DNA of 61,534 nucleotides, counting the filler. It is 5 parts of 5 records of this genome, joined end to end, with 100 filler letters (N's around TTAATTAATTAA, not from the genome) between each part and the next. Parts side by side here need not be neighbours in the genome. Positions count along the whole stretch, not along the records: positions 1 to 30,133 come from DRR723986_5524; 4 more parts are not named here. One strand, written 5' to 3'. Below the pieces are notes generated by a model, which was given only the letters and a program-made list of their open reading frames with translations, did no database searches and had not been told where the DNA came from. Both the position numbers and the translations under genes were made by a program. Position 1 is the first letter of the stretch. Each line of letters begins with the position of its first letter. Shown here one piece after another: positions 1 to 61,534 of the stretch.

Positions 1-1170
<1,170 letters not shown>

Positions 1171-1199
1171 GGGCTAGCTTTTCAAGTCAGGTGAGATCG

Positions 1200-1226
1200 A
1201 AACGGGCCCTGAGGGGCCCGTTTTTT
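1200..1226 (+). terminator. Rho-independent terminator after acnA
   Basis: aacgggccc-tgag-gggcccgtt stem followed by T run. Confidence 0.85.
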
Positions 1227-1246
1227 GGATAACACCCCCCCGGTGG

Positions 1247-1420
1247 GTCATTCCGGACGAGTGCAGCGAAGCTGCGCGCTGATCCGGAACCCAGCGCACG
1301 CTTCGCGCCGCAGGCGCGTCTTTTTCAAGTGTCGGATGCTTGTTTGAGTTTGCGCTCGCTTTCGCTCACGCTGATTCACTGGATTCCGGATCGGGCCGTG
1401 CAGCTGCGCCGCAGGGCGCT
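1247..1420. repeat. Degenerate REP/REPIN-like palindromic intergenic element
   Basis: gtcattccgga...gatccggaacccag at 1247-1294 and inverted ctggattccggatc near 1379-1392; resembles GTCATTCCGG-type alphaproteobacterial REP repeats. Confidence 0.55.
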
Positions 1421-1486
1421 TTTGTTATTTGCCACTGGTGGAAAAGTCCGTCAGGCTCAACCTCAGGCAGTTCCGGAGGTTTCCTC

Positions 1487-1876
1487 ATGACAGATACCAA
1501 ACCACCGCATCTCTCCCATATCGCTCCGATCTTTCCGGTTTCCGACCTGAAGGCCGCCGTCGCCTATTACCGGAACAGGCTCCTGTTCGAGAGCCGGTTC
1601 GAATGGGCGGATACGGAGGCCGAGCCCGTCCGCTATGCCATTTTGTGCCGGGACCATGTCGAATTGCATCTGTCGGCCGGGGCCGGACGGCATCCGGCGA
1701 CGGCCTATTGCTTCGTGGCCGGGATCGACGGCTATTACACCTCGGTGACAGAAGCGGGCGCCGATATCGCCGAGGCGATCACCGACCGGCCCTGGGACAT
1801 GCGCGAATTCGGCGCAAGGGACCCGGACGGGAACATGCTCTATTTCGGCGAGCATCTGGAGCGAATCGGGCAGTGA
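1487..1876 (+). CDS. VOC/glyoxalase-bleomycin resistance family protein
   Basis: PIFPVSDL...YYR, PWDMREFGARDPDGNMLYF; ATG 1487 with GGAGG RBS. Confidence 0.88.
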   Translation: MTDTKPPHLSHIAPIFPVSDLKAAVAYYRNRLLFESRFEWADTEAEPVRYAILCRDHVELHLSAGAGRHPATAYCFVAGIDGYYTSVTEAGADIAEAITDRPWDMREFGARDPDGNMLYFGEHLERIGQ

Positions 1877-1970
1877 ATGCCCAGGGTAAAAACGGGGAGC
1901 GAGATCCTAACGGAACCCTGGCAGCAGCTGTCGGTTGCGAAGCTCAGACCGAGCCGCTAATAAACCCGTC

Positions 1971-2675
1971 ATGCGCCGATTTTTGATCGTCTGTTTTTTA
2001 TTGATCCTTTCAGGGACGTTGCTCCCCTCATATGCACAAGAAGCCGTTCAGGAACCGCTTGAAATCGGCGACTCGGGCACGGAATACCTGCGCGCAATCC
2101 GTCTGCGCGGGATCGATACGGACGTGGCCTATTTCGACCCCTCCGCACCGCCCCCCAAACTGGACACCACTCAGGAGCCGCCGAAGCCTGCGGCGGATCA
2201 GGCAGACCCGACCATCGACAATCGCTGGATTCCGGGCCTGATCGTAGGCGGCATCCTTGTTGCCGTTGCCTATTTCTTCCTGCGCTTCGGTGGACGGTTC
2301 ACGGTGTCACTAGGCCGGGAGGCCGGCAACCCCGACAGCACTCGCCCCCGAATTCGCGGACAGGCCCCGATCTGGGCGGAAAAGCTCGCCCCGCTTGACG
2401 AGATCCTGCGCATGGAAGACCGACAGAGGGCCCTTGTGCTGCTGACGCAAAAGGTGCTGGCCACCGCCATTGCAGCCAACGGCATCCTGATGCAGCGCAG
2501 CTGGACGGCACGCGATGCCTTGCGCCAGTTGCCCGAAAGCCAGGCGAGGGAACTGCTGCGCAAGCTTGTGACCATGGCCGAACGAGTGCAATTCGGCGGC
2601 AGGCACGTCAGCGAAGACGAGTTCAACGACCATGTTGCAAACTGCCGCTACCTGCTGGGTCCGGAGGCGGCATGA
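1971..2675 (+). CDS. DUF4129-like membrane protein of MoxR cluster
   Basis: Signal peptide, TM helix, C-terminal SWTARD...ERVQFGG; first gene of translationally coupled MoxR operon. Confidence 0.7.
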   Translation: MRRFLIVCFLLILSGTLLPSYAQEAVQEPLEIGDSGTEYLRAIRLRGIDTDVAYFDPSAPPPKLDTTQEPPKPAADQADPTIDNRWIPGLIVGGILVAVAYFFLRFGGRFTVSLGREAGNPDSTRPRIRGQAPIWAEKLAPLDEILRMEDRQRALVLLTQKVLATAIAANGILMQRSWTARDALRQLPESQARELLRKLVTMAERVQFGGRHVSEDEFNDHVANCRYLLGPEAA

Positions 2676-3994
2676 GCGAGAGCGCTGCAAATACGCGGCC
2701 GAAGGGCCCGAGCCTGGAAACCGCCGTCATCGCACTGATCTGCGTCGCGGTTCTGATTGCCGGTTGGTACATCCTGTCCCAGCGCCAGCAGGTCTTGCGC
2801 CGCTCGCCCGCCGGGCTGGACGGTCTGCAGGTCTGGCTGGCGACAAATGGGGCCAGTGCGCAGAATTTTGCCGGCGGCTGGCTGATGGACCAGACAGCGG
2901 TCGGCCTGCTGGTGGTACCGCTTTACGATACGCTGCCGGACAGCGAACGCAGCAGCCCGCGCACCAAGGAAGAACTGCTGCTGCAGCAGGATGAATACGA
3001 TCTGGCGACCGCCGTCGTCCTGGAAAAGGCCGAGCGTGTTCCAACCCTGCTTGTCCTGCCGAAATGGCGTAGCGGCATGCGCCTGACCGGCTTTGCCCAC
3101 CCTTTCCTGAAGGTTGAGGCGGACCGGCTGCAGACAATCGTCAACAAGGTGACCGGCACCAGCGGCACGAAAATTGCCGCCGCAACTCGGCCCTTCTCCG
3201 ACTTCCGGTACCAGTCACAGCAAGGCGAGCCCTTGCGGGCGGAGATCTACGCCGCCCAGACCTTTGCCAACGAGACCTGCCGCCCGATCGTCGGTGACAC
3301 CGGCGCAATGCTGCTGGCCGATTGCCCGCTCGCCGATGCCGGTGACGGCGAACAGGATCGTATTCTGGTGCTGTCCGATCCGGACCTGATCAACAACCAC
3401 GGCCTGCGATTGGGCGACAATGCCAGGATTGCCCTCGATGTCCTGACCGAAAAGGCCGGCAGCCGAAATATCGTCATCGACTACAGCCGCTCTTCTTGGC
3501 TGCGCGATCCCGTGAACGAACCCAAGCGCGAGCGCACCTGGAAAGATCTGCTCCGTTTCTTCGGACCGCCCTTCCTGACCCTGTGGCTCGGCACAGCACT
3601 GTTGCTGGGGCTGGCGCTCTGGCGCAGCTTCATCCGCTACGGCCCCATCCGCGACGAAGAGGCAGGACCTGGCGCCGGCAAGGATCTGGCGGTCCAGGCG
3701 CGCGCAAGACTGATGCGGCTTTCCGGGCAGGATGGCGCTCTCATTCGCGAATATGCGACCGCCCGTATTTCGGCGACGGCCTCTGCGCTGTTCGGTCCGG
3801 CCCATGCCCGCCACTATGCCGGGGAAGACGCCTTCCTGACCTACACCGAACGCCGGCATCCGGCCCTTGCACCGCGCCTGCGCGCGATCCTGGCCGACAT
3901 ACGAAAACTGCCTGCCCGGCTTCCGGCCACGGAAGCCATCCAGCAAATCGACCAATTGGAACAGGTATTGGAGCAAATAACCCATGACGCTTGA
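2672..3994 (+). CDS. DUF4350-like protein of MoxR cluster
   Basis: N-terminal anchor, [12 protein letters not shown]...DNARIAL, WR..RYGP C-terminal TM; ATGA overlap. Confidence 0.7.
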
Positions 3995-4940
3995 AGCGCT
4001 GCGCGAACGGACCGATGCCTTGCGGACGGAGATCGGCCGGACCGTACTCGGTCAGGACGACATCATCGACCTGTTGCTGATCGCCTTGTTTGCCCGCGGC
4101 CACGTGCTGCTGGAAGGCCCTCCCGGCACCGCCAAGACGCTGCTTGCCCGCAGTTTCTCGGCGGCTCTGGCACTCGATTTCGGCCGTATCCAGTTCACGC
4201 CGGACCTGATGCCCGGCGACGTGCTCGGCACCTCGATCTTCGATTTCCGCACCAACGCCTTCGTGCTGACCAAGGGCCCCGTGTTCTCGCAGGTGCTGCT
4301 GGCCGACGAAATCAACCGCGCCCCACCCAAGACCCAGGCCGCCCTGCTGCAGGCCATGAGCGAACGCATGGTCAGCATCGACGGCACGGATCATTCCCTC
4401 GGACGGGAATTCATTGTCGTGGCAACCCAGAACCCCATCGAGCAGCAGGGCACCTATCCCCTGCCAGAAGCCCAGCTCGACCGGTTCCTGTTCAAGCTGG
4501 TGATCGACTTCCCGCCCGAAGACATCGAGATGGCGATCCTGCGCCAGCACGCGGACAAGCCGCTGGAAGCCGGCATGGAAACCGCCACGCTGTCCAAGGT
4601 GCTCGATTCCACCACCCTTGAGGAAACAAGGGCGCTGGTCGACAGCATCATCCTGAAGGATGACATCCTTGCCTATATCCTGCGCCTGATCCGCGCGACC
4701 CGCCAAAGTTCCGAAATCGCCTTCGGTGCCTCGACCCGCGCGGCCGACGCGCTGGCAAGTGCGGCACGGGCAACGGCGGCACTCAACGGACGCGATTACG
4801 CCATTCCCGACGACGTCAAACGTCTGTTCGTGCCGGCCCTTCGCCACAGGATCGTTCTCGGCCCGGCGGCGGAAATCGAAGGCCGCAGCCCGGCGCAGGT
4901 CCTGGAAAACATCCTCAACCAGATCGAGGCTCCCCGCTGA
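3984..4940 (+). CDS. moxR: MoxR family AAA+ ATPase
   Basis: [65 protein letters not shown]. Confidence 0.96.
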
Positions 4941-6235
4941 TCCGGCCGTCCAAACGACTGCTCGCCTTTGGCGCATTGGCTCTGGCCATCTCGGTGATCA
5001 CGGTTGTCACCGGGGGCGCTGCGCGTGAAATCGGCGCGGTTCCCTGGATCGTGCTCGTGCTTCTGGTCGTCATCGACATGGCCATGTCACTCCGGCGACC
5101 GCAGAACCTGACGTTTGAGGCTCCGGCGGAGGTATTTGTCGGCGAGACGGCAAAGCTTCAACTGGAACTTGCCCAGGCGCCCTTGGCCCTGCGAGCGAAA
5201 CTGGACTGGCCGGAAGGCCTCGGCGGCGACGCGGAATTCGCGTTTGCCCCGGTGGCGGACGGCAGCTCGCGGGCGGAGGTTGCCTGCCGGGCGATCCGGC
5301 GCGGCGTCTGGCGCGTGGACCATCTCTGGCTTTCCTGGCACTCGCGCCTCAAACTGCTGGAGTTCGTGCCGAAACTGGCTGTCGGGGCAGAAATCCGCGT
5401 GGTCCCGAACATCCGCATGGTGCAGTCCGGACAGATCACCACCACCGTTCTTTCGACGCTTTACGGCGTGAAGGAAAACCGCGCTGTCGGTGAAGGATCG
5501 GAATTCCAGCAACTGCGGGATTTCGTCCAAGGCATGGACATCAAGACGATCGACTGGAAGCGGTCGGCCCGACGGCGATCTCTGGTCGCCAAGGAATTGC
5601 GCGCCGAGCGAAATCACCATGTCATTGTCGCACTCGACAACGGCTATCTGATGCGCGAGGAGATCGGCGGCCTGCCGAAGATCGACCACGCCGTGACCGC
5701 AGCGCTGGCGACCGCCTGGGCGGCTGCCATTGGCGGTGATCTGGTCGGCTATTATTCCTACGATGTCAAACCGCGCACCTTCTCCGCACCCGCTCCGGGC
5801 AGGACGGCGTTTGCACGGCTGCGCAGCTGGACGGCGGAGCTTTCCTATGTCAGCCGCGAAACCAACCACACCCTCGCGCTCACCGAGTTGAACGCCCGGA
5901 CGCCCAAACGCAGCCTGCTGATCATCTTCACTGATTTCGTCGACACCACATCGGCCGAATTGCTGGTGGAGAACATCGGCATCCTGGCCAAGCGGCACCT
6001 GCTGATCTTCGTCGCAATCCGCGATCCCGACCTTGAGAAGCTGGTGGAAACGGCACCGGGAGATCTCGATGGCGCGGCCACGCTTGTCGCCGCCAACCAG
6101 GCACTCAATGAACGCCGCCTGGTGTTCGAAAAACTGTCCCGAATGGGCGTTACCATCGTTGACGCCAAACCGAATGCCGTGACCGCGCGGCTGATTTCCG
6201 CCTATCTTGAAATCAAGGCCCGGGAGCTGATCTGA
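4937..6235 (+). CDS. DUF58 domain (VWA-like) protein; probable CTG start overlapping moxR stop
   Basis: [17 protein letters not shown]...IDWKRSAR; in-frame CTG at 4937 gives IRPSKRLL N-terminus. Confidence 0.88.
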
Positions 6236-7230
6236 TGGACACACAGGATCTGATGCGCTCCGCCCGGTTCCGAAAGGAGCGGGAAGCCGACTGGCAGAGG
6301 CTGGAAACCTTGGTTCGCAAGGCCGAAGGCCAGGGCCTTCAGCATATGGAATTCGCGGAGACCCGCGACCTTGCCTCTCTCTACCGGCAGGCGACGACCT
6401 CGCTCGCGATTGCCCGCGAAATCTCGCTCGACAAGGCCCTGCTCGGCTATCTGGAAGCGCTCACGGCCCGTGCATATCTGTGCGTCTATGCCCCGCAGGA
6501 ACGGCTTGGAGGCCTGCTGGAGCACTTCCTGAGGGAAGGCGCGCCACGGGCGATGCGCCGGTCCTGGTTCTACATACTGATCGGCTTCCTGTGCATGGCG
6601 CTCGGTGCCCTCACGGGTTATCTGCTCTATTTCGAGAACAACGACTGGTTCTACGTGATGATGCCGGCCGAACTTGCCGGCAACCGTGGGCCGGACGCGA
6701 CCACGGAATCCCTGCGCTCGGTCATCTACGGCACCGACCAGGCAAGCGGGCTCGGTGCCTTCGCGACCTATCTGTTTTCCCACAACACCCGCATCGCGAT
6801 CTTCGTTTTCGGTCTTGGTGTCTTTGCCTGCGCCCCTGCCGTCTTGCTGACATTCTATAACGGCCTGTCGCTCGGTGCCTTCCTCGCCCTTCACGTCGAC
6901 CGGGGTCTGGGTCTCGATCTCGTCGGCTGGCTGTCGATCCATGGCGTCACCGAAATCTCGGCCATCTGCATTGCCTGCGGCGGCGGGTTGCAACTGGGGG
7001 CCGCGGTGCTTTTTCCAGGTGACAGATCACGCAGCGTTGCCTTGCGCGAAGCCGGTCGCGATGCTGTGAAACTGGCGATTGTCGCAGCCATCATGCTGGT
7101 GGCAGCCGCACTTCTGGAAGGCTTCGGCCGGCAACTGGTGCAAAGCCTTGAGGCCCGGCTGATCATCGGCTGGGGGATCGGTGCGCTCTGGCTGTCCTGG
7201 TTCCTGTTGGGAGGCCGGAGCCGGCGATGA
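6235..7230 (+). CDS. Stage II sporulation protein M (SpoIIM/DUF95) family membrane protein
   Basis: LFSHNTRIA, YNGLSLGA, IHGVTEISAI, AALLEGF. Confidence 0.9.
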   Translation: MDTQDLMRSARFRKEREADWQRLETLVRKAEGQGLQHMEFAETRDLASLYRQATTSLAIAREISLDKALLGYLEALTARAYLCVYAPQERLGGLLEHFLREGAPRAMRRSWFYILIGFLCMALGALTGYLLYFENNDWFYVMMPAELAGNRGPDATTESLRSVIYGTDQASGLGAFATYLFSHNTRIAIFVFGLGVFACAPAVLLTFYNGLSLGAFLALHVDRGLGLDLVGWLSIHGVTEISAICIACGGGLQLGAAVLFPGDRSRSVALREAGRDAVKLAIVAAIMLVAAALLEGFGRQLVQSLEARLIIGWGIGALWLSWFLLGGRSRR

Positions 7231-8150
7231 GAGTGCGTTTCTGGAAACGAACCAAGACCGACCGGCCACCGGCGTCAACGCTAGTGCCGCCGGAGGGCGT
7301 TGCACTGACGCTGCCCATCGCGGGTGTTGGGGTGCGCTTTTCTGCCCAGCTCATCGATATCATCCTGACCGCGATTGCCGCGACCTGCCTGGTGATCCTG
7401 CTCGCTCTGATCAACCTGACGACACCGCAGACACTGATGGCCATCGCCGCCCTGCTGTTCTTCCTGATCCGGGTTCCCTACTATGTGCTGGCCGAACTGG
7501 CCTGGAACGGCCAGACCCTCGGCAAACGGCTGATGAAGATCAAGGTGGTTTCCCATGACGGCGGACCACTGACCGCCCGCGCGCTTGTCCTGCGCAACCT
7601 GATGAAGGAGGCGGAGATCTTCCTGCCCGGGACGCTTCTGCTGACGCTGGATTCGGCAACGCCGCTTGCCTCGCTCGCCGCTTTTGCCTGGGTTGCCATG
7701 TCGCTGATGATCCCCCTGTTCAACCGCTACCGGCGCCGGCTTGGCGACATGATGGCAGGCACCCATGTCATCCACCTGCCCGTGCCGGTGCTTTTGAAGG
7801 ATCTGGCCAGCGAGACGGTCGCGACCGGGACACCACGCAAGAAATTCGTCTTCCTGTCCCATCAGCTCGACCACTACGGCGCCTTCGAACTGCAGACACT
7901 GGAAACGCTGCTGCGTGGCCAGAATACACCGTCCGGAGCCGAAGCTGCCCACCAGCGGAACGCCACCCTGGAAGCCATCGTGGAAAAGATCCGCAAGAAG
8001 ATCGGCTATGCCGCTCCGGTTCCTCCGGTGGATCGTTTGCCGTTCCTGCAGGCGTTCTACAACGCCCAGCGGGAACATCTCGAGCAGCGCCAGCTGTTCG
8101 GCGACAAGCGGGAAAACAAGCACTACGCCCAATCCGGCGAGGAAAAATAG
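7227..8150 (+). CDS. RDD family protein
   Basis: PPEGV, RFSAQLID, GQTLGKRLMKIKVV, RRLGDMMAGTHV. Confidence 0.92.
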   Translation: MRVRFWKRTKTDRPPASTLVPPEGVALTLPIAGVGVRFSAQLIDIILTAIAATCLVILLALINLTTPQTLMAIAALLFFLIRVPYYVLAELAWNGQTLGKRLMKIKVVSHDGGPLTARALVLRNLMKEAEIFLPGTLLLTLDSATPLASLAAFAWVAMSLMIPLFNRYRRRLGDMMAGTHVIHLPVPVLLKDLASETVATGTPRKKFVFLSHQLDHYGAFELQTLETLLRGQNTPSGAEAAHQRNATLEAIVEKIRKKIGYAAPVPPVDRLPFLQAFYNAQREHLEQRQLFGDKRENKHYAQSGEEK

Positions 8151-8195
8151 ACCTTTCGCCCTCTCCGGCTCCAGTCATCAAGTGGATCAGCCAGA

Positions 8196-9086
8196 TTGCA
8201 GAAACAGGACAATCATAGTCTCAGAGCCTATTTCCTTGATCGGGTTGGCCAGTCCGAGGGGTCGCAGGGGCGCCATGTCCGGCAGTCACTTGGGATCGGC
8301 GCGCTGATAGGAACCAGTTTTTCCATCACGATCCGGAATCTTGTGCCGGTGCTTGCGATCGGTTTTGTAGTCAGCCTCCTGGGCGCTCTGCTGGCTGGAT
8401 CGCTTGTCGGCGTCGATGCCGCGCTCAATCTGGAAACGGACGACACCAGCGACCTGGCCGGCCTCGTCGACCTTGCGACGGCCTTTGTCGATGTGATCGT
8501 TTTTGCCGTGACTGCGGCCTTTCTCGCCCAGCTGACCTATGACGCCCGGTTGAACCGCCCGGTCTCGATTGCCCGCTATTTGCTGCCGGCCCTCAAGGCC
8601 AGCGCACCGATCTGCCTGCAAAACGGGCTGCTGGTCGTCATCTTCGTGTGCATTGCGCTGCCGCTGGTCTTCATTGCGATCTTCGTGAATACGACCCTGA
8701 TTTCCATCACGGCGCTTGCGGTTCTGCCTTTTGTCGCCCTGTGGGGATGTTCGGTCTTCTCGGTTTTGGCCCCCGCTGTCGTCATTGAACGGGTTGGCTT
8801 CAGCGGCATGAGCCGCAGCTGGGCGCTGACGAAAACCTATCGTTGGCAGATTGCCGGCGCACTGCTGCCGGTCTGGCTTTGCTCGCTGGCTGTCACGATT
8901 GCCGGCGCTTTTCCAGTGGAGCTTCTCGCCCGTGAGGGAAGTTACGTCTGGGCCCTGCCCGTCTTTGCCGCAACCAACGCGCTGGCAAGCGGACCTTTGG
9001 CAATTCTTGCCACGTTGGTTTACGCGCGACTGCGCGAAATCAAGGAAGGTATCAGCGTTGACCAGGTCGCCGATGTCTTCGACTGA
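8196..9086 (+). CDS. Hypothetical multi-pass membrane protein (paralog of 9354-10136); start uncertain
   Basis: Hydrophobic; PAVVIER...RSW.LTK.YRW and C-terminal YARLREIKEG.SVDQ.A.VFD shared with neighbour. Confidence 0.7.
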   Translation: MQKQDNHSLRAYFLDRVGQSEGSQGRHVRQSLGIGALIGTSFSITIRNLVPVLAIGFVVSLLGALLAGSLVGVDAALNLETDDTSDLAGLVDLATAFVDVIVFAVTAAFLAQLTYDARLNRPVSIARYLLPALKASAPICLQNGLLVVIFVCIALPLVFIAIFVNTTLISITALAVLPFVALWGCSVFSVLAPAVVIERVGFSGMSRSWALTKTYRWQIAGALLPVWLCSLAVTIAGAFPVELLAREGSYVWALPVFAATNALASGPLAILATLVYARLREIKEGISVDQVADVFD

Positions 9087-9353
9087 GTGTCAGGAGGGTT
9101 GAACTTCCGCGCACGGCCCCGCTTGTGACCTGCTGCAGAAGGATTTATGGTGAAAAATCGCAAGAGTAACTGTCTTCAGCAGAGGGCGGGCAAGATGCTC
9201 ATGCGATCGGGATCTACCGGTTTTCGGACAGTCCACGGCTTCAGGCGGATGATCGTCGCTCCTCCCGTTTGGCGGGCAGCGTTCGTCGGTATGTGGGCTG
9301 GAATTAGATAACCACTTTTGAAAAAACTATTGGAAGTTTTACGGAGCAATTGA

Positions 9354-10136
9354 ATGACCGACACGACCCTAAGCCAGCCCACGGCCTCCCTTGGCGTTGG
9401 CTCCATCATCGGCGAGAGCTTCTCGATCCTCCTCAAGCATTTCATTCAGGTCGTCATCGTCGGCTTCGTGCCGAACCTGATCGGCTTCCTGATTTCCGGC
9501 CTGCTGGTCGGCTTCGGCGCCGCACTCGGCATCCAGCCGCAGGAGTTCACCGGCCCCGGCAGCGCTGTTGCCAACGTGCTGTCGATCCTCGTCAGCATGG
9601 TGGTCTATTCCATCACCACCGCACTTCTGGTGCAGCTTGCCTATGACGCGAAGCTGTCGCGCCCGGTACAGCTTGGCCGTTACTTCGGTCCGGCCCTGAG
9701 TGCTGTCGTGCCGCTGGCGATCCTCTCGATCGTCGTCTCGATCCTGGTTGGTATCGGCCTGGTCCTGCTGGTCGTTCCTGGCCTCTGGGTCTATGCGGTA
9801 TTCGCCGTCATGGCACCGGCCGTCGTCATCGAACGCGCAGGCTTCGGCGGTCTTGGCCGCAGCAAGTATCTCACCAAGGAATACCGCTGGCCGATCCTGG
9901 GTGCGCTGGTACTGGCCATCATCTGTGCCACCATCATCAACATCGTCGCTCTGTTCGTCGTCGGCCTCGTGGCCTCGGCCGGCAGCATCGGCATGGTAAT
10001 CGGCATCATCCTGTTCGCTGCCATTTCCACAGTCGGCGCAGGTTTCCTGAGTATCCTTGTCGCACTGATTTACGCGCGCCTGCGTGAAATCAAGGAAGGC
10101 GTCAGCGTCGACCAGATCGCATCTGTCTTCGACTGA
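9354..10136 (+). CDS. Hypothetical multi-pass membrane protein (UPF0259/YciC-like)
   Basis: Strong codon bias, GGAG RBS, APAVVIER.G..GLGRSKYLTK, YARLREIKEG. Confidence 0.8.
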   Translation: MTDTTLSQPTASLGVGSIIGESFSILLKHFIQVVIVGFVPNLIGFLISGLLVGFGAALGIQPQEFTGPGSAVANVLSILVSMVVYSITTALLVQLAYDAKLSRPVQLGRYFGPALSAVVPLAILSIVVSILVGIGLVLLVVPGLWVYAVFAVMAPAVVIERAGFGGLGRSKYLTKEYRWPILGALVLAIICATIINIVALFVVGLVASAGSIGMVIGIILFAAISTVGAGFLSILVALIYARLREIKEGVSVDQIASVFD

Positions 10137-10205
10137 TTGCCCTGCAATGCGGGCAAACCGCGCTGCTTTTTGAAATTGTCCGGCAAGCGGGTCCGGACAC
10201 CACAG

Positions 10206-10231
10206 CACCCGGGGCAAGCCCCGGGTGTTTT
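10206..10231 (+). terminator. Rho-independent terminator
   Basis: cacccgggg-caag-ccccgggtg followed by TTTT. Confidence 0.75.
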
Positions 10232-10326
10232 GTCTTTGAGCAAAGACAAGGCGGGGAATTTTCCTTGCATCATAACAGTGCGGCCAACTAACAAGGTTCA
10301 ACCCAACCTGCCGCCGGAGCATTCCC

Positions 10327-10989
10327 CTGAGACTGATTGCCGAAAACCTGACCATCGATCGCGGCGGACGCCGGGTGTTTCAGGACCTGTCCTTTGATCT
10401 TCCCTCCGGCACGGCGCTGGTCGTGACGGGCGCGAACGGCATCGGCAAGTCGTCGCTGCTGCGGACGCTGGCAGGTCTTGTCGCGCTGGCTGGTGGCAAG
10501 CTTTGGCTGGAACAGGGAGAAGCCGACCGGTCGCCGGCTGAACACGCCCATTATTTCGGCCATCAGAACGCGGTCAAGGCAGCGCTTTCGGTGCTGGAAA
10601 ACCTGACGTTCTGGCAAGGCTTCACCTCACCGGTTTCGGCATCTGTCTTTGGCGCAACGGCAATGTCTCCCGAGGCCGCGCTTGATCTCCTCGGCATAGG
10701 CCACACGACAGACCTGCCCGCAGGATTTCTCTCCGCCGGTCAGACGAGGCGCCTGGCCCTTGCCCGGCTTCTGGTCACGCCCCGGCCGATCTGGCTGATG
10801 GATGAGCCGACATCGGCGCTCGACAAGGCATCGGAAGGCCAGCTTCTGGACCTGATGAACGGACATCTGACCGCCGGCGGCATGATCATAACTGCGACCC
10901 ACACCGATCTGGCCCTTGCCAGAACCAAGATCCTGCATCTGCGCACCGCTGATCCCGTTTCGCTGCACGAGGAGGATCTGCCCGCATGA
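10327..10989 (+). CDS. ccmA: Heme ABC exporter ATP-binding protein CcmA; probable CTG start
   Basis: GANGIGKSSLLR, LSAGQTRRLALARL, WLMDEP; in-frame extension (L)RLIAENLTIDRGGRRVF with GGAG 7 nt upstream. Confidence 0.93.
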   Translation: MRLIAENLTIDRGGRRVFQDLSFDLPSGTALVVTGANGIGKSSLLRTLAGLVALAGGKLWLEQGEADRSPAEHAHYFGHQNAVKAALSVLENLTFWQGFTSPVSASVFGATAMSPEAALDLLGIGHTTDLPAGFLSAGQTRRLALARLLVTPRPIWLMDEPTSALDKASEGQLLDLMNGHLTAGGMIITATHTDLALARTKILHLRTADPVSLHEEDLPA

Positions 10990-11657
10990 GTTCCTGGGCT
11001 GTTGTGCTGTTTCGGCGGGATCTTCGGCTGTCTGTGCGCGTCGGCGGCAGCGCGCTTGTCGGTGTGCTGTTCTTCCTGGCCGTTGTCACTGTCATTCCCT
11101 TCGGCGTCGGTCCGGATCTGAACCTGCTTTCCCGCATTGGTCCTGCCATCTTGTGGATCGGTGCACTTCTGGCGACGCTCCTCGGACTGGACAGGCTGTT
11201 TCAGGCTGATCGGGAGGACGGCACGCTGGACCTGATGCTGATGGCCGGACGGTCGCTGGAACTGCTTGTACTGATCAAGTGCCTGGCGCACTGGGTCGCA
11301 ACAGGCCTGCCGCTGGTGATCGCCGCCCCCCTGCTGGGCATCTTTCTCAATCTCGACCCCGTCGCCACGGGAGCCGTCACGCTCACGCTGTTGGTCGGCA
11401 CACCGGCCCTGACGCTGATCGGCGCCATCGGCGCGGCCCTCACCGTCTCGTTGCGCCGAGGCGGTCTTCTGCTGGCCGTGCTGGTGATACCGCTGGCCAT
11501 TCCCGTGCTGATTTTCGGCGTCAGTGCCGCGGATGCCGCTATTCATGATCCCGTGCCGTTTCTGACACCGTTCCTGATCCTGTGTTCGCTGTCGCTGATT
11601 GCGGCGGTGATCGGCCCGCTTGCCGCTGCCGCGGCGCTCCGGTTTGCAGGAGATTGA
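10986..11657 (+). CDS. ccmB: Heme exporter protein CcmB
   Basis: PFGVGPD, LDRLFQADREDGTLD, PLAIPVLIFG. Confidence 0.95.
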   Translation: MSSWAVVLFRRDLRLSVRVGGSALVGVLFFLAVVTVIPFGVGPDLNLLSRIGPAILWIGALLATLLGLDRLFQADREDGTLDLMLMAGRSLELLVLIKCLAHWVATGLPLVIAAPLLGIFLNLDPVATGAVTLTLLVGTPALTLIGAIGAALTVSLRRGGLLLAVLVIPLAIPVLIFGVSAADAAIHDPVPFLTPFLILCSLSLIAAVIGPLAAAAALRFAGD

Positions 11658-11737
11658 CGGCAATTTGACACCGCGCAATGCACCCTGCGGCATACTCGTC
11701 CATTGAAGCGGACAACGCTCTAGATTAGAACGGTTCC

Positions 11738-12505
11738 ATGGCAATTTGGGATTATGCAAATCCGACGCGATTTTTGAGGCTGGTCCAGGTGGTTTTGCCC
11801 TGGCTCATTGGCTTGTGCGTCATTGCGTTCGCCGCCGGGCTCTACATGAGCTTCTTCGTTGCGCCTGAAGACTATCAGCAGGGCGACACCGTGCGGATCA
11901 TGTATATCCACGTGCCGGCCGCCTGGCTCAGCATGATGTGCTATTCCGTGATGGCGCTGTCCTCACTTGGCACCCTTGTGTGGAAACACCCGCTGGCGGA
12001 TGTTTCCGCCAAGAGCGCGGCCCCCATCGGCGCGGCCTTCACCTTCATGGCACTCGTGACCGGATCGCTCTGGGGCAAGCCCATGTGGGGCACCTACTGG
12101 GTCTGGGACGCGCGACTGACGTCGGTCCTGGTCCTCCTGATCATGTATCTCGGCCTGATGACGCTCTGGCGCACGATGGAAGATCCGATCAAGGCCGGCA
12201 AGGCGGCAGCCGTGCTGACGCTTGTCGGTGCGCTGAACCTGCCGATCATCAAGTTTTCAGTCGACTGGTGGAATACGCTTCACCAGCCGGCCAGCGTCAT
12301 GCGCATGGACGGCCCGACCATTCATCCGGACATTCTCTGGCCGCTGCTGGTCATGGCGATCGCCTTTACGCTGCTGTTCTTCGTGTTGCATCTGATGGCA
12401 ATGCGTAACGAGATCCTGCGCCGCCGCGTGCGTGCCCTGCGCCTGCGCGCAGCCAGCGCTGCCCAGCCGGGCACAGCGGCTGCCACGGCTCAGCCTGCGG
12501 AGTAA
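11738..12505 (+). CDS. ccmC: Heme exporter protein CcmC
   Basis: RIMYIHVP, GSLWGKPMWGTYWVWDARLT, WWNTLHQ. Confidence 0.97.
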   Translation: MAIWDYANPTRFLRLVQVVLPWLIGLCVIAFAAGLYMSFFVAPEDYQQGDTVRIMYIHVPAAWLSMMCYSVMALSSLGTLVWKHPLADVSAKSAAPIGAAFTFMALVTGSLWGKPMWGTYWVWDARLTSVLVLLIMYLGLMTLWRTMEDPIKAGKAAAVLTLVGALNLPIIKFSVDWWNTLHQPASVMRMDGPTIHPDILWPLLVMAIAFTLLFFVLHLMAMRNEILRRRVRALRLRAASAAQPGTAAATAQPAE

Positions 12506-12510
12506 TTCTC

Positions 12511-12693
12511 ATGGATCTAGGCCCACACGCTGGCTTCATCTGGGCGTCCTACGGCCTTTGCCTCTTCACGGTCATCGGACTGATCGCCTGGGTGCGCATC
12601 GACAAGGCCCAACAGGAAAAAGCCCTCAAGGACCTGGCAGCCCGGGGCATTTCCCGCGCCCGGCCGGCCGGTGAAGGAAAAGCAAGCTCATGA
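12511..12693 (+). CDS. ccmD: Heme exporter protein CcmD
   Basis: Small TM protein HAGFIWASYG between ccmC and dsbE. Confidence 0.9.
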   Translation: MDLGPHAGFIWASYGLCLFTVIGLIAWVRIDKAQQEKALKDLAARGISRARPAGEGKASS

Positions 12694-13310
12694 CGTCCCC
12701 CGATACCGGTGCCGGCCGGCACGGGCAGCAGACTGCCAAACGCGGTTTCCCGGTTCTGGTGCTGCTGCCCTTGGTAGTGTTCGCAGCGCTCGCCGCCCTG
12801 TTCCTGTTTCAGCTGACCCTCGGCGGCGATCCGCAGAAAATTCCCTCTGCGCTGATCAACAAGCCGGCGCCGGAATTCGACCTGCCGCCGGTTGAAGGCC
12901 TCACCGATGGTGACACCGCCGTTGCCGGGTTTTCCCGTCAGGATCTCATCGGCAAGATTTCCGTCGTCAATGTGTTTGCATCCTGGTGCGTGCCCTGCCG
13001 CCAGGAGCACCCGCTTCTGGAAGAGCTTGCAAAGGTCGAGGGCATCCAGCTTCTCGGTATCAACTACAAGGACAAGCCGGAAAACGCGCGCCGCTTCCTG
13101 GGCAGTCTCGGTAATCCGTATCAGCGCGTCGGCGCAGATACCGCTGGCCGCACCGCGATCGAATGGGGTGTCTACGGTGTGCCGGAAACCTTCGTCGTCG
13201 ATGGGGAAGGCACGATCCGGTACAAGTTCATCGGTCCGCTGAGCCCCGAAAGCTATTACGACGTCTTCCTGCCGGAACTGCAGAAGATCATGGACGGCAA
13301 CAAATCCTGA
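12690..13310 (+). CDS. dsbE: Thiol:disulfide interchange protein DsbE/CcmG
   Basis: PSALINKPAP, FASWCVPCRQEHP, GVYGVPETF. Confidence 0.95.
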   Translation: MTSPDTGAGRHGQQTAKRGFPVLVLLPLVVFAALAALFLFQLTLGGDPQKIPSALINKPAPEFDLPPVEGLTDGDTAVAGFSRQDLIGKISVVNVFASWCVPCRQEHPLLEELAKVEGIQLLGINYKDKPENARRFLGSLGNPYQRVGADTAGRTAIEWGVYGVPETFVVDGEGTIRYKFIGPLSPESYYDVFLPELQKIMDGNKS

Positions 13311-13472
13311 TCTTGCCAACCTTGTGGTGCCTGCCTGTCACCTGCGCAGGCCATTGTCCCCGCTGATTGTTTGCGGTGACAACGGCGAACCGGCCAAGCC
13401 CATTTACAAATCGCCACGGGGCCGTTCTAAAGTCCGGATCATCTTTTTCAGCCGATTCCGGAGAGGCCCGTC

Positions 13473-14393
13473 TTGAAAGTACTTGTGATCGGCGGTTGCG
13501 GGTTCATCGGGTCTCATGTCGTGGACAAGTGCCTTCAGCAAGGCTTGTCGGTGCGGGTCATGGACACTCGGCCGGAACTGTACCGGCCGCCGCTTCCCGG
13601 TGTCGACTACGTCTTCCACAGCCTGTCCGATCATCACCGGCTCGCCGACACCCTGTCCGGTGTGGATGCGGTGGTGCATCTGGCCAGCACAACCGTTCCA
13701 TCGACCTCGAACCTTGATCCGGCCGCCGACATCTCCGGCAACCTCGTTCCCACGGTTCGCCTTCTGGAAGCCATGCGGGCAAGCGGAACGAGGAAACTCG
13801 TCTTCTTTTCCTCCGGCGGCACAGTCTATGGCATCCCGACAAAGGATCCGGTGCCGGAAGATCATCCGCTGAACCCGATCTCTTCCTACGGCATCGTCAA
13901 GCTGGCGATCGAACAGTACCTGCGCATGGAACAACAGCTCCACGAGCTCGAGTTCGTCGCCCTTCGTCCGGCGAACATCTATGGACCGCGCCAGGCACAG
14001 GTCGGCCTTCTGGGCGTGATCGGAACCTATCTGCGCAAGGTGGCGGAGGACGCCCCCATCGAAATCTGGGGGGACGGCAGCGTCGTGCGCGACTTCGTTC
14101 ACGTCGAAGACATTGCCGACCTGTGTCATCGCGCCCTGATCTCCGGCGAGTCCGGCTGCTTCAACGCCGGAAGCGGCGAAGGCACGTCCATCTCGCAGGT
14201 CGTCGACATCATCGGCCAGACCACAGGTCGCACCCTGGAACCGGTCTACAAGCCGGGCCGCAACTTCGACGTGCCACGGGTGGTGCTGGATATTGCCAGG
14301 GCACGAGCAACATTCGGCTGGCAGCCTGCCGTTCCCTTGCGGCGCGGCATCGGAGAAACGTGGGAATGGGTGAAGCAGCACAGCGCACCTTGA
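13473..14393 (+). CDS. NAD-dependent epimerase/dehydratase (UDP-glucose 4-epimerase-like)
   Basis: GGCGFIG, SSGGTVYG, YGIVK (YxxxK), RDFVHVED. Confidence 0.9.
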   Translation: MKVLVIGGCGFIGSHVVDKCLQQGLSVRVMDTRPELYRPPLPGVDYVFHSLSDHHRLADTLSGVDAVVHLASTTVPSTSNLDPAADISGNLVPTVRLLEAMRASGTRKLVFFSSGGTVYGIPTKDPVPEDHPLNPISSYGIVKLAIEQYLRMEQQLHELEFVALRPANIYGPRQAQVGLLGVIGTYLRKVAEDAPIEIWGDGSVVRDFVHVEDIADLCHRALISGESGCFNAGSGEGTSISQVVDIIGQTTGRTLEPVYKPGRNFDVPRVVLDIARARATFGWQPAVPLRRGIGETWEWVKQHSAP

Positions 14394-14551
14394 TGTGCCG
14401 TTAGCGCTGGAACCTGCAGAAAATCGGCGACTGACTGAAACGGACCCGCCGCATCAGTTCATTTACCCATAATAAAATCGACGCTGGCATAGATTTCCCG
14501 GAAGCCTGCGGTCATTAGTGTCCCTAGGTTAATTGAGGGGATGATTTGCGC

Positions 14552-15670
14552 ATGAACGTGACCGACAGCGCGGCAAAGGTTCGACTGGAACAACTGACCG
14601 GACTGCGCTTTTTCGCAGCCTTGCTGGTGTTTGGCGTTCATTTCCGCTGGGATACCAGCGGCGACTTCGTCAAGACAATCGCCGAACAGGGCTATGTCGG
14701 CGTCTCTTTCTTCTTCATCCTGTCCGGCTTCGTGCTGACACAGTCCTACAAGACGAGGATCCTTGCCGGCACGATGTCCTTTCGCGACTACTTCCTGCTG
14801 CGCATTGCACGTCTGACACCGCTGCATTTCCTCACCGGATTGCCGTTTCTTTATTTCTCGATCATGCAGGTCGAGGCGATCTACTCGGAAGAATTCAGCG
14901 TCATCAAGACGGTTCTGAACCTGACCTACCTGCAGAGCTGGATTCCGGTTTCCTCGATCTATTTCTCTCTCAACGCACCGTCCTGGTCGCTGTCGGATGA
15001 AATGTTCTTCTATGTGTGCTTCTTCGGCCTGGTTGCGTTTTCACCGCGAAAGCTTGTGGCGGTGACCCTGGGGCTCGGTGTGGTGGTGTTCGTTTCCGCC
15101 CTGCTGGTTCAGGTATTCCTCGGAGATGTGATCTTCTTCGGCAAATACCCGTTCTCGCATTGGCTGTTCTATGTCTTTCCCGGCTTCCGCATTCTGGAGT
15201 TTCTGGTCGGCATGGTTCTGCATGAGGCCTGGCGTCGCGGCGTCCGGCTGCCCGGTGTGGTGCAGCCACTCAGCTATCTTCTTCTGTTCCTGGCGATGTG
15301 GCTGGCACCGGATGTCCCGGATCCCTTCCGCTATTCTCTGTTCTACCTGCCGGTCATCACACTTTTCTTCTATGCACATCTGACGGAAGGCGCCGCACTC
15401 ACACGGGTGTTTGCAACTCGCCCGCTCGTGCTTCTCGGCAATGCCTCTTTCGCCTTCTATCTTGTGCACCAGCCGTCGCTTCACCTGATGAACATCTTCC
15501 TCAGGCCGTCCATCCCGGCGGATATCGTTTTCTTTCCGGTATCGCTGTGCATCACGGCCGCGTTTTCGATCTTCCTCTACCGCATTTATGAGATGCCGGC
15601 GGAGCGGGCGCTGAAATCATGGGTGAAGGGAAAGCGGTCCGCACAAACACCGAACGAGGCAACGTCCTGA
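14552..15670 (+). CDS. Acyltransferase family 3 (OafA-like membrane acyltransferase)
   Basis: LTGLRFFAALLV, GVSFFFILSGFVL, WSLSDEMFFY, LGNASFAFYLVH. Confidence 0.9.
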   Translation: MNVTDSAAKVRLEQLTGLRFFAALLVFGVHFRWDTSGDFVKTIAEQGYVGVSFFFILSGFVLTQSYKTRILAGTMSFRDYFLLRIARLTPLHFLTGLPFLYFSIMQVEAIYSEEFSVIKTVLNLTYLQSWIPVSSIYFSLNAPSWSLSDEMFFYVCFFGLVAFSPRKLVAVTLGLGVVVFVSALLVQVFLGDVIFFGKYPFSHWLFYVFPGFRILEFLVGMVLHEAWRRGVRLPGVVQPLSYLLLFLAMWLAPDVPDPFRYSLFYLPVITLFFYAHLTEGAALTRVFATRPLVLLGNASFAFYLVHQPSLHLMNIFLRPSIPADIVFFPVSLCITAAFSIFLYRIYEMPAERALKSWVKGKRSAQTPNEATS

Positions 15671-15812
15671 CGCATCAAATTCCGCGTCTCGCTGCGGTGA
15701 GCCGTTTAACATAATCTCAATGCTGACGGCGGATTATTGCGGCGAACCGGCCAATTTCAGGCCGGATACCGCCAGCCGCCACCGGTCAGATTGGCGCCAA
15801 CCATGAGTATTC

Positions 15813-16442
15813 TTGTTGCTTTCCGAACTCGTCCTTTCCGCCCTGACTGATGTGATCCTTGCCTGTGAGCTATTTTTTCTCGCCGGCCTGAGCCTGCGTC
15901 CGGGCATTCAGACCTTCTCACCTGCCTGGATCTGGAGCCTGACACTTGCATTGATCGGGCTTGCCTCGATGCTGGGTGCCATTGACCACGGGTTCTTCGA
16001 AACAATCGGTCACGAAGCGCACCGTCCGCTTGTGATCGCAACGCGCATCGTCATCGTTCTGGGCAGTCTCAGCATGATCGTCGCGGCCAGCTTTCAGTAT
16101 CTGTCCTCGCCGCTGCGCCTGGGATTTGTGGCTGCCGGCGTCCTGGGTGCACTCTGGCCGGTCTTCATGATCCTGACTTCCGACGATTTTCTGTCCGTGA
16201 TCCTCTATTATTCCGTCGGCCTGATATTCCTGCTGGTGCTGAGCGTTGTCCGGTTCCGCCAGAACAAGGGAACGCTGCCGATGATCGCCGGCATTCTTCT
16301 CACGCTGGGTGTATCAGCGATGATCCCGATGCAGAGCCCGGGGTTCTGGGGTCTTGGCCTCTATGGAAGCTATCACGTCCTGCTGATGCCAATCGTCGTG
16401 CTTCTGTATTTCGGCGGCCGCTGGTTCAGGACCACGAGGTAG
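15813..16442 (+). CDS. Multi-pass membrane protein, DUF6962-like
   Basis: About 7 TM segments; TDVILA, ASMLGAIDHG, C-terminal YHV. Confidence 0.6.
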   Translation: MLLSELVLSALTDVILACELFFLAGLSLRPGIQTFSPAWIWSLTLALIGLASMLGAIDHGFFETIGHEAHRPLVIATRIVIVLGSLSMIVAASFQYLSSPLRLGFVAAGVLGALWPVFMILTSDDFLSVILYYSVGLIFLLVLSVVRFRQNKGTLPMIAGILLTLGVSAMIPMQSPGFWGLGLYGSYHVLLMPIVVLLYFGGRWFRTTR

Positions 16443-16451
16443 GGTAACCCC

Positions 16452-17591
16452 ATGCGCACGGCTTCCATCCCCGTTGAAGAAAAGGTCCAGGAAACGGAAG
16501 ATCTTGAAACGATCTTTCATCGGATGACGGAGTTCATGCCGCAGCGGGTCGCCGATGCGGTACGGGCGGCCTCGCGCAGGGTGCCGGTCGCGGCGCATCA
16601 GGACGTCATCGTCGAGGGCGAGACAAGCGACGGGCTCTACATCGTTCTCGAAGGCACCTTCGGCATCTATCGCAAGGGTGACGGCACGGCCTCGGACCAC
16701 CGTGTTGCGGAAATTGGGCCGGGACAGCCTTTCGGCGAAATGGCGCTTCTCGACGGTGAACCACGCTCGGCAACCGTGCGTGCTGAAACAGCCGGTGCCG
16801 TGCTTGAAATCGAGCCGGAGCGGATCCTCGAACTGGCCGATGGCGAAGCCAGACTTGCAGAATTCAAGGGGGCTCTGGCATTCTTCGTGACACGGCGCAT
16901 GCGCGCCTCCACGCAGGAGCATGTCGCAGCCCTGCAGCGTGAACTGGACCTCCGGAACGAACAGCAGCAGTTCGGCAAGTTTTTCGTCTATTCGCTGATC
17001 ATGATGTCCATCGGCACGCTGGTGAACAACGTCCTGGCGCGGACGATCGTCAACGTGGACGTCTATACCGAAGTCTTCGCCTGGCAGTATCTCGCCATCC
17101 TGATGGTGCCAAGCCTCTTTGTCATCCGGCACATGGGCATTTCGATTTCGGCGCTCGGACTGACAACCGTCGGCCTGAAGAAATCCCTGATCGAGGGCGC
17201 GATCATTTCGGTCGGGCTTTGTATCTTTGCCTGGGGACTGGCGGCAGTGCTCAAATATTTCGACGCGCTACCCGGCAAGCCACTGCCCTTCAACCTGCTG
17301 GGAACACTGAGCTACTTTCTTCACAGCGCCCTGCAGGAAATCATCGCCAGGGGCTTTCTGCAGTCTTCCTTCCAGCGTTTCCTGGGAGACCAGGGCAAAT
17401 GGCGGTCGGTCCTTCTCGCCTCGGTGCTGTTCGGAATGTTCCACCTTCATTTCGGCATTCCGGCCGTGCTGATGACAATCGGCACCGGATTTATCTTCGG
17501 CTGGATCTACATCAGGCATCAGAACATCGCCGGTGTGATCCTGATTCACTACATGATGGGTGTCGCGGCCTTCAATACAGGCTTGATCTGA
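16452..17591 (+). CDS. Cyclic-nucleotide-binding domain fused to CPBP (CAAX/Abi) intramembrane metalloprotease-like domain
   Basis: FGEMALLDGEPRSATVRA (cNMP); QEIIARG, FGMFH, HYMMG (CPBP motifs). Confidence 0.85.
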   Translation: MRTASIPVEEKVQETEDLETIFHRMTEFMPQRVADAVRAASRRVPVAAHQDVIVEGETSDGLYIVLEGTFGIYRKGDGTASDHRVAEIGPGQPFGEMALLDGEPRSATVRAETAGAVLEIEPERILELADGEARLAEFKGALAFFVTRRMRASTQEHVAALQRELDLRNEQQQFGKFFVYSLIMMSIGTLVNNVLARTIVNVDVYTEVFAWQYLAILMVPSLFVIRHMGISISALGLTTVGLKKSLIEGAIISVGLCIFAWGLAAVLKYFDALPGKPLPFNLLGTLSYFLHSALQEIIARGFLQSSFQRFLGDQGKWRSVLLASVLFGMFHLHFGIPAVLMTIGTGFIFGWIYIRHQNIAGVILIHYMMGVAAFNTGLI

Positions 17592-17615
17592 GACGCAAGC
17601 CTAAGCTAGTGCTGC

Positions 17616-18584
17616 TTGCTCGACCCTATCGCTGCAGGTTGGAACGACATGATTGCCCGTGACTATTTCATACCGCGACCAGCCATCTACTATCGCGATT
17701 TCTGCTTTTATCTGGCGCTTTTTGTCGTTGGGTTTGCGTGGGGTCTGAACGCCTCCTGGCCGATGGTTATCCTGCCCTGGCTGCTGGCGACATTCGGCCT
17801 GCACCGCGCAGGACTTTTCTGCCACGAAATCGTTCACATCAAGGATGACAAGCTGCGCGGTTTCCGGGCGCTCTACACCTGGACGGTGGCGCTCATCGTG
17901 ATGGTTCCACCGCTGCGGTTTCAACTGCCGCATCTGGCCCATCATCGGCTCGGCATTTTCGGAACGCCCGAGGATCCGCAATACCCGCTCGTGCGCGGCA
18001 ATGCGTTTGCCATGGCCATGGTTCTGCTCGTGATCCCCTTTGTGGTGCCCTTTACCAACCTTCTGATGACGGTGACCGCCGCGCTCGGTGCGTTCCGGGT
18101 CGAAGCTGCGCTCGATCGCTGGGCGACGGAGAAGCTCGGCTTTTCGCTCAGCTCCGCCCTGACACCGGAACAGCAGGCCGAAGTGACCCGGCACGCCCGG
18201 GTTACGCTCGCGCTCTTCATTGCGGCAATCATCTTCTTCCCCGCGGCGCTGCCTTTCTATTATGCCGTCCTGGTTCTGGGCTGGGCGCTTTTGACCGCGC
18301 GTATCCCGCTGGAACATGAACTGGAACGCCTGGCCGAAACCTCCGGACGGGAAGACCAGATGATCGACAGCTTCACGATCGAGTCTCCGCTGGCCCTGAT
18401 CGTGCAGCCTGTTGGGTTCCGCTTTCATACGGCGCATCACATGTATCCCGGGGTGCCCTATCACAATCTGCCCGCACTCCACGAGGAGCTGAAGCGCACC
18501 ATTCCCGAGTACCGGGACAGCATCATTTCGCTCTGGACCGCGATCAGCGGCCCCAAACGCCGTCCTGCAAATTCTCTTCATTGA
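17616..18584 (+). CDS. Membrane fatty acid desaturase
   Basis: Three His boxes HEIVH, HLAHH, HTAHH and PGVPYHNLP; alternative ATG at 17649. Confidence 0.9.
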   Translation: MLDPIAAGWNDMIARDYFIPRPAIYYRDFCFYLALFVVGFAWGLNASWPMVILPWLLATFGLHRAGLFCHEIVHIKDDKLRGFRALYTWTVALIVMVPPLRFQLPHLAHHRLGIFGTPEDPQYPLVRGNAFAMAMVLLVIPFVVPFTNLLMTVTAALGAFRVEAALDRWATEKLGFSLSSALTPEQQAEVTRHARVTLALFIAAIIFFPAALPFYYAVLVLGWALLTARIPLEHELERLAETSGREDQMIDSFTIESPLALIVQPVGFRFHTAHHMYPGVPYHNLPALHEELKRTIPEYRDSIISLWTAISGPKRRPANSLH

Positions 18585-18600
18585 TTTAGAAAGCCCGCCG

Positions 18601-19833
18601 ATGAAAGACGTTATCCGCCAGCTCGCAGAAGCCATGTCTGCGGCCTCTCCCGATGCGCAGTTCGAAGTCCGCTACTGGGACGGAACCGGCTTCTCCATCG
18701 GGACCGAGCCAGAGTTCATTCTGCATTTCAAGAACGAGCGGGCTCTCTCCAGGGTGCTTTCGGATGCCTTCATGGGCTTTGGCGAGAGCTACATGCTGGG
18801 CGACATCGAGGTGGAAGGCGACATCAAGAAGCTCTTCTACCTGGGCTTTGCCATTGATTTCGCGGAACGGCCCATGTCGTTGATGCTGCGGATCAAACTG
18901 GCCTTTCACTTCCTGCGCGCACGCAACACCATTGCCCGCTCGCGCGAGAACATTTCCTTCAGCTACGACATCGGCAACGATTTTTACGAGATCCTGCTCG
19001 GAAAGGGCATGATCTACACCTGTGCCTATTTCACCTCGCCCGACAACACGCTGGATGAAGCACAGAACAACAAGCTCGAACTGGTTTGCCGCAAGCTGTG
19101 CCTGAAGCCGGGTGAACATGTTGCCGATCTCGGTTGCGGCTGGGGCGGGTTCCTGATGTATGCCGCCGAAAACTACGGCATCACGGGCGTAGGCTTCACC
19201 ATTTCGGCAGAACAGCGCGACTATGCGATTCAGAAGATCGCCGAGCGCGGCCTCTCCGACAAGATCGAGATCCGCCTGCAGGACGCTCGCGAAGCGGACG
19301 GCCTTTACGACAAGGTTGCCTCGATCGGCATGGTCGAACACATGGGCAATGCCCAGATCGCACCGGTCTTCGAACGGATCGCACACATTCTCAAGCCGCA
19401 GGGCCTTGCTTTCGTCCACACGATCGGCAACGAAATCCCCCGGCCGATCGACCCCTGGATCGACAAATACATCTTCCCGGGAACTCAGGCATCGCCGCTG
19501 ACGACCATGGTCGAGGCTGCCGGCAACAATGATCTCTACATGATCGACCTTGAGAACATCCGGCTGCACTATCCACCGACGGTCAAATACTGGCTCGCCA
19601 ATTTCGACGCCAATATCGACCGTATCCGCGAAATGTATGACGACACCTTCGTCAGAAGCTTCCGTCTGTATCTGGAAGTCGCAAGTTCCTCCTTCAGCTG
19701 GGGCGACAACCGGCTGTACCATCTGCTGATGACCAGGGGCCTGAAAAACGATGTCCCGATGACCCGGGAGCATCTGGTTCTGCCGAAGTCCGGCACTTCC
19801 CCGACCGGTACATCTTCAGAAGGTGGTGCATGA
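18601..19833 (+). CDS. cfa: Cyclopropane-fatty-acyl-phospholipid synthase family SAM-dependent methyltransferase
   Basis: YDIGNDFY, MIYTCAYF, DLGCGWGG, SIGMVEH, WIDKYIFPG. Confidence 0.9.
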   Translation: MKDVIRQLAEAMSAASPDAQFEVRYWDGTGFSIGTEPEFILHFKNERALSRVLSDAFMGFGESYMLGDIEVEGDIKKLFYLGFAIDFAERPMSLMLRIKLAFHFLRARNTIARSRENISFSYDIGNDFYEILLGKGMIYTCAYFTSPDNTLDEAQNNKLELVCRKLCLKPGEHVADLGCGWGGFLMYAAENYGITGVGFTISAEQRDYAIQKIAERGLSDKIEIRLQDAREADGLYDKVASIGMVEHMGNAQIAPVFERIAHILKPQGLAFVHTIGNEIPRPIDPWIDKYIFPGTQASPLTTMVEAAGNNDLYMIDLENIRLHYPPTVKYWLANFDANIDRIREMYDDTFVRSFRLYLEVASSSFSWGDNRLYHLLMTRGLKNDVPMTREHLVLPKSGTSPTGTSSEGGA

Positions 19834-21047
19834 CGGAACCCGTCCATGTGGCAGTGATCTATACGGACGCAGGCGGTGGCCACAGGGCCAGCGCCTTCGC
19901 CCTGAAAGCATGCCTCGAAGGGTCCGGCAGATACCGGGTCAGCCTGATAAATCCCTATACCTCGCTGATCCCGCATCTCGACCTCTTCAGCCGCTTCGGA
20001 TCACGCACAGGGGAGAATATCTACAACGAGGTCATCTTGCGTCAGGGACGTACCGGCCTCACCTGCTGGCTGTTTTATGCAGCCTTGCGCTTGAACTACG
20101 TCTTCTGCGAACCGCCGGCCATCAGCATTCTTTCCCGGCATTTCGAGGACATTCGCCCGGACATCGTGCTGTCGGTCATGCCGCTCGGCAACCGGGTGAT
20201 GCTGGAGGCGCTGAAACGCTACCGCGCTGGCATAACGGAAGGCCCGTTGCCGGAAGGCGCCGTCATGATCACGGACTGGGCGGAACTGGCAAAGGGTGTC
20301 TGGTTTCCCAATCGGGCCGACTACCACGCAATTTGCGGCACGCAGGACGCCCTGCGGAATGCCGAAAAGCTTCCAAAGCTTGCCGGCAAGATCCATGCGA
20401 TGGGCGGCTTGCTGATCCGGCCGGAATTCACCGACCCCACCCAACGCTCCAGCCGGGAAACGCTGAACCTCGATCCTTCCAGACCTGTCGTGACCGTGCT
20501 CTATGGTGCCCAGGGCAGCATGCGCATGATCGAACTGGCAACCGCAATGCGCGACATTCCACATAACGCCCAGGTGGTGTTTCTTTGCGGCCGGAACGAA
20601 GCGCTTGCCGATCAGCTGCGCGCCATGGACCTGCCTTTTCCGGTCCAGGTTCTCGGGTTTACCGACAGGGTCGCCCAGTATCTTTCCGCCAGCGATCTCT
20701 TCATTGGCAAGCCGGGTCCGGGCAGCACCAGCGAAGCCATGGCACTTGGCGTATCCATGCTGCTCGACAAGAGCCTGGCGCTGCCGCAGGAAGCTGCGGT
20801 CCTGCGCCACGTGACGAAGACAGGAGCCGGACTGGCCTTTTCGACGTCCTCCGATTTCAGCGAGAGTTTCAAGGCCGCCATGTCCGCCATCGAGAGCGGC
20901 GAGGCGCGGCAACCGGTTGCCGCCAACACATCGCCCGCCGACATTCTTGAGATCATGGACCGCATCGGCGCTTCCCGTGTTCCGGCAGCAGGCTCCTTGC
21001 AACCAGCCGGTGAATTGCCGCGCGCCCGGCACGTGTCCAGAGCCTGA
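19830..21047 (+). CDS. MGDG synthase-like glycosyltransferase (GT28)
   Basis: DAGGGHRASA, ITD, CGRNEAL, GFTDRV, KPGPGSTSEA, LPQE; ATGA-coupled to cfa. Confidence 0.87.
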   Translation: MTEPVHVAVIYTDAGGGHRASAFALKACLEGSGRYRVSLINPYTSLIPHLDLFSRFGSRTGENIYNEVILRQGRTGLTCWLFYAALRLNYVFCEPPAISILSRHFEDIRPDIVLSVMPLGNRVMLEALKRYRAGITEGPLPEGAVMITDWAELAKGVWFPNRADYHAICGTQDALRNAEKLPKLAGKIHAMGGLLIRPEFTDPTQRSSRETLNLDPSRPVVTVLYGAQGSMRMIELATAMRDIPHNAQVVFLCGRNEALADQLRAMDLPFPVQVLGFTDRVAQYLSASDLFIGKPGPGSTSEAMALGVSMLLDKSLALPQEAAVLRHVTKTGAGLAFSTSSDFSESFKAAMSAIESGEARQPVAANTSPADILEIMDRIGASRVPAAGSLQPAGELPRARHVSRA

Positions 21048-21050
21048 CCG

Positions 21051-21983
21051 ATGCCTGAGGACGATCAGGGCCCCGCGACGGGCGGCAGCCGCCCTCAAGA
21101 GCATGACCTGAAGATCAGGGTCGTCTACAATCCCCGCACAGGCCGCAAGCGCGAGAAGCGTTTCAAGGCGGTAATGGCGCTGCTTGAGGCACGCGGTCAC
21201 ACGTGCGAAATCCTGATCACGACGAAGGCGGGCGATGCCGCCGGTTTCGTTCGGGAAACCACATCAGACAACGCCGATATCCTCGCAATCGCGGGCGGCG
21301 ATGGCACGATCAACGATGCAATCCAGGGTGCCGGCCCGCAGACGCCGCCCTTGGGGCTCATACCGCTCGGCACGGCGAATGTGCTGGCGCACGAGCTCGG
21401 CATCGGCACGGATCCACACCGGATCGCGAACTGCCTTGCGGAAGCGCGCATCCTTAAGATCCGGCCAGGCCAGGTCAACGGGCACCGCTTCATGATGATG
21501 GCCGGCATCGGGCTGGACGCCCAGGTGGTTTCGGATCTCAGCCGCGCCACCAAGACCCGCTTCGGCAAGGCCGCCTATCTGATCGAAGTTTTCCGGACAC
21601 TGCGGCGATGGTCCTGCCCGCCGGTGGACGTCCGGCTGGACGGTGAGCCTGAAAAGGCAGCGACACTGATCGTCAGCCGTGGCAAACGGTATGGCGGGAC
21701 ATTTGTCCTCGCACCGAATTGCGACCTCGCCAACCCGTCTTTTTGCGCAACGATATTTCCTTCAGGCAGCGCTCTGTCTGTCTTCGAACGTTTTCTGCTG
21801 ATACCGGCAGGCCTGCTCCTGCGGCTTGGTCTCGTTGCCCAACGGCCGGCCAGAACAGTCGAAATCCTGGGCCCCCTGGGCGACCCGATACAGGCGGACG
21901 GCGATATCGTCGCGCATGCCCCTGCGCAGATCTCGGTTTGCGAGCAGCCGATACGCCTGTGCGTCCCGATGTCCCGGCGATAA
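21051..21983 (+). CDS. Diacylglycerol/sphingosine kinase family lipid kinase (YegS/DAGK_cat)
   Basis: YNPRTG, AGGDGTIND, PLGTANVLA, GIGLDA, QADGD. Confidence 0.92.
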   Translation: MPEDDQGPATGGSRPQEHDLKIRVVYNPRTGRKREKRFKAVMALLEARGHTCEILITTKAGDAAGFVRETTSDNADILAIAGGDGTINDAIQGAGPQTPPLGLIPLGTANVLAHELGIGTDPHRIANCLAEARILKIRPGQVNGHRFMMMAGIGLDAQVVSDLSRATKTRFGKAAYLIEVFRTLRRWSCPPVDVRLDGEPEKAATLIVSRGKRYGGTFVLAPNCDLANPSFCATIFPSGSALSVFERFLLIPAGLLLRLGLVAQRPARTVEILGPLGDPIQADGDIVAHAPAQISVCEQPIRLCVPMSRR

Positions 21984-21998
21984 CACGAGCCTTTAAGA

Positions 21999-23165
21999 TC
22001 AATCTTCGCTTTCCAACCCGGCAAGATGGGCCAGCCGGCGGCATGCGCTCATCCAGTCGAAGTCTTCGCGCGCGGCAATGGGCGGCTCCGGTACAGTCGT
22101 CAACGCATACTCCAGCGCCTCGAGAGCCCCTTCCAGCTCGGTGTAGAAATGGGCGTTGGGATAGGCCTTATAGGGAAGGTTGCCCGGACAGTTCGGCAGG
22201 ACGACATGCCGGCCGGCAACCAGCGCATCGGCGGTTGCCGTGCACAGGATTTCGCTGCGCGAAGGGTTCACCATGACCCGGTATCGTCCGATATCGGACC
22301 AGAACCGCCGGTTCGGTCCGAAGAACCGTAAATCCGCACCTTCCTCTCGTGCGAAGGTGCGAAACTCTGCTTCATCGCGCCCTCCGCCAATGACATCGAT
22401 GGGCCGTTTTGCACGGGCAGCGATGCGGGCGAGGTCGTCCAGGCCTTTCTCCCAGAGGAAAGCCCCGAGAAAATAGATCCCTTCGGTTTCCTGCGTAACG
22501 AGAGGCACCTGCGCGTAACCGGGCATGACACCGGTCACCCGTTCCACAGGCATTGTGATGCCCGGCAGGGTGAGGGCGGGCGACAGGCTGAGGGGCAGAT
22601 CGATGCGCAGGCGCAGGGCGCGGCCGTGCAGATAAGATACCAGCCGGGCGAGGCTGTTTGGAAACGGCAGCCCGGACATGCGGATGTAGGTTTCATAATC
22701 CGTCATGCTGAGGCCGATCGTCTTGTCCGCCCGGATGCCCCTGCGCCCGGTCGTTACCGGATACCAGCACAGATGCTCCGGCTCGCTCGCGATAAGGCAC
22801 CGGGCCGGCGGCGCGGCGCGGTAGACGTCTTCCATCGGCACGATCGACCCCATGCCTGCCACAAACCTTGCCCGATAAGGCCGGCATTCCGGAAATTTGT
22901 AGGGTCCGAAGGCTTCAAGTTCCGTCTGGAGCCAGTCGACCTGCTCGTCAAAATCGACGAAACGGGTCTCGCCCCACAGCCGTTGTTGTGAAACCTCATC
23001 CAGCCAGGGAAGAACATAGACAACCCGATAGCCAAGCGTTGCCAACCCGCAGGCGTGCCACAGCGAGATGAAGGATGGTCCGGTCATCCACGGCAGAGCG
23101 GCACTCGTCAGAACCGCAAAGTCATGGATCTCTTGACCTTTGGTACGTTCGCCAGACAGGGGCAC
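21999..23165 (-). CDS. Plant/algal-type digalactosyldiacylglycerol synthase (DGD1/DGD2-like GT4)
   Basis: TSAALPWMTG, VLPWL, EPEHLCWY, TDYETY, GIYFLG..LWEKG, YRVMVNPSRSEILCTATADAL, FDWMSA.RRL; GTG start with GGAGA RBS. Confidence 0.82.
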   Translation of the reverse strand: MPLSGERTKGQEIHDFAVLTSAALPWMTGPSFISLWHACGLATLGYRVVYVLPWLDEVSQQRLWGETRFVDFDEQVDWLQTELEAFGPYKFPECRPYRARFVAGMGSIVPMEDVYRAAPPARCLIASEPEHLCWYPVTTGRRGIRADKTIGLSMTDYETYIRMSGLPFPNSLARLVSYLHGRALRLRIDLPLSLSPALTLPGITMPVERVTGVMPGYAQVPLVTQETEGIYFLGAFLWEKGLDDLARIAARAKRPIDVIGGGRDEAEFRTFAREEGADLRFFGPNRRFWSDIGRYRVMVNPSRSEILCTATADALVAGRHVVLPNCPGNLPYKAYPNAHFYTELEGALEALEYALTTVPEPPIAAREDFDWMSACRRLAHLAGLESED

Positions 23166-23414
23166 TTGTCTCCAGTTTCAACAGCCAGAACCACGGGCAA
23201 CGATCAGCCAGCGCCCTGAAGCGAGGGAGGCGGCAGGCTGGCGCGAGACACCAGAACACATGATTCTCCGCCCGAGACAATCCACCATCGCAGGTCACGA
23301 AAGCCAGACAGGCCAGAACGCTAACGCCCGTTTCGACCTGTATTTTCCACAAGACGCCTGGCACGCCAAATGGTGAGGCCTTGTCACAAACGCGCGAATG
23401 AGGCCGTCTAAGAC

Positions 23415-23438
23415 GAAAGTCACCCGCTCGTGACTTTC
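23415..23438. promoter_or_regulatory. Perfect 9-bp inverted repeat in divergent promoter region
   Basis: gaaagtcac-N6-gtgactttc. Confidence 0.45.
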
Positions 23439-23492
23439 GGTTGAGTGCTCCATTGCATATTTTAGGGGCAATCGAACAAGGAATTGAGCCAA

Positions 23493-24266
23493 ATGGTGGG
23501 ATCGTTTTCCCGGAAGGCCGGCAAGGCCCTCCGCACCGCGCTTATTGTAACCGGCGGAATAGTTGCCCTGGCCGCGCCAATCAACGGCGCGCAGGCGCAA
23601 CCCGAAAAAGTCATCGAACTGTTTACCAGCCAGGGCTGCTCCTCGTGCCCGCCGGCCGATCGGCTGGCGGAAAAGCTGGTGCAGGAAGATAACAACGTCC
23701 TGACCATGGTGATGCCCGTCGACTACTGGGATTATCTCGGCTGGAAGGACACGCTGGCAAGTCCCGTCAACTCGCAGCGTCAGCGGGCCTATGCCGCGCG
23801 GCGCGGCGACCGGTCAGTCTACACCCCGCAAATGGTGATCAACGGCGAGGAACACGTCGTCGGCAGCCGCGAAGGCGATGTAAGGGCCGCGCTGGCACGT
23901 ACCGACCCCTTTACCGCGACAATCGACCTGAAGATTACCGACATGGTCGTCCAGGCAACGGTGAATGGCTCCCTGCCCAAGGGCTTCAACATGGCGACCG
24001 TCTATTTCCTGCGCATGCAGGATGAAGCCCTCGTTGATATCGGCCGTGGCGAAAACGCGGGCCGCAAGGTGCGTTACGTCAACGTGGTGCGCAATCTGCA
24101 GCCGATGGGGATGTGGTCCGGCGGCCAGGAGACATTCCGCATGCCGAAGTCCAAACTGATGCTGAAAGGCGACGCCCGCTGCGCAGTTGTCGTGCAGCTT
24201 GAAAATCCCGACGGGCCCGGCCGGATCATTGGCGCGGCAACCATGAACAAGAGCGGCGGTCTGTGA
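23493..24266 (+). CDS. DUF1223 thioredoxin-like secreted protein
   Basis: ELFTSQGCSSCPPAD, VDYWDYLGWKD, VYTPQMVING. Confidence 0.93.
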   Translation: MVGSFSRKAGKALRTALIVTGGIVALAAPINGAQAQPEKVIELFTSQGCSSCPPADRLAEKLVQEDNNVLTMVMPVDYWDYLGWKDTLASPVNSQRQRAYAARRGDRSVYTPQMVINGEEHVVGSREGDVRAALARTDPFTATIDLKITDMVVQATVNGSLPKGFNMATVYFLRMQDEALVDIGRGENAGRKVRYVNVVRNLQPMGMWSGGQETFRMPKSKLMLKGDARCAVVVQLENPDGPGRIIGAATMNKSGGL

Positions 24267-24488
24267 ACCGCCGCTGTGGTGTGGCCAAATATCAATTCCC
24301 TCTGAAAAACGAACCCGCCGGCTTCAAAGTCGGGTTGTAACCCCTGAGAAAACTGCTACCCCTTGCCCCGTTCGGCCGCCCGTTGAACCGTGAACGCCTT
24401 GTTGGCGCACGGCTTGCAAGACCCAGTGGCCGGTCAGGTTCTCTGCTTTGCCGGCGCCTGGTGAAGCAAATCGGTCCTGGGGGAACGC

Positions 24489-25382
24489 ATGAAGTTGAAG
24501 CGCAGGCTTCAGATAGCCTTATTGAGCATCGTTTTCGGTGTGATCGTTCTGGGTCTCAAGATCGGCGCCTACCTGCTGACCGGCTCCATAGCGCTTTATT
24601 CCGACGCGTTGGAAACGACGGTCAATATCGCGTCCGCCATCGCAACGCTTGCAGCCGTCTGGTTCGCCGCCAAACCCGCCGACAGCAACCACCCCTACGG
24701 CCACGACAAGGTTGAGTATTTCGCGGCGGTTCTCGTCGGCGTTATGATTGTGCTTGCCGCCCTGTCGATTTTCCGCGCGGCGTGGCTCGGCTTCATCAGT
24801 GGCGACAGTCCGGAATATTCGCCAGCCGGTATCGGCATGAACCTGCTTGCCGCCGTCATCAACGGCGCCTGGGCGCGTTACCTGATGAAATATGGCAAAC
24901 ACGCAAGATCACCTGCGCTTGTTGCGGACGGCAAGCACCTGATGACCGATGTGGTCAGCTCCGTCGGGGTTCTGGGCGGTGTTGTGCTGGTGATGCTCAC
25001 CGGCTGGAAAGTCATGGATCCCGCGCTTGCGGTTCTTGTCGGCCTCACCGTTCTCTGGTCCGGCTGGGGCCTCGTCAAGGAATCTGTCGGCGGACTGATG
25101 GACGAAGCTGCCTCGCACGACACATTGGACAAGATCCGTGTTCTGATTTCCGAACATGGCGAAGGCGCCCTGGAGGCACACGACCTGCGCACTCGCATTG
25201 CCGGCAAATCCACCTTCATCGATTTTCACCTGGTGGTGCCGGGCGAAATGTCCGTCGACAAGGCACATGAGATCTGCGACCGGATCGAGATTGCCATTGT
25301 CGAAGATGTCCCCGGAGCCCGGATCACCATTCACGTCGAACCGGAACACAAGGCCAAGCATTCCGGCATTGTGGTGCTCTAG
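24489..25382 (+). CDS. Cation diffusion facilitator family transporter
   Basis: GSIALYSDALE, HPYGHDKVEY, ADGKHLMTD, HDLRTR, IHVEP. Confidence 0.94.
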   Translation: MKLKRRLQIALLSIVFGVIVLGLKIGAYLLTGSIALYSDALETTVNIASAIATLAAVWFAAKPADSNHPYGHDKVEYFAAVLVGVMIVLAALSIFRAAWLGFISGDSPEYSPAGIGMNLLAAVINGAWARYLMKYGKHARSPALVADGKHLMTDVVSSVGVLGGVVLVMLTGWKVMDPALAVLVGLTVLWSGWGLVKESVGGLMDEAASHDTLDKIRVLISEHGEGALEAHDLRTRIAGKSTFIDFHLVVPGEMSVDKAHEICDRIEIAIVEDVPGARITIHVEPEHKAKHSGIVVL

Positions 25383-25406
25383 GGGGTGGCCCCGAACCCT
25401 CTGGTC

Positions 25407-25892
25407 TTAAAAATAGTAGGGATAACCGCGCATGAGCGAGGCGTTGTTATACTCGAAGACACCGGAGGTCTGGTCGCCCAGCCCACCGCAAACCCGCTTG
25501 CCACCACCGATGGCGCGGCAGAGATGCCGAAGCAGGTGCCCGCCGGCGCGCCCCTCCGCGATCGAACAGGCATTGAGGGAAAGGACGCCGCCAGGGCGGA
25601 TATACTGGCCCAGCGTTCTCCAGAAGTTCTCCATCCCGGAACTGTGCGACACCATCCCGACCGGACTGGCCGCCGTGAATCCGCCTACGCAGTCTGCATC
25701 CAGAAGGGTCACCTGACCGGGAACGCCGCTGTGAAAGACCAGCTCGACCACGCCGAAGCCACCCGATGGCGCGTTTTGAACCAGATGACCCAGAATTTCA
25801 TCGGTCGAGGAATAGCTGTAACCGGAATGCGCGGCCATATAGCCCCGCGTCAAAAAATCAAGCTCACCATTATAAAGAAGTATCCGTGTCAT
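25407..25892 (-). CDS. Hypothetical protein, DUF4347-like (caspase-hemoglobinase fold)
   Basis: ELVFHSG and LSLNACSIAEG..G..LL pattern. Confidence 0.55.
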   Translation of the reverse strand: MTRILLYNGELDFLTRGYMAAHSGYSYSSTDEILGHLVQNAPSGGFGVVELVFHSGVPGQVTLLDADCVGGFTAASPVGMVSHSSGMENFWRTLGQYIRPGGVLSLNACSIAEGRAGGHLLRHLCRAIGGGKRVCGGLGDQTSGVFEYNNASLMRGYPYYF

Positions 25893-26339
25893 ATCGCGCC
25901 CCCCGGCACCAAATGTGCAACATGGCTTTCAGGATGAAGAAAGTCTCGTAATACCGCGAAATATTGCCTGAAGAACTGCTCCCTGTCACTCAAGGGACAG
26001 GATCGGGTTAAAAACTACTTCCAGAACGGCCACTCCTAAAATGGCAGCACTTTCGGAACGCTACGTTATCGGACGAGGTCTTTTCCGGCCCGGCCAACCA
26101 GCCTGTCTCCCGCCGGCGGCATCTGCAGGCAGACCGAATTGCGTCTTGCCCTCGCCCGTCACAATCCATAATACTCTGCACCCGGCGATCCTCGCCGCCG
26201 TCTCACCGACGGGTCTGAACCGGGCATTTGCTCACTGCGGAACTGTCTTGGCGCCTGCCCCGGCAACGTCGAGATTTCACCGCTCCGTCCCCGCAGCACG
26301 CCCCGGTTACTTCGGAACGATTTGAGGAACCAGTCTCAT

Positions 26340-27164
26340 ATGCCCAACTGGCGGCGCTGGCAGGCCCAGCTTGTTGATCATCTGATCCTGATTGGCGGTG
26401 CCCTTCTGATGACACTACCGGTCTATTCGATCTTCGCTGCGACCACCCATGAAGGCGGAAGGGTCCGGCCACGGCTCGACCTTGGCGGCAGCACGCTGGA
26501 AAACTACGGACACTTTCTGCAGACCGGCGCGGGCTTTTCCGGTGACGTCACAGCATTGTCGATGATGTGGAATTCCTTCCTGCTGGGCGCTGGATTTGCG
26601 ACCCTGAAGGTCGTTCTGTCCCTCATGACAGCCTATGCGCTGATCTATTTTCGGGTCCGCTTTGCCAGCGCCATCTTCGCCGTGCTTCTGCTGACCCTGT
26701 TGTTGCCTCTGGAATCCCGGTTCCTGCCGACCTATGCCGTGACCGTCGAACTTGGCCTCGTCAACACGCGTGCGGGCCTCATCCTGCCGCTGGTCGCCTC
26801 CGGCCTTGGGACGCTGTTCTTCCGCCAGTTCCTGATGACGGTTCCGGATGCGCTGCTGGAATCGGCCAGGATCGACGGCGCTGGTCCGCTGAAGTTCTTC
26901 AAGGACATTCTGGTTCCCCTGTCGCTGCCGACAGCAGCCGCGCTGTTCCTGGTCATGTTTGTCAACGGCTGGAACCAGTATCTGTGGCCGGTAATGGTCA
27001 CCTCGGAGGAAAGCACCTACACCTTGGTGCGCGGCATGCAGTTTTTCGGCAATTCCAGCCTGCGCGGACTGATGCTGGCGGTACTCGCGTTCGTGCCTCC
27101 GGCCCTGCTTGTCATATTGTTTCAACGACAAGTCGTTAAAGGCCTGTTCGACGGCTCACACTGA
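26340..27164 (+). CDS. Carbohydrate/glycerol-3-phosphate ABC permease (UgpE-like), orphan
   Basis: TLLLPLESRFLPTY, FFRQF, ESARIDGAG (EAA loop), WNQYLWP; ATG with GAGGA RBS. Confidence 0.88.
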   Translation: MPNWRRWQAQLVDHLILIGGALLMTLPVYSIFAATTHEGGRVRPRLDLGGSTLENYGHFLQTGAGFSGDVTALSMMWNSFLLGAGFATLKVVLSLMTAYALIYFRVRFASAIFAVLLLTLLLPLESRFLPTYAVTVELGLVNTRAGLILPLVASGLGTLFFRQFLMTVPDALLESARIDGAGPLKFFKDILVPLSLPTAAALFLVMFVNGWNQYLWPVMVTSEESTYTLVRGMQFFGNSSLRGLMLAVLAFVPPALLVILFQRQVVKGLFDGSH

Positions 27165-27234
27165 CGACATCCGGCATTGAAACCGGCGGTCCCTGCCCCA
27201 ATTTTTCCAGAACGACCCGAAAGGCACCTCATCC

Positions 27235-27918
27235 ATGGCATTTGAAGCGATCCTGTTCGACTGTGACGGCGTTCTGGTGGATTCGGAAATCATCTATGTC
27301 GATGTCGAACGCGAACATCTGGCCCGGATCGGCCTGAAGTACGAGCTTCATGAGTATATGGACCGGTTCCAGGGCCTGGGCAGTACGGATTTCTGGGCGG
27401 CGCTCGACGCGGATTACCAGACCCTTGGCAAGGGACCGCTGCCTGAAACATTCGGACCGGATCTGGACGCTGCCACCCAGGCGCGGATCGACCGCGAACT
27501 GGCGGAAATCAAGGGCATCAAACAGCTGCTGGCAGCCCATGACGGCCCACGTGCCGTCGCCTCCTCCTCCCGCCTGCACCGGCTGACCCACAAGCTGCAG
27601 CACACAGGGCTCTTCCCTTATTTCGAGCCGCATATCTATTCAGGCGAGCAGGTAACCAACGGCAAACCCGCGCCCGATCTGTTTTTGTTCGCGGCGGATA
27701 AGCTGGGTGTGGACTCGAAAGCCGCGCTTGTCGTGGAAGACAGTGTCAACGGCGTGAAGGCGGGCCTTGCCGCCGGCATGACGGTTTGGGGTTTTGTCGG
27801 CGGCGGTCATTGTCACGATGGCCACGCGGAACAGCTGCTTGGCGCCGGTGCACATCGGGTTGTCGACAGCCATGACAACCTGGCCGCTCTGCTGATCAGT
27901 GAAAGCACAGCAGCCTGA
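27235..27918 (+). CDS. HAD-IA family hydrolase
   Basis: FDCDGVLVDSE, KPAPDLF, VVEDSVNG. Confidence 0.93.
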   Translation: MAFEAILFDCDGVLVDSEIIYVDVEREHLARIGLKYELHEYMDRFQGLGSTDFWAALDADYQTLGKGPLPETFGPDLDAATQARIDRELAEIKGIKQLLAAHDGPRAVASSSRLHRLTHKLQHTGLFPYFEPHIYSGEQVTNGKPAPDLFLFAADKLGVDSKAALVVEDSVNGVKAGLAAGMTVWGFVGGGHCHDGHAEQLLGAGAHRVVDSHDNLAALLISESTAA

Positions 27919-28006
27919 GGCTGTTTTGGGTCGATGCAAAAATCTGACAGAACCCGAATACTCCTGAGAGGTCCGCGCGCCGCTACCCGGCGCGCGGCAG
28001 GCCGTT

Positions 28007-29227
28007 CTAGCGCCCGAGATCGTGTTCCGGATTTGCGCTGATCTTGTGGATCGAAAGATCCGCTCCGCGGTGCTCGTCTTCCTGAGACAGCCTCAGACCC
28101 ATCGTCGCTTTCAGGATACCGTAGACGGCAAGACCCGCCCCAAGGGCGTAGACCGCCCCCAGAACCGTACCGATAACCTGCGAAACGGGAGACACACCGC
28201 CAAGGCCGCCCAGAGCCTCGAGCCCGAAGAAACCAGCGGCGATACCACCCCACGCTCCGCAGATGCCATGCAGCGGCCAGACACCCAGAACGTCGTCGAT
28301 TTTCAGCTTGTTCTGGCAGATCTCGAAACCGATTACGAAGACGCCGCCGGCGACACCCCCGACAATCAGGCTGCCGATCGGGTGCATGACGTCCGAACCG
28401 GCACAGACGGCAACGAGGCCGGCCAGCGCACCGTTGTGCACGAAGCCCGGATCATTCCGGCCGACGACCAGCGCCACAAGAATGCCGCCAACCATGGCCA
28501 TCAACGAGTTGATCGCCACAAGACCGGAAATGCTCTCAAGTGAGGCAGCCGTCATCACGTTGAAACCGAACCAGCCGACACAAAGCATCCAGGATCCCAT
28601 GGCGAGCCAGGGCAGCGATGAGGGCGGAATACCGATGGGACGGCCGTTGCGGTCGTAACGGCCCATGCGGGCACCCAGCAGCAGAACGGCGCCGAGCGCG
28701 ATCCAGCCGCCGACCGCATGCACCACCACAGAGCCTGCAAAGTCATGGAACGGCGCGCCGAAGGTTGCTTCCAGCCAGCCCTGGAATCCGAAATTGCCGT
28801 TCCAGACCAGACCTTCGAACAACGGATAGACGATGCCGACCAGCGCAACGGTGGCCAGGCATTGCGGCCAGAACTTCATGCGTTCCGCGATGCCACCGGA
28901 GATGATCGCCGGAATTGCGGCGGCAAATGTTGTGAGGAAGAAGAACTTCACCAGGCTCAGACCCTGAAGTTCGAAGCCTTCACCACCACCTGACAAGGTC
29001 GCCGCGTTCACCAGGAACGTGGTGCCGTAGGCAACCGCATATCCGACGAAGAAATACGCCACTGTCGACAGGGCAAAGTCGACAAGGATTTTTACCAGCG
29101 CGTTGACCTGGTTCTTTTGTCGGACGGTGCCGACTTCCAGAAAAGCGAAGCCGCCGTGCATGGCGAAAACGAGAATAGCTCCCACAAGGACGAAAAAGAC
29201 GTCCGCCCCGACCCCGGTTTCATTCAT
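28007..29227 (-). CDS. amt: Ammonium transporter (Amt family, second paralog)
   Basis: MHGGFAFLEVG, DFAGSVVVH, GWFGFN, IDDVLGVWPLHG. Confidence 0.93.
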   Translation of the reverse strand: MNETGVGADVFFVLVGAILVFAMHGGFAFLEVGTVRQKNQVNALVKILVDFALSTVAYFFVGYAVAYGTTFLVNAATLSGGGEGFELQGLSLVKFFFLTTFAAAIPAIISGGIAERMKFWPQCLATVALVGIVYPLFEGLVWNGNFGFQGWLEATFGAPFHDFAGSVVVHAVGGWIALGAVLLLGARMGRYDRNGRPIGIPPSSLPWLAMGSWMLCVGWFGFNVMTAASLESISGLVAINSLMAMVGGILVALVVGRNDPGFVHNGALAGLVAVCAGSDVMHPIGSLIVGGVAGGVFVIGFEICQNKLKIDDVLGVWPLHGICGAWGGIAAGFFGLEALGGLGGVSPVSQVIGTVLGAVYALGAGLAVYGILKATMGLRLSQEDEHRGADLSIHKISANPEHDLGR

Positions 29228-29284
29228 ATTGACCCCCAGATAGGCAATTTGCCGTTTGTTTTTGCGTTTCGGAGCGCACAGCAT

Positions 29285-29299
29285 TCAAACTGCATGCCA
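29285..29299 (-). promoter_or_regulatory. Candidate sigma-54 promoter of amt
   Basis: TGGCATG-CAGT-TTGA on minus strand (-24/-12; GA instead of GC at -12). Confidence 0.55.
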
Positions 29300-29405
29300 A
29301 ACGGGCAAAAGCTCAGAAAAGACCCGGAAATCAGCCGATTTTTTAATCGAAACCTTTGAAGACCCCACCAAAGGGAACGTGGGGATCGATTATTTTGTAA
29401 TCATT

Positions 29406-29422
29406 CGCAAGTTTTTTAGGCA
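29406..29422 (-). promoter_or_regulatory. Candidate NtrC site
   Basis: TGC-CTAAAAAACTT-GCG (TGC-N11-GCR, AT-rich core) about 110 bp upstream of the sigma-54 motif. Confidence 0.45.
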
Positions 29423-29448
29423 AAAACAGAAACTCTGGGCAACCAACC

Positions 29449-29480
29449 AAAAAAAGAGCCCGGGGTTGCCCCCGGGCTTT
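29449..29480 (-). terminator. Terminator after amtB
   Basis: agcccgggg/ccccgggct stem with T run on minus strand. Confidence 0.8.
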
Positions 29481-29535
29481 CCAAGTTTGCGGTCTGAGCC
29501 AATAGACCGCCTGGGAGATTTTTGTCGGCGCCGCC

Positions 29536-30133
29536 TTAGAGGCGGCCGGAGCCGGTTCCGAATTCCGGATAGGCTTCCACACCGATTTCGACCTTGTCGA
29601 GACCAAGGGCCTCTTCTTCCTCGGACACCCGGATACCCATGGTGGCCTTGAGGACGAACCAGATCACCGAGCTTACGACCAGGGTGAACGCACCGATGGA
29701 AACGATACCGATCAGCTGGGTGACGTAGGAAGCGTCGGAGTTGGACAGCGGTACGATGAGCGTGCCCCAGATACCTGCCAGCAGGTGAACCGGGATGGCG
29801 CCAACGACGTCGTCGATTTTCAGCTTGTCGAGCATCGGAACCGCGAAGACCACGATCACGCCACCGACACCGCCGACGAAGACGGAAACCCACACACTCG
29901 GTGCAAGCGGTTCTGCGGTGATGGCAACCAGACCTGCCAGAGCGCCGTTCAGAGCCATGGTCACGTCGACCTTCTTGTAGAGGATCTGGGTGAGAACAAC
30001 CGCGACGACGACACCGGCAGCAGCAGCCATGTTGGTGTTGGCGAAGATGCGGGAAATGTCGGAGACGTCACCGATGGAACCCATGGCAAGCTGGGACGCA
30101 CCGTTGAAGCCGAACCAACCCAGCCACAGGATG
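29536..30133 (-). CDS. amtB: Ammonium transporter AmtB (5' truncated at contig edge)
   Basis: ILWLGWFGFNGAS, NGALAGLVAITA, IDDVVGAIPVH, EEALGLD..E.G..AYPEF. Confidence 0.93.
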
Positions 30134-30233
30134 NNNNNNNNNNNNNNNNNNNNNNNNNNNNNNNNNNNNNNNNNNNNTTAATTAATTAANNNNNNNNNNN
30201 NNNNNNNNNNNNNNNNNNNNNNNNNNNNNNNNN
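30134..30233. other. Artificial contig join (N-run plus TTAATTAATTAA linker)
   Basis: Seen directly. Confidence 0.99.
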
Positions 30234-30592
30234 GAGCCCTTAGGGCTGGACCCGGTGGTTTTTGAGTCGATTTTGCTCGAATTCTGCATAACATTCGTCG
30301 CGCTATTCAACATTTTCCGGCACTCATCAAATCCCAGAGCTTTTGGATTCAGGGATTGAATTTGAGGCTGGAGACGCAAGAGATTAGGACTTGGGTTCTC
30401 AGTCCCAAATGCTTGGAGCTGTCAACCCCAGGACTAGCAAAAACAGACAAACAGCCTGAGACCAAAGCGCCACGCAGGTGAAGCGCAGGGCTCAAAGCGC
30501 CACCTGTCTTTTTGGAATGTACGGGAAGAGTCGGCCAGTGCCTCTTGGTCCGCTGTTGCATAGTTAACACTTAACATAACAAGACTTCAGGA

Positions 30593-31762
30593 ATGATGAA
30601 CGCGGCGCCTTTACCTGTCTGGATACACATACAAATAGCATTTGACCGTTTCCCAGTCGTCATGATCCTGGCGGCACTTGCAACTGTACTTGGTGGGCTG
30701 GCCCCGCTCTTGTATGACCCACTTGAATACAACCAGCTGTTTATTAACATCACAGTAGCGGGATTCATCAACTGGGTGCTTGTGTTCCAGATTGCGGTCT
30801 ACGCAAGTTATCGGCCATTTACGCGGCGGGGCTGGCTGATTGCCGCAACGATGCTTCTCCTCTTTGACCTGCTGTTTGTGTTAACACGCGCCGCAATGAC
30901 GACCAACTGGACGATCTTCACTGGGATTGTCATGATTGTTTGCCTTATGGCAGCGACACCGCTGGCCGCTTTCGCCGCCGGTCTCAAGTCCAGGACTTTG
31001 CGCGAGTTTGTGCGCTGTTTAATAAAAAATTTCCTATGGGGAATCGTAAGTAGTGGCGCATTATTCATGTCAATTGCCGGGCTGACGGCTTTGATCGGCA
31101 GAGTGTTTTTTCATTTTCAGTTTGAGTCCGACTACGTGCAATCAATTACAATCCTGAGCCTTGGCTTTGGACTGTCAACAGCGCTGTGTGCAGGTGTTCC
31201 GCCGCTTACACGTCTGCAGTCTGCACACGCACAACCATTGAAGGATACGATTCGGTTTAACAACTTTGTAGTGTTTCCGCTTGCCGTGGCACTTAATCTT
31301 TTCTGTCTGATTGTGTTTATTGCTGTACTGGGAGACCTTGAGTGGCGTGGTGCTGCAGGGCTGGATGACGAGTTTGCTTTTGTGACAATTCTGTATGGTT
31401 TTCCGCTGCTTGTGGGGGCCGCTCTGCTTGTGGTGCATTGGCTGGTGGACAGGCTTTATTCTGCAGATGAGAGCGGAACAGTGCCTGGGCAAATATCACG
31501 TGCGGCACTTGGGTTCAGTGTCCCTGGCGCACTGCTTATTACGGCGCACTACACAATTATTCTGATTGGCGCTCTTGTTAAGTGGCCGGGAAGTCCGGGC
31601 TTTGAAAATGAAAACATTGTATTCCTCGCAACATTTGGTTTTGTGATGTTTACGGCACTTGCGATCGCGCTGCCGGGATTGCGCCGGCGCCGATACGTTG
31701 CCATCCTATTGGGATTCTATATGTATGCGATATTAATGACTTTCGGACCCATCTTCGTTTAA
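30593..31762 (+). CDS. Hypothetical multi-pass membrane protein (DUF4153-like, possibly shortened)
   Basis: About 10 TM segments, N-terminal RFP motif, ends in FGP. Confidence 0.6.
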   Translation: MMNAAPLPVWIHIQIAFDRFPVVMILAALATVLGGLAPLLYDPLEYNQLFINITVAGFINWVLVFQIAVYASYRPFTRRGWLIAATMLLLFDLLFVLTRAAMTTNWTIFTGIVMIVCLMAATPLAAFAAGLKSRTLREFVRCLIKNFLWGIVSSGALFMSIAGLTALIGRVFFHFQFESDYVQSITILSLGFGLSTALCAGVPPLTRLQSAHAQPLKDTIRFNNFVVFPLAVALNLFCLIVFIAVLGDLEWRGAAGLDDEFAFVTILYGFPLLVGAALLVVHWLVDRLYSADESGTVPGQISRAALGFSVPGALLITAHYTIILIGALVKWPGSPGFENENIVFLATFGFVMFTALAIALPGLRRRRYVAILLGFYMYAILMTFGPIFV

Positions 31763-32010
31763 CATGAACTTGTCTGCGCGTACCTTGACGCTCAGATTGC
31801 CACTCCCGCGCTCCTGATTTTGCTCGGTGTTTTGGTGCGCGAACGTATAAACGTCGAACCAGGCGCATCGCTCGGCGATGCGCCGTAGTTAACATTGTAC
31901 GAACTGTGTTTGCTATGGGAGTCAGGCGTATCATGATTTGTTCGAACTGTGCAAGTATTCGTCTGTAGCAAAAGTTTAACAGATTAATTTATATGTGCAC
32001 GGGACTGGGT

Positions 32011-32062
32011 AAAACAAACACGGGGCACAATGCACTTCCTCTCAAGAATGCACTGCGCCCCG
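32011..32062 (-). terminator. Terminator after ABC exporter pair
   Basis: Minus strand cggggcgcagtgcattc...gaagtgcattgtgccccg followed by tgtttgtttt. Confidence 0.7.
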
Positions 32063-32100
32063 CTCTATCCTCAAACTTGCGGCCGTATGTAGCGTTTACA

Positions 32101-33960
32101 TCATACGCCGGCCGGTGCCAGGTTAGCGGGAGCAGCCTCGTCACCGGAGTCGGTTTCTTCGCCGCGTGAACTGCGCAGCTGGCTTGTATACAGATCGTAA
32201 TAATCGCCTTTGCGCCGCATCAGCTCATCGTGGTCGCCGTCTTCAACAATTTTGCCGCGCTTAACAAATAAAATGCGGTCGGCATTGCGAATTGTTGAAA
32301 GTCGGTGCGCTATGATGAAGGTCGTGCGACCATCAATCATCTTTTCAATGCTTTGCTGGATGCGCATCTCCGTATATGCATCAATCGACGAGGTGGCCTC
32401 ATCCATGATGAAAATACGTGGATCAACCAGCACGGCACGCGCAAAGGACATCAACTGTTTTTCGCCGAGCGAAAGTTTATCGCCATTTTCACCGACTTCT
32501 TCGTCGAGGCGATGCACAAAGTCCTCGGCTCCAACAGTTTTGAGTGCATTTATTACGGCAGCGTCGTCAGCATCTGAATTGCCGTAACAGACGTTCTCAC
32601 GAATTGTACCGGAGAAGAGGTGCGGCGTTTGCAGCACCACCCCCAGCTGACGCCGCAGACTCTGCATTTTCATATCGCGTACATCGTGACCGTCAATCGT
32701 GACGGCGCCCTGTTTAACATCGTAGAAGCGTGGAACCAGATTAACGATCGTAGATTTACCGCCACCGGTAGCTCCCACAAGCGCAATTGATTCGCCGGCT
32801 TTAACGTGCAGTGTGACGTCGTCGAGCACGGGTTTGCCTTCCTCATAGTAGAAGGTCACATTCTGCAGCACAACATCGCCGTGGATTGTATCGAACTCAG
32901 CGGCATCGGCTTTGTCCGTAATCATCACGGGTGCGTCGAGCAGCGAGAAGATGCGCTCACCTGCGGAGATGGCTCCCTGCGCAATCGCATAAAAATGCGT
33001 GATATCGTAAATCGGCTCAAAGATGCGCGTTGCGTACGTGAAGAAAAGCACAAGTGTGCCAATCTCCGTCACCGTCAAACCCAGATTCTGTTTACCGCCA
33101 ACGATAATGACCATGGCGGCAACCATTGAACCAATGAAGATTACGAGCGGCATGTACAGCGCCGTATAGAACTGCGACTTGTACGAAGAGCGCCGCATCT
33201 CCATACTCAGGCCGCGGAAGCCCTCACTGGCGCGCTGCTCCTGCGCCGTGCTTTTGTTAACGGCCACACCGTTGATGTGCTCGTTGTAACGCGCCGTAAT
33301 CTCACTGTTAAGTTTACGTGCACGCCGCGAGTAGCGCAGGATCAGCAGTCGAATCTTAACGGATACAAGCAGCAGAATCGGAATCGAGAGTGTTACCATC
33401 AGAGCCAGCTGCCAATCGGCCACAAACATGACGATAAGACAGACGGTGATCATGGTTATACCCCAGACACCTTCCAGAAGGCCCCAGGAAACCACCTCGG
33501 TTACACGGCCGCTGTCGGAAGTAATTCGCGACATGAGCCAGCCTACAGCGGATTTGTCATAAAAGGCAAATTCCAGTTTCTGCAGCTTGTCAAACATGTA
33601 TTTACGCAGGTCAAAGAGAATCGCATTCTCCACGCGGCCTGCCTGTTTAATGAAATAGTGAATGGCTACAACCTGCGCCACGGCCAGTACGGCAAAAATG
33701 GCAACGTACATCCAGACGCGGTCCATTGCCGTGGCTATATCGATTGACTCACCACCGTTTTCAATCATGGGTTTAAGTGCTTCGTTAATCATGGTGGCGT
33801 ACACGAGCGGAAAGGCCGCATCGATAAGCGCCACCACAAAAACTGCGAGAACAAAACCCCAGAATAATGCCGGATATTTAAGTGCGTACGCCAGCATTCG
33901 CTTGAGGAAAGGCCCAACCGACCCTTCCGACGAATACTCGCTGTCCTGCAAACGCGACAT
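32101..33960 (-). CDS. ABC exporter half-transporter (TMD+NBD), subunit B
   Basis: GATGGGKST, LSLGEKQL, IMDEATS, IAHRLST. Confidence 0.95.
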   Translation of the reverse strand: MSRLQDSEYSSEGSVGPFLKRMLAYALKYPALFWGFVLAVFVVALIDAAFPLVYATMINEALKPMIENGGESIDIATAMDRVWMYVAIFAVLAVAQVVAIHYFIKQAGRVENAILFDLRKYMFDKLQKLEFAFYDKSAVGWLMSRITSDSGRVTEVVSWGLLEGVWGITMITVCLIVMFVADWQLALMVTLSIPILLLVSVKIRLLILRYSRRARKLNSEITARYNEHINGVAVNKSTAQEQRASEGFRGLSMEMRRSSYKSQFYTALYMPLVIFIGSMVAAMVIIVGGKQNLGLTVTEIGTLVLFFTYATRIFEPIYDITHFYAIAQGAISAGERIFSLLDAPVMITDKADAAEFDTIHGDVVLQNVTFYYEEGKPVLDDVTLHVKAGESIALVGATGGGKSTIVNLVPRFYDVKQGAVTIDGHDVRDMKMQSLRRQLGVVLQTPHLFSGTIRENVCYGNSDADDAAVINALKTVGAEDFVHRLDEEVGENGDKLSLGEKQLMSFARAVLVDPRIFIMDEATSSIDAYTEMRIQQSIEKMIDGRTTFIIAHRLSTIRNADRILFVKRGKIVEDGDHDELMRRKGDYYDLYTSQLRSSRGEETDSGDEAAPANLAPAGV

Positions 33961-33976
33961 GATTTATACCTTTAGA

Positions 33977-35797
33977 TTAGGATATTTCTGACTCGGTGTT
34001 CATTTGAATGTCATGGATGACTTTGTAGAAGCCATCACGCCGGGACAGTTCCGCATGTGTTCCCTGGTCGGCAATCGTACCTTTGTTAAGCACAAAGATG
34101 CGATCGGCTTCGCGGACGGAAGACAGGCGGTGAGCTATCACGAAGCTCGTTTTATGGCTTGAGCGGCGCTGCAATGCGCGCTGAATGCCAAACTCGGTGT
34201 AAAAGTCAACGGCGGAGGTCGCATCATCCAGCACCAGAACATCTGGTTCGCGCAGGATGGTACGCGCCAGCGTGACGCGCTGTTTTTGACCGCCGGAGAG
34301 TGTTACACCTTTTTCACCAACAACGGTATCATAACCCTCAGGGAAAATGTTAACGATGTCGTGAATGTGGGCATCTTTGGCAGCGCGGATAACATCGTCA
34401 TTACGCGCACCGGGGCGGGCGTAGGCGATGTTTTCACGGATCGTTGTTGAGAACAGGAATGGATCCTGCAGTACAACTCCGATGCGTTCGCGCAGCCACT
34501 CTTTATCGTACTCACGCAGGTTGCGTCCGTCCACCAGAATTTCACCGCTGGTGGGTTCGTGCATGCGTGTTAACAGCGCTATGATGGTTGACTTGCCGGC
34601 GCCGGTAGGTCCCACCAGTCCGATGGTTTCACCCGGCTTAACATGAAAAGTCAGGTTGCGCACCACGTGCTGTTCGGGCGCGTCATCATAGGCAAAACAC
34701 ACGTTGCGGAACTCAATTTCACCTTTGATCTGGCCGTCGGAGCTGCGCTCACCTTCGTAGGTTTCGATGGGTGTTTCCAGGATATTGGAAAGCCGGTCGA
34801 TAGCCACGGTAGCCATACTCATTTGTGAGACGAGGCGCCCCACGCGACGCAGCGGCCAGCTGATCATCCAGGCGTAGGAGTAAAACGCGCTGAATTCACC
34901 GAGGCTGAGCTGACCGTTAATTGTCAGCCAACCGCCAATCAGCAGCGTGAGACTCATCTGGATGAGGATCAACATATCCGATCCGGGCCAGAAGCGCGAG
35001 TGCAGCATTACGTGTTTAATACCGGCGTCACGTGTATTGATGTTCTGTTGTTCAAAGTTGTTAATCTCAGCGTCTTCACGGGCAAAGGCCTTAACAACAC
35101 GGATGCCGGAGAGATTCTCCTGCACCATGGATGAGAGCTTGTCACGCTCTTCCTCGTGTTCTTCCCACACCTGATTTTCCTTTTTGGAAAAGCGATAGGA
35201 CCATAGCGCTATAAAGGGCACCATTACGGCGGCCGCCAGGCCATACCACAGGTGAATGCTGAGCATCATCGCAAAAGCGGCCACAAACATGGCCGAGAGG
35301 CGAATGACGTCGGCCACCTGCGAGAGTATAAACATGCGGACGGTATCCACATCACCTGTACAGCGCTGGATAAGGTCGCCTGTTTTGTTGTGCGCGTGAA
35401 AACTTAGAGGCAGCAATTGTATATGATTAAACAAACGGTCACGTAGACGTTTAATAGCCTTTTCGCTACTGGAGGCCGTAATTGCCGTTGCTCCAAACAT
35501 AAGCGCTCCACGCGTTAGAGCAACAACAACAAATACGAGGCCGAGCCACCAGAGCATCATTTCCAGATTGGATGCATTCGGCGTGGGCAGCAGGCTTTTA
35601 ACAAAAGCCATAACACCATCGCCTTGAACAGTTCCATTAGAGGAAACATTAAACAAAATGACGTCATCAATTGCGATTTCAAGCATGCGCGGTTCGAGCA
35701 TACGCACGCCAATTGAGACGATTAACATACAACCGGCAAGGATGTAGAGCGGCTTGCGGTCGCCAAGAATATCAAATAGTTTACGGATGGTTTCCAT
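33977..35797 (-). CDS. ABC exporter half-transporter (TMD+NBD), subunit A of heterodimer
   Basis: GPTGAGKST, LSGGQKQR, degenerate Walker B LDDATS typical of heterodimeric exporters. Confidence 0.95.
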   Translation of the reverse strand: METIRKLFDILGDRKPLYILAGCMLIVSIGVRMLEPRMLEIAIDDVILFNVSSNGTVQGDGVMAFVKSLLPTPNASNLEMMLWWLGLVFVVVALTRGALMFGATAITASSSEKAIKRLRDRLFNHIQLLPLSFHAHNKTGDLIQRCTGDVDTVRMFILSQVADVIRLSAMFVAAFAMMLSIHLWYGLAAAVMVPFIALWSYRFSKKENQVWEEHEEERDKLSSMVQENLSGIRVVKAFAREDAEINNFEQQNINTRDAGIKHVMLHSRFWPGSDMLILIQMSLTLLIGGWLTINGQLSLGEFSAFYSYAWMISWPLRRVGRLVSQMSMATVAIDRLSNILETPIETYEGERSSDGQIKGEIEFRNVCFAYDDAPEQHVVRNLTFHVKPGETIGLVGPTGAGKSTIIALLTRMHEPTSGEILVDGRNLREYDKEWLRERIGVVLQDPFLFSTTIRENIAYARPGARNDDVIRAAKDAHIHDIVNIFPEGYDTVVGEKGVTLSGGQKQRVTLARTILREPDVLVLDDATSAVDFYTEFGIQRALQRRSSHKTSFVIAHRLSSVREADRIFVLNKGTIADQGTHAELSRRDGFYKVIHDIQMNTESEIS

Positions 35798-36023
35798 TGC
35801 CGTATCCTGAATTCAGTGCAAAAAGTAATCCGGCCTGTTCGGTCAATTCACGTCTTGTAGTTCGCAGTATCAACTGCGAAAGCTGCTCATCAATTCACTC
35901 TGCCGCAACCCGTGTGTGCTTTGGGTTGCCGGCTTTGCGGTCCTGGTGACGGCGGATGATTAACATTTTGTATGGGAGCCGCCCGTCACGTTTCGCTGCA
36001 TCTATTTGCCGTATGGCTAGGGC

Positions 36024-36063
36024 AAAAAAAAACCGCGAACATCAATGATGTCCGCGGTTTTTT
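36024..36063 (-). terminator. Intrinsic terminator in the 5' leader of the ABC operon (attenuator)
   Basis: Minus strand ccgcggacatc-att-gatgttcgcgg followed by T9; G-U pair supports minus orientation. Confidence 0.85.
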
Positions 36064-36087
36064 GTGATTTTCTCAGTAGTGTGTTGC

Positions 36088-36234
36088 CTACTGCAATCGC
36101 CATCGAGACAGGTACCGCGGACCGACACCTTGCCCTACCACGCCCTGGGGCGCAGAAAAACTATCAACACGCACGTCACGAGACGCGGGCTGTAGCTCTT
36201 TGGCTGCGAGGTATTGTAGGTTGCGGTTGTTCAT
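36088..36234 (-). CDS. Putative 48-aa leader peptide (uORF)
   Basis: ATG after GAGAGAG; MNNRNLQYLAAK...GPRYLSRWRLQ*; stops about 25 nt before terminator; contains antiterminator sequence. Confidence 0.55.
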   Translation of the reverse strand: MNNRNLQYLAAKELQPASRDVRVDSFSAPQGVVGQGVGPRYLSRWRLQ

Positions 36235-36683
36235 TGTACCGGCTCTCTCAAGTGAGAAAAGTATTATCGCGAACGATTTACTCTGATGGACGGGCGCACT
36301 TAACAGTCGTGCTCGATTTTGATTTGACAAATATATCGAAATGACAAGTTGTGCAAAATGAATATTTTTTCACATGTGTAAAAACAAGGTCGCTGGGTTC
36401 GTGCAACATGTTAATATCATTGCGTTTAGACTATTTGTGCATTAAATAAAAAACTAAACATTTTCTGAAAAATACTTTTGGATATGCGCTAAATGACTGA
36501 ATGAGTTTCTGAATTCACATAAGAACTGTACGGATTCGCACATTACAATCAGCAATCTGAACAGTTTTGCAGCGCCGGTTGCAGCTATGCAGTATGTTGC
36601 TACCTGATATTGGTTTGCATTCCACTACGTACTCACATGTAAACCGTTAAGTAGCAGTAAACCATAGCACACGGGTATGCATT

Positions 36684-38183
36684 ATGCTCAAACATGTTTT
36701 GTTAAGTATGCTGATTGTTCTTTTGTGTAACGCATGTTCAGGCACTGATCCAGTGGCAGAGCCTGATAAAGAGGAAGCGCGTGGCGCCGAAAATCGCGCC
36801 TATTTCTGGGGTGAAGTTTCGCTGGAAGCCACGGCGCGCGATACCGAGCGCTTTAACCCGCGCCCAACGGTTACCTCGCGCTACCTGGGATTGATCTGGA
36901 CGGCAGTGTTTGACGCATGGTCGCGCTACGACGCCGCCGCCGCACCGTTTTATCTGGCTGAAGGCGTGGAGCGCCGGCCCGAATCCGAGCGGACGGTGAG
37001 CAACAAGGAAATTGCTATCAGCTACGCGGCTTACGGCACCTTAAAGGAATACTACTACAGCGATGCCGAATATTTTGAGAGTTCAATGCGCCGGCTGGGC
37101 CTGGACCCAATGAATACTACGCTGGACCCAACTACACCAGAGGGCATCGGCAATCTGGCTGCCAAATCGGTGATTGATGCGCGGCGCAGCGACGGCTCCA
37201 ATCAATATGGTGATCATCCAGATGCCGCTGAGCCCTACGGCGATTACACGGGATATGCGCCGGTTAACCCCGTGGATACGCTCAACGACCTCAACCGCTG
37301 GCAGCCCAAGTACTTTGCCGACGGCAAGGGCGGGCGGTTTGTGCCGGGCTGCCTGACGCCATATTGGGACAAGGTTACACCGGTCGTCCTCAAGTCGGCA
37401 GATCAGTTCAGGCCGGGCCCACCACCAATGGTCGGCTCCGACCAGCTGGCAGCCGAAGTGCGCGAAGTTGTTGAACTGCAAGCCACGCTGACCGATGAAC
37501 AGCGCGCCCTGGTAGAGTTTATGCGCGACGGCCCACAGTCCGTGCAGCAGGCGGGCCACTGGCTCAAGTTTGCGCAGGATGTTTCACGGCGCGACAGCAC
37601 GACGTTGGACGAGGATGTGATCATGTATATTAATGTGCAGCTGACGGCTATGGATGGATTTATCGCCTGCTGGGACTCCAAGATGTTCTATGACTATGCG
37701 CGGCCGTATGCACTGGTGCACGACTATTATCAGGATCAGTTGATTGAAGGCTGGGCCGGACCGGATGGCGGCTGGAAAAAAATTCATGGTCAGGAATGGC
37801 GGCCGTATTCGCCGGAAACCTTCCTGTGCCCTCCTTTCCCAGCCTATGTCTCCGGCCACAGCACAATTTCGGGCGGCTGCGGTGAAGTCCTGAAACTGGT
37901 AACGGGCGCAGACCACTTTGGCGAGTCGGTGGATCTGGTTCCGGGCATTATGACCGAACCCAACAACCTGGGTGAAACGGTGACGCTGCACTTCCCAACT
38001 TTCACGGAGACAGCTGACATGGCGGGAATCTCACGTGTGCTGGGCGGCTACCACATCCAGGCCGATAATATTGAGGGTCTGGAGTTGGGAAGGCGCATCG
38101 CACGGTATGTGTACGCGCAGGTGCAACAGCATCTTAAAGGCAATCGCGTAGCGGGTGCGGCGCGGGTGGCCAAGAAGTCGTGA
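36684..38183 (+). CDS. Vanadium-dependent haloperoxidase (PAP2 superfamily), probable lipoprotein
   Basis: WDSK...YARP, PPFPAYVSGHS, SRVLGGYH..AD; N-terminal hydrophobic signal ending in NAC. Confidence 0.88.
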   Translation: MLKHVLLSMLIVLLCNACSGTDPVAEPDKEEARGAENRAYFWGEVSLEATARDTERFNPRPTVTSRYLGLIWTAVFDAWSRYDAAAAPFYLAEGVERRPESERTVSNKEIAISYAAYGTLKEYYYSDAEYFESSMRRLGLDPMNTTLDPTTPEGIGNLAAKSVIDARRSDGSNQYGDHPDAAEPYGDYTGYAPVNPVDTLNDLNRWQPKYFADGKGGRFVPGCLTPYWDKVTPVVLKSADQFRPGPPPMVGSDQLAAEVREVVELQATLTDEQRALVEFMRDGPQSVQQAGHWLKFAQDVSRRDSTTLDEDVIMYINVQLTAMDGFIACWDSKMFYDYARPYALVHDYYQDQLIEGWAGPDGGWKKIHGQEWRPYSPETFLCPPFPAYVSGHSTISGGCGEVLKLVTGADHFGESVDLVPGIMTEPNNLGETVTLHFPTFTETADMAGISRVLGGYHIQADNIEGLELGRRIARYVYAQVQQHLKGNRVAGAARVAKKS

Positions 38184-38285
38184 TAAGACGCAGAACTTGC
38201 AGTTCGCGCTCCTGACCGTCCTTCCTGATTGAGCACAGCTTCCTGTTTAGCTGTTGGGTATGAACGCAAATTTCAGCGAGCACAC

Positions 38286-38322
38286 AAGAAGCTCCGCCCC
38301 GCTTTGCAGGGTGGAGTTCTTT
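38286..38322 (+). terminator. Terminator after haloperoxidase
   Basis: aagaagctccgccc...gggtggagttcttt. Confidence 0.65.
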
Positions 38323-38504
38323 GGTTTTAGAGCTGAGGGTGTCAGCACAGTCTGCCGGTCCTACCGCTCGGGCCGTACACTTGTCCGCTGAATGTTTCTG
38401 GCTTGCATTGAATGCCAGGATTGCGCCAGTTTATGGATGGGGGATGGTTCTAACCCTAAGACTTCGGACTCCGTTCATGGGCTCGCAAGACGAACGTTCA
38501 AGCA

Positions 38505-38604
38505 NNNNNNNNNNNNNNNNNNNNNNNNNNNNNNNNNNNNNNNNNNNNTTAATTAATTAANNNNNNNNNNNNNNNNNNNNNNNNNNNNNNNNNNNNNNNN
38601 NNNN
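38505..38604. other. Artificial contig join
   Basis: N-run plus TTAATTAATTAA. Confidence 0.99.
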
Positions 38605-38731
38605 AGTTGCGGCAGAAACCGGCGAGGTTCATCATGTCGATGTTCTGCACATCGGTGCGGTCCTGCATCAGATGTTGCTGCAACCGGCGAAAGGCGGCGG
38701 CTTCAATTTCGAGCTTGGTTTGGTCGTCCAT
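38605..38731 (-). CDS. DUF1244 family protein (3' truncated)
   Basis: EIEAAAFRRL..HL...RTDVQNIDMMNLAGFCRN. Confidence 0.9.
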
Positions 38732-38745
38732 GACGGCTCCTAACT

Positions 38746-39087
38746 TCAGAGAATGCGTTTGGCGTAAGTGTCGCGTGCCATATCGCGCGGGTCAACGGTG
38801 AGCTGGCCAACCTGCGGCAGTTGTGCGTCCAAGACCGTTAGCATGTCCTGCGCCAAGGCTGCTTTGGTCGGGGTGTCGCGCCCGGTCAGCAGTTTGATCG
38901 TCAGATGGGCAAAGCTGTGGACCTTGCCCGCCATCCGTTGCTGGGCGCAGGGCAGGGCGCGCATTTTGATCGCTGCGGGATCTGGAAATTCGGGGTGACC
39001 GCTGGCGGCGGCAAAGAGCGCATCAAGCGCGTCAGAGATCTGATCGGCTGGAATGTCTGGTGAATGTTCGAGAATGAAATGAGGCAT
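38746..39087 (-). CDS. 5-carboxymethyl-2-hydroxymuconate isomerase / tautomerase family
   Basis: N-terminal MPHFILEHS (catalytic Pro-1), IKMRA, LLTGR. Confidence 0.85.
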   Translation of the reverse strand: MPHFILEHSPDIPADQISDALDALFAAASGHPEFPDPAAIKMRALPCAQQRMAGKVHSFAHLTIKLLTGRDTPTKAALAQDMLTVLDAQLPQVGQLTVDPRDMARDTYAKRIL

Positions 39088-39097
39088 CTGTGATTCC

Positions 39098-39835
39098 TTA
39101 TAAACCGGTGGCATCAAGGACTTCGGTCAGCATCGGGGCAAGCCGGTTGGCCCAATGGCTTTGTCCATCAGAATCCGAGATCAGATCATTGCGCAGCTCG
39201 ATCAGGACATTTGGCCGCCCGTGTTGCAGCGCATGGCGGTCCACTGCATCACCGGGCAAATGCCCTGAGTAGGGTTCGTTGTCGCCCACGGTCAGGTCCG
39301 CCTCTTGACGAAGCCGATCCAGAAACGGATGTGCCAGCCGCGTGTCGCGGGCATAAAGGACGCCGATTTCCCAAGGGCGTGGCGGACGCCCGCGCAGCTG
39401 CGGGGTAAAGCTGTGCAAGGACAGGATCACCGTTCCGGGCCGCGCGGCAAGGCGGGTCAGGGCATCGTGATAGGGGCGGTAACACAGATCCAGCCGCCGT
39501 TCCCGTTCGGCCAGATCCGCGTGACGGTTGGCGGGAATGATCGTGCCGTCATAGAGCTTCATCAACAAGGTTGGGTCGTCTTCACCGCGGTTCGGATCAA
39601 TCACCAAACGCGAGAAGTTGGACATGATCACAGGCGCATTCAGCAGTTTGCCAAGCGCCTTGCCAACCCCGGCGGTGCCCGGATCAAAGGCGATGTGGCG
39701 CGCCATATCCGCTGGATCAAGCCCCAGAGATCCACCGTTGATTTGAGGCGGCACAGTGTTGGCCGCATGGTCACAGGTGATCAGCCAGCGGGCGGCTCTG
39801 TCCTCTCCCTCGATGTGAAAAGGTTGATAGGTCAT
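39098..39835 (-). CDS. N-formylglutamate amidohydrolase
   Basis: TCDHA, RHIAFDPG, SRLVIDPNR, HSFTP, GDNEPY, IELRNDLI. Confidence 0.93.
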   Translation of the reverse strand: MTYQPFHIEGEDRAARWLITCDHAANTVPPQINGGSLGLDPADMARHIAFDPGTAGVGKALGKLLNAPVIMSNFSRLVIDPNRGEDDPTLLMKLYDGTIIPANRHADLAERERRLDLCYRPYHDALTRLAARPGTVILSLHSFTPQLRGRPPRPWEIGVLYARDTRLAHPFLDRLRQEADLTVGDNEPYSGHLPGDAVDRHALQHGRPNVLIELRNDLISDSDGQSHWANRLAPMLTEVLDATGL

Positions 39836-39956
39836 ATTTGTGAAACCTTTGACTTGCATGACGGCATTCTATAAGCGCCTAAGCGACGTATTGTTATCGC
39901 TAACGAGCTTTCTTTCTGTTGGCGGGCCTGCCAACCAACCAACGAGGACGCACCAT

Positions 39957-41402
39957 ATGAAACGCCTGCGCAATGTAAAGATCGTGGCGACGCTGGGACC
40001 AGCATCAGACGCTTACGACATGATCGAAACGCTGCACAAGGCGGGGGCGGATGTGTTCCGGCTCAATATGAGCCACGGCAGCCACGAAGAAATCCGCGAG
40101 AAACACGCGATCATTCGCAAAGTTGAAGAAACCACCGGCAGCACCATCGGCATTCTGGCTGATTTGCAGGGGCCAAAACTGCGTGTGGGCGTGTTTGCAG
40201 GTGACAGCGAACACTTGGAGGAGGGCGCCAGCTTCCGACTGGACCTTGATCCGGCGGATGGCGATGCCTCACGGGTTTGCCTGCCGCATCCCGAGATTTT
40301 TGCCGCGCTTGAGCCGGGTGCAAGCCTGTTGGTCAATGACGGCAAGATCCGCCTCAAGGTCACCGATTGCGGGGCCGATTATGCCAATTGCGAGGTGATC
40401 ACCGGCGGTGTGATTTCCAACCGCAAAGGTGTGAACGTGCCGGATGTGGTGCTGCCACTGGCAGCGCTGTCGGACAAGGATCGCGCCGATCTGGAATTTG
40501 TTTGCGGTCTGGGCGTGGATTGGCTTGCGCTCAGCTTTGTACAGCGCCCCGAAGATGTGGATGAGGCGCGTGCGCTGGCACAGGGCCGCGCGGCGATTCT
40601 GTCGAAGATCGAGAAACCCTCTGCCGTGGACCGGTTTGATGACATTCTTGCCGTCAGCGACGGCATCATGGTGGCGCGGGGCGATCTGGGTGTGGAACTG
40701 CCGGTGCAGAATGTGCCGCCGATCCAGAAACGTCTGGTGCGCAAATGCCGTGCGGCGGCCAAGCCGGTGATTGTCGCCACACAGATGCTGGAAAGCATGA
40801 TCGAAAGCCCGATGCCGACCCGCGCCGAAGTGTCCGATGTGGCCACCGCGATCTATGAAGGCGCGGACGCCGTGATGCTGAGTGCGGAATCCGCAGCAGG
40901 GGATTATCCTGTACAGGCCGTCCAGACGATGGACAACGTTGCAACCGAGGTCGAGCAAGACCCGACCTATACCCAGATCATCGAGGCTTCGCGCAAGGCC
41001 GACCGGATGACCGTCGCGGATGGCATTGTTGCCGCCGCCCGCGAGATCGCTGAAACCACCGATATCAAGGCGATCTGCTGTTTCACACAAAGCGGGACAA
41101 CCGCATTGCTGACCGCCCGCGAGCGGCCCCGTGTGCCGATCATCGCCTTGACCCCGCTGGTTGGAACGGCGCGGCGTCTGGCGCTCAGCTGGGGCACCAA
41201 TTGCGTGATCACCGGCGAGTTGGAGCGTTTCAAAAGTGCCGTGGTCTCCGCCGCCAAAGCCGCCCGCAGCGAAGGGTTTGCCGGGCCGGAGGATCACATC
41301 GTGGTCACCGCCGGTGTGCCTTTCAACGTGCCGGGCAGCACCAACATCCTGCGGGTGGCACCTTGTGACGAAAGATTGATTTTTTCCTCTGATCCAGAGT
41401 AA
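39957..41402 (+). CDS. pyk: Pyruvate kinase
   Basis: KIVATLGPAS, RLNMSHG, DLQGPKLR, MVARGDLGVE, ATQMLESM. Confidence 0.97.
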   Translation: MKRLRNVKIVATLGPASDAYDMIETLHKAGADVFRLNMSHGSHEEIREKHAIIRKVEETTGSTIGILADLQGPKLRVGVFAGDSEHLEEGASFRLDLDPADGDASRVCLPHPEIFAALEPGASLLVNDGKIRLKVTDCGADYANCEVITGGVISNRKGVNVPDVVLPLAALSDKDRADLEFVCGLGVDWLALSFVQRPEDVDEARALAQGRAAILSKIEKPSAVDRFDDILAVSDGIMVARGDLGVELPVQNVPPIQKRLVRKCRAAAKPVIVATQMLESMIESPMPTRAEVSDVATAIYEGADAVMLSAESAAGDYPVQAVQTMDNVATEVEQDPTYTQIIEASRKADRMTVADGIVAAAREIAETTDIKAICCFTQSGTTALLTARERPRVPIIALTPLVGTARRLALSWGTNCVITGELERFKSAVVSAAKAARSEGFAGPEDHIVVTAGVPFNVPGSTNILRVAPCDERLIFSSDPE

Positions 41403-41432
41403 CCTACCCGCACAACGGGAGGAGAGGATGTT

Positions 41433-41657
41433 ATGGAGCCGGATCTTGCACTTGTTCTGGGTGTAGTCATCGCAGGTTTTTCTATCCCCTCTGTTCTCTC
41501 CGCCATGTCCGACAAGCGCGCGCCGCGTGCCTCTGCGTTGACCATTCTGATCGGTGGGGGGCTGATCTTGTTTGCCGTCCAGTCACAGCCAGGTGGTTAT
41601 TCTCTGGATGACGTGCCGGAAGTGTTCAGCAGGGTCTTCAACCGCTATTTGATCTGA
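41433..41657 (+). CDS. Small conserved membrane protein
   Basis: Strong RBS; two hydrophobic segments; lies between pyk and rpmI. Confidence 0.75.
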   Translation: MEPDLALVLGVVIAGFSIPSVLSAMSDKRAPRASALTILIGGGLILFAVQSQPGGYSLDDVPEVFSRVFNRYLI

Positions 41658-41707
41658 CGGTTCTTTTGGGGTGATCGCTGAAATCATGCGGCCTTGATTG
41701 TTGTCCC

Positions 41708-41736
41708 TTGCCAATCCCAATATTCCCGCCTATACG
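41708..41736 (+). promoter_or_regulatory. Sigma-70 promoter of rpmI-rplT
   Basis: TTGCCA-N17-TATACG. Confidence 0.55.
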
Positions 41737-41811
41737 CCCCTCTCATCCCGTGCGACCGGCCGAAGTGGCATGCCGAGTCGCGCGATCACCGACCCAAGAT
41801 AGGAGACGGAA

Positions 41812-42012
41812 ATGCCCAAGATGAAGACGAAATCGAGCGCCAAAAAGCGCTTTAAGATCTCGGCGACCGGCAAGGTCATCGGCAGCCAGGCTGGCAAACA
41901 GCACGGCATGATCAAGCGGACCAACAAATTCATCCGTAACGCACGTGGCACAACAGCTTTGTCTGAGCCCGATGCAAAGATCATCAAGGGCTTTATGCCC
42001 TACGACCGCTGA
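41812..42012 (+). CDS. rpmI: 50S ribosomal protein L35
   Basis: [15 protein letters not shown]. Confidence 0.98.
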
Positions 42013-42027
42013 TAGAGGAGAGCTGAG

Positions 42028-42393
42028 ATGTCCCGAGTTAAAGGTGGTACAGTAACCCACGCCCGTCACAAGAAGATCATCAAAGCCGCCAAAGGCTATT
42101 ATGGTCGTCGTTCCAACGTCTTTAAGGTCGCCACACAGGCGGTCGACAAGGCCAACCAATACGCGACACGCGACCGCAAGAATCGCAAGCGGAATTTCCG
42201 CGCATTGTGGATCCAGCGGATCAACGCCGCCGTGCGTTCACATGACGAAGCGCTGACATACAGCCGTTTCATCAATGGCCTGAACATGGCCGGTATCGAA
42301 GTGGACCGTAAGGTTCTGGCCGATCTGGCCGTACATGAGCCCGAAGCCTTCGGCGCGATTGTAAAGCAGGCACAGGCTGCGCTGGCAGCCTAA
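42028..42393 (+). CDS. rplT: 50S ribosomal protein L20
   Basis: [25 protein letters not shown]. Confidence 0.98.
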
Positions 42394-42416
42394 GCCGGTT
42401 CAGATCTGGAATTGGA

Positions 42417-42445
42417 AAAGCCGCTCCGTTTGGAGCGGCTTTTTT
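42417..42445 (+). terminator. Bidirectional terminator after rplT
   Basis: aaaagccgctcc-gttt-ggagcggctttttt. Confidence 0.88.
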
Positions 42446-42469
42446 GTTTGTGCACGTGGGCGTGTCTGG

Positions 42470-43057
42470 TCACGCCGCTAGGCCGCCCAATGTGCCAGCC
42501 TGCCTGAGCCACTTTTCCGGCTGGCCCGGCTTGGGATGGCTGGCCCCGGCAAAATAGCTGATCTTGGCAGGTTTGATGCCAATGAACTTCAGGATCTGGC
42601 CGCGCAGTTGGTGCAGCATGGCACCCCGGTACATCAGGCTCAAAAACCACTTTGGCGAATCCGAAGTGAGCAAAACCCGCCCCGTGCGCCCGCCAAGCAT
42701 CGGCTTGGGCATGCTGCCGGGGGGTACGCGTGTGTCAAATGCGCGGCCGGGCAATAAGACGCGGTCAAACAGCCCCTTCAGTTTCGCAGGCAGGCTGCCC
42801 CACCACATCGGGGTGGCAAGGACGAAGTGTTCGCACCATTCAAGATCGCTCATCACGGTTTCGAGGGCCGGTTCCAGCGGTTTGGACTTTTTGTAGCCTG
42901 CAAATTCGTAATCCATATCAAAGTTCAGATCGTGCAGGTGCGTCAGGCGAACCTCATGGCCAGCGGCGCGGGCCGACTTGGCATAGCTATCGGCAAGCGC
43001 GTGGTTCAGTGAGTTGTCAGCGGGGTGTCCGTTGAGGACGAAAATGCGTTTGGGCAT
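42470..43057 (-). CDS. NAD(P)H-dependent flavodoxin-fold oxidoreductase
   Basis: LNGHP, PMWWGSLPAKLKGLFDR. Confidence 0.92.
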   Translation of the reverse strand: MPKRIFVLNGHPADNSLNHALADSYAKSARAAGHEVRLTHLHDLNFDMDYEFAGYKKSKPLEPALETVMSDLEWCEHFVLATPMWWGSLPAKLKGLFDRVLLPGRAFDTRVPPGSMPKPMLGGRTGRVLLTSDSPKWFLSLMYRGAMLHQLRGQILKFIGIKPAKISYFAGASHPKPGQPEKWLRQAGTLGGLAA

Positions 43058-43073
43058 GGGAATCTCCAATAAA

Positions 43074-43137
43074 TGACCGTGGTCAATTTGTTAGATTCAA
43101 AAATGACCATGGTCAATAACGAATTTGACCGCGGTCA
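43074..43137. promoter_or_regulatory. Three palindromic operators TGACC-N2-GGTCA
   Basis: Copies at 43074-85, 43104-15 and 43126-37 between divergent oxidoreductase and TetR genes. Confidence 0.85.
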
Positions 43138-43159
43138 AAAACCATGCCAAACAGACCCC

Positions 43160-43738
43160 ATGAAAGACGCCATCCAACCCCGTACCTTGAAAACCCGTGC
43201 CAAACTGACCGGCGCTGCCGAAGCCCTGATCGCAGATCACGGCTATGATGCCCTGCGCGTGGACGAGGTGGTAAAGGCCGCAGGTGTTGCCAAGGGCACC
43301 TTCTTTGCGCATTTCAAGGACAAGGATGCGCTCATGGATCTGCTGATCGGGGCCAAGATTGACGGGCTTCTGGATGATCTGGAACGCCAGCCTGTGCCAA
43401 GCTCTACCGCAGATCTGATCGCGGCAATGGATCCGATGATGCGGTTCATGACCTGCGAACGCTATGTGTTCGATGTGATCCTGCGCCACTCCGGGGCGGC
43501 GATGTCTGATCAAATCGGACCGATTGCAAACACCTTTGGCCGGCACCTGACCGTGGTTGCGGAATGGCTGCGTGACGGGCCGTTTCGGCGTGACATCTCT
43601 GCCCTGTTGATGGCCGAGGGGGTGCAGGCGTTTCTGGTGCAGGTGATGGCCCTGCATTTCTGCGCCATCCATGCGGATGTGGATATGCGGGACCGTTTGC
43701 TGGTTTATCTTGATGCATGGCTGATGCCCAAGGGCTAA
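43160..43738 (+). CDS. TetR/AcrR family transcriptional regulator
   Basis: HTH: GYDALRVDEVVKAAGVAKGTFFAHFKDKD. Confidence 0.93.
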   Translation: MKDAIQPRTLKTRAKLTGAAEALIADHGYDALRVDEVVKAAGVAKGTFFAHFKDKDALMDLLIGAKIDGLLDDLERQPVPSSTADLIAAMDPMMRFMTCERYVFDVILRHSGAAMSDQIGPIANTFGRHLTVVAEWLRDGPFRRDISALLMAEGVQAFLVQVMALHFCAIHADVDMRDRLLVYLDAWLMPKG

Positions 43739-43811
43739 TCCGGCCCGCTCTCCCTTGTAATCAGCCGCGTATCTGCTAGCACGTCAGCGGACTTTGAAGG
43801 ACGGGCGGACG

Positions 43812-44444
43812 ATGGACGATCTCAAGCAAAAATACCTGAGCCAGATTGCAGATGCTGCGGATGAAGCGGCGCTTGAGGATATCCGGCTTGCTGCGGTGGG
43901 CAAAAAGGGTGAAGTGGCGCTGAAAATGCGCGAGTTGGGCAAGATGACCCCGGAAGAGCGGCAAGTGGCCGGTCCCGCGCTGAACGCCCTCAAGGACGAG
44001 ATCAACAGCGCCCTTGCCGCCAAAAAGGCCGCACTGGGTGATGCGGCGCTGGATGAACGTCTGCGCAGTGAATGGCTGGACGTGACATTGCCAACCCGCG
44101 CCCGCCGCGAGGGCAGCATTCACCCGGTCAGCCAAGTGACCGAGGAGCTGACCGCGATTTTTGCCGAGATGGGGTTTTCTGTCGCGGAAGGGCCGCGCAT
44201 TGACACCGATTGGTACAACTTCGATGCGCTGAACATCCCCGGCCATCACCCGGCCCGCGCCGAGATGGACACGTTTTACATGAGCCGTGCCGAAGGTGAC
44301 AACCGCCCGCCGCATGTCCTGCGCACCCACACCAGCCCCGTGCAGATCCGCACGATGGAGGCCGAAGGCGCCCCGCTGCGCATCATTTGCCCCGGCGGCG
44401 TGTACCGTGCCGATTATGACCAGACCCATACGCCGATGTTCCAT
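43812..44444 (+). CDS. pheS: Phenylalanine--tRNA ligase alpha subunit (3' truncated)
   Basis: [36 protein letters not shown]. Confidence 0.97.
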
Positions 44445-44544
44445 NNNNNNNNNNNNNNNNNNNNNNNNNNNNNNNNNNNNNNNNNNNNTTAATTAATTAA
44501 NNNNNNNNNNNNNNNNNNNNNNNNNNNNNNNNNNNNNNNNNNNN
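44445..44544. other. Artificial contig join
   Basis: N-run plus TTAATTAATTAA. Confidence 0.99.
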
Positions 44545-44693
44545 CCACCTTCATCAGCCGCATCCGTCAGGACAGCACCATCGAGAACGGCATCAACCTG
44601 TGGTGTGTCTCTGACAACCTGCGCAAGGGCGCGGCGCTGAACGCCGTGCAGATCGCCGAAACGCTCGGCAGACGCGTGCTGAAAAAGGGCTGA
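44545..44693 (+). CDS. asd: Aspartate-semialdehyde dehydrogenase, C-terminal fragment
   Basis: Translates to TFISRIRQD...[21 protein letters not shown]. Confidence 0.93.
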
Positions 44694-44729
44694 GCCGAAA
44701 GGCCGCTTGACGATTCGACGAAGAAGATG

Positions 44730-44764
44730 AACCCTTCCTGCACATCCGAGCAGGAGGGGTTTTT
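44730..44764 (+). terminator. Terminator-like hairpin overlapping the next gene's RBS
   Basis: aacccttcctgc...gcaggaggggtt plus T run; ends 2 nt before ATG 44767. Confidence 0.7.
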
Positions 44765-44766
44765 CA

Positions 44767-46392
44767 ATGAGATTTCATATATTTGCGATTGGCGTTCTAA
44801 CGGCGGGCATGGCCCATGCCGACGATATTCCCGTGCGTGCCGACGTGACCCAAGCCACGATCTACGGCGGCGCGGCAGAGGTGACGCGCCAGGCGACGGT
44901 GACAGTCCCCGCAGGCGCGCACCGGTTGTTGGTGCCGGTCCCGGTTTACATGCAGGATGCCGGCGTCGTCAGTGCTGCGCTGGCCGATGGCACCCCGCTT
45001 GGTCCGGTTCGCATGGAATTGACCCCCGGTTTCGAAGACGGCCAGTTTGACACCGCTGCCCAAGCCGCCCTGCGCGCCCGGATCGAAGGCCTGGAGGCAG
45101 AGATTGAAGCGGCAGAGGATCGGCTTGCGAATATCCAGGCTGGGCTTGGTACGTTGGCGCTGCAACGGCGTTATCTGGAAAGCTATGCTGCCAACGGCTC
45201 GGGCGAAGTAACAGCGCCTGACGATATCGGCGCCGTGCTGAGCGTCTTGGGTCAGCAGATGGAGGGGCTGACGACGGAGCTGCTGGAGGGAGAGCACCAG
45301 CAGGATGAGCAGCTCGCCACAATCGCCGACTTGCAGGTGGAGTTGAGCGATGCGGAAGCAGAGTTGCGCGCGCTTTTCCCTTTGGGCGCGGACAGTATCG
45401 CTTTGGCGATCCCGATTGAGGTGACGGAAGACGCCGAACTGGCGGTTGATCTGACATATCTTGCCAGTGGCTTTGGCTGGGACATGACCTACACCGCAAG
45501 GCTGTCGACCGAGGATGGCGCGCTGACGCTGGCCCGCACCGCCCGGCTGGAAAGCTACTTGCCTGACCGTTGGGAAGAGGTCGCTCTGACCCTGTCCGGT
45601 GAGGAATGGGGGCAGGTCCTGGACATGACGGGCGTGTGGCCATCGCCTGCGCGTATCGAAGAAGAACGCCCACCAGAGATCTTTCAGGATCGGATTTCTG
45701 GTGGCGCCTTTGTTGCCCCGGCTTTGGAACCCGTTGTCGTGGTCGAGGACTCTGCTTCATTCGATAGCATCGGTTTGTCCTTCAGCGCGACTGTAGCCGA
45801 CCCCCAGACGTTGAGCGAGGGCGCGGAAACGCTGGTGCCCTTCGATACGCTAAGCTTCGATCCAGAGGTAACCATCGAGGCAAATCCGCGCCACGACGAC
45901 ACCGCTTTCCTGATCGCGCGGGCCGAGAACACAACCGGCCAGCCGCTGATTCCCGGTGAGATGGCCGTTTATCGCGATGCAGCTTTCCTGTCGGATCTGT
46001 ATCTGGACACCGTCCCCCCCGGTGGCGAGGTGGAGCTGCCCTTCGGGTCGGTCGATCACCTGCAACTCTTCTGGCGCGACCTGTCGCGGAACGAGGGGGA
46101 TGAGGGCTTCTTCAACCGCTCGAACGTGCAGCGGCAGGTGGTGGAGTTTGGGGTGACCAATGTCTCGGACCAGCCGGAGGATGTGCGCATCCTTTACGCG
46201 GTGCCTTATTCGGAGCAGGACGATCTGGAACTGGACCTGACCCTCTCCATCGCGCCAAGCGTCGAAAATCTCGACGGGCGGCGCGGCATTCATGCCTGGG
46301 ATCTGACCGTGGGGCCGGGCGAAACCCGCACGATCCGGATGGAGGCAGAGATGTCCTGGCCCGAAGGCTACGACCTTTACTGGCGACCGTAA
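44767..46392 (+). CDS. DUF4140/DUF4139 (MuiA-like) secreted protein
   Basis: Signal peptide, ATIYGGAAEVTR, coiled coil, WEEVALTLS, LPFG; C-terminal beta-rich domain. Confidence 0.85.
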   Translation: MRFHIFAIGVLTAGMAHADDIPVRADVTQATIYGGAAEVTRQATVTVPAGAHRLLVPVPVYMQDAGVVSAALADGTPLGPVRMELTPGFEDGQFDTAAQAALRARIEGLEAEIEAAEDRLANIQAGLGTLALQRRYLESYAANGSGEVTAPDDIGAVLSVLGQQMEGLTTELLEGEHQQDEQLATIADLQVELSDAEAELRALFPLGADSIALAIPIEVTEDAELAVDLTYLASGFGWDMTYTARLSTEDGALTLARTARLESYLPDRWEEVALTLSGEEWGQVLDMTGVWPSPARIEEERPPEIFQDRISGGAFVAPALEPVVVVEDSASFDSIGLSFSATVADPQTLSEGAETLVPFDTLSFDPEVTIEANPRHDDTAFLIARAENTTGQPLIPGEMAVYRDAAFLSDLYLDTVPPGGEVELPFGSVDHLQLFWRDLSRNEGDEGFFNRSNVQRQVVEFGVTNVSDQPEDVRILYAVPYSEQDDLELDLTLSIAPSVENLDGRRGIHAWDLTVGPGETRTIRMEAEMSWPEGYDLYWRP

Positions 46393-46408
46393 GCCAAAGG
46401 GCCGGGCG

Positions 46409-46720
46409 TCAGAACCGCTCGGCCCGCAGCACCTCGCAATCGGTGACGCTGACCACGCCGATATGGCGGTCCACCACGGCAAAGGCCGCATCCAGCAGCG
46501 CGTCCAGTCGCTCGGGCTTGATGATGCAGACCACGGCCAGCATCCCGCCCGCGCGGCTGACCTGTCCGGCGCGGCTCCATTCCCCTGACCGGCCTGATCC
46601 GCCCTTGACGGGCAGGATGGTATAGCCGGTCACATCCGCCTTTCGCAGCGCTTCTGTCAGGCGGCGTTCCATCATCGACTCGATGATGATCTCTACACGT
46701 TTTGCCTTGTGGGTCTGCAT
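46409..46720 (-). CDS. sbtB: SbtB-like PII-family regulator
   Basis: KRVEIIIE, GYTI..V.GGSGR, C-terminal EVLRAERF; directly follows sbtA. Confidence 0.85.
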   Translation of the reverse strand: MQTHKAKRVEIIIESMMERRLTEALRKADVTGYTILPVKGGSGRSGEWSRAGQVSRAGGMLAVVCIIKPERLDALLDAAFAVVDRHIGVVSVTDCEVLRAERF

Positions 46721-46723
46721 GGG

Positions 46724-47710
46724 TCAGCCTCCGGTCACGGTGCGGGCAATGGCCAGATATATCGGGATGCCCAAGGTCAGGTTGAAGGGGAAGGTCACGC
46801 CAAGCGACAGCGTCAGGTAAATGGACGGGTTCGCCTCTGGCAGGGCCACGCGCATGGCGGCGGGGACCGCGATATAGGAGGCTGAGGCCGACAGCACCAT
46901 GAACAGCGCCACACCCCCCGCCGACAGGCCGATCAGCATCCCGGCGGCAAGACCAAAGACGCTGCCCACCAATGGCATCACGATCCCGAAGGCCAGCAGG
47001 CCGGGCCGCAAGACCCCCGTCGCACTGCGCAGGCCACGCCCCGCGACCAGCCCCATATCCAGCAGGAACAGGCACAGAACCCCTTGGAAGGGCGCAACGA
47101 TGAAGCTTTCGATCCGCGCCAACCCGTCTGCCCCGGTGATCGCCCCGATCAGGAAAGACCCGATCAGCAGCACGATAGAACCATTCAGCAGAATTTCCCG
47201 CAGTAGTTCGCCGTCCATCTCTTCGCTGTTTGATTTGTCGCCGTATCGCGCAATCAGCCAAAGCGCGGCCAGGATCGCAGGGGCCTCCATCGCGGCGGCA
47301 ACGGCAACCATGAAGCCCTCGCTTGTCAGGCCAGCCGAGTCGAGCACAGACGTGCCCGCCACGAAGGTCACGATAGAGATCGACCCGTAATGCGCAGCGA
47401 CGGCAGCGGCGTTGGTGACGTCCAGCCCCGACATGACGCGCAGCAAAGCAAAGGCGATCAGCGGCAAGAGGAAGGACAGAACCACGCCCGCCACCAAAGA
47501 CAGGATCAGCGTTGTATCGACCCCGTGCGACGCCACGCTGGCCCCGCCTTTGAAGCCGATGGCAAAGAGCAGGTACAAAGACATCGCCTTGGCCACCGCC
47601 TCCGGCACTGTCAGGTCGGATTTCGCATAGGCCGCAGCAAAGCCAAGCACGAAAAAGAGAATGATGGGCGACAGCAGGTTCTCTGCCGCCAGCGAAAGTA
47701 TCTGGTCCAT
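46724..47710 (-). CDS. sbtA: Sodium-dependent bicarbonate transporter SbtA family
   Basis: YLLFAIGFKGG, AAHYGSISIVTF, FLLDMG, SASYIAVPAAMR, TFPFN. Confidence 0.93.
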   Translation of the reverse strand: MDQILSLAAENLLSPIILFFVLGFAAAYAKSDLTVPEAVAKAMSLYLLFAIGFKGGASVASHGVDTTLILSLVAGVVLSFLLPLIAFALLRVMSGLDVTNAAAVAAHYGSISIVTFVAGTSVLDSAGLTSEGFMVAVAAAMEAPAILAALWLIARYGDKSNSEEMDGELLREILLNGSIVLLIGSFLIGAITGADGLARIESFIVAPFQGVLCLFLLDMGLVAGRGLRSATGVLRPGLLAFGIVMPLVGSVFGLAAGMLIGLSAGGVALFMVLSASASYIAVPAAMRVALPEANPSIYLTLSLGVTFPFNLTLGIPIYLAIARTVTGG

Positions 47711-47765
47711 TTCGTCCCCTCGTCCGACGGAGCCCCGGAGGCCGCACGGACGGTTCCGAAATTCC

Positions 47766-48416
47766 CTACACTTTTACAAAGGATTTAGCGTCTGTATCGT
47801 ACATTTCCAAGGCCCCTGACGCGATTTCGTTCCAAAGACCGTGCAGGCTAAGCCGCCCTGCCTCGACCGCCTCGGATACGAAGGGGAAGGTCATCAAGTT
47901 GGCCAGAGACACCAGAACCGACTGCTTTTCCAGGGCTTGCTGGCGTTCGTGTTCATCGTTGATGCTGGCGGTCTCCTCGCAGGCAGGACGCAGGATATCC
48001 ATCCAGCGGCCAACGAAGCTGGTGGGCTTTTCCAGTTCCGGCGCATTGCCCGACACCATCTGGATGCAGCCGTTCACACCACCGCAATTGGAATGGCCAA
48101 GCACCATGATGTTCGCGACCTTCAAGGCCGAAACCGCATATTCCACCGCTGCTGACGTGCCGTGGTGATCGCCGTCGGGCGCATAGGGCGGCACCAGATT
48201 GGCGATGTTGCGGTGGATGAAGAACTCACCCGATTCCGCGCCGAAGATCGAGGTCACATGCACCCGGCTGTCGCAGCAGGAAATCACCATGGCGCGCGGG
48301 CGCTGGCCTTCTTCTGCCAGACGACGGAACCAGGCCTGGTTCTGGGCATACTCGGTTGCTTTCCAGCTGTGGTAGCGCCTGGTCAGGTAAGTCGGCAGGG
48401 GAGAGACGTAGTCCAT
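47766..48416 (-). CDS. Beta-class carbonic anhydrase
   Basis: CCDSRV, RNIANLVPP, GHSNCGG. Confidence 0.95.
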   Translation of the reverse strand: MDYVSPLPTYLTRRYHSWKATEYAQNQAWFRRLAEEGQRPRAMVISCCDSRVHVTSIFGAESGEFFIHRNIANLVPPYAPDGDHHGTSAAVEYAVSALKVANIMVLGHSNCGGVNGCIQMVSGNAPELEKPTSFVGRWMDILRPACEETASINDEHERQQALEKQSVLVSLANLMTFPFVSEAVEAGRLSLHGLWNEIASGALEMYDTDAKSFVKV

Positions 48417-48557
48417 GAATGTTCCTCAGTCGTCACGTCGCCCCTGATAGGCTGCATTCCATGAAAGTTCGAGGTTTTTTTGGTCGCGGGCCTAACGGTT
48501 TCTTCAGCAAGCGGCGCCAATCTCCGCATATCCGTGGGGGCGGAAGTGGAGTGAGTG

Positions 48558-48941
48558 ATGACGCAGGACGTAAGCTTTTTGCGACCGGAGGAACCCGCGC
48601 GGTTCAATCCAGACAGGCTGGAACGCCTATGCGATGAGATCGGAGAGATCAGGGCAGAGCATGAAGTGGCCAGCGCGTTGCAAGCGATCAGCACGCATCT
48701 GCAAACGCTGCGCCGCATCCAGTTGGCGGGTGCGGCAGAATGCATTGCCGGTCCGGCGCGCGATCTCGCAACCGCATCGGACCGGATCGGCATGGCATCA
48801 TTGGCGCGGGTTGCACGGGATGTGCTGACATGTTTGGACAGGCGTGATCCCGTCTCGCTGGCAGCGACCCATGCGCGCCTTTTACGCGTCGGAGAGCGAT
48901 CCATCCACGCAATCTGGGATCTGGAGGACGTCTCGGGCTGA
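48558..48941 (+). CDS. Hypothetical protein, HPt-like helical bundle
   Basis: L.RL...IG, ARDL...SDRIGM..LARVARDV; GGAG RBS. Confidence 0.6.
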   Translation: MTQDVSFLRPEEPARFNPDRLERLCDEIGEIRAEHEVASALQAISTHLQTLRRIQLAGAAECIAGPARDLATASDRIGMASLARVARDVLTCLDRRDPVSLAATHARLLRVGERSIHAIWDLEDVSG

Positions 48942-48996
48942 TCCACCTTGCAGACACGGCCCGTCACGCTAGGCTGTTGCAACTCAATTGTGACGG

Positions 48997-50391
48997 ATGA
49001 CCATGGACAGATGCTTTTCCCCCGCCGATCCCGGCGCGACCCCGGTGACGTGTGTTGCGCAAGAAGGACTGGACGCTGCCTTGCTTGCCTTGCCCGATGC
49101 TCAGGCCAAATGGGCGCGGAGCAGCGGCTTTGGTGCAGGGCTTGGCGAAGCGTGCGTTCTACCGGATGCCGAGGGTGGGATCGCTCTCGTCCTGCTTGGG
49201 CGCGGGACTGGCGCGGCACGTTCGCGCAAACGGTTTGCAATCGGCGCCGCGTTGGCCGGGTTGCCGGAAGGCACCTATCGCATCGGTGATGGCCTGCCGA
49301 ATGACGAGCGGGAAGAGGCCGCGCTTGGCTGGCTGTTGTCCGGCTATCGCTTTGGCCGCTACAAGGACGCCCCCACCCCCAAAGCGCAGCTGGTCGCACC
49401 AGAGGGGTTGGACGCTGCCGCGCTTGAAAACATCGCAGCAGGAGAGGCGCTGACACGCGACCTGATCAACACCCCCGCAAACGACATGGGCCCGGATCAG
49501 CTGGAAGACGCGGCGCGCGCGTTGGCGGACGGGTTCGGGGCGTCGGTGACTGTCACCAAGGGCGATGACCTGCTGACCAACAATTTCCCGATGATCCACG
49601 CTGTCGGTCGAGCCGCCGCGCAGGCCCCCCGTCTGATTGAGCTTTCCTGGGGCAGCGACGGCCCGACCGTCACGCTGGTCGGCAAGGGCGTCTGTTTTGA
49701 CACCGGCGGGCTGAACCTGAAACCCGGTGCCTCCATGGGCCTGATGAAAAAGGACATGGGCGGGTCGGCGACGGTTCTGGGTCTGGCACGGATGATCATG
49801 GGGGCCGGCCTGACCCTGCGGCTGCGCGTTCTGATTCCGGCGGTGGAAAACGCGGTGGCGGGCAATGCCTTTCGCCCCGGCGACATCCTGACTGCGCGCA
49901 ACGGGCTGACGGTCGAGATCAACAACACCGATGCCGAGGGGCGCCTGGTGCTGGCCGATGCGCTGTCGCTGGCCAGTGAAACGCCGCCCGATCTGCTGAT
50001 CTGCATGGCGACCCTGACCGGTGCCGCGCGGGTTGCTGTGGGCCCTGATATCGCGCCGTTTTATACCGATGACGATGGCTTTGCCGGTGCGCTTTCCGCC
50101 GCCGCCACCCGTGTCGCGGACCCGGTCTGGCGGATGCCGTTCCACGCCCCCTACGAGGCGATGATCGAACCCGGCATCGCCGATCTGGACAACGCGCCGA
50201 AGGGTGGCTTCGCCGGATCAATCACCGCCGCGCTGTTCCTGCGACGCTTCGCAAAAGATGCCCCGCGTTTCGCGCATTTCGATATCTACGGCTGGCAACC
50301 CGCTGATGCGCCCGCCCGCCCAAAAGGTGGTGTCGGGCAGGCTGCGCGGGCGATCCTTGCTGCTTTGCCAGAGGTTCTGAGCAATGACTGA
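48997..50391 (+). CDS. Leucyl aminopeptidase (M17) family protein
   Basis: VGKGVCFDTGG, MKKDMGG, NTDAEGRL, ATLTGA. Confidence 0.95.
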   Translation: MTMDRCFSPADPGATPVTCVAQEGLDAALLALPDAQAKWARSSGFGAGLGEACVLPDAEGGIALVLLGRGTGAARSRKRFAIGAALAGLPEGTYRIGDGLPNDEREEAALGWLLSGYRFGRYKDAPTPKAQLVAPEGLDAAALENIAAGEALTRDLINTPANDMGPDQLEDAARALADGFGASVTVTKGDDLLTNNFPMIHAVGRAAAQAPRLIELSWGSDGPTVTLVGKGVCFDTGGLNLKPGASMGLMKKDMGGSATVLGLARMIMGAGLTLRLRVLIPAVENAVAGNAFRPGDILTARNGLTVEINNTDAEGRLVLADALSLASETPPDLLICMATLTGAARVAVGPDIAPFYTDDDGFAGALSAAATRVADPVWRMPFHAPYEAMIEPGIADLDNAPKGGFAGSITAALFLRRFAKDAPRFAHFDIYGWQPADAPARPKGGVGQAARAILAALPEVLSND

Positions 50392-51232
50392 CACGCCCGA
50401 TCCCCGCATCACCCCAACCAATGGCCGCGTGGCCCATGTCAGCCTGCAAGGGCAGGTCGAGGCCGAAAAATTCGTTCAGGGCCGCCGCATGATGGTGATG
50501 CAGCCGATGGCCAACATCACGGATGAACCGCGCGGAAAACGGGTCAGCCAGTTGCTGTTTGGCGAGGTTTTTCACGTGCTGGAGACCTATGACGGGTTTG
50601 CCTTCGGGCAGGCGGAACGGGATGGGCAGGTGGGCTATATGCTGTCCGGTGCGCTTGGCTCGCCCGAGGAACCGACCCATTGGGTCACCTCACCCGCCAC
50701 GCATCTTTACCCAAAACCCGATCTCAAGGCCCCGCCAGAGGTGGCCATTTTCTTCGGCTCTGCGGTGAAAGTGGTGGGGGAGCGTGACGACTATTTTCGC
50801 ATCCATACCGGCCATTTCATCCCGCGCCCGCATCTGCAACCGATCCGCGCCCGCTTTGGCGACCCCGTTGGCGTGGCTGACCTGTTCCTCGGATCGCCCT
50901 ATCTCTGGGGTGGGTCCAGCCGATGGGGGATCGACTGTTCCGGGCTGGTGCAGATGGCCCTTCTGGCCTGTGGCTTTGATTGCCCGCGCGATAGTGATCA
51001 GCAGATGGTTCTGGGGCGCGAACTGCACCATGGCGAACCCTTCGTGCGCGGCGACCTCGTGTTTTGGGAAGGCCATATCGGCATGATGGCCAATGACCGG
51101 ATGCTGCTGCACGCCAATGCCACTCACATGGCCGTGGCTTACGAGCCCCTGAAAGACGCCGCGGCGCGGGTCGAGGAGAAGGGTGGCGGCCCGATTACGG
51201 CGCGGCGGCGGTTCCTGAAGCCCGGCGGCTGA
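50384..51232 (+). CDS. NlpC/P60 (C40) peptidase with SH3-like domains
   Basis: PYLWGG, GIDCSGLVQ, PRDSDQQ, GHIG, HAN. Confidence 0.93.
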   Translation: MTDTPDPRITPTNGRVAHVSLQGQVEAEKFVQGRRMMVMQPMANITDEPRGKRVSQLLFGEVFHVLETYDGFAFGQAERDGQVGYMLSGALGSPEEPTHWVTSPATHLYPKPDLKAPPEVAIFFGSAVKVVGERDDYFRIHTGHFIPRPHLQPIRARFGDPVGVADLFLGSPYLWGGSSRWGIDCSGLVQMALLACGFDCPRDSDQQMVLGRELHHGEPFVRGDLVFWEGHIGMMANDRMLLHANATHMAVAYEPLKDAAARVEEKGGGPITARRRFLKPGG

Positions 51233-51236
51233 AGGT

Positions 51237-51581
51237 TCAGTCCACGGCGCGGATCAGCTTGCGTTCCAGCACACGCAGCACGGTTTTCAGGTCGTGTCCG
51301 CGTTTCAGGATGCGCCCGTCCATGCCGATGACGGAATACTGCCCCTGCCGGTCGCGCAGCTTGGGGCGTTTTTCAATTCGGTACAGTGGATGTTCCGCCG
51401 TGCGCCGAAAGACCGAGAACACCGCGACCTCGCGCAGGCAGGATATCCCGTAATCCCGCCATTCCCCGGCGGCGACCATGCGCCCATAAAGGCCAAGGAT
51501 CACGCCAAGCTCCGTTCGGTGGAATGCCACCTGTTCCTGTTGAGGGGGGACCGGGCCCGTGGGCTGAATCTGCATGTCCAT
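51237..51581 (-). CDS. DUF2794 family protein
   Basis: F.R.EL..IL.LYGRMVAAGEWRDY, PLYRIEKRP, GRILKRGH. Confidence 0.92.
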   Translation of the reverse strand: MDMQIQPTGPVPPQQEQVAFHRTELGVILGLYGRMVAAGEWRDYGISCLREVAVFSVFRRTAEHPLYRIEKRPKLRDRQGQYSVIGMDGRILKRGHDLKTVLRVLERKLIRAVD

Positions 51582-51704
51582 GGACCAAGATTGGCCCTCA
51601 TGCAAAGACTTGGCAAGGTCCGCCTTTCAATTGCCTTGAAAGAGCCGCTGGAATTTCGCGTGCATTCCCTCAATTCGCCCAGACCCAAGGTCAAACATAT
51701 CCTT

Positions 51705-51824
51705 GTAGTGACGAGCACAGGCTCGCCTCCGGCGGATCGGTTATCTTGCCCCCACCCAGTCCGGCCCGCCGGAGGACTACGCCAGATAGAAAAGGCCCCG
51801 CGCGTTGTCGCCGGGGCCTTTTTT
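51705..51824 (+). ncRNA. Candidate structured small RNA with terminator
   Basis: gtagt/actac closing stem, cgagc-acag-gctcg hairpin, 10-bp cctccggcgg/ccgccggagg stem with C-rich loop, terminal aggccccg/cggggcct-T run. Confidence 0.5.
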
Positions 51825-51842
51825 GTTCGTTGTGGGTATGGG

Positions 51843-52580
51843 TTATTCCCGCACCAGCTTCTCATACCCTTCCGCGATCTCGCGGGCGATGGCGCCAACC
51901 TCGAAGTTGTAGTCGCCGATCTGGCCTACGGGGGTCACTTCTGCGGCGGTGCCGGTCAGCCAGCATTGCTGAAAACCTTCCAGCTCTTCCGGCATGATGT
52001 GGCGTTCGTGCACCTTGATCTGACGGTCCTTCAGCATCCCCACCACGGTCTGACGGGTCAGGCCGTTCAGGAAGCAATCGGGCAGGGGCGTATGAACCTC
52101 ACCATCCTTGACAAAGAAGATGTTCGCCCCGGTCGCTTCGGCAATATAGCCGCGATAGTCGAACATCATCGCGTCGGAACAACCCTTGGCCTCTGCCGCG
52201 TGCTTGGACAGGGTACAGATCATGTAAAGACCGGCGGCCTTGGCGTGGCTGGGGATTGTTTCCGGGCTGGGACGCTTCCACTTGGAAATGTCGAGCTTGG
52301 CGCCCTTCATCTTCGCGTCACCGTAATAGGCCCCCCATTCCCACGCGGCGATGGCCAGCCGAACGGGGTTCTTCGCGGAAGCGACGCCCATATCCTCACC
52401 GGCGCCGCGCCAGGCAACCGCGCGCACATAGGCGTCGGTCAGGCCGTTGGCTGTCAGAACTTCCTGCTTGGCGGCTTCGATCTCGTCGACCGTAAAGGGG
52501 ATCTGGAAATCGAGCTGGCCGGCCGAGAAATGCAGACGTTCGGAATGCAGGCGGCTTTTGAAGATCTTGCCGTTATAGGC
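51843..52580 (-). CDS. ilvE: Branched-chain amino acid aminotransferase (5' truncated)
   Basis: AYNGKIF, KAAGLY, EATGANIF, LNGLTRQTV, GTAAEVTPV. Confidence 0.95.
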   Translation of the reverse strand, partial: AYNGKIFKSRLHSERLHFSAGQLDFQIPFTVDEIEAAKQEVLTANGLTDAYVRAVAWRGAGEDMGVASAKNPVRLAIAAWEWGAYYGDAKMKGAKLDISKWKRPSPETIPSHAKAAGLYMICTLSKHAAEAKGCSDAMMFDYRGYIAEATGANIFFVKDGEVHTPLPDCFLNGLTRQTVVGMLKDRQIKVHERHIMPEELEGFQQCWLTGTAAEVTPVGQIGDYNFEVGAIAREIAEGYEKLVRE

Positions 52581-52680
52581 NNNNNNNNNNNNNNNNNNNN
52601 NNNNNNNNNNNNNNNNNNNNNNNNTTAATTAATTAANNNNNNNNNNNNNNNNNNNNNNNNNNNNNNNNNNNNNNNNNNNN
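52581..52680. other. Artificial contig join
   Basis: N-run plus TTAATTAATTAA. Confidence 0.99.
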
Positions 52681-52751
52681 TTCGGACGACCCCAGATGTT
52701 TTCGCCCATCCGGCGGTCAATTTTGTACTTAACGCTATGGCGCTTCGACAT
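52681..52751 (-). CDS. rpsD: 30S ribosomal protein S4, N-terminal fragment
   Basis: Translates to [23 protein letters not shown]. Confidence 0.93.
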
Positions 52752-52921
52752 CGCGGTTTCCTTTGAATTCGCGTTGTTATTTAAAAGGAAACGCGCCCTC
52801 CTTTATCGTCACAACCCGTCTTGCGACGGAAAGGTCAGATCGACAGGGACCCGGCTAGACGGCGCCGGCCGGATGCCCACGGGTGCGTAGATCCGGAAGA
52901 CATTGTCTGCCGGACCGCGCG

Positions 52922-52950
52922 GAGATACAGGCAGAGCCTTGAAATGTCAA
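52922..52950 (-). promoter_or_regulatory. Sigma-70 promoter of rpsD
   Basis: TTGACA-N17-TATCTC on minus strand. Confidence 0.65.
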
Positions 52951-53242
52951 TCCGTGCACCCGGTTCGCTTCGGAAAAGACCCGCCGAACCCGGCCAATTC
53001 TGCTTATTTTGTCGGACAAGCAGGCATATTTAACGGTTCAGATGGAATTCATTGCCATAATTTATGACGTAGCGTCCACAAAATGGGGAAAACAATGCAT
53101 ACATTTAGAGATTTTTAATTGCAGCTTTTCACTATGCAATCGCCGTTGCAACCATAGCGAATAATATCAGTGCAACGGACTGTTCCGAGACCCCATCAAA
53201 CAACGGAAGCTTATCGGCCGGACCTCGGCAATAGGATCTAGA

Positions 53243-55039
53243 ATGTCAGCGAATCGTCAACCAGTTCTTCAGACAGTTCCGGAAGCGCCCGGCTTGCTCT
53301 GTCGTACGCCGAAGGACACGCTGGCGAAACTGGATTATGCCCTTCAGCCGGTCGTCGATATCGGCACCGGTGTTGTTTACGGCTATGAGGCCCAGATCCG
53401 GAACTGCGATCTTGTCGGTGCGCAATCTCCTGACGAACTGATCGATTTTGCCCACGCCGAAGGGTATCTGCCCCAGTTGGAGGCCCATCTTCTGGCAAAG
53501 GCGATGAACCGCTTCGGCAGGTTGAAAATCGCCCAGGGCACCAAACTCTATTTCAAGCTGGATGGACGCGACCTCGGCCAGGACAACGATCCGCGCATGC
53601 GGCTGGCAGGCCTTGTGGCGGAAGCCGGCTTGCAGGTGAACCAGATCTGTCTGGAATTTTCCGAGCGCCACCAACAGACCTTCACCGACGTTACCCACCA
53701 CGCCGTCAACGACCTGCGCCAACTGGGCTTCCTGATCGCGCTTGACGATTTCGGCCGGGGCTCTTCCGAGCTGCGTCTGCTGCACGACATGTCACCCGAC
53801 TACGTCAAGATCGACCGTTTCTTCCTGAACGGCATCGATTGCGACGCCAGGCGCAAGCTGTTTGTCACCACGGTGGCCAACCTGGCGCACGTGCTGGGCG
53901 CAAGGGTGATTGCCGAAGGTGTTGAAACGGAGAGCGAGTTCAAGGCCTGCCGGGAAGCCGGCTGCGACCTGATCCAGGGCTACTTCGTCGCCAAGCCCTT
54001 CCAGGAAGCTTCTTCCGCCAAGCTCTTTTATGACCATGTGCGCGCGCCGGGTGTCGGCCGCAAGCGCCGGGAGGAGCTGGACCGGATCCGCAACGAGCTG
54101 ATCAAGGTACCGACCATCCAGTCGAACGCTTCCATGAACGACCTGCTCGACATGGTGGTCCATAACCAGGAGGCCAGTGTGGTTCCGGTTGTGGATGCCA
54201 ACAACGAGCCGCGCGGCCTGATCCACGAACGCGACCTGAAAGCCTATCTTTATGCGGGCGCACCGGACGACGACGATGCCAAGGCGGCCCTCGATTTCCC
54301 GCTGCGCTCTTTTGTGCGCGCCTGCCCGATCGCCGACATCGATTCCAATGCGGACATGCTGCTGGTGACCTTTGCCTCCTCGATCAATTCGGATGGCATC
54401 ATCATCACCGAGAACTTCCGCTATGCCGGTTTCCTGTCAGCCACCTCTCTTCTGAAGATCATTCACGAAAAGCGTCTTCAGGAAGCGCAGGACCAGAACC
54501 CGCTGACCCGCCTGCCGGGCAATGGCGCCATTTCCAGGTTCATTGCCGAAAGCGGGCGCAAGGGCACGTACGACCGGCACATGTGTTATTTCGACTTCGA
54601 TAACTTCAAGCCGTTCAACGACACCTATGGCTATCGCCAGGGTGACCGGGCGATCATTCTGTTCAGCGAACTGCTGCAGCGTCATATTTCAGGGTCAGGC
54701 ACGTTTTACGGCCATATCGGCGGGGACGATTTCTTCGCCGGTTTCCAGAATGTCGACCAGACCGATGTTGCTGCGCGCATGCTGGCGCTGAAACGTGCAT
54801 TCCGCCTGGATGTGGAAAGCTTCTATGAACCCGAGCACCGGGAACGCGGCTTCATCGAAGCCCAGGACCGCTTCGGCACGACACGGCAGTTCCCGCTGCT
54901 GCAGTGTTCCATATCGATCCTCAGCCTGCCCAAGGGCCTGACGCTGCATCCCGATACGCTCAACCACGAAATCATGGAACTGAAGCGCGCCGCCAAGCGC
55001 TCCGACGACGGCCTGGCCGTCAAATGCCTGGCTGCGTGA
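53243..55039 (+). CDS. EAL-CBS-GGDEF c-di-GMP signalling protein
   Basis: QPVVD..GYEAQ, DDFGRG, AEGVET, CBS-like region, NPLTRLPGN, FKPFNDTYG, HIGGDDF. Confidence 0.92.
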   Translation: MSANRQPVLQTVPEAPGLLCRTPKDTLAKLDYALQPVVDIGTGVVYGYEAQIRNCDLVGAQSPDELIDFAHAEGYLPQLEAHLLAKAMNRFGRLKIAQGTKLYFKLDGRDLGQDNDPRMRLAGLVAEAGLQVNQICLEFSERHQQTFTDVTHHAVNDLRQLGFLIALDDFGRGSSELRLLHDMSPDYVKIDRFFLNGIDCDARRKLFVTTVANLAHVLGARVIAEGVETESEFKACREAGCDLIQGYFVAKPFQEASSAKLFYDHVRAPGVGRKRREELDRIRNELIKVPTIQSNASMNDLLDMVVHNQEASVVPVVDANNEPRGLIHERDLKAYLYAGAPDDDDAKAALDFPLRSFVRACPIADIDSNADMLLVTFASSINSDGIIITENFRYAGFLSATSLLKIIHEKRLQEAQDQNPLTRLPGNGAISRFIAESGRKGTYDRHMCYFDFDNFKPFNDTYGYRQGDRAIILFSELLQRHISGSGTFYGHIGGDDFFAGFQNVDQTDVAARMLALKRAFRLDVESFYEPEHRERGFIEAQDRFGTTRQFPLLQCSISILSLPKGLTLHPDTLNHEIMELKRAAKRSDDGLAVKCLAA

Positions 55040-55241
55040 GGCCAAGCCACACTTCTACCCGTCCCGGGAAACACTTTCCGCTTTCTCACCTGACCGGCGG
55101 ACACGGCTCTGAGCGCACCTCTCAAAGGAGGGCACGTTCGGGATGATGCCTTACGCTGCTCTGTGGCTCGGTTCGCGGAAAAGATCCGTGCGACAGGTGG
55201 CCAGGGAAAATGGCCCGTGCGACGTGCGACTACGCTGCCAA

Positions 55242-56036
55242 TCAGTCAAGTACCAGGCCAAACCCGGCCAACAGCCGTGACACCCCCGCATCCTTCGTAC
55301 CCGAGGTGAAGATCGCCCGATCTGGCAGATGGCGCGAAGGCTCACTTGCGGCCCCCTCCCCCAGAACACGGACCAACTGGCGGGCGATGGCTTCCGCCGG
55401 ATCCAGCCAGTCGACCGGCCAGGGAGCAATCCTGCGGAAACGGTTGGCGAGAAACGGATAGTGGGTGCAGGCCAGCACGACGATGTCGGTTCGCTTGCCG
55501 TCCTGCTCCAGGAAACAGTCAGAGATTTCCGGCAGAAGGTCTGCGTCGGAGACAATGTCGCCACGCAGATGTTTTTCGGCCAGTTCCGCCAGCTTGTCCG
55601 ATCCGACAAGCCGGACATGGCACTGGCTGGCAAAACTCTCGATCAGGCTTCGTGTATAGGTTCTGCGCACCGTACCCGGCGTTGCCAGAACCGAGATCAG
55701 CCCGGATGAAGTACGCTCCGCCGCCGGCTTGATTGCCGGAACAGTGCCGACAAAAGGCACGTCAGGATGTCTCTCTCGCAAGGCGTCCCCTGCGAGCGTG
55801 AAGGCTGTATTGCAGGCAATCACCACCGCCTTGGGGCCGTGTTCGGCAATCAGATCGTCGAAAAGGGATACGATCCGTTCTTTCAATTCCGCTTCCGGCC
55901 AGCGGCCGATGGGAAAGGCCGCATCGTCGGCGACATAAAGGAGCGGCTCATAAGGCAGCAGATATCGCGCTTCGCGCAGCACCGTGAGCCCACCAAGACC
56001 TGAATCGAAAAAGAGTACCGGCCCCGAACCCTGCAA
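55242..56036 (-). CDS. murI: Glutamate racemase
   Basis: [30 protein letters not shown]. Confidence 0.96.
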
Positions 56037-56045
56037 GATCTGCCT

Positions 56046-56858
56046 CTATTCTTCGCTGCCTGAACCTGATCTGTCCTTGCGCGGTCGCGTTTCCCGTTTT
56101 TCCAGCGAGGCCACGACACCGCGCAGCGCGCGCACTTCCTGGTCGGTCAACTCCGCCTTCTGGAAGATGTTGCGCAGCGTGCGCACCATATGCGGCCGCC
56201 GCTCCGGCGGACGGAAGAAGGTAGCCTTGTCGAGTGCCCCTTCCAGGTGCTCGAAGAAACGCAGCACTTCCTCCTTCTTCGCCGGTGGATGCACTTCTTC
56301 CGACAGGATAAAGGGCAATGCGCCGGACGTCGCTGTCTTGCGCCATTCATAGGCACACACCAGCACTGCCTGTGCAATGTTCAGCGAGGCAAAATCAGGA
56401 TCGACCGGCAGCGTGACGATCTCGTCGGCGAGAGCCACTTCCTCGTTGTTGAGGCCCCAGCGCTCTCGGCCGAACAGATAACCGGTCGCGGCGCCCTGTT
56501 CTCCAAGTTCGACGGATTTTTTGGCAGCTTCATCCGGCCCCCGCACAGGCTTGGGCACTTCGCGCGAGCGGGCAGTGGTGGCGAAGACGAATTGCAGATC
56601 GGCAATAGCCGCTTCGACACTGTCGAAAACCTGCACCTTGTCGATGACGTGATCCGCCCGGCTTGCCGCGGCTCTTGCCTTCTCACTCGGCCAGCCGTCG
56701 CGCGGATTGACGATCCGCAGATCCACCAGACCGAAATTCGCCATCGCCCTTGCCGCCGTGCCGATGTTCTCGCCAAGCTGCGGCTCGCAAAGGATCACCG
56801 CCGGCGGCTTGGCCGTCACGGCGCGGGCTTCGTCTCTGATGTGTGCATTCTTGCTCAT
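56046..56858 (-). CDS. trmJ: tRNA/rRNA methyltransferase, TrmJ/SPOUT family
   Basis: PQLGENIG..ARAMANFG, FGRERWGL, SLNIAQAV. Confidence 0.92.
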   Translation of the reverse strand: MSKNAHIRDEARAVTAKPPAVILCEPQLGENIGTAARAMANFGLVDLRIVNPRDGWPSEKARAAASRADHVIDKVQVFDSVEAAIADLQFVFATTARSREVPKPVRGPDEAAKKSVELGEQGAATGYLFGRERWGLNNEEVALADEIVTLPVDPDFASLNIAQAVLVCAYEWRKTATSGALPFILSEEVHPPAKKEEVLRFFEHLEGALDKATFFRPPERRPHMVRTLRNIFQKAELTDQEVRALRGVVASLEKRETRPRKDRSGSGSEE

Positions 56859-57319
56859 GAAGCGGGGATTTAGCGGAAGCAACGTCGGATGAAAAGACCG
56901 AAAGGCCTGCACCACAGCTGCGGTCGGCCTCATTCCTCCAATAAATACGATGATTTTTGAGGTCCGTCTGCGTTCCGTGCATCTTGGTCTTGTCAGACGC
57001 ATCTCCGCCACTGCTCGGAAGGTCTCTCGTTTTCCGAGGGGAAGCCGGTTCGCCGGCACCACAATCTGGCGCTGGAAAGCGTCAAAGCCTGAGATTGAAA
57101 CATGTGCGTGTGGGTGACCCAACGCTTTCCCAAGGCCGGGAAGTCCAGACATCCTGAAATCACGCGATTACCCCTACGATTAAACAACACTGCAAATATT
57201 ACCCAGGCACACAAACATCTTATTGTTAATATTTGAGATAAATTGCAGGAAAGATACAATATCAACTTTACACACCCTCAATAAGTGCAGGGGATACTGC
57301 TTTTCACGTTTCAATTCGG

Positions 57320-57694
57320 GTGTATTTCGTGCGAAAATCTGCAACCCTCTTCCAGACTTATTGTCCAGCGGTTTCAATGCTTTGCGTTGCCGTTCTGTTC
57401 AGTGCGGGGCTGCTTGTGACCAAGAACGCCGGTGCGGTGGGACTGCAGGCAGTGGCTGTATTTCCGCCCTGGTTTTCTGAACGACAAAGCTTCACTTCGG
57501 TAGCGCTTACCGGAGCCCCCATCGCAGCACCCGGACCTTTCGACTGGATGGTGGTCGCCATTCCGCAATCCGCGCAACAGTCGCAAAGTCTGAAATCTTC
57601 CAACGCACTCTTTCTGCTCAATGCCGAATTTGCACGGTTGTGCGGTATCGACCAGCACGGCCCCAGACTATCGGAGGCACAACCGGTCGAATGA
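57320..57694 (+). CDS. Small hypothetical membrane-anchored protein (start uncertain; ATG 57377 alternative)
   Basis: Hydrophobic N-terminus, VAVFPPW motif; stop overlaps next ATG (ATGA). Confidence 0.6.
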   Translation: MYFVRKSATLFQTYCPAVSMLCVAVLFSAGLLVTKNAGAVGLQAVAVFPPWFSERQSFTSVALTGAPIAAPGPFDWMVVAIPQSAQQSQSLKSSNALFLLNAEFARLCGIDQHGPRLSEAQPVE

Positions 57695-59562
57695 AACCTT
57701 CGTTTCTGAATAATTTCTGGGTCGATGTTTCGGCACTGAACGTGCAGCGGCTTCGCCAGGCTGTGAGCTGGATTCTCGTCTGGTACTTCTGGCTGGCTGC
57801 AGCAATAGCCGTTATCGCATCTTATCTTACCGGCGGCTCAGTGCTTTTTGTTGCCCTTCCTCTGGCCCTGATCGGTGCCGTCACGACGGCAACTGTCATG
57901 GCCGACGCGTCGGCCTTGCGCACGCGGCTGATCGTGACCGTCGCGATCAATTCCACATGGATGTTCGGGCTCTACGTCGCCTCCGACATCCACAATGGCG
58001 AGTATATGCTTGAAGTGCATATGCTTTACTTCATCAATACGTCGATCATCATTGCCTATGTCTGCTGGCGATCGGTGCTGATGACCACTGTTGCCGCCCT
58101 TGTCCATCATTCGGTGCTGACGCTCCTCCACCCGGAACTTGTCTGGCCTTCCTCCAGTTATTCCTGGTGGCATCTGATGAACCACTACATCCTGGGAACG
58201 ATCAATTGCCTGGGCGGGATCTATATTGCCGCTTCACTCAAGAGATTTCTCGACCACATGGAAAGCGCAAGGCTTGAAGCGCACCATCGCTCGATCCACG
58301 ATGACCTGACCGGCCTGCTGAACCGCCGCGGACTTCGCCACGCGATTGGAAAGCTGCACCAGGACGACGGCACCCTGCCCGACATGACCCTGTTCCAGAT
58401 CGACCTGGACGGTTTCAAGAACATCAACGACACAGTCGGCCATGCAGCCGGCGACAAGCTGCTTGTGCTGGTGGGGGAAAGACTGAATGCGATTGCTCCC
58501 GTCAACTCGATCATCGCTCGTATTGGCGGCGATGAATTCGTGGTAGCGTCACCTGCGATCGGCGCAGACCAGCAAACCGATTTTCTTGAGGGACTGAAAA
58601 ACTGGATGCAACGTCCCCATGTCGTCTCGAAAACCAAGCTTCGCGTGGGCGCCTCGGTTGGCGTAACCCATTCCAGCATAAGCGGCGGCAAGCTCGACAG
58701 CATGATGGTCGACGCGGACATAGCGCTTTACGAGGCCAAGAAGGCCGGGAAGAACAGGGCCGTGATGTTCAATCCGGGCCTGAAGAAAGATGCGCAGCAT
58801 CTGATGAAAACCGCCGAAGCGGTCCTCTACGGGTTGGAGAACGACGAGTTCGAGCCTTATTTCCAGACCCAGCATGACACCCGGACAGGTGCTGTTGTCG
58901 GGATTGAAGTGCTCGCCCGCTGGAACCATCCCAAGCAGGGCATTCTGGGTCCCGCAGCTTTCCTGGACGCGGTTCAGGAAGCGGGCAAGGCGGCTGCCTT
59001 CGACAGCCACATCATGTCGAAAGCAATCGATCTTATCCTGGCCCAGGAACGCACGGGGGTCGTTTTTCCGAAGGTGAGCTTCAACGTCAGCTACCAGAGG
59101 CTGGCCGAACCCGGACTTGCCGAATACATCCAGAACCTACCGAAGGTCCGTGCCGAAATCGCATTCGAGCTGGTCGAGTCGGTCTTCTTCGATACGCTGT
59201 CGGACGATGAAGTCGAAACCGTCAACGCCCTGCGCAAGCTCGGCATTCGAATAGAAATCGACGATTTCGGCACCGGCCACGCATCGATTATCGCACTCAC
59301 AAAGCTCAAACCCGATCTTCTGAAGATCGACCGGGCCCTGATTTCTCCGCTGTCCAGCAATCCGGAGCAGTTCAAGCTGATCAAGACAATCGTCGACATG
59401 GCACACGGGCTCGGCATCGAAGCCCTTGCCGAAGGGGTCGAAACGGAAGACACGATCAACAAGCTGCGCATGCTCGGTGTCAACTACGTTCAAGGATATG
59501 CCTTCAGCAAACCAATGAACATTGTCGACCTGCAAGGATTCCTCGTTCGCAAGTCAGCCTGA
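57691..59562 (+). CDS. Membrane-sensor GGDEF-EAL protein
   Basis: TM domain with HMLYF, WR, VHH; DDLTGLLNRR, GGDEF, EVLARW, DDFGTG. Confidence 0.93.
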   Translation: MKPSFLNNFWVDVSALNVQRLRQAVSWILVWYFWLAAAIAVIASYLTGGSVLFVALPLALIGAVTTATVMADASALRTRLIVTVAINSTWMFGLYVASDIHNGEYMLEVHMLYFINTSIIIAYVCWRSVLMTTVAALVHHSVLTLLHPELVWPSSSYSWWHLMNHYILGTINCLGGIYIAASLKRFLDHMESARLEAHHRSIHDDLTGLLNRRGLRHAIGKLHQDDGTLPDMTLFQIDLDGFKNINDTVGHAAGDKLLVLVGERLNAIAPVNSIIARIGGDEFVVASPAIGADQQTDFLEGLKNWMQRPHVVSKTKLRVGASVGVTHSSISGGKLDSMMVDADIALYEAKKAGKNRAVMFNPGLKKDAQHLMKTAEAVLYGLENDEFEPYFQTQHDTRTGAVVGIEVLARWNHPKQGILGPAAFLDAVQEAGKAAAFDSHIMSKAIDLILAQERTGVVFPKVSFNVSYQRLAEPGLAEYIQNLPKVRAEIAFELVESVFFDTLSDDEVETVNALRKLGIRIEIDDFGTGHASIIALTKLKPDLLKIDRALISPLSSNPEQFKLIKTIVDMAHGLGIEALAEGVETEDTINKLRMLGVNYVQGYAFSKPMNIVDLQGFLVRKSA

Positions 59563-59715
59563 CGCGGGCGGTCCTTTCCGTCAGCCTAATGGATATTCCG
59601 GTACCGATCGGAAAGCTCCGGCAGATCGCCAGCAACTGCCGGCCAACCTCCGCCGGAACGCCGGTCTGCCCGGTTCAAATCAGGCCATGGCCGATGCCGC
59701 TCCCTCCACTCCTGA

Positions 59716-61534
<1,819 letters not shown>

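Follow-up and report, generated by a model that had tools for sequence, protein, structure and literature searches.

A nine-gene accessory island in a marine Roseibium-like bacterium that may encode a route to an unusual glycosyl-diacylglycerol

A marine Roseibium-like bacterium carries an accessory island of ~10 kb and nine genes that is judged, with a probability of roughly 55%, to encode a pathway for a glycosyl-diacylglycerol whose first sugar is galactose-type and whose second cannot be predicted, with tailored acyl chains and control linked to cyclic nucleotides. The island lies in a window (the whole stretch of DNA analysed, 61,534 nucleotides in five joined parts, filler included). The initial annotation had called the architecture undescribed, and literature searches agree, having found no published description of the architecture or the pathway. 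Sato 2019 (PMC6946739) had already pointed out that DGD1 homologues exist in Proteobacteria.

Seven genes at positions 15813 to 23165 had been recognized at the outset, and their open reading frames, claimed domains and spacing are borne out. Six lie on one strand with spacings, in gene order, of 9, 24, 16, -4 (an overlap) and 3 nt, and the stops of the kinase and DGD-like genes converge 15 nt apart. However, the cluster had been started too late, since genes for an epimerase and an AT3 protein lie between the redoxin gene and the DUF6962 gene, inside the inserted island, and belong to the unit. The dsbE-like redoxin and DUF1223 genes were correctly named as flanks, but they bound nine genes rather than seven. 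The two flanking genes adjoin, with gaps of ~125-155 bp, in all five same-genus genomes that do not have the cluster, and the island was therefore inserted at 13311-~23375. A motif block at ~23380-23445 is also present in the empty sites of these congeners and is thus ancestral and outside the island. The features are as follows.

12690-13310: redoxin (dsbE-like), left flank of the nine-gene block
13311-23375: inserted accessory island of nine genes, from empty-site comparison; right edge approximate
13473-14393, plus strand: GalE-type SDR nucleotide-sugar 4-epimerase, 306 aa (Pfam Epimerase, 5.3e-50)
14546-15670, plus strand: Acyl_transf_3 (AT3) integral-membrane O-acyltransferase, 374 aa (Pfam PF01757, 1.8e-21)
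15813-16442, plus strand: DUF6962 seven-helix membrane protein, 209 aa (Pfam, 2.7e-37)
16452-17591, plus strand: cyclic-nucleotide-binding domain fused to a CPBP/Rce1-like intramembrane domain (cNMP-CPBP), 379 aa (Pfam cNMP_binding, 1.1e-18; Rce1-like, 3.2e-15)
17616-18584, plus strand: membrane fatty-acid desaturase family protein, 322 aa (Pfam FA_desaturase, 3.3e-29)
18601-19833, plus strand: island-specific methyltransferase of the cyclopropane-fatty-acyl-phospholipid synthase family (CFAS), 410 aa (Pfam CMAS and DUF7884, 1.5e-75)
19830-21047, plus strand: MGD-type GT28 lipid glycosyltransferase, 405 aa (Pfam Glyco_tran_28_C, 5.6e-07)
21051-21983, plus strand: DgkB/YegS-family soluble lipid (diacylglycerol-type) kinase, 310 aa (Pfam DAGK_cat, 9.3e-26, and YegS_C)
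21999-23165, minus strand: DGD-family GT4 of a distinct proteobacterial subfamily, 388 aa, convergent with the operon (weak Pfam GT4 matches; AtDGD2)

Co-conservation was examined in 31 loci around the DGD-like gene, namely the window and 30 genomes (13 Rhodospirillales, 7 Hyphomicrobiales, 6 Rhodobacterales and 4 unplaced). Several of these loci lie on short contigs, and an absence there is uncertain. The genes occur together in 20-25 of the 31 loci across the three orders, in differing orders and orientations, and the lack of co-conservation that the initial annotation named as grounds for rejection is not seen. The MGD-like gene adjoins the DGD-like gene in 25 loci, and in all four tested cases where it does not, an orthologue lies elsewhere in the genome (all five genomes searched were positive, one of them with the genes adjacent). 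The cNMP-CPBP gene is found in 25 loci, usually immediately adjoining DUF6962, while DUF6962 and the desaturase are each near the DGD-like gene in 23. Among 61 relatives, the DGD-like, MGD-like and DUF6962 genes are each present in the same three. These co-occurrence counts indicate clustering beyond chance. That the genes are chance neighbours or merely share an operon, with no common pathway, is strongly disfavoured, given the recurrence of the same families in varied arrangements, the identical presence and absence in the relatives and the insertion of the block as one unit.

The distribution of the island is patchy, and of 401 Alphaproteobacteria sampled two carry it, the nearest genome itself being one. 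Across 20 loci, the DGD-like, MGD-like and CPBP proteins show correlated pairwise identities (Spearman 0.69-0.76, Mantel p 0.001), a correlation partly expected from shared ancestry. The proteins of Pseudodonghicola (Rhodobacterales) are as close to those of the window as are those of the congener R. suaedae. This closeness and the correlated identities point to transfer of the island as a whole block.

The GT28 protein is of the MGD type, as had been proposed. Its best solved-structure match is Arabidopsis MGD1 (2.3e-26, residues 4-340), ahead of a processive diacylglycerol beta-glucosyltransferase (PDB 9wde, 1.7e-13). The GGGH motif, in which H18 is equivalent to the catalytic His155 of MGD1, is kept in all 22 orthologues that cover the site, and the GKPGPG..SE motif in 24 of 24. 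Sugar specificity cannot be read from the sequence of MGD homologues, and those of Roseiflexus are reported to use Gal or Glc (PMC3276260).

The DGD-like protein has the fold of its family. Arabidopsis DGD2 is its sole PDB sequence match (7.5e-35), and the AF2 model (pLDDT 87.9) finds the same enzyme in Foldseek (8p6s; E 1.9e-28, TM 0.82/0.84), followed by BshA (1.6e-13, TM 0.59). The assignment as a DGD stands at this level but not at that of the canonical subfamily. A 96* branch separates the window subfamily from plant DGDs and from other bacterial homologues, the window clade forms one side of a 99* branch, and other bacterial proteins are closer to plant DGDs than the subfamily is. Asn26 and His151, which in AtDGD2 bind the O6' of galactose (PMC12022483), are replaced throughout the clade, as is Lys238. 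Position 26 is I, L, F or V (hydrophobic in 43/43 sequences), His151 becomes Met in 38 of 43, and Lys238 becomes R, A, S or G (Ala in the window protein). His151 is present in all 106 eukaryote-type sequences. The histidine appears to be relocated: canonical sequences read N-P-H-(N/S/T)-K and those of the window clade hydrophobic-S-M-H-x, with a new His180 in 39 of 43 sequences, and the basal member P0046 retains H151 together with N180. Because the Asn and His that hold O6' in the plant enzyme are hydrophobic here and His180 is new, the second sugar or its linkage probably differs from the plant alpha-Gal(1-6). The initial proposal of DGDG as the product is thus not supportable.

The histidine equivalent to His151 is reported to be essential in teSPS and BshA (PMC12022483), and a GT4 protein that has lost it may therefore be inactive or do something else. 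The DGD-like protein might then be a scaffold, lipid binder or regulator, and the island would produce a monoglycosyl lipid only, a reading that the change of Lys238 to Ala also favours. It is nevertheless improbable, as the nucleotide-binding residues T28, G29, K240, N300 and the E305...D/E313 pair (of EX7E type, E305/D313 in the window) are invariant in all 43 subfamily sequences, the new His180 is conserved in 39 of them, and conservation this strong over three orders speaks for a nucleotide-sugar site that has been kept.

The two glycosyltransferases had suggested a chloroplast-style route from MGDG to DGDG. In the strict form of this idea, the island reproduces the plastid route faithfully in a bacterium and is turned on to save phosphorus, so that UDP-Gal and diacylglycerol give beta-MGDG through GT28 and alpha-Gal(1-6)-beta-Gal-diacylglycerol through GT4. 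AtMGD1 and AtDGD2 are the best structure and sequence matches of the two enzymes, a 4-epimerase is co-conserved, and diglycosyl-diacylglycerol of unknown genetic origin is reported from phosphorus-depleted marine bacterial fractions, where its synthesis is said to await "further characterization" (PMC4796936). The plastid pathway (MGD1, then DGD1/DGD2; PDB 4wyi, 8p6s) likewise needs a UDP-sugar 4-epimerase for supply. However, the island enzymes are only ~27-30% identical to their plastid counterparts, the GT4 belongs to another subfamily with an altered galactose site and has no N-terminal DGD1 extension, and clustering with desaturase, CFAS, kinase, cNMP-CPBP and DUF6962 genes has no plastid equivalent. 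The proposed control by phosphate starvation is not supported either. A scan of all 31 loci for Pho boxes scoring at least 12 of 14 gave none in any promoter region, and its three matches lie inside coding regions or far away. With the island also being so rare, a faithful copy is unlikely; what stands of the chloroplast comparison is the catalytic His of GT28 and the fold of GT4, and what falls is the GT4 subfamily, the DGDG product and Pho control.

Canonical-site bacterial DGD homologues (e.g., those of Thiorhodovibrio and Imhoffiella, which are uncharacterised) share the GT4 DGD family with the window protein and are about as long (~370-400 aa). N26, H151 and K238, all replaced in the window protein, are retained in these homologues, whose identity to plant DGD1/2 is 36-40%. 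The 96* branch groups them with the plant enzymes, and the Chromatiaceae group adjoins the eukaryote clade with weak support (80). The Firmicute diglucosyl-diacylglycerol synthase UgtP/YpfP is a related GT28-type enzyme (NCBIfam PRK13609, 2.5e-18; PDB 9wde), alongside which a DgkB-type kinase recycles diacylglycerol. The window GT28 is nearer to MGD1 (95.7 versus 53.4 bits), and UgtP serves lipoteichoic acid synthesis whereas the island belongs to a Gram-negative membrane. In Roseiflexus (Chloroflexi), the GT28 enzymes RcMGD, RcMGlcD and RcDGlcD glycosylate diacylglycerol, and MGDG receives a second sugar in vivo (Yuzawa et al. 2012, PMC3276260). In that system another GT28, rather than a DGD-family GT4, performs the second step, and the available text of that report describes no comparable set of tailoring and regulatory genes. 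Alphaproteobacteria and marine heterotrophs also make mono-, diglycosyl or glucuronosyl diacylglycerol with Pgt (processive) and Agt (PMC4796936, in part). These are single genes of other glycosyltransferase families under Pho control, whereas the island enzymes are MGD- and DGD-type and no Pho box was found in its promoter regions.

The kinase exceeds the TIGR00147 cut-off (130.5 versus 118.65 bits), and its best PDB match is S. aureus DgkB (7.1e-23). The DAGK_cat family also covers ceramide and other lipid kinases, which leaves room for both glycosyltransferases to act on some further acceptor in place of diacylglycerol, whether a lipid (ceramide-like, polyprenyl, hopanoid or carotenoid) or no lipid at all, with the kinase and the seven-helix protein in that same pathway. 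Acceptor specificity is not readable from sequence, and the AF2 model of DUF6962 (pLDDT 95, 7 helices) weakly resembles lipid hydrolase and receptor folds (adiponectin receptor 1, TM 0.63-0.66, E 0.07-0.1; ACER3, TM 0.55). Still, serine palmitoyltransferase, polyprenyl and carotenoid genes are absent among the co-conserved families, enzymes of the CFAS and desaturase families modify the acyl chains of membrane lipids, and the GT28 retains the His-Arg pair through which MGD1 interacts with diacylglycerol and PG (PMC7419546). Another acceptor is accordingly doubtful at best.

In the preferred glycosyl-diacylglycerol pathway, the desaturase and CFAS would tailor the acyl chains. All eight His of the desaturase boxes (HxxxH, HxxHH, HxxHH) are kept in 23 of 23 orthologues, and the protein has no PDB sequence match at E<=1. 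The CFAS matches PDB 7qos (3.8e-81) and scores 285 bits against the NCBIfam CFA synthase, under the cut-off of 400. It is the fourth paralogue in genome G001, while the cluster-less genomes G005 and G007 have three each (31-37% identity). The kinase is present in 17 of the 31 loci, CFAS in 16 and AT3 in 8 (chiefly Stappiaceae and Pseudodonghicola), and a small methyltransferase takes their place in 12 loci, so tailoring varies between lineages.

The epimerase lies near the DGD-like gene in 24/31 loci by tblastn and 27/31 by ORF clustering, although orthologues from distant loci are only ~30% identical. Its best PDB matches are UDP-glucose 4-epimerases (4zrm, 9.6e-58), and it scores 174.6 bits against NCBIfam GalE, below the cut-off of 262.3. 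SSGGTVYG and YxxxK are present and the dehydratase-type acidic pair is absent. The co-conserved enzyme is consistent with a supply of UDP-galactose.

DUF6962 has invariant D13, S36, D58, H59, H67, R78, D124 and H188 in 17 sequences. The cNMP-CPBP protein keeps FGE...PRSA, QExxxR, FxxxH and H366 in 15 orthologues and differs from canonical CPBP in its QExxxR and in having no Asn after H366. Their roles in the pathway are guesses: this conserved membrane pair probably couples the pathway to a cAMP or cGMP signal, or processes one of its components.

The analysis shows which genes are present, their families and folds, that catalytic motifs are kept, that the genes co-occur, where the island lies and how patchily it is distributed; the substrates, the product, the step order and the regulation are all inferred. 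The pathway would begin with the GalE-type enzyme forming a 4-epimer UDP-sugar, most simply UDP-galactose. The MGD-type GT28 would glycosylate diacylglycerol with the first hexose, and the DGD-family GT4, with its rewired donor pocket, would add the second sugar to the monoglycosyl lipid. The desaturase would place a double bond in acyl chains already bound to lipid, the island CFAS would turn a double bond into a cyclopropane or a methyl branch, and the AT3 protein may O-acylate the head group in the window lineage. The DgkB-type kinase would set the balance between diacylglycerol and phosphatidate; plant MGD1 is activated by phosphatidate (PA) or PG, and its activity is reported to require one of them (PMC7419546). 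The horizontally acquired island would thus contain the whole route to a glycosyl-diacylglycerol that is free of phosphorus and has tailored acyl chains, and the lipid made is most likely an unusual, so far undescribed membrane glycolipid.

Seven open reading frames at positions 15813-23165 were described in the initial annotation as a closely spaced unit, and all seven are present with that spacing: the gaps between them are 9, 24, 16, -4, and 3 nt, and 15 nt separate the convergent stops of the kinase and DGD-like genes. The domain calls for these genes were borne out by Pfam and NCBIfam. The extent of the unit requires revision, however, as an epimerase gene and an AT3 gene upstream also belong to it, bringing the number of genes to nine.

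Genes of the island, in window positions
13473-14393, plus strand: GalE-type SDR (epimerase); Pfam Epimerase 5.3e-50, with UDP-glucose 4-epimerase matches in the PDB
14546-15670: AT3 membrane acyltransferase, between the epimerase and DUF6962 genes
15813-23165, seven genes with their Pfam/NCBIfam domains: DUF6962; cNMP-binding plus CPBP/Rce1-like (cNMP-CPBP); fatty acid desaturase; two-domain CFAS-family methyltransferase; GT28 C-terminal domain (MGD-like); DAGK_cat/YegS kinase; and a weak GT4 match (the convergent DGD-like gene)

The boundaries of the island follow from empty sites in congeners. Five cluster-less genomes of the same genus, complete or nearly so, all have the redoxin (DsbE-like) and DUF1223 genes as immediate neighbours on one strand, approximately 125-155 bp apart, against 10.2 kb in the window. 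The island thus spans about 13311-23375 and contains nine genes. No integrase, tRNA, or flanking repeat was found within it, and its GC content is unremarkable. Upstream of the DUF1223 gene (23484-24266) is a strongly conserved block (window approximately 23380-23445) that contains TTGTCACAAACGCGCGAA and AAAGTCAC-N6-GTGACTTT, a perfect inverted repeat of 8 bp. Relatives in Roseibium and Stappia keep the block, and so do cluster-less genomes, where it stands between the redoxin and DUF1223 genes. It had looked like an operator of the cluster, but its presence at empty sites places it in the old intergenic region outside the island, and it probably serves the DUF1223 gene as an operator or promoter element. 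Farther downstream, a cation-diffusion-facilitator efflux protein (Cation_efflux and ZT_dimer) and an ABC-type permease component are encoded at 24489-25382 and 26322-27164; these are ordinary neighbours that show no co-conservation with the island.

One genome from each of 185,579 species was scanned with two peptide patterns, giving at least 30 distinct loci that encode a GT4 relative; the dependence on those patterns makes this a lower bound. Thirteen loci are from Rhodospirillales, seven from Hyphomicrobiales, and six from Rhodobacterales, with four unplaced. The nearest GT4 relatives are found in Roseibium and Stappia (88-90% identity), and an MGD-like protein 98% identical to that of the window is labelled Roseibium sp. 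ROS1 in one source. Neighbouring genes were counted at the 30 loci and the window by tblastn with the window proteins (E<=1e-10, coverage >=50%) within 10 kb either way, or as far as the contig reached. Seven of the loci are on contigs of <15 kb, so some of the absences in these counts are truncations.

Occurrence of island and flanking genes at the 31 loci
DGD-like: 31/31
MGD-like: 25/31
cNMP-CPBP: 25/31
Epimerase: 24/31 by tblastn, 27/31 by ORF clustering of all loci
DUF6962: 23/31
Desaturase: 23/31
Kinase: 17/31
CFAS: 16/31
Small methyltransferase (not in the window): 12/31
AT3: 8/31
Redoxin: 4/31
DUF1223: 4/31

Gene order and orientation vary by lineage, which favours selection for the set itself over inherited synteny. 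The epimerase gene is divergent from the DGD-like gene in many Rhodospirillales, and the MGD-like gene is directly 3' of the DGD-like gene in Terasakiella and Thalassospira. In four genomes the MGD-like gene is not nearby, and all four possess an orthologue elsewhere (E<=1e-97). The DGD-like, MGD-like, and DUF6962 genes each occur in the same 3 of 61 relatives (37 of the same genus and 24 from other families of the order) and are absent from the others. In an even draw of 401 Alphaproteobacteria, the GT4 is present in two, one of which is the nearest genome itself. Pseudodonghicola, a member of the Rhodobacterales, carries the same nine-gene order in a different genomic context, and its island proteins are as similar to those of the window as are those of the congener R. 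suaedae. The pairwise identities of the three core proteins are correlated (Spearman 0.69-0.76, Mantel p 0.001, 20 loci), some of which shared ancestry alone would give. The patchy distribution, the likeness of the Pseudodonghicola island, and the correlated identities suggest that the island is an accessory unit gained, lost, and transferred as a block. The nine-gene island is real, conserved, and mobile.

The small class-I methyltransferase (approximately 200 amino acids) is encoded at loci L013-L015, L019, L021, L023-L028, and L030 (for example, L014:8226-8855, minus strand) and has a weak NCBIfam match to a mycofactocin oligosaccharide methyltransferase (1.2e-08). This suggests head-group methylation in the carrier lineages, with the Stappiaceae version of the cluster having AT3 instead. 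Another ORF, 'unk332' (L013:11076-12074), proved to be an opposite-strand shadow of the epimerase gene, and a TAA flagged inside the gene of the relative G004 is its natural stop; the gene at L001 is intact.

The genes had been proposed as a plastid-style pathway from MGDG to DGDG, and the first enzyme is of the MGD type. The GT28 is homologous over its full length to Arabidopsis MGD1 (AtMGD1; 2.3e-26, residues 4-340), which ranks above a processive DAG beta-glucosyltransferase (1.7e-13) and MurG (0.0068) among PDB matches, placing it nearer to MGD1 than to MurG or UgtP. PF06925 (MGDG_synth) is present in its relatives, and the names that sources give them include '1,2-diacylglycerol 3-beta-galactosyltransferase'. 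The catalytic base of MGD1 is His155 of a GGGH motif (excerpts of PMC7419546). Of 24 orthologues, 2 have a gap at the equivalent residue, H18, and the other 22 all keep it; G293, K294, G296, P297, S301, and E302 of the C-terminal UDP-binding motif GKPGPG..SE are kept in 24 of 24. MGDG synthases transfer beta-galactose from UDP-Gal to sn-1,2-diacylglycerol. The sugar specificity of the GT28 is unreadable from sequence because Roseiflexus MGD homologues use either galactose or glucose (PMC3276260, in the sections available). A galactose-type first sugar would be the simplest guess for the product of this candidate enzyme because a 4-epimerase is co-conserved, which is circumstantial. The best PDB matches of the epimerase are all UDP-glucose 4-epimerases (4zrm, 9.6e-58), and it scores 174.6 bits against the NCBIfam GalE model (TIGR01179), under the cut-off of 262.3. 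The protein contains SSGGTVYG and Y139xxxK143, which we read as the SDR catalytic Ser/Tyr/Lys, and lacks the acidic pair that we take to mark dehydratases.

The GT4 belongs to the DGD family by both homology and fold. Its sole PDB sequence match is Arabidopsis DGD2 (AtDGD2; 7.5e-35), which extends over essentially the full length of the protein (residues 10-383). An AlphaFold2 model (pLDDT 87.9) shows the DGD-specific GT-B fold, matching the DGD2 structure 8p6s in Foldseek (TM 0.82/0.84, E 1.9e-28) ahead of the next structure, BshA (TM 0.59, E 1.6e-13). Asn26 and His151 hold the galactose O6' in the structure of DGD2 with UDP-Gal, in which Lys238 contacts both O2' and the beta-phosphate; the equivalents of His151 are essential in teSPS and BshA (both from portions of PMC12022483). 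These positions were compared in an alignment of 173 family members, among them a eukaryote-type set (n=106) and the proteobacterial DGD-like subfamily that includes the window GT4 (window clade, n=43).

Residues at the galactose-contacting positions of AtDGD2
Asn26: eukaryote-type, Asn 102/106; window clade, I/L/F/V 43/43
His151: eukaryote-type, His 106/106; window clade, Met 38/43, His 1
Lys238: eukaryote-type, Lys 105/106; window clade, R 23, A 8, S 7, G 2, K 2, T 1 (window protein, Ala)

The window clade therefore does not keep the three galactose contacts. The nucleotide-binding residues of the clade (T28, G29, K240, N300, E305, and D/E313) are invariant (43/43), and the window GT4 keeps those of AtDGD2 (Thr21, Gly22, and the Asp313/Glu321 pair). 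A new histidine, His180, is present in 39 of the 43 and aligns with AtDGD2 Asn175, which is one helical turn from Leu171, a residue lining the acceptor pocket. P0046, which branches off first within the window clade, still combines His151 with Asn180. From this one intermediate sequence we infer that the active site may have been rewired and is probably not dead. The replacement of both O6' ligands by hydrophobic side chains suggests a donor without a free 6-hydroxyl or another mode of binding.

In the family tree the GT4 does not group with plant or algal DGDs. Of 1.84 billion representatives searched with HMMER, 632 matched at E<=1e-3 and 41 at E<=1e-30, and two unrooted trees were built, one with FastTree (173 rows) and one with IQ-TREE in its quick mode (70 rows), a less reliable method. 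Both place the eukaryote-type sequences, among them the named plant DGD1 and DGD2, in a single clade (branch support 100; 27 rows in IQ-TREE) and the window clade (13 rows in IQ-TREE) on one side of a branch with support 99. Both also have a branch (support 96) that separates the window clade and 5 loose bacterial sequences from the eukaryotes and 25 other bacterial sequences. These other bacterial homologues, which include those of the purple sulfur bacteria Thiorhodovibrio and Imhoffiella, keep Asn26, His151, and Lys238. These canonical-type homologues are 36-40% identical to the plant enzymes and adjoin the eukaryote clade with a weak support of 80. Judged from the alignment and trees, the window GT4 is clearly not the nearest bacterial relative of the plastid DGD. 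Thiorhodovibrio appears to have two DGD-family genes, a canonical His type near the plant DGDs and a Met type like that of the window, and the Imhoffiella homologue is of the canonical type (proteins P0323, P0336, and P0039). On two defining points, the galactose contacts and the tree grouping, the GT4 departs from a canonical DGDG synthase. The earlier proposal is partly supported, in that the island would work like the plastid two-step route with a second enzyme that is not canonical.

The acyl-chain genes are consistent with tailoring of the lipid. All three His boxes of the desaturase (H70, H74, H106, H109, H110, H271, H274, and H275) are intact in each of 23 orthologues; the protein has no sequence match in the PDB, and NCBIfam gave no closer assignment. 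The CFAS has DUF7884 and CMAS domains and a PDB match to CFAS (3.8e-81), but against NCBIfam it scores 285, 280, and 258 bits where the cut-offs are 400, 600, and 650. The nearest genome has four CFAS-family genes, that of the island and three others at 33-36% identity, and two cluster-less congeners have three each; the island CFAS is an extra paralogue. This agrees with Labrenzia strains having two to five CFAS types, some of them strain-limited (PMC6213206, in part); the portion of that text searched makes no mention of the island cluster. The desaturase and CFAS would form a logical pair in which a double bond is made and then cyclopropanated or methylated. The kinase scores 130.5 bits against the YegS/Rv2252/BmrU family model TIGR00147, above the cut-off of 118.65, and its nearest PDB match is S. 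aureus DgkB (7.1e-23). As MGD1 requires phosphatidate or phosphatidylglycerol (excerpts of PMC7419546), a putative DAG kinase beside an MGD-type enzyme could, speculatively, both drain its substrate and make its activator.

The model of the DUF6962 protein is a confident (pLDDT 95) bundle of seven helices, and Asp, His, Ser, and Arg are among its invariant residues. Its fold matches are weak (E 0.05-0.1), with the highest TM-scores to adiponectin receptor 1 (TM 0.63-0.66), followed by myomaker and alkaline ceramidase 3 (0.53-0.56), all of which we take to be 7TM lipid hydrolase-type proteins and whose HxxxH motif it lacks. The best Foldseek hit (E 5e-3) is a designed protein, and a protein atlas returned DUF6962 clusters only. 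The cNMP-CPBP gene adjoins DUF6962, directly 3' of it, in most loci. The motifs of CPBP/Rce1-like glutamic intramembrane proteases are EExxxR, FxxxH, and HxxxN. In 15 cNMP-CPBP sequences the first is QExxxR, with Q295, E296, and R300 invariant; F327 and H331 of the second are invariant; and invariant H366 of the third is followed by G370 in place of Asn. The Pfam Rce1-like match is above cut-off (3.2e-15). The phosphate-binding cassette of cyclic-nucleotide domains has the form G-E...R-(S/T)-A and is seen here as FGEMALLDG.PRSA, with G95 and E96 invariant and R105 nearly so (Pfam 1.1e-18). Our best guess is that DUF6962 and cNMP-CPBP make up a step of processing or sensing under cyclic-nucleotide control. 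Outside any such island, a cluster-less congener has a gene for a full-length cNMP-CPBP paralogue (G005:C1:5094776-5095804, 35% identity), indicating that the fusion is used beyond the island pathway.

Remodelling upon phosphate starvation had been suggested as a role for the cluster. A Pho box consists of two CTGTCAT-like repeats 11 bp apart. A crude scan at >=12/14 found none in the window and three in the 31 loci, two within coding regions and one >9 kb from the cluster. With none in promoter regions of the 31 loci, the scan lends no support to phosphate-starvation control and is weak negative evidence against it. A search of 12000-25000 with Rfam (E<=0.1) gave 0 matches and thus no riboswitch, and consensus scans for promoters and terminators gave 6 and 13 hits, respectively, no excess over the 3.3+-2.0 and 9.7+-3.4 of shuffled sequence. 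An exact 15-nt repeat upstream of the epimerase and DUF6962 genes is attributed to chance, being kept in neither L001 nor L003. In a 95-99% identical strain, the island is covered by RNA-library contigs (four runs, four studies), which do not prove transcription and are not counted as evidence of it; in run X1 a single 7.6-kb contig (15699-23335) extends exactly from DUF6962 to the DGD-like gene, and two of the four runs contain contigs of 48-85 kb, suggesting DNA carry-over.

The most likely function of the island is the synthesis of a tailored glycosyl-diacylglycerol. A more far-reaching reading, which we consider unlikely (a probability of roughly 0.15), is that it may be an unrecognised mobile, cyclic-nucleotide-gated membrane-remodelling module. 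The histidine of its DGD-family enzyme would have moved from 151 to 180 and the O6' pocket would be shut by Ile/Leu and Met, so that the enzyme would add either a pentose or a 6-deoxyhexose, sugars that have no free 6-hydroxyl, or else form a new linkage, giving a glycolipid class new to bacteria. If this were true, the MGD and DGD types in one proteobacterial cluster would show the two-step 'plastid' logic to be a transferable bacterial unit, and a bacterial origin of the eukaryotic MGD-DGD pair would be directly testable.

No published description of the nine-gene cluster was found in the literature searched, outside which most subscription journals fall. Sebastian et al. left the synthesis of diglycosyl-diacylglycerol (DGDG) in marine heterotrophs open (PMC4796936, in the parts available), and the island is a candidate, though rare, route to it. 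The steady company of cNMP-CPBP and DUF6962 gives both orphan families a testable membrane-lipid context, and the carriers include culturable type strains, which are good experimental handles. Among the culturable carriers are Roseibium aggregatum IAM 12614 (L001), Pseudodonghicola xiamenensis DSM 18339 (L005), Terasakiella pusilla DSM 6293 (L024), and Tistlia consotensis (L029). Sato (2019) noted proteobacterial DGD homologues with the direction of transfer undecided (PMC6946739, in part). For the origin of plant DGD1 and DGD2, the island provides a DGD-family enzyme beside an MGD-type enzyme in bacteria, in a unit that moves between orders, and the family tree, in which other bacterial homologues (Chromatiaceae type) are nearer to the plants, provides concrete genomes for tests of that origin.

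Follow-up and report, generated by a model that had tools for sequence, protein, structure and literature searches.

In Arabidopsis, DGD1 and DGD2 are UDP-galactose:MGDG alpha-1,6-galactosyltransferases of family GT4, with DGD2 (atDGD2) represented by PDB entry 8p6s. Mono- or diglycosyl-diacylglycerols are made in phosphate-starved Alphaproteobacteria (Agrobacterium, Mesorhizobium and SAR11) by Agt/GTcp (GT4) and by Pgt, which is assigned to family GT21; as judged by their descriptions, these enzymes belong to families or branches other than that of the protein reported here. An Agt homologue is listed for Labrenzia (Roseibium) aggregata, and Agt-type enzymes are about 334 aa long and act on diacylglycerol (PMC8231724). 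Pgt is described as a processive enzyme, encoded by a different gene, in PMC4796936. The cyanobacterial and Cyanidiales enzyme DgdA is also a GT4 protein that performs the same class of reaction, the second galactosylation of MGDG, and is related to SqdX; it carries an N-terminal Glycosyltransf_like_4 domain, whereas Pfam shows only a C-terminal GT1 domain in DGD1/2 (PMC4742570). According to Sato 2019 (PMC6946739), DGD1 homologues exist in some proteobacteria and the origin of plastid DGD1 is unresolved. Neither an MGD-like/DGD-like gene cluster in Alphaproteobacteria nor a characterised bacterial DGD homologue was described in the literature retrieved by our search, and papers on Labrenzia CFA synthases (PMC6213206) and on Polymorphum (PMC3281065) had no bearing on the glycosyltransferases.

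Identification of a DGD-type glycosyltransferase gene

The window, i.e. the whole stretch of DNA analysed, is 61,534 nucleotides long. An intact ORF for a 388-aa protein, designated P0001, occupies positions 21999-23165 on the minus strand (23165..21999), exactly where it had been placed by the first-pass annotation, in which the strand was unstated. The frame opens with a GTG codon at 23165 and is closed by a stop codon and, as read directly from the letters, a GGAG tetramer resembling a ribosome-binding site lies 4 nt upstream of the GTG on the same strand (23170-23173), as reported earlier. The GC content is likewise host-like, at 0.60-0.62 for the gene versus 0.57-0.64 for its flanks, and all 12 of the sequence motifs listed previously were found in the translation in the order given. 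The proposed alphaproteobacterial host was confirmed, as the product of a neighbouring GT28 gene shares 98% identity with a Roseibium sp. ROS1 protein and the best-matching genome locus is that of Roseibium aggregatum (90%). The nearest genome, G001, was used in the analysis.

Contigs from three of four independent runs (X14, X15 and X16) span the locus with no indels. About half of the sampled words were also present in six RNA-library runs; the pieces involved consist of long contigs, including one of 48 kb, of related strains that are 95-99% alike, and hence support the contiguity of the locus and not its transcription. As compared with three related loci (L001-L003), the gene has a dN/dS ratio of 0.078-0.089 at a dS of 0.74-0.79, and is therefore under strong purifying selection (dN/dS about 0.08).

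Relationship of P0001 to the DGD family

In a phmmer search of all PDB chains, P0001 matched atDGD2 (8p6s) with an E-value of 7.5e-35 over query residues 10-383 and chain residues 4-392. The next match reached only 0.96, and no GT4 other than 8p6s was found among the PDB chains even at E ≤ 10. Collinearity with the Arabidopsis enzymes, as stated in the first-pass annotation, is thus confirmed by an actual alignment that lies far beyond chance. The AF2 model of P0001 (pLDDT 90.9) also retrieved 8p6s as the top Foldseek match (E 1.3e-27, TM 0.79/0.81), followed by PimB' (E 1.4e-12, TM 0.57), with 26% identity between P0001 and atDGD2 in the fold alignment. When 1.84 billion proteins were searched with a profile, members of the P0001 clade were recovered first, with eukaryote-type DGDs coming next at 190-260 bits, and about 490 proteins fell between E 1e-10 and 1e-30. 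Generic GT4s of two genomes scored at most 47 bits with the family profile.

In Pfam, P0001 showed a single C-terminal Glycos_transf_1 (GT1) domain, matched by PF13692 and PF00534 alone, at residues 227-329 and both just below the gathering scores, while NCBIfam assigned it to no family. Pfam detected no N-terminal Glyco_transf_4-type domain in it, unlike in DgdA, and no DgdA- or SqdX-like protein appeared in its match lists. Given the sole significant PDB match, the top fold, the profile search and the trees described below, P0001 is, as had been claimed, a genuine GT4 of the DGD1/DGD2 branch and not a generic bacterial GT4. It is reduced to a minimal catalytic core, with neither the N- nor the C-terminal extension of the plant proteins: the long extension that precedes the domain in eukaryote-type DGDs (600-1000 aa) is missing and, as P0001 ends near DGD2 residue 392, so is the 401-473 tail of DGD2.

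The earlier view of the family as purely eukaryotic is outdated, since proteobacterial DGD1 homologues were in print in 2019 (PMC6946739) and several distinct bacterial lineages of DGD-like proteins were found here. Canonical bacterial forms include P0129 (Flexibacterium corallicola), P0148 and P0204 (Pseudomonadota MAGs) and a YdjM::DGD fusion encoded at locus L064. They share with P0001 the family and a catalytic core of 370-410 aa, but retain Asn26, His151 and Lys238 (atDGD2 numbering), lie nearer to the eukaryotic clade and are in some cases fused to a YdjM membrane domain. At least the form at L064 is also encoded beside an MGDG-synthase-like gene and a desaturase gene.

Active-site and lipid-pocket residues

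Residues were compared between 44 members of the P0001 clade and 120 eukaryote-type rows using atDGD2 numbering, and the roles of the DGD2 residues, including those of the modelled MGDG pocket, were taken from PMC12022483. The residues that in DGD2 contact the phosphates, the ribose and O3' (Thr21, Gly22, Lys243 and the acids at 313 and 321) are kept in 44/44 clade members. In the modelled lipid pocket, His129 and Trp132 are each found in all 44 sequences, Tyr154 in 42, Ser103 in 40 and Tyr157 in 39 (Phe in the rest). The predicted lipid-acceptor pocket residues of DGD2 are therefore retained in the clade.

In contrast, the contacts to O6' and O2' of galactose are replaced. The position of Asn26 is occupied by Ile, Leu, Phe or Val across the clade, with Asn in none of the 44 sequences, and that of His151 by Met in 40 and by His in none; the position of Lys238 is Arg, Ala or Ser in most members. 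P0001 itself has Ile, Met and Ala, respectively, so that its UDP-galactose contact set is incomplete as compared with that of atDGD2, which comprises Gly22, Asn26, His151, Lys238, Lys243, Asp313 and Glu321. The eukaryote-type rows have His151 in 120, Lys238 in 119 and Asn26 in 117 (the other three being gaps), and the active-site signature of the clade is absent from 120/120 of them. This His is a conserved feature of GT4 structures, and teSPS and BshA lose their activity when it is mutated (PMC12022483). With these three residues replaced, neither enzyme activity nor the identity of the donor is assured. As two side chains that hold the galactose 6-OH group have given way to hydrophobic residues throughout the clade, these proteins probably depart from plant DGD in their donor sugar or in how that sugar is bound, and a product other than alpha-Gal-(1-6)-beta-Gal-DAG is conceivable.

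Gene module associated with the GT4 gene

Genes around the GT4 gene were compared across 34 related loci, in which gene order is shuffled and linkage is kept. In the window, the GT4 gene lies outside, and is convergent to, an operon on the plus strand, the last gene of which (21051-21983) ends with its stop codon 15 nt from that of the GT4 gene. This gene encodes a 310-aa YegS/BmrU-type soluble lipid (diacylglycerol) kinase (PF00781, 9.3e-26, with YegS_C; TIGR00147, 130.5 bits, cut-off 118.65), and a lipid kinase gene is found in 14 of the 34 loci.

Upstream, positions 19830-21047 (plus strand) encode a 405-aa GT28 protein, a predicted diacylglycerol beta-hexosyltransferase, for which the best PDB match was atMGD1 (4wyi, E 2.3e-26, residues 4-340), as opposed to 1.7e-13 for UgtP and 0.0068 for MurG. 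Its GGGHRASA segment aligns with the MGD1 motif and retains GGGH with the His that is catalytic in MGD1 (His155, as numbered from the chain offset and from PMC12022483, where His155 is mentioned). Relatives carry the source names 'MGDG synthase family glycosyltransferase' or '1,2-diacylglycerol 3-beta-galactosyltransferase'. By its best similarity and the GGGH His, this neighbour is predicted to be an MGD-type GT28. A GT28 gene is present in 26/34 loci, and the eight with none in the available flank include several short contigs.

The start of the GT28 gene is overlapped by 4 nt by a gene (18601-19833, plus) for a 410-aa methyltransferase of the cyclopropane-fatty-acid-synthase family (PF02353, 1.5e-75; 16/34 loci), which scored 258-285 bits with NCBIfam CFA synthase models, all under their cut-offs. 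This is preceded by a gene (17616-18584, plus) for a membrane fatty-acid desaturase of 322 aa (PF00487, 3.3e-29), found in 23/34 loci. The co-directional run is opened by a gene (16452-17591, plus; 25/34 loci) for a 379-aa fusion of a cyclic-nucleotide-binding domain (PF00027, 1.1e-18) and an Rce1-like/CPBP intramembrane protease domain (PF02517, 3.2e-15). Further upstream on the same strand are genes for a 209-aa DUF6962 protein (15813-16442; PF22285, 2.7e-37; 24/34 loci) and a 374-aa Acyl_transf_3 membrane acyltransferase (14546-15670; PF01757, 1.8e-21); that the latter belongs to the module is doubtful, as it is present in only 6 of the 34 loci.

A further gene on this side (13473-14393, plus) encodes a 306-aa SDR resembling short-type UDP-hexose 4-epimerases. 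Its best PDB matches are UDP-glucose 4-epimerases (4zrm, 9.6e-58), and it scored 174.6 bits with TIGR01179 galE, below the cut-off of 262.3. An SDR epimerase match was obtained in 22/34 loci, and the GT4 gene of Tistlia (L032) and that of Caenispirillum (L026) each directly adjoin a galE gene that scored above the cut-off. It is possible that the SDR supplies UDP-galactose.

No PKS or NRPS gene was detected by Pfam among the eight genes at 13473-21983 or the two downstream, at 23484-25382. The Pho box CTGTCAT-N4-CTGTCAT, with up to three mismatches, occurs six times in the window against 4.1 expected, with none in 13000-24500; a role in phosphate starvation is therefore unsupported by PhoB-box-like sites near the cluster. 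Promoter and terminator scans gave results near the shuffle expectation.

Distribution and origin of the P0001 clade

The 34 genome loci in which the clade was found are mostly from marine Alphaproteobacteria and represent at least 14 named genera, covering Hyphomicrobiales, Rhodobacterales and Rhodospirillales, together with some Gammaproteobacteria. As had been suggested, the protein is rare in bacteria: the clade was seen in 2/401 sampled Pseudomonadota, and the GT4 (E ≤ 1e-185) in 7/132 Stappiaceae genomes, including 6/72 within the host genus. A GT28 orthologue (E ≤ 1e-148) lies about 1 kb away in the same seven Stappiaceae genomes.

The eukaryote-type DGDs form one clade (SH-aLRT 100) and P0001 falls in a separate clade (SH-aLRT 99) in both trees. 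In the outgroup-rooted trees, a branch with SH-aLRT values of 96 and 95 joins the eukaryotes to the canonical N/H/K bacterial forms and leaves the P0001 clade out. Forcing the P0001 clade and the eukaryotes together cost 36.3 lnL and gave a p-AU of 0.012 in a test of 45 rows under the simpler model LG+G4, the tested group having been named after the first tree was seen. Thus, P0001 did not originate in an alga, and other bacterial proteins are more closely related than it is to the plant enzyme.

Both origins offered by the first-pass annotation are affected by these results. A recent transfer of an algal DGD gene into Roseibium would fit a family best known from plastid-bearing eukaryotes, the reported association of Roseibium species with algae and corals, and the patchy distribution within the genus. 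It is scarcely credible, being already contradicted by the distinctness of the two clades, the 26% identity to atDGD2, the host-like GC content, the absence of the clade signature from eukaryote-type sequences, and the spread of the clade, with a conserved bacterial module, across alphaproteobacterial orders and into Gammaproteobacteria. The suggested kinship with the plastid enzyme's ancestor can be upheld loosely, in that the family is shared, and fails in the closer sense, given that the canonical bacterial forms are nearer to the eukaryotes. It is accordingly very unlikely that plastid DGD1/DGD2 have the P0001 clade as their immediate sister group in bacteria or were donated by it. Family and fold are common to both, pairing with an MGD1-like GT28 is as in plastids, Trp132 is shared with the eukaryotes and lacking from most other bacterial forms, and the origin of DGD1 is given as unresolved in PMC6946739. 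Against this stand the rooted branch and the AU result given above, and the canonical protein of L064, which likewise has an MGDG-synthase-like neighbour, matches DGD2 at 2.2e-59 as compared with 7.5e-35 for P0001.

Predicted function

Going by its sequence, P0001 most likely carries out the second step in the synthesis of a diglycosyl-diacylglycerol, the identity of the sugar being uncertain. It is, on balance, probable that the protein is an active retaining GT-B enzyme and the second glycosyltransferase of a horizontally mobile membrane-lipid module carried by a minority of marine Alphaproteobacteria. The adjacent MGD1-like GT28 would add a beta-hexose to diacylglycerol, and this hexose is probably galactose because epimerase genes are present in the module. 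The DGD-type enzyme would then take the monoglycosyl-diacylglycerol into the lipid pocket that it has in common with plant DGD2, and attach to it, through an alpha linkage, a second sugar donated by a UDP-sugar; the resulting diglycosyl-diacylglycerol is a bilayer lipid free of phosphorus. The desaturase and the CFA-synthase-like methyltransferase may tailor the acyl chains, the lipid kinase may balance diacylglycerol, and the cyclic-nucleotide-binding membrane protein may regulate the module. The likeness to the Arabidopsis system extends from full-length collinear homology and fold (TM 0.8) to the pairing in the genome with an MGD1-type GT28. Two features of the locus are counter-points to such a pathway: the need for a diacylglycerol kinase in a route that consumes diacylglycerol is not obvious, and the GT4 gene is convergent to the operon.

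The acceptors of the family need not always be glycosyl-diacylglycerols, as other bacterial DGD-like genes lie in PKS-like or NRPS-like clusters. Relatives at G023 and L069 are accompanied by a 2600-aa synthase-like ORF, a radical SAM enzyme, an O-methyltransferase and a PPTase, or by an NRPS-like protein and a GT2. Together with the location of the GT4 and GT28 genes in different transcription units, this might indicate that P0001 acts on a polyketide or other lipid alcohol, on a polysaccharide primer or on diacylglycerol itself. Such an acceptor is unlikely in view of the exact co-occurrence of GT4 and GT28 in Stappiaceae (7 and 7 of 132), the retained DGD2 lipid-pocket residues and the lack of PKS/NRPS matches among the ten genes scanned with Pfam. 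It is more improbable still that catalysis was lost with the change of His151 to Met, leaving a protein that binds lipid or UDP-sugar as a partner or regulator with no catalytic role. The missing His is one whose mutation inactivates related GT4 enzymes (PMC12022483), and Asn26 and Lys238 are changed too; however, Thr21, Gly22, Lys243 and both EX7E-type acids are invariant or conservatively kept in 44/44 clade members, the gene is under strong purifying selection, and no enzyme base is described in that source.

Wider significance

In Sebastian et al. (PMC4796936), diglycosyl-diacylglycerol is reported as abundant in the bacterial fraction of phosphorus-depleted seawater, and DGDG synthesis by marine heterotrophs is said to await 'further characterization'. 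The pair of GT28 and DGD-type genes is a concrete candidate route to DGDG in these organisms, which bears on how far DGDG can serve as a marker of phototrophs. The diversity of bacterial DGDs, including canonical forms beside MGDG-synthase-like genes, provides material for a rooted analysis of the origin of plastid DGD1, so that this question and marine DGDG synthesis are both now testable by ordinary cloning.

A broader scenario, rather unlikely as a whole, can be offered only tentatively. In a small share of marine heterotrophic Alphaproteobacteria, a mobile, cyclic-nucleotide-regulated module would direct synthesis of a plant-like two-step glycolipid, MGD-type and then DGD-type, in which the re-tooled donor pocket (Met for His, hydrophobic for Asn) transfers a sugar other than galactose, e.g. 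glucose, a pentose or a 6-deoxyhexose, to form a head group that plants do not produce. The plastid MGD1-DGD1 pathway would then have been acquired from bacterial MGD/DGD pairs, especially canonical ones like that of L064, and such pairs would contribute to the 'DGDG' measured in the bacterial fraction where seawater is poor in phosphorus.

An entire clade that thrives in spite of lacking a GT4 histidine regarded as 'essential' offers a natural experiment on how retaining GT-B enzymes recognise their donors. The replacement of the galactose 6-OH-binding residues, including this conserved His, had been overlooked in the first-pass annotation.

Identity of the DGD-type glycosyltransferase

The open reading frame at 21999-23165, assigned by the first-pass annotation to a DGD1/DGD2-like DGDG synthase, was found on the minus strand with a GTG start at 23165 and encodes 388 residues (P0001). 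GGAG lies 4 nt upstream of the start codon, and the GC content of the gene (0.60-0.62) resembles that of its flanks. Every motif listed in the annotation was present in the translation in the same order, and the likeness to Arabidopsis DGD noted there was upheld by alignment. When all PDB chains were searched with phmmer, the sole significant match of P0001 was Arabidopsis DGD2 (PDB 8p6s; E 7.5e-35, residues 10-383 of 388), and no other glycosyltransferase was recovered with this query among these chains, even at E <= 10. Pfam identified only a sub-threshold C-terminal GT1 domain, and no NCBIfam model matched. An AlphaFold2 model (input 39 sequences, mean pLDDT 90.9) had 8p6s as its top Foldseek match (E 1.3e-27, TM 0.79/0.81, 26% identity), followed by PimB' (E 1.4e-12).

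The source organism is Roseibium; Roseibium sp. ROS1 has a protein 98% identical to the GT28 glycosyltransferase encoded beside P0001, and among genome loci the best match to P0001, at 90%, comes from R. aggregatum. The interval 19000-24500 is covered, free of indels, by contigs that are 95-99% alike and come from four independent sequencing runs; one piece spans it entirely, and contigs from three of the runs extend across the gene junctions. An assembly chimera, one of the refuting outcomes named in the first-pass annotation, is excluded.

Distribution of the clade

A word-indexed search yielded 46 relatives, some of them labelled 'digalactosyldiacylglycerol synthase' by JGI. Named sources were Pseudodonghicola, Roseibium suaedae, Breoghania, Rhodospirillum, Thalassobaculum and strain BAL199, together with the gammaproteobacteria Endothiovibrio and Thiorhodovibrio. 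The clade alignment (A1) includes P0001 and 38 of the 46; those omitted were a near-identical protein, four fragments and three proteins closely related to rows that were retained. When a single genome per species was scanned by pattern, 34 clade loci were located on 33 contigs, belonging to Stappiaceae (Roseibium, Stappia, Breoghania), Rhodobacterales (Pseudodonghicola, Antarcticimicrobium, Albimonas), Rhodospirillales-type genera (Thalassobaculum, Tistlia, Caenispirillum, Terasakiella, Thalassospira, Pararhodospirillum, Rhodospirillum), Candidatus Endolissoclinum and a few MAGs. In alpha proteobacterium BAL199, two clade paralogues (L013 and L022) lie on one 52-kb contig.

The DGD-like family is rare in bacterial genomes: of 401 Pseudomonadota genomes drawn evenly, 2 gave a match at E <= 1e-30. 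Among 132 Stappiaceae genomes, eight (6/72 within the genus) gave a match, seven at E <= 1e-185 and one, a distant form, at 7.5e-63. Comparison with three Roseibium/Stappia orthologues gave a dN/dS of 0.078-0.089 (dS 0.74-0.79), and the P0001 gene is therefore under purifying selection.

Conserved lipid gene module

On the plus strand upstream is a co-directional run with gaps of only -4 to 25 nt, encoding in order a cNMP-binding/Rce1-like (CPBP) fusion (16452-17591), a fatty-acid desaturase, a CFA-synthase-family methyltransferase (18601-19833), the GT28 and a YegS-type lipid kinase. The kinase gene is convergent with that for P0001, their stops being 15 nt apart. Genes for a DUF6962 protein (15813-16442), an Acyl_transf_3 protein and a short-type UDP-hexose 4-epimerase-like SDR lie further upstream. 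The best PDB match of the GT28 was Arabidopsis MGD1 (E 2.3e-26, residues 4-340), with UgtP (1.7e-13) and MurG (0.0068) lower, and the GGGH motif that bears the MGD1 catalytic histidine is retained.

Window proteins were compared with the 34 loci, 10 of them truncated by contig ends, using tblastn (at least 50% coverage and 35% identity). The GT28 was found in 26 loci, the cNMP/CPBP protein in 25, DUF6962 in 24, the desaturase in 23, the CFA synthase in 16, the lipid kinase in 14 and Acyl_transf_3 in 6. An SDR epimerase match of any identity was present in 22 loci and directly adjoins the DGD-type gene in 12 of these; in Tistlia and Caenispirillum the adjoining gene is galE, above the NCBIfam cut-off. 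Linkage is kept across bacterial orders despite differing gene order. Furthermore, a close GT28 orthologue and the DGD-type gene occur, ~1 kb apart, in an identical set of 7/132 Stappiaceae genomes; with the window GT28 as query no close orthologue was found in the other 125, two of which hold only 28-30% relatives. This is strong evidence for a joint function of the two glycosyltransferases and for gain and loss of the module as one unit.

The CFA-synthase-like protein is 97-98% identical to its orthologues in three Roseibium/Stappia loci (L001-L003), where its neighbours are 79-93% identical, indicating unusually strong conservation within the cluster. Ordinary cytochrome c maturation genes (CcmA-like ABC ATPase, CcmB, CcmC) precede the module at 10375-12505. 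In the Stappiaceae genome G429, ~148 kb separates the distant DGD-like gene (7.5e-63 with the clade profile) from a GT28 that is also distant (28% identity), so the two are not linked; the DGD-like gene may be of the canonical type seen in Flexibacterium/Pseudovibrio.

Active-site residues

Residue roles described for DGD2 in the structure paper (PMC12022483) were transferred to P0001 via HMMER alignment and tabulated for the 188 of 194 family proteins covering at least 300 profile positions (clade, n = 44; eukaryote-type, n = 120). The phosphate contacts Thr21, Gly22 and Lys243 are invariant in the clade and kept in the eukaryote-type proteins. Position 313 (galactose O3') is Glu in 44/44 clade members and Asp or Glu in the eukaryote type, and position 321 (ribose) is Asp (26) or Glu (18) as against Glu. 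Asn26 (galactose O6'), present in 117 eukaryote-type proteins (3 gaps), is Ile (18), Leu (16), Phe (9) or Val (1) in the clade. His151 (galactose O6'), found in all 120, is Met in 40, with Thr, Val, Tyr and Leu once each, and Lys238 (phosphate/O2'), found in 119, is Arg (23), Ala (8), Ser (7), Lys (3) or Gly (2). Modelled lipid-pocket residues are retained (His129 and Trp132, 44/44; Tyr154, 42/44; Ser103, 40/44; Tyr157, 39/44, otherwise Phe). We read this pattern, from the alignment, as an acceptor side resembling that of DGD2 and a donor pocket that would differ around sugar C6. As P0048, the nearest outlier, retains His at position 151, the His-to-Met change is placed on the clade stem.

Mutation of the equivalent histidine inactivates teSPS and BshA, according to PMC12022483. 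Hence, either the clade donor does not need this contact or the sugar is bound differently. Loss of catalysis would also accommodate the altered residues but is less likely, given that the nucleotide contacts are conserved and the gene is under selection.

Phylogeny and relationship to plastid DGDs

Searching 1.84 billion representatives with the A1 profile gave 292 proteins at E <= 1e-30 and 784 at E <= 1e-10. In a FastTree phylogeny of 188 rows, 120 rows, mostly of 450-1000 aa, formed one clade (support 99), the P0001 clade and P0048 formed another (support 100), and ~23 short proteins (370-440 aa) fell between them. Organism names cover part of the rows (5/10 in one eukaryote-type look-up), the others being labelled eukaryotic or bacterial by clade membership and length. 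Eukaryote-type names were Lotus and Ricinus DGD2, an MMETSP transcript, Chromera, Chlorarachnion, Parmales, Prasinoderma and Diacronema, and short forms were from Flexibacterium corallicola/Pseudovibrio sp., two Pseudomonadota MAGs, Bacteroidota MAGs (Lewinellaceae, Sinomicrobium) and GTDB genome G023.

The first-pass annotation had proposed either transfer from an alga or kinship with the ancestor of the plastid enzyme. An 88-row tree (IQ-TREE quick search, LG+C20+F+G4 PMSF) was rooted with eight generic GT4s of G023 and the nearest genome, G001, which are very distant (<=47 bits against the family profile) and on long branches. The eukaryote-type rows (SH-aLRT 100) and the P0001 clade (99) were each recovered, and the former grouped with 20 short forms to the exclusion of the P0001 clade (96), as in a 45-row LG+G4 tree (95); all supports are SH-aLRT values from short searches. 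Constraining the P0001 clade and eukaryotes as one clade cost 36.3 log-likelihood units (p-AU 0.012; 45 rows, LG+G4), the grouping having been chosen after a first tree was viewed. Within the limits set by these outgroups, searches and choice of grouping, the gene is neither an algal import nor the nearest bacterial kin of the plastid enzymes.

Proposed function

It is fairly probable that P0001 catalyses the second step in a bacterial route to diglycosyl-diacylglycerol. The MGD-type GT28 would make the acceptor, the linked epimerase would supply UDP-galactose, and P0001 would add the second sugar to give diglycosyl-diacylglycerol, though its donor or its linkage probably differs from that of plant DGD. 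No sign of PhoB control of the module was found. Recurrent cNMP-binding partners suggest, by association only, cyclic-nucleotide regulation.

Proteobacterial homologues of DGD1 are already on record (Sato 2019, PMC6946739) and hence not new. In the literature searched, no description was found of the conserved module, of a DGD-type gene paired with an MGD-type GT28 and galE, of the altered donor residues or of a characterised bacterial DGD-type member. Diglycosyl-DAG has been reported in bacterial fractions of P-poor seawater, its biosynthesis being left open (Sebastian et al., PMC4796936). Within the DGD family, the P0001 clade is a real bacterial branch, uncharacterised and mechanistically odd.

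Other bacterial DGD-like genes

Among 80 metagenome loci, the full module was found only in the P0001-clade loci L091, L106 and L107. A metagenome contig of GC 0.64 (L064:33-4413) carries an operon-like set encoding an MGDG-synthase-like GT28, a PlsC-like acyltransferase and a YdjM::DGD-like fusion that has the canonical Asn/His/Lys and matches atDGD2 at 2.2e-59. This bacterial MGD/DGD pair is nearer to the plant enzymes than that of the window.

DGD-like genes also occur in a PKS-like cluster of G023 and an NRPS-like metagenome cluster (L069), so acceptors differ across the family. The G023 gene (L037; G023:C45:19000-38391), which lacks the Asn/His pair, lies between genes for a radical-SAM protein and a TylF-type O-methyltransferase; it is preceded by an ORF of >2600 aa, and RND efflux genes, a PPTase and a TMEM164-family protein follow. 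This is possibly a cluster for a glycosylated polyketide-type lipid. Cyclic-nucleotide-binding proteins adjoin DGD-like genes in three different clades: the cNMP+Rce1/CPBP fusion is found in the window module (25/34 loci) and the G023 cluster (L037:17763-18911), and the NRPS-like cluster encodes an MFS-HEAT-cNMP protein and a small cNMP protein (L069:9120-12594).
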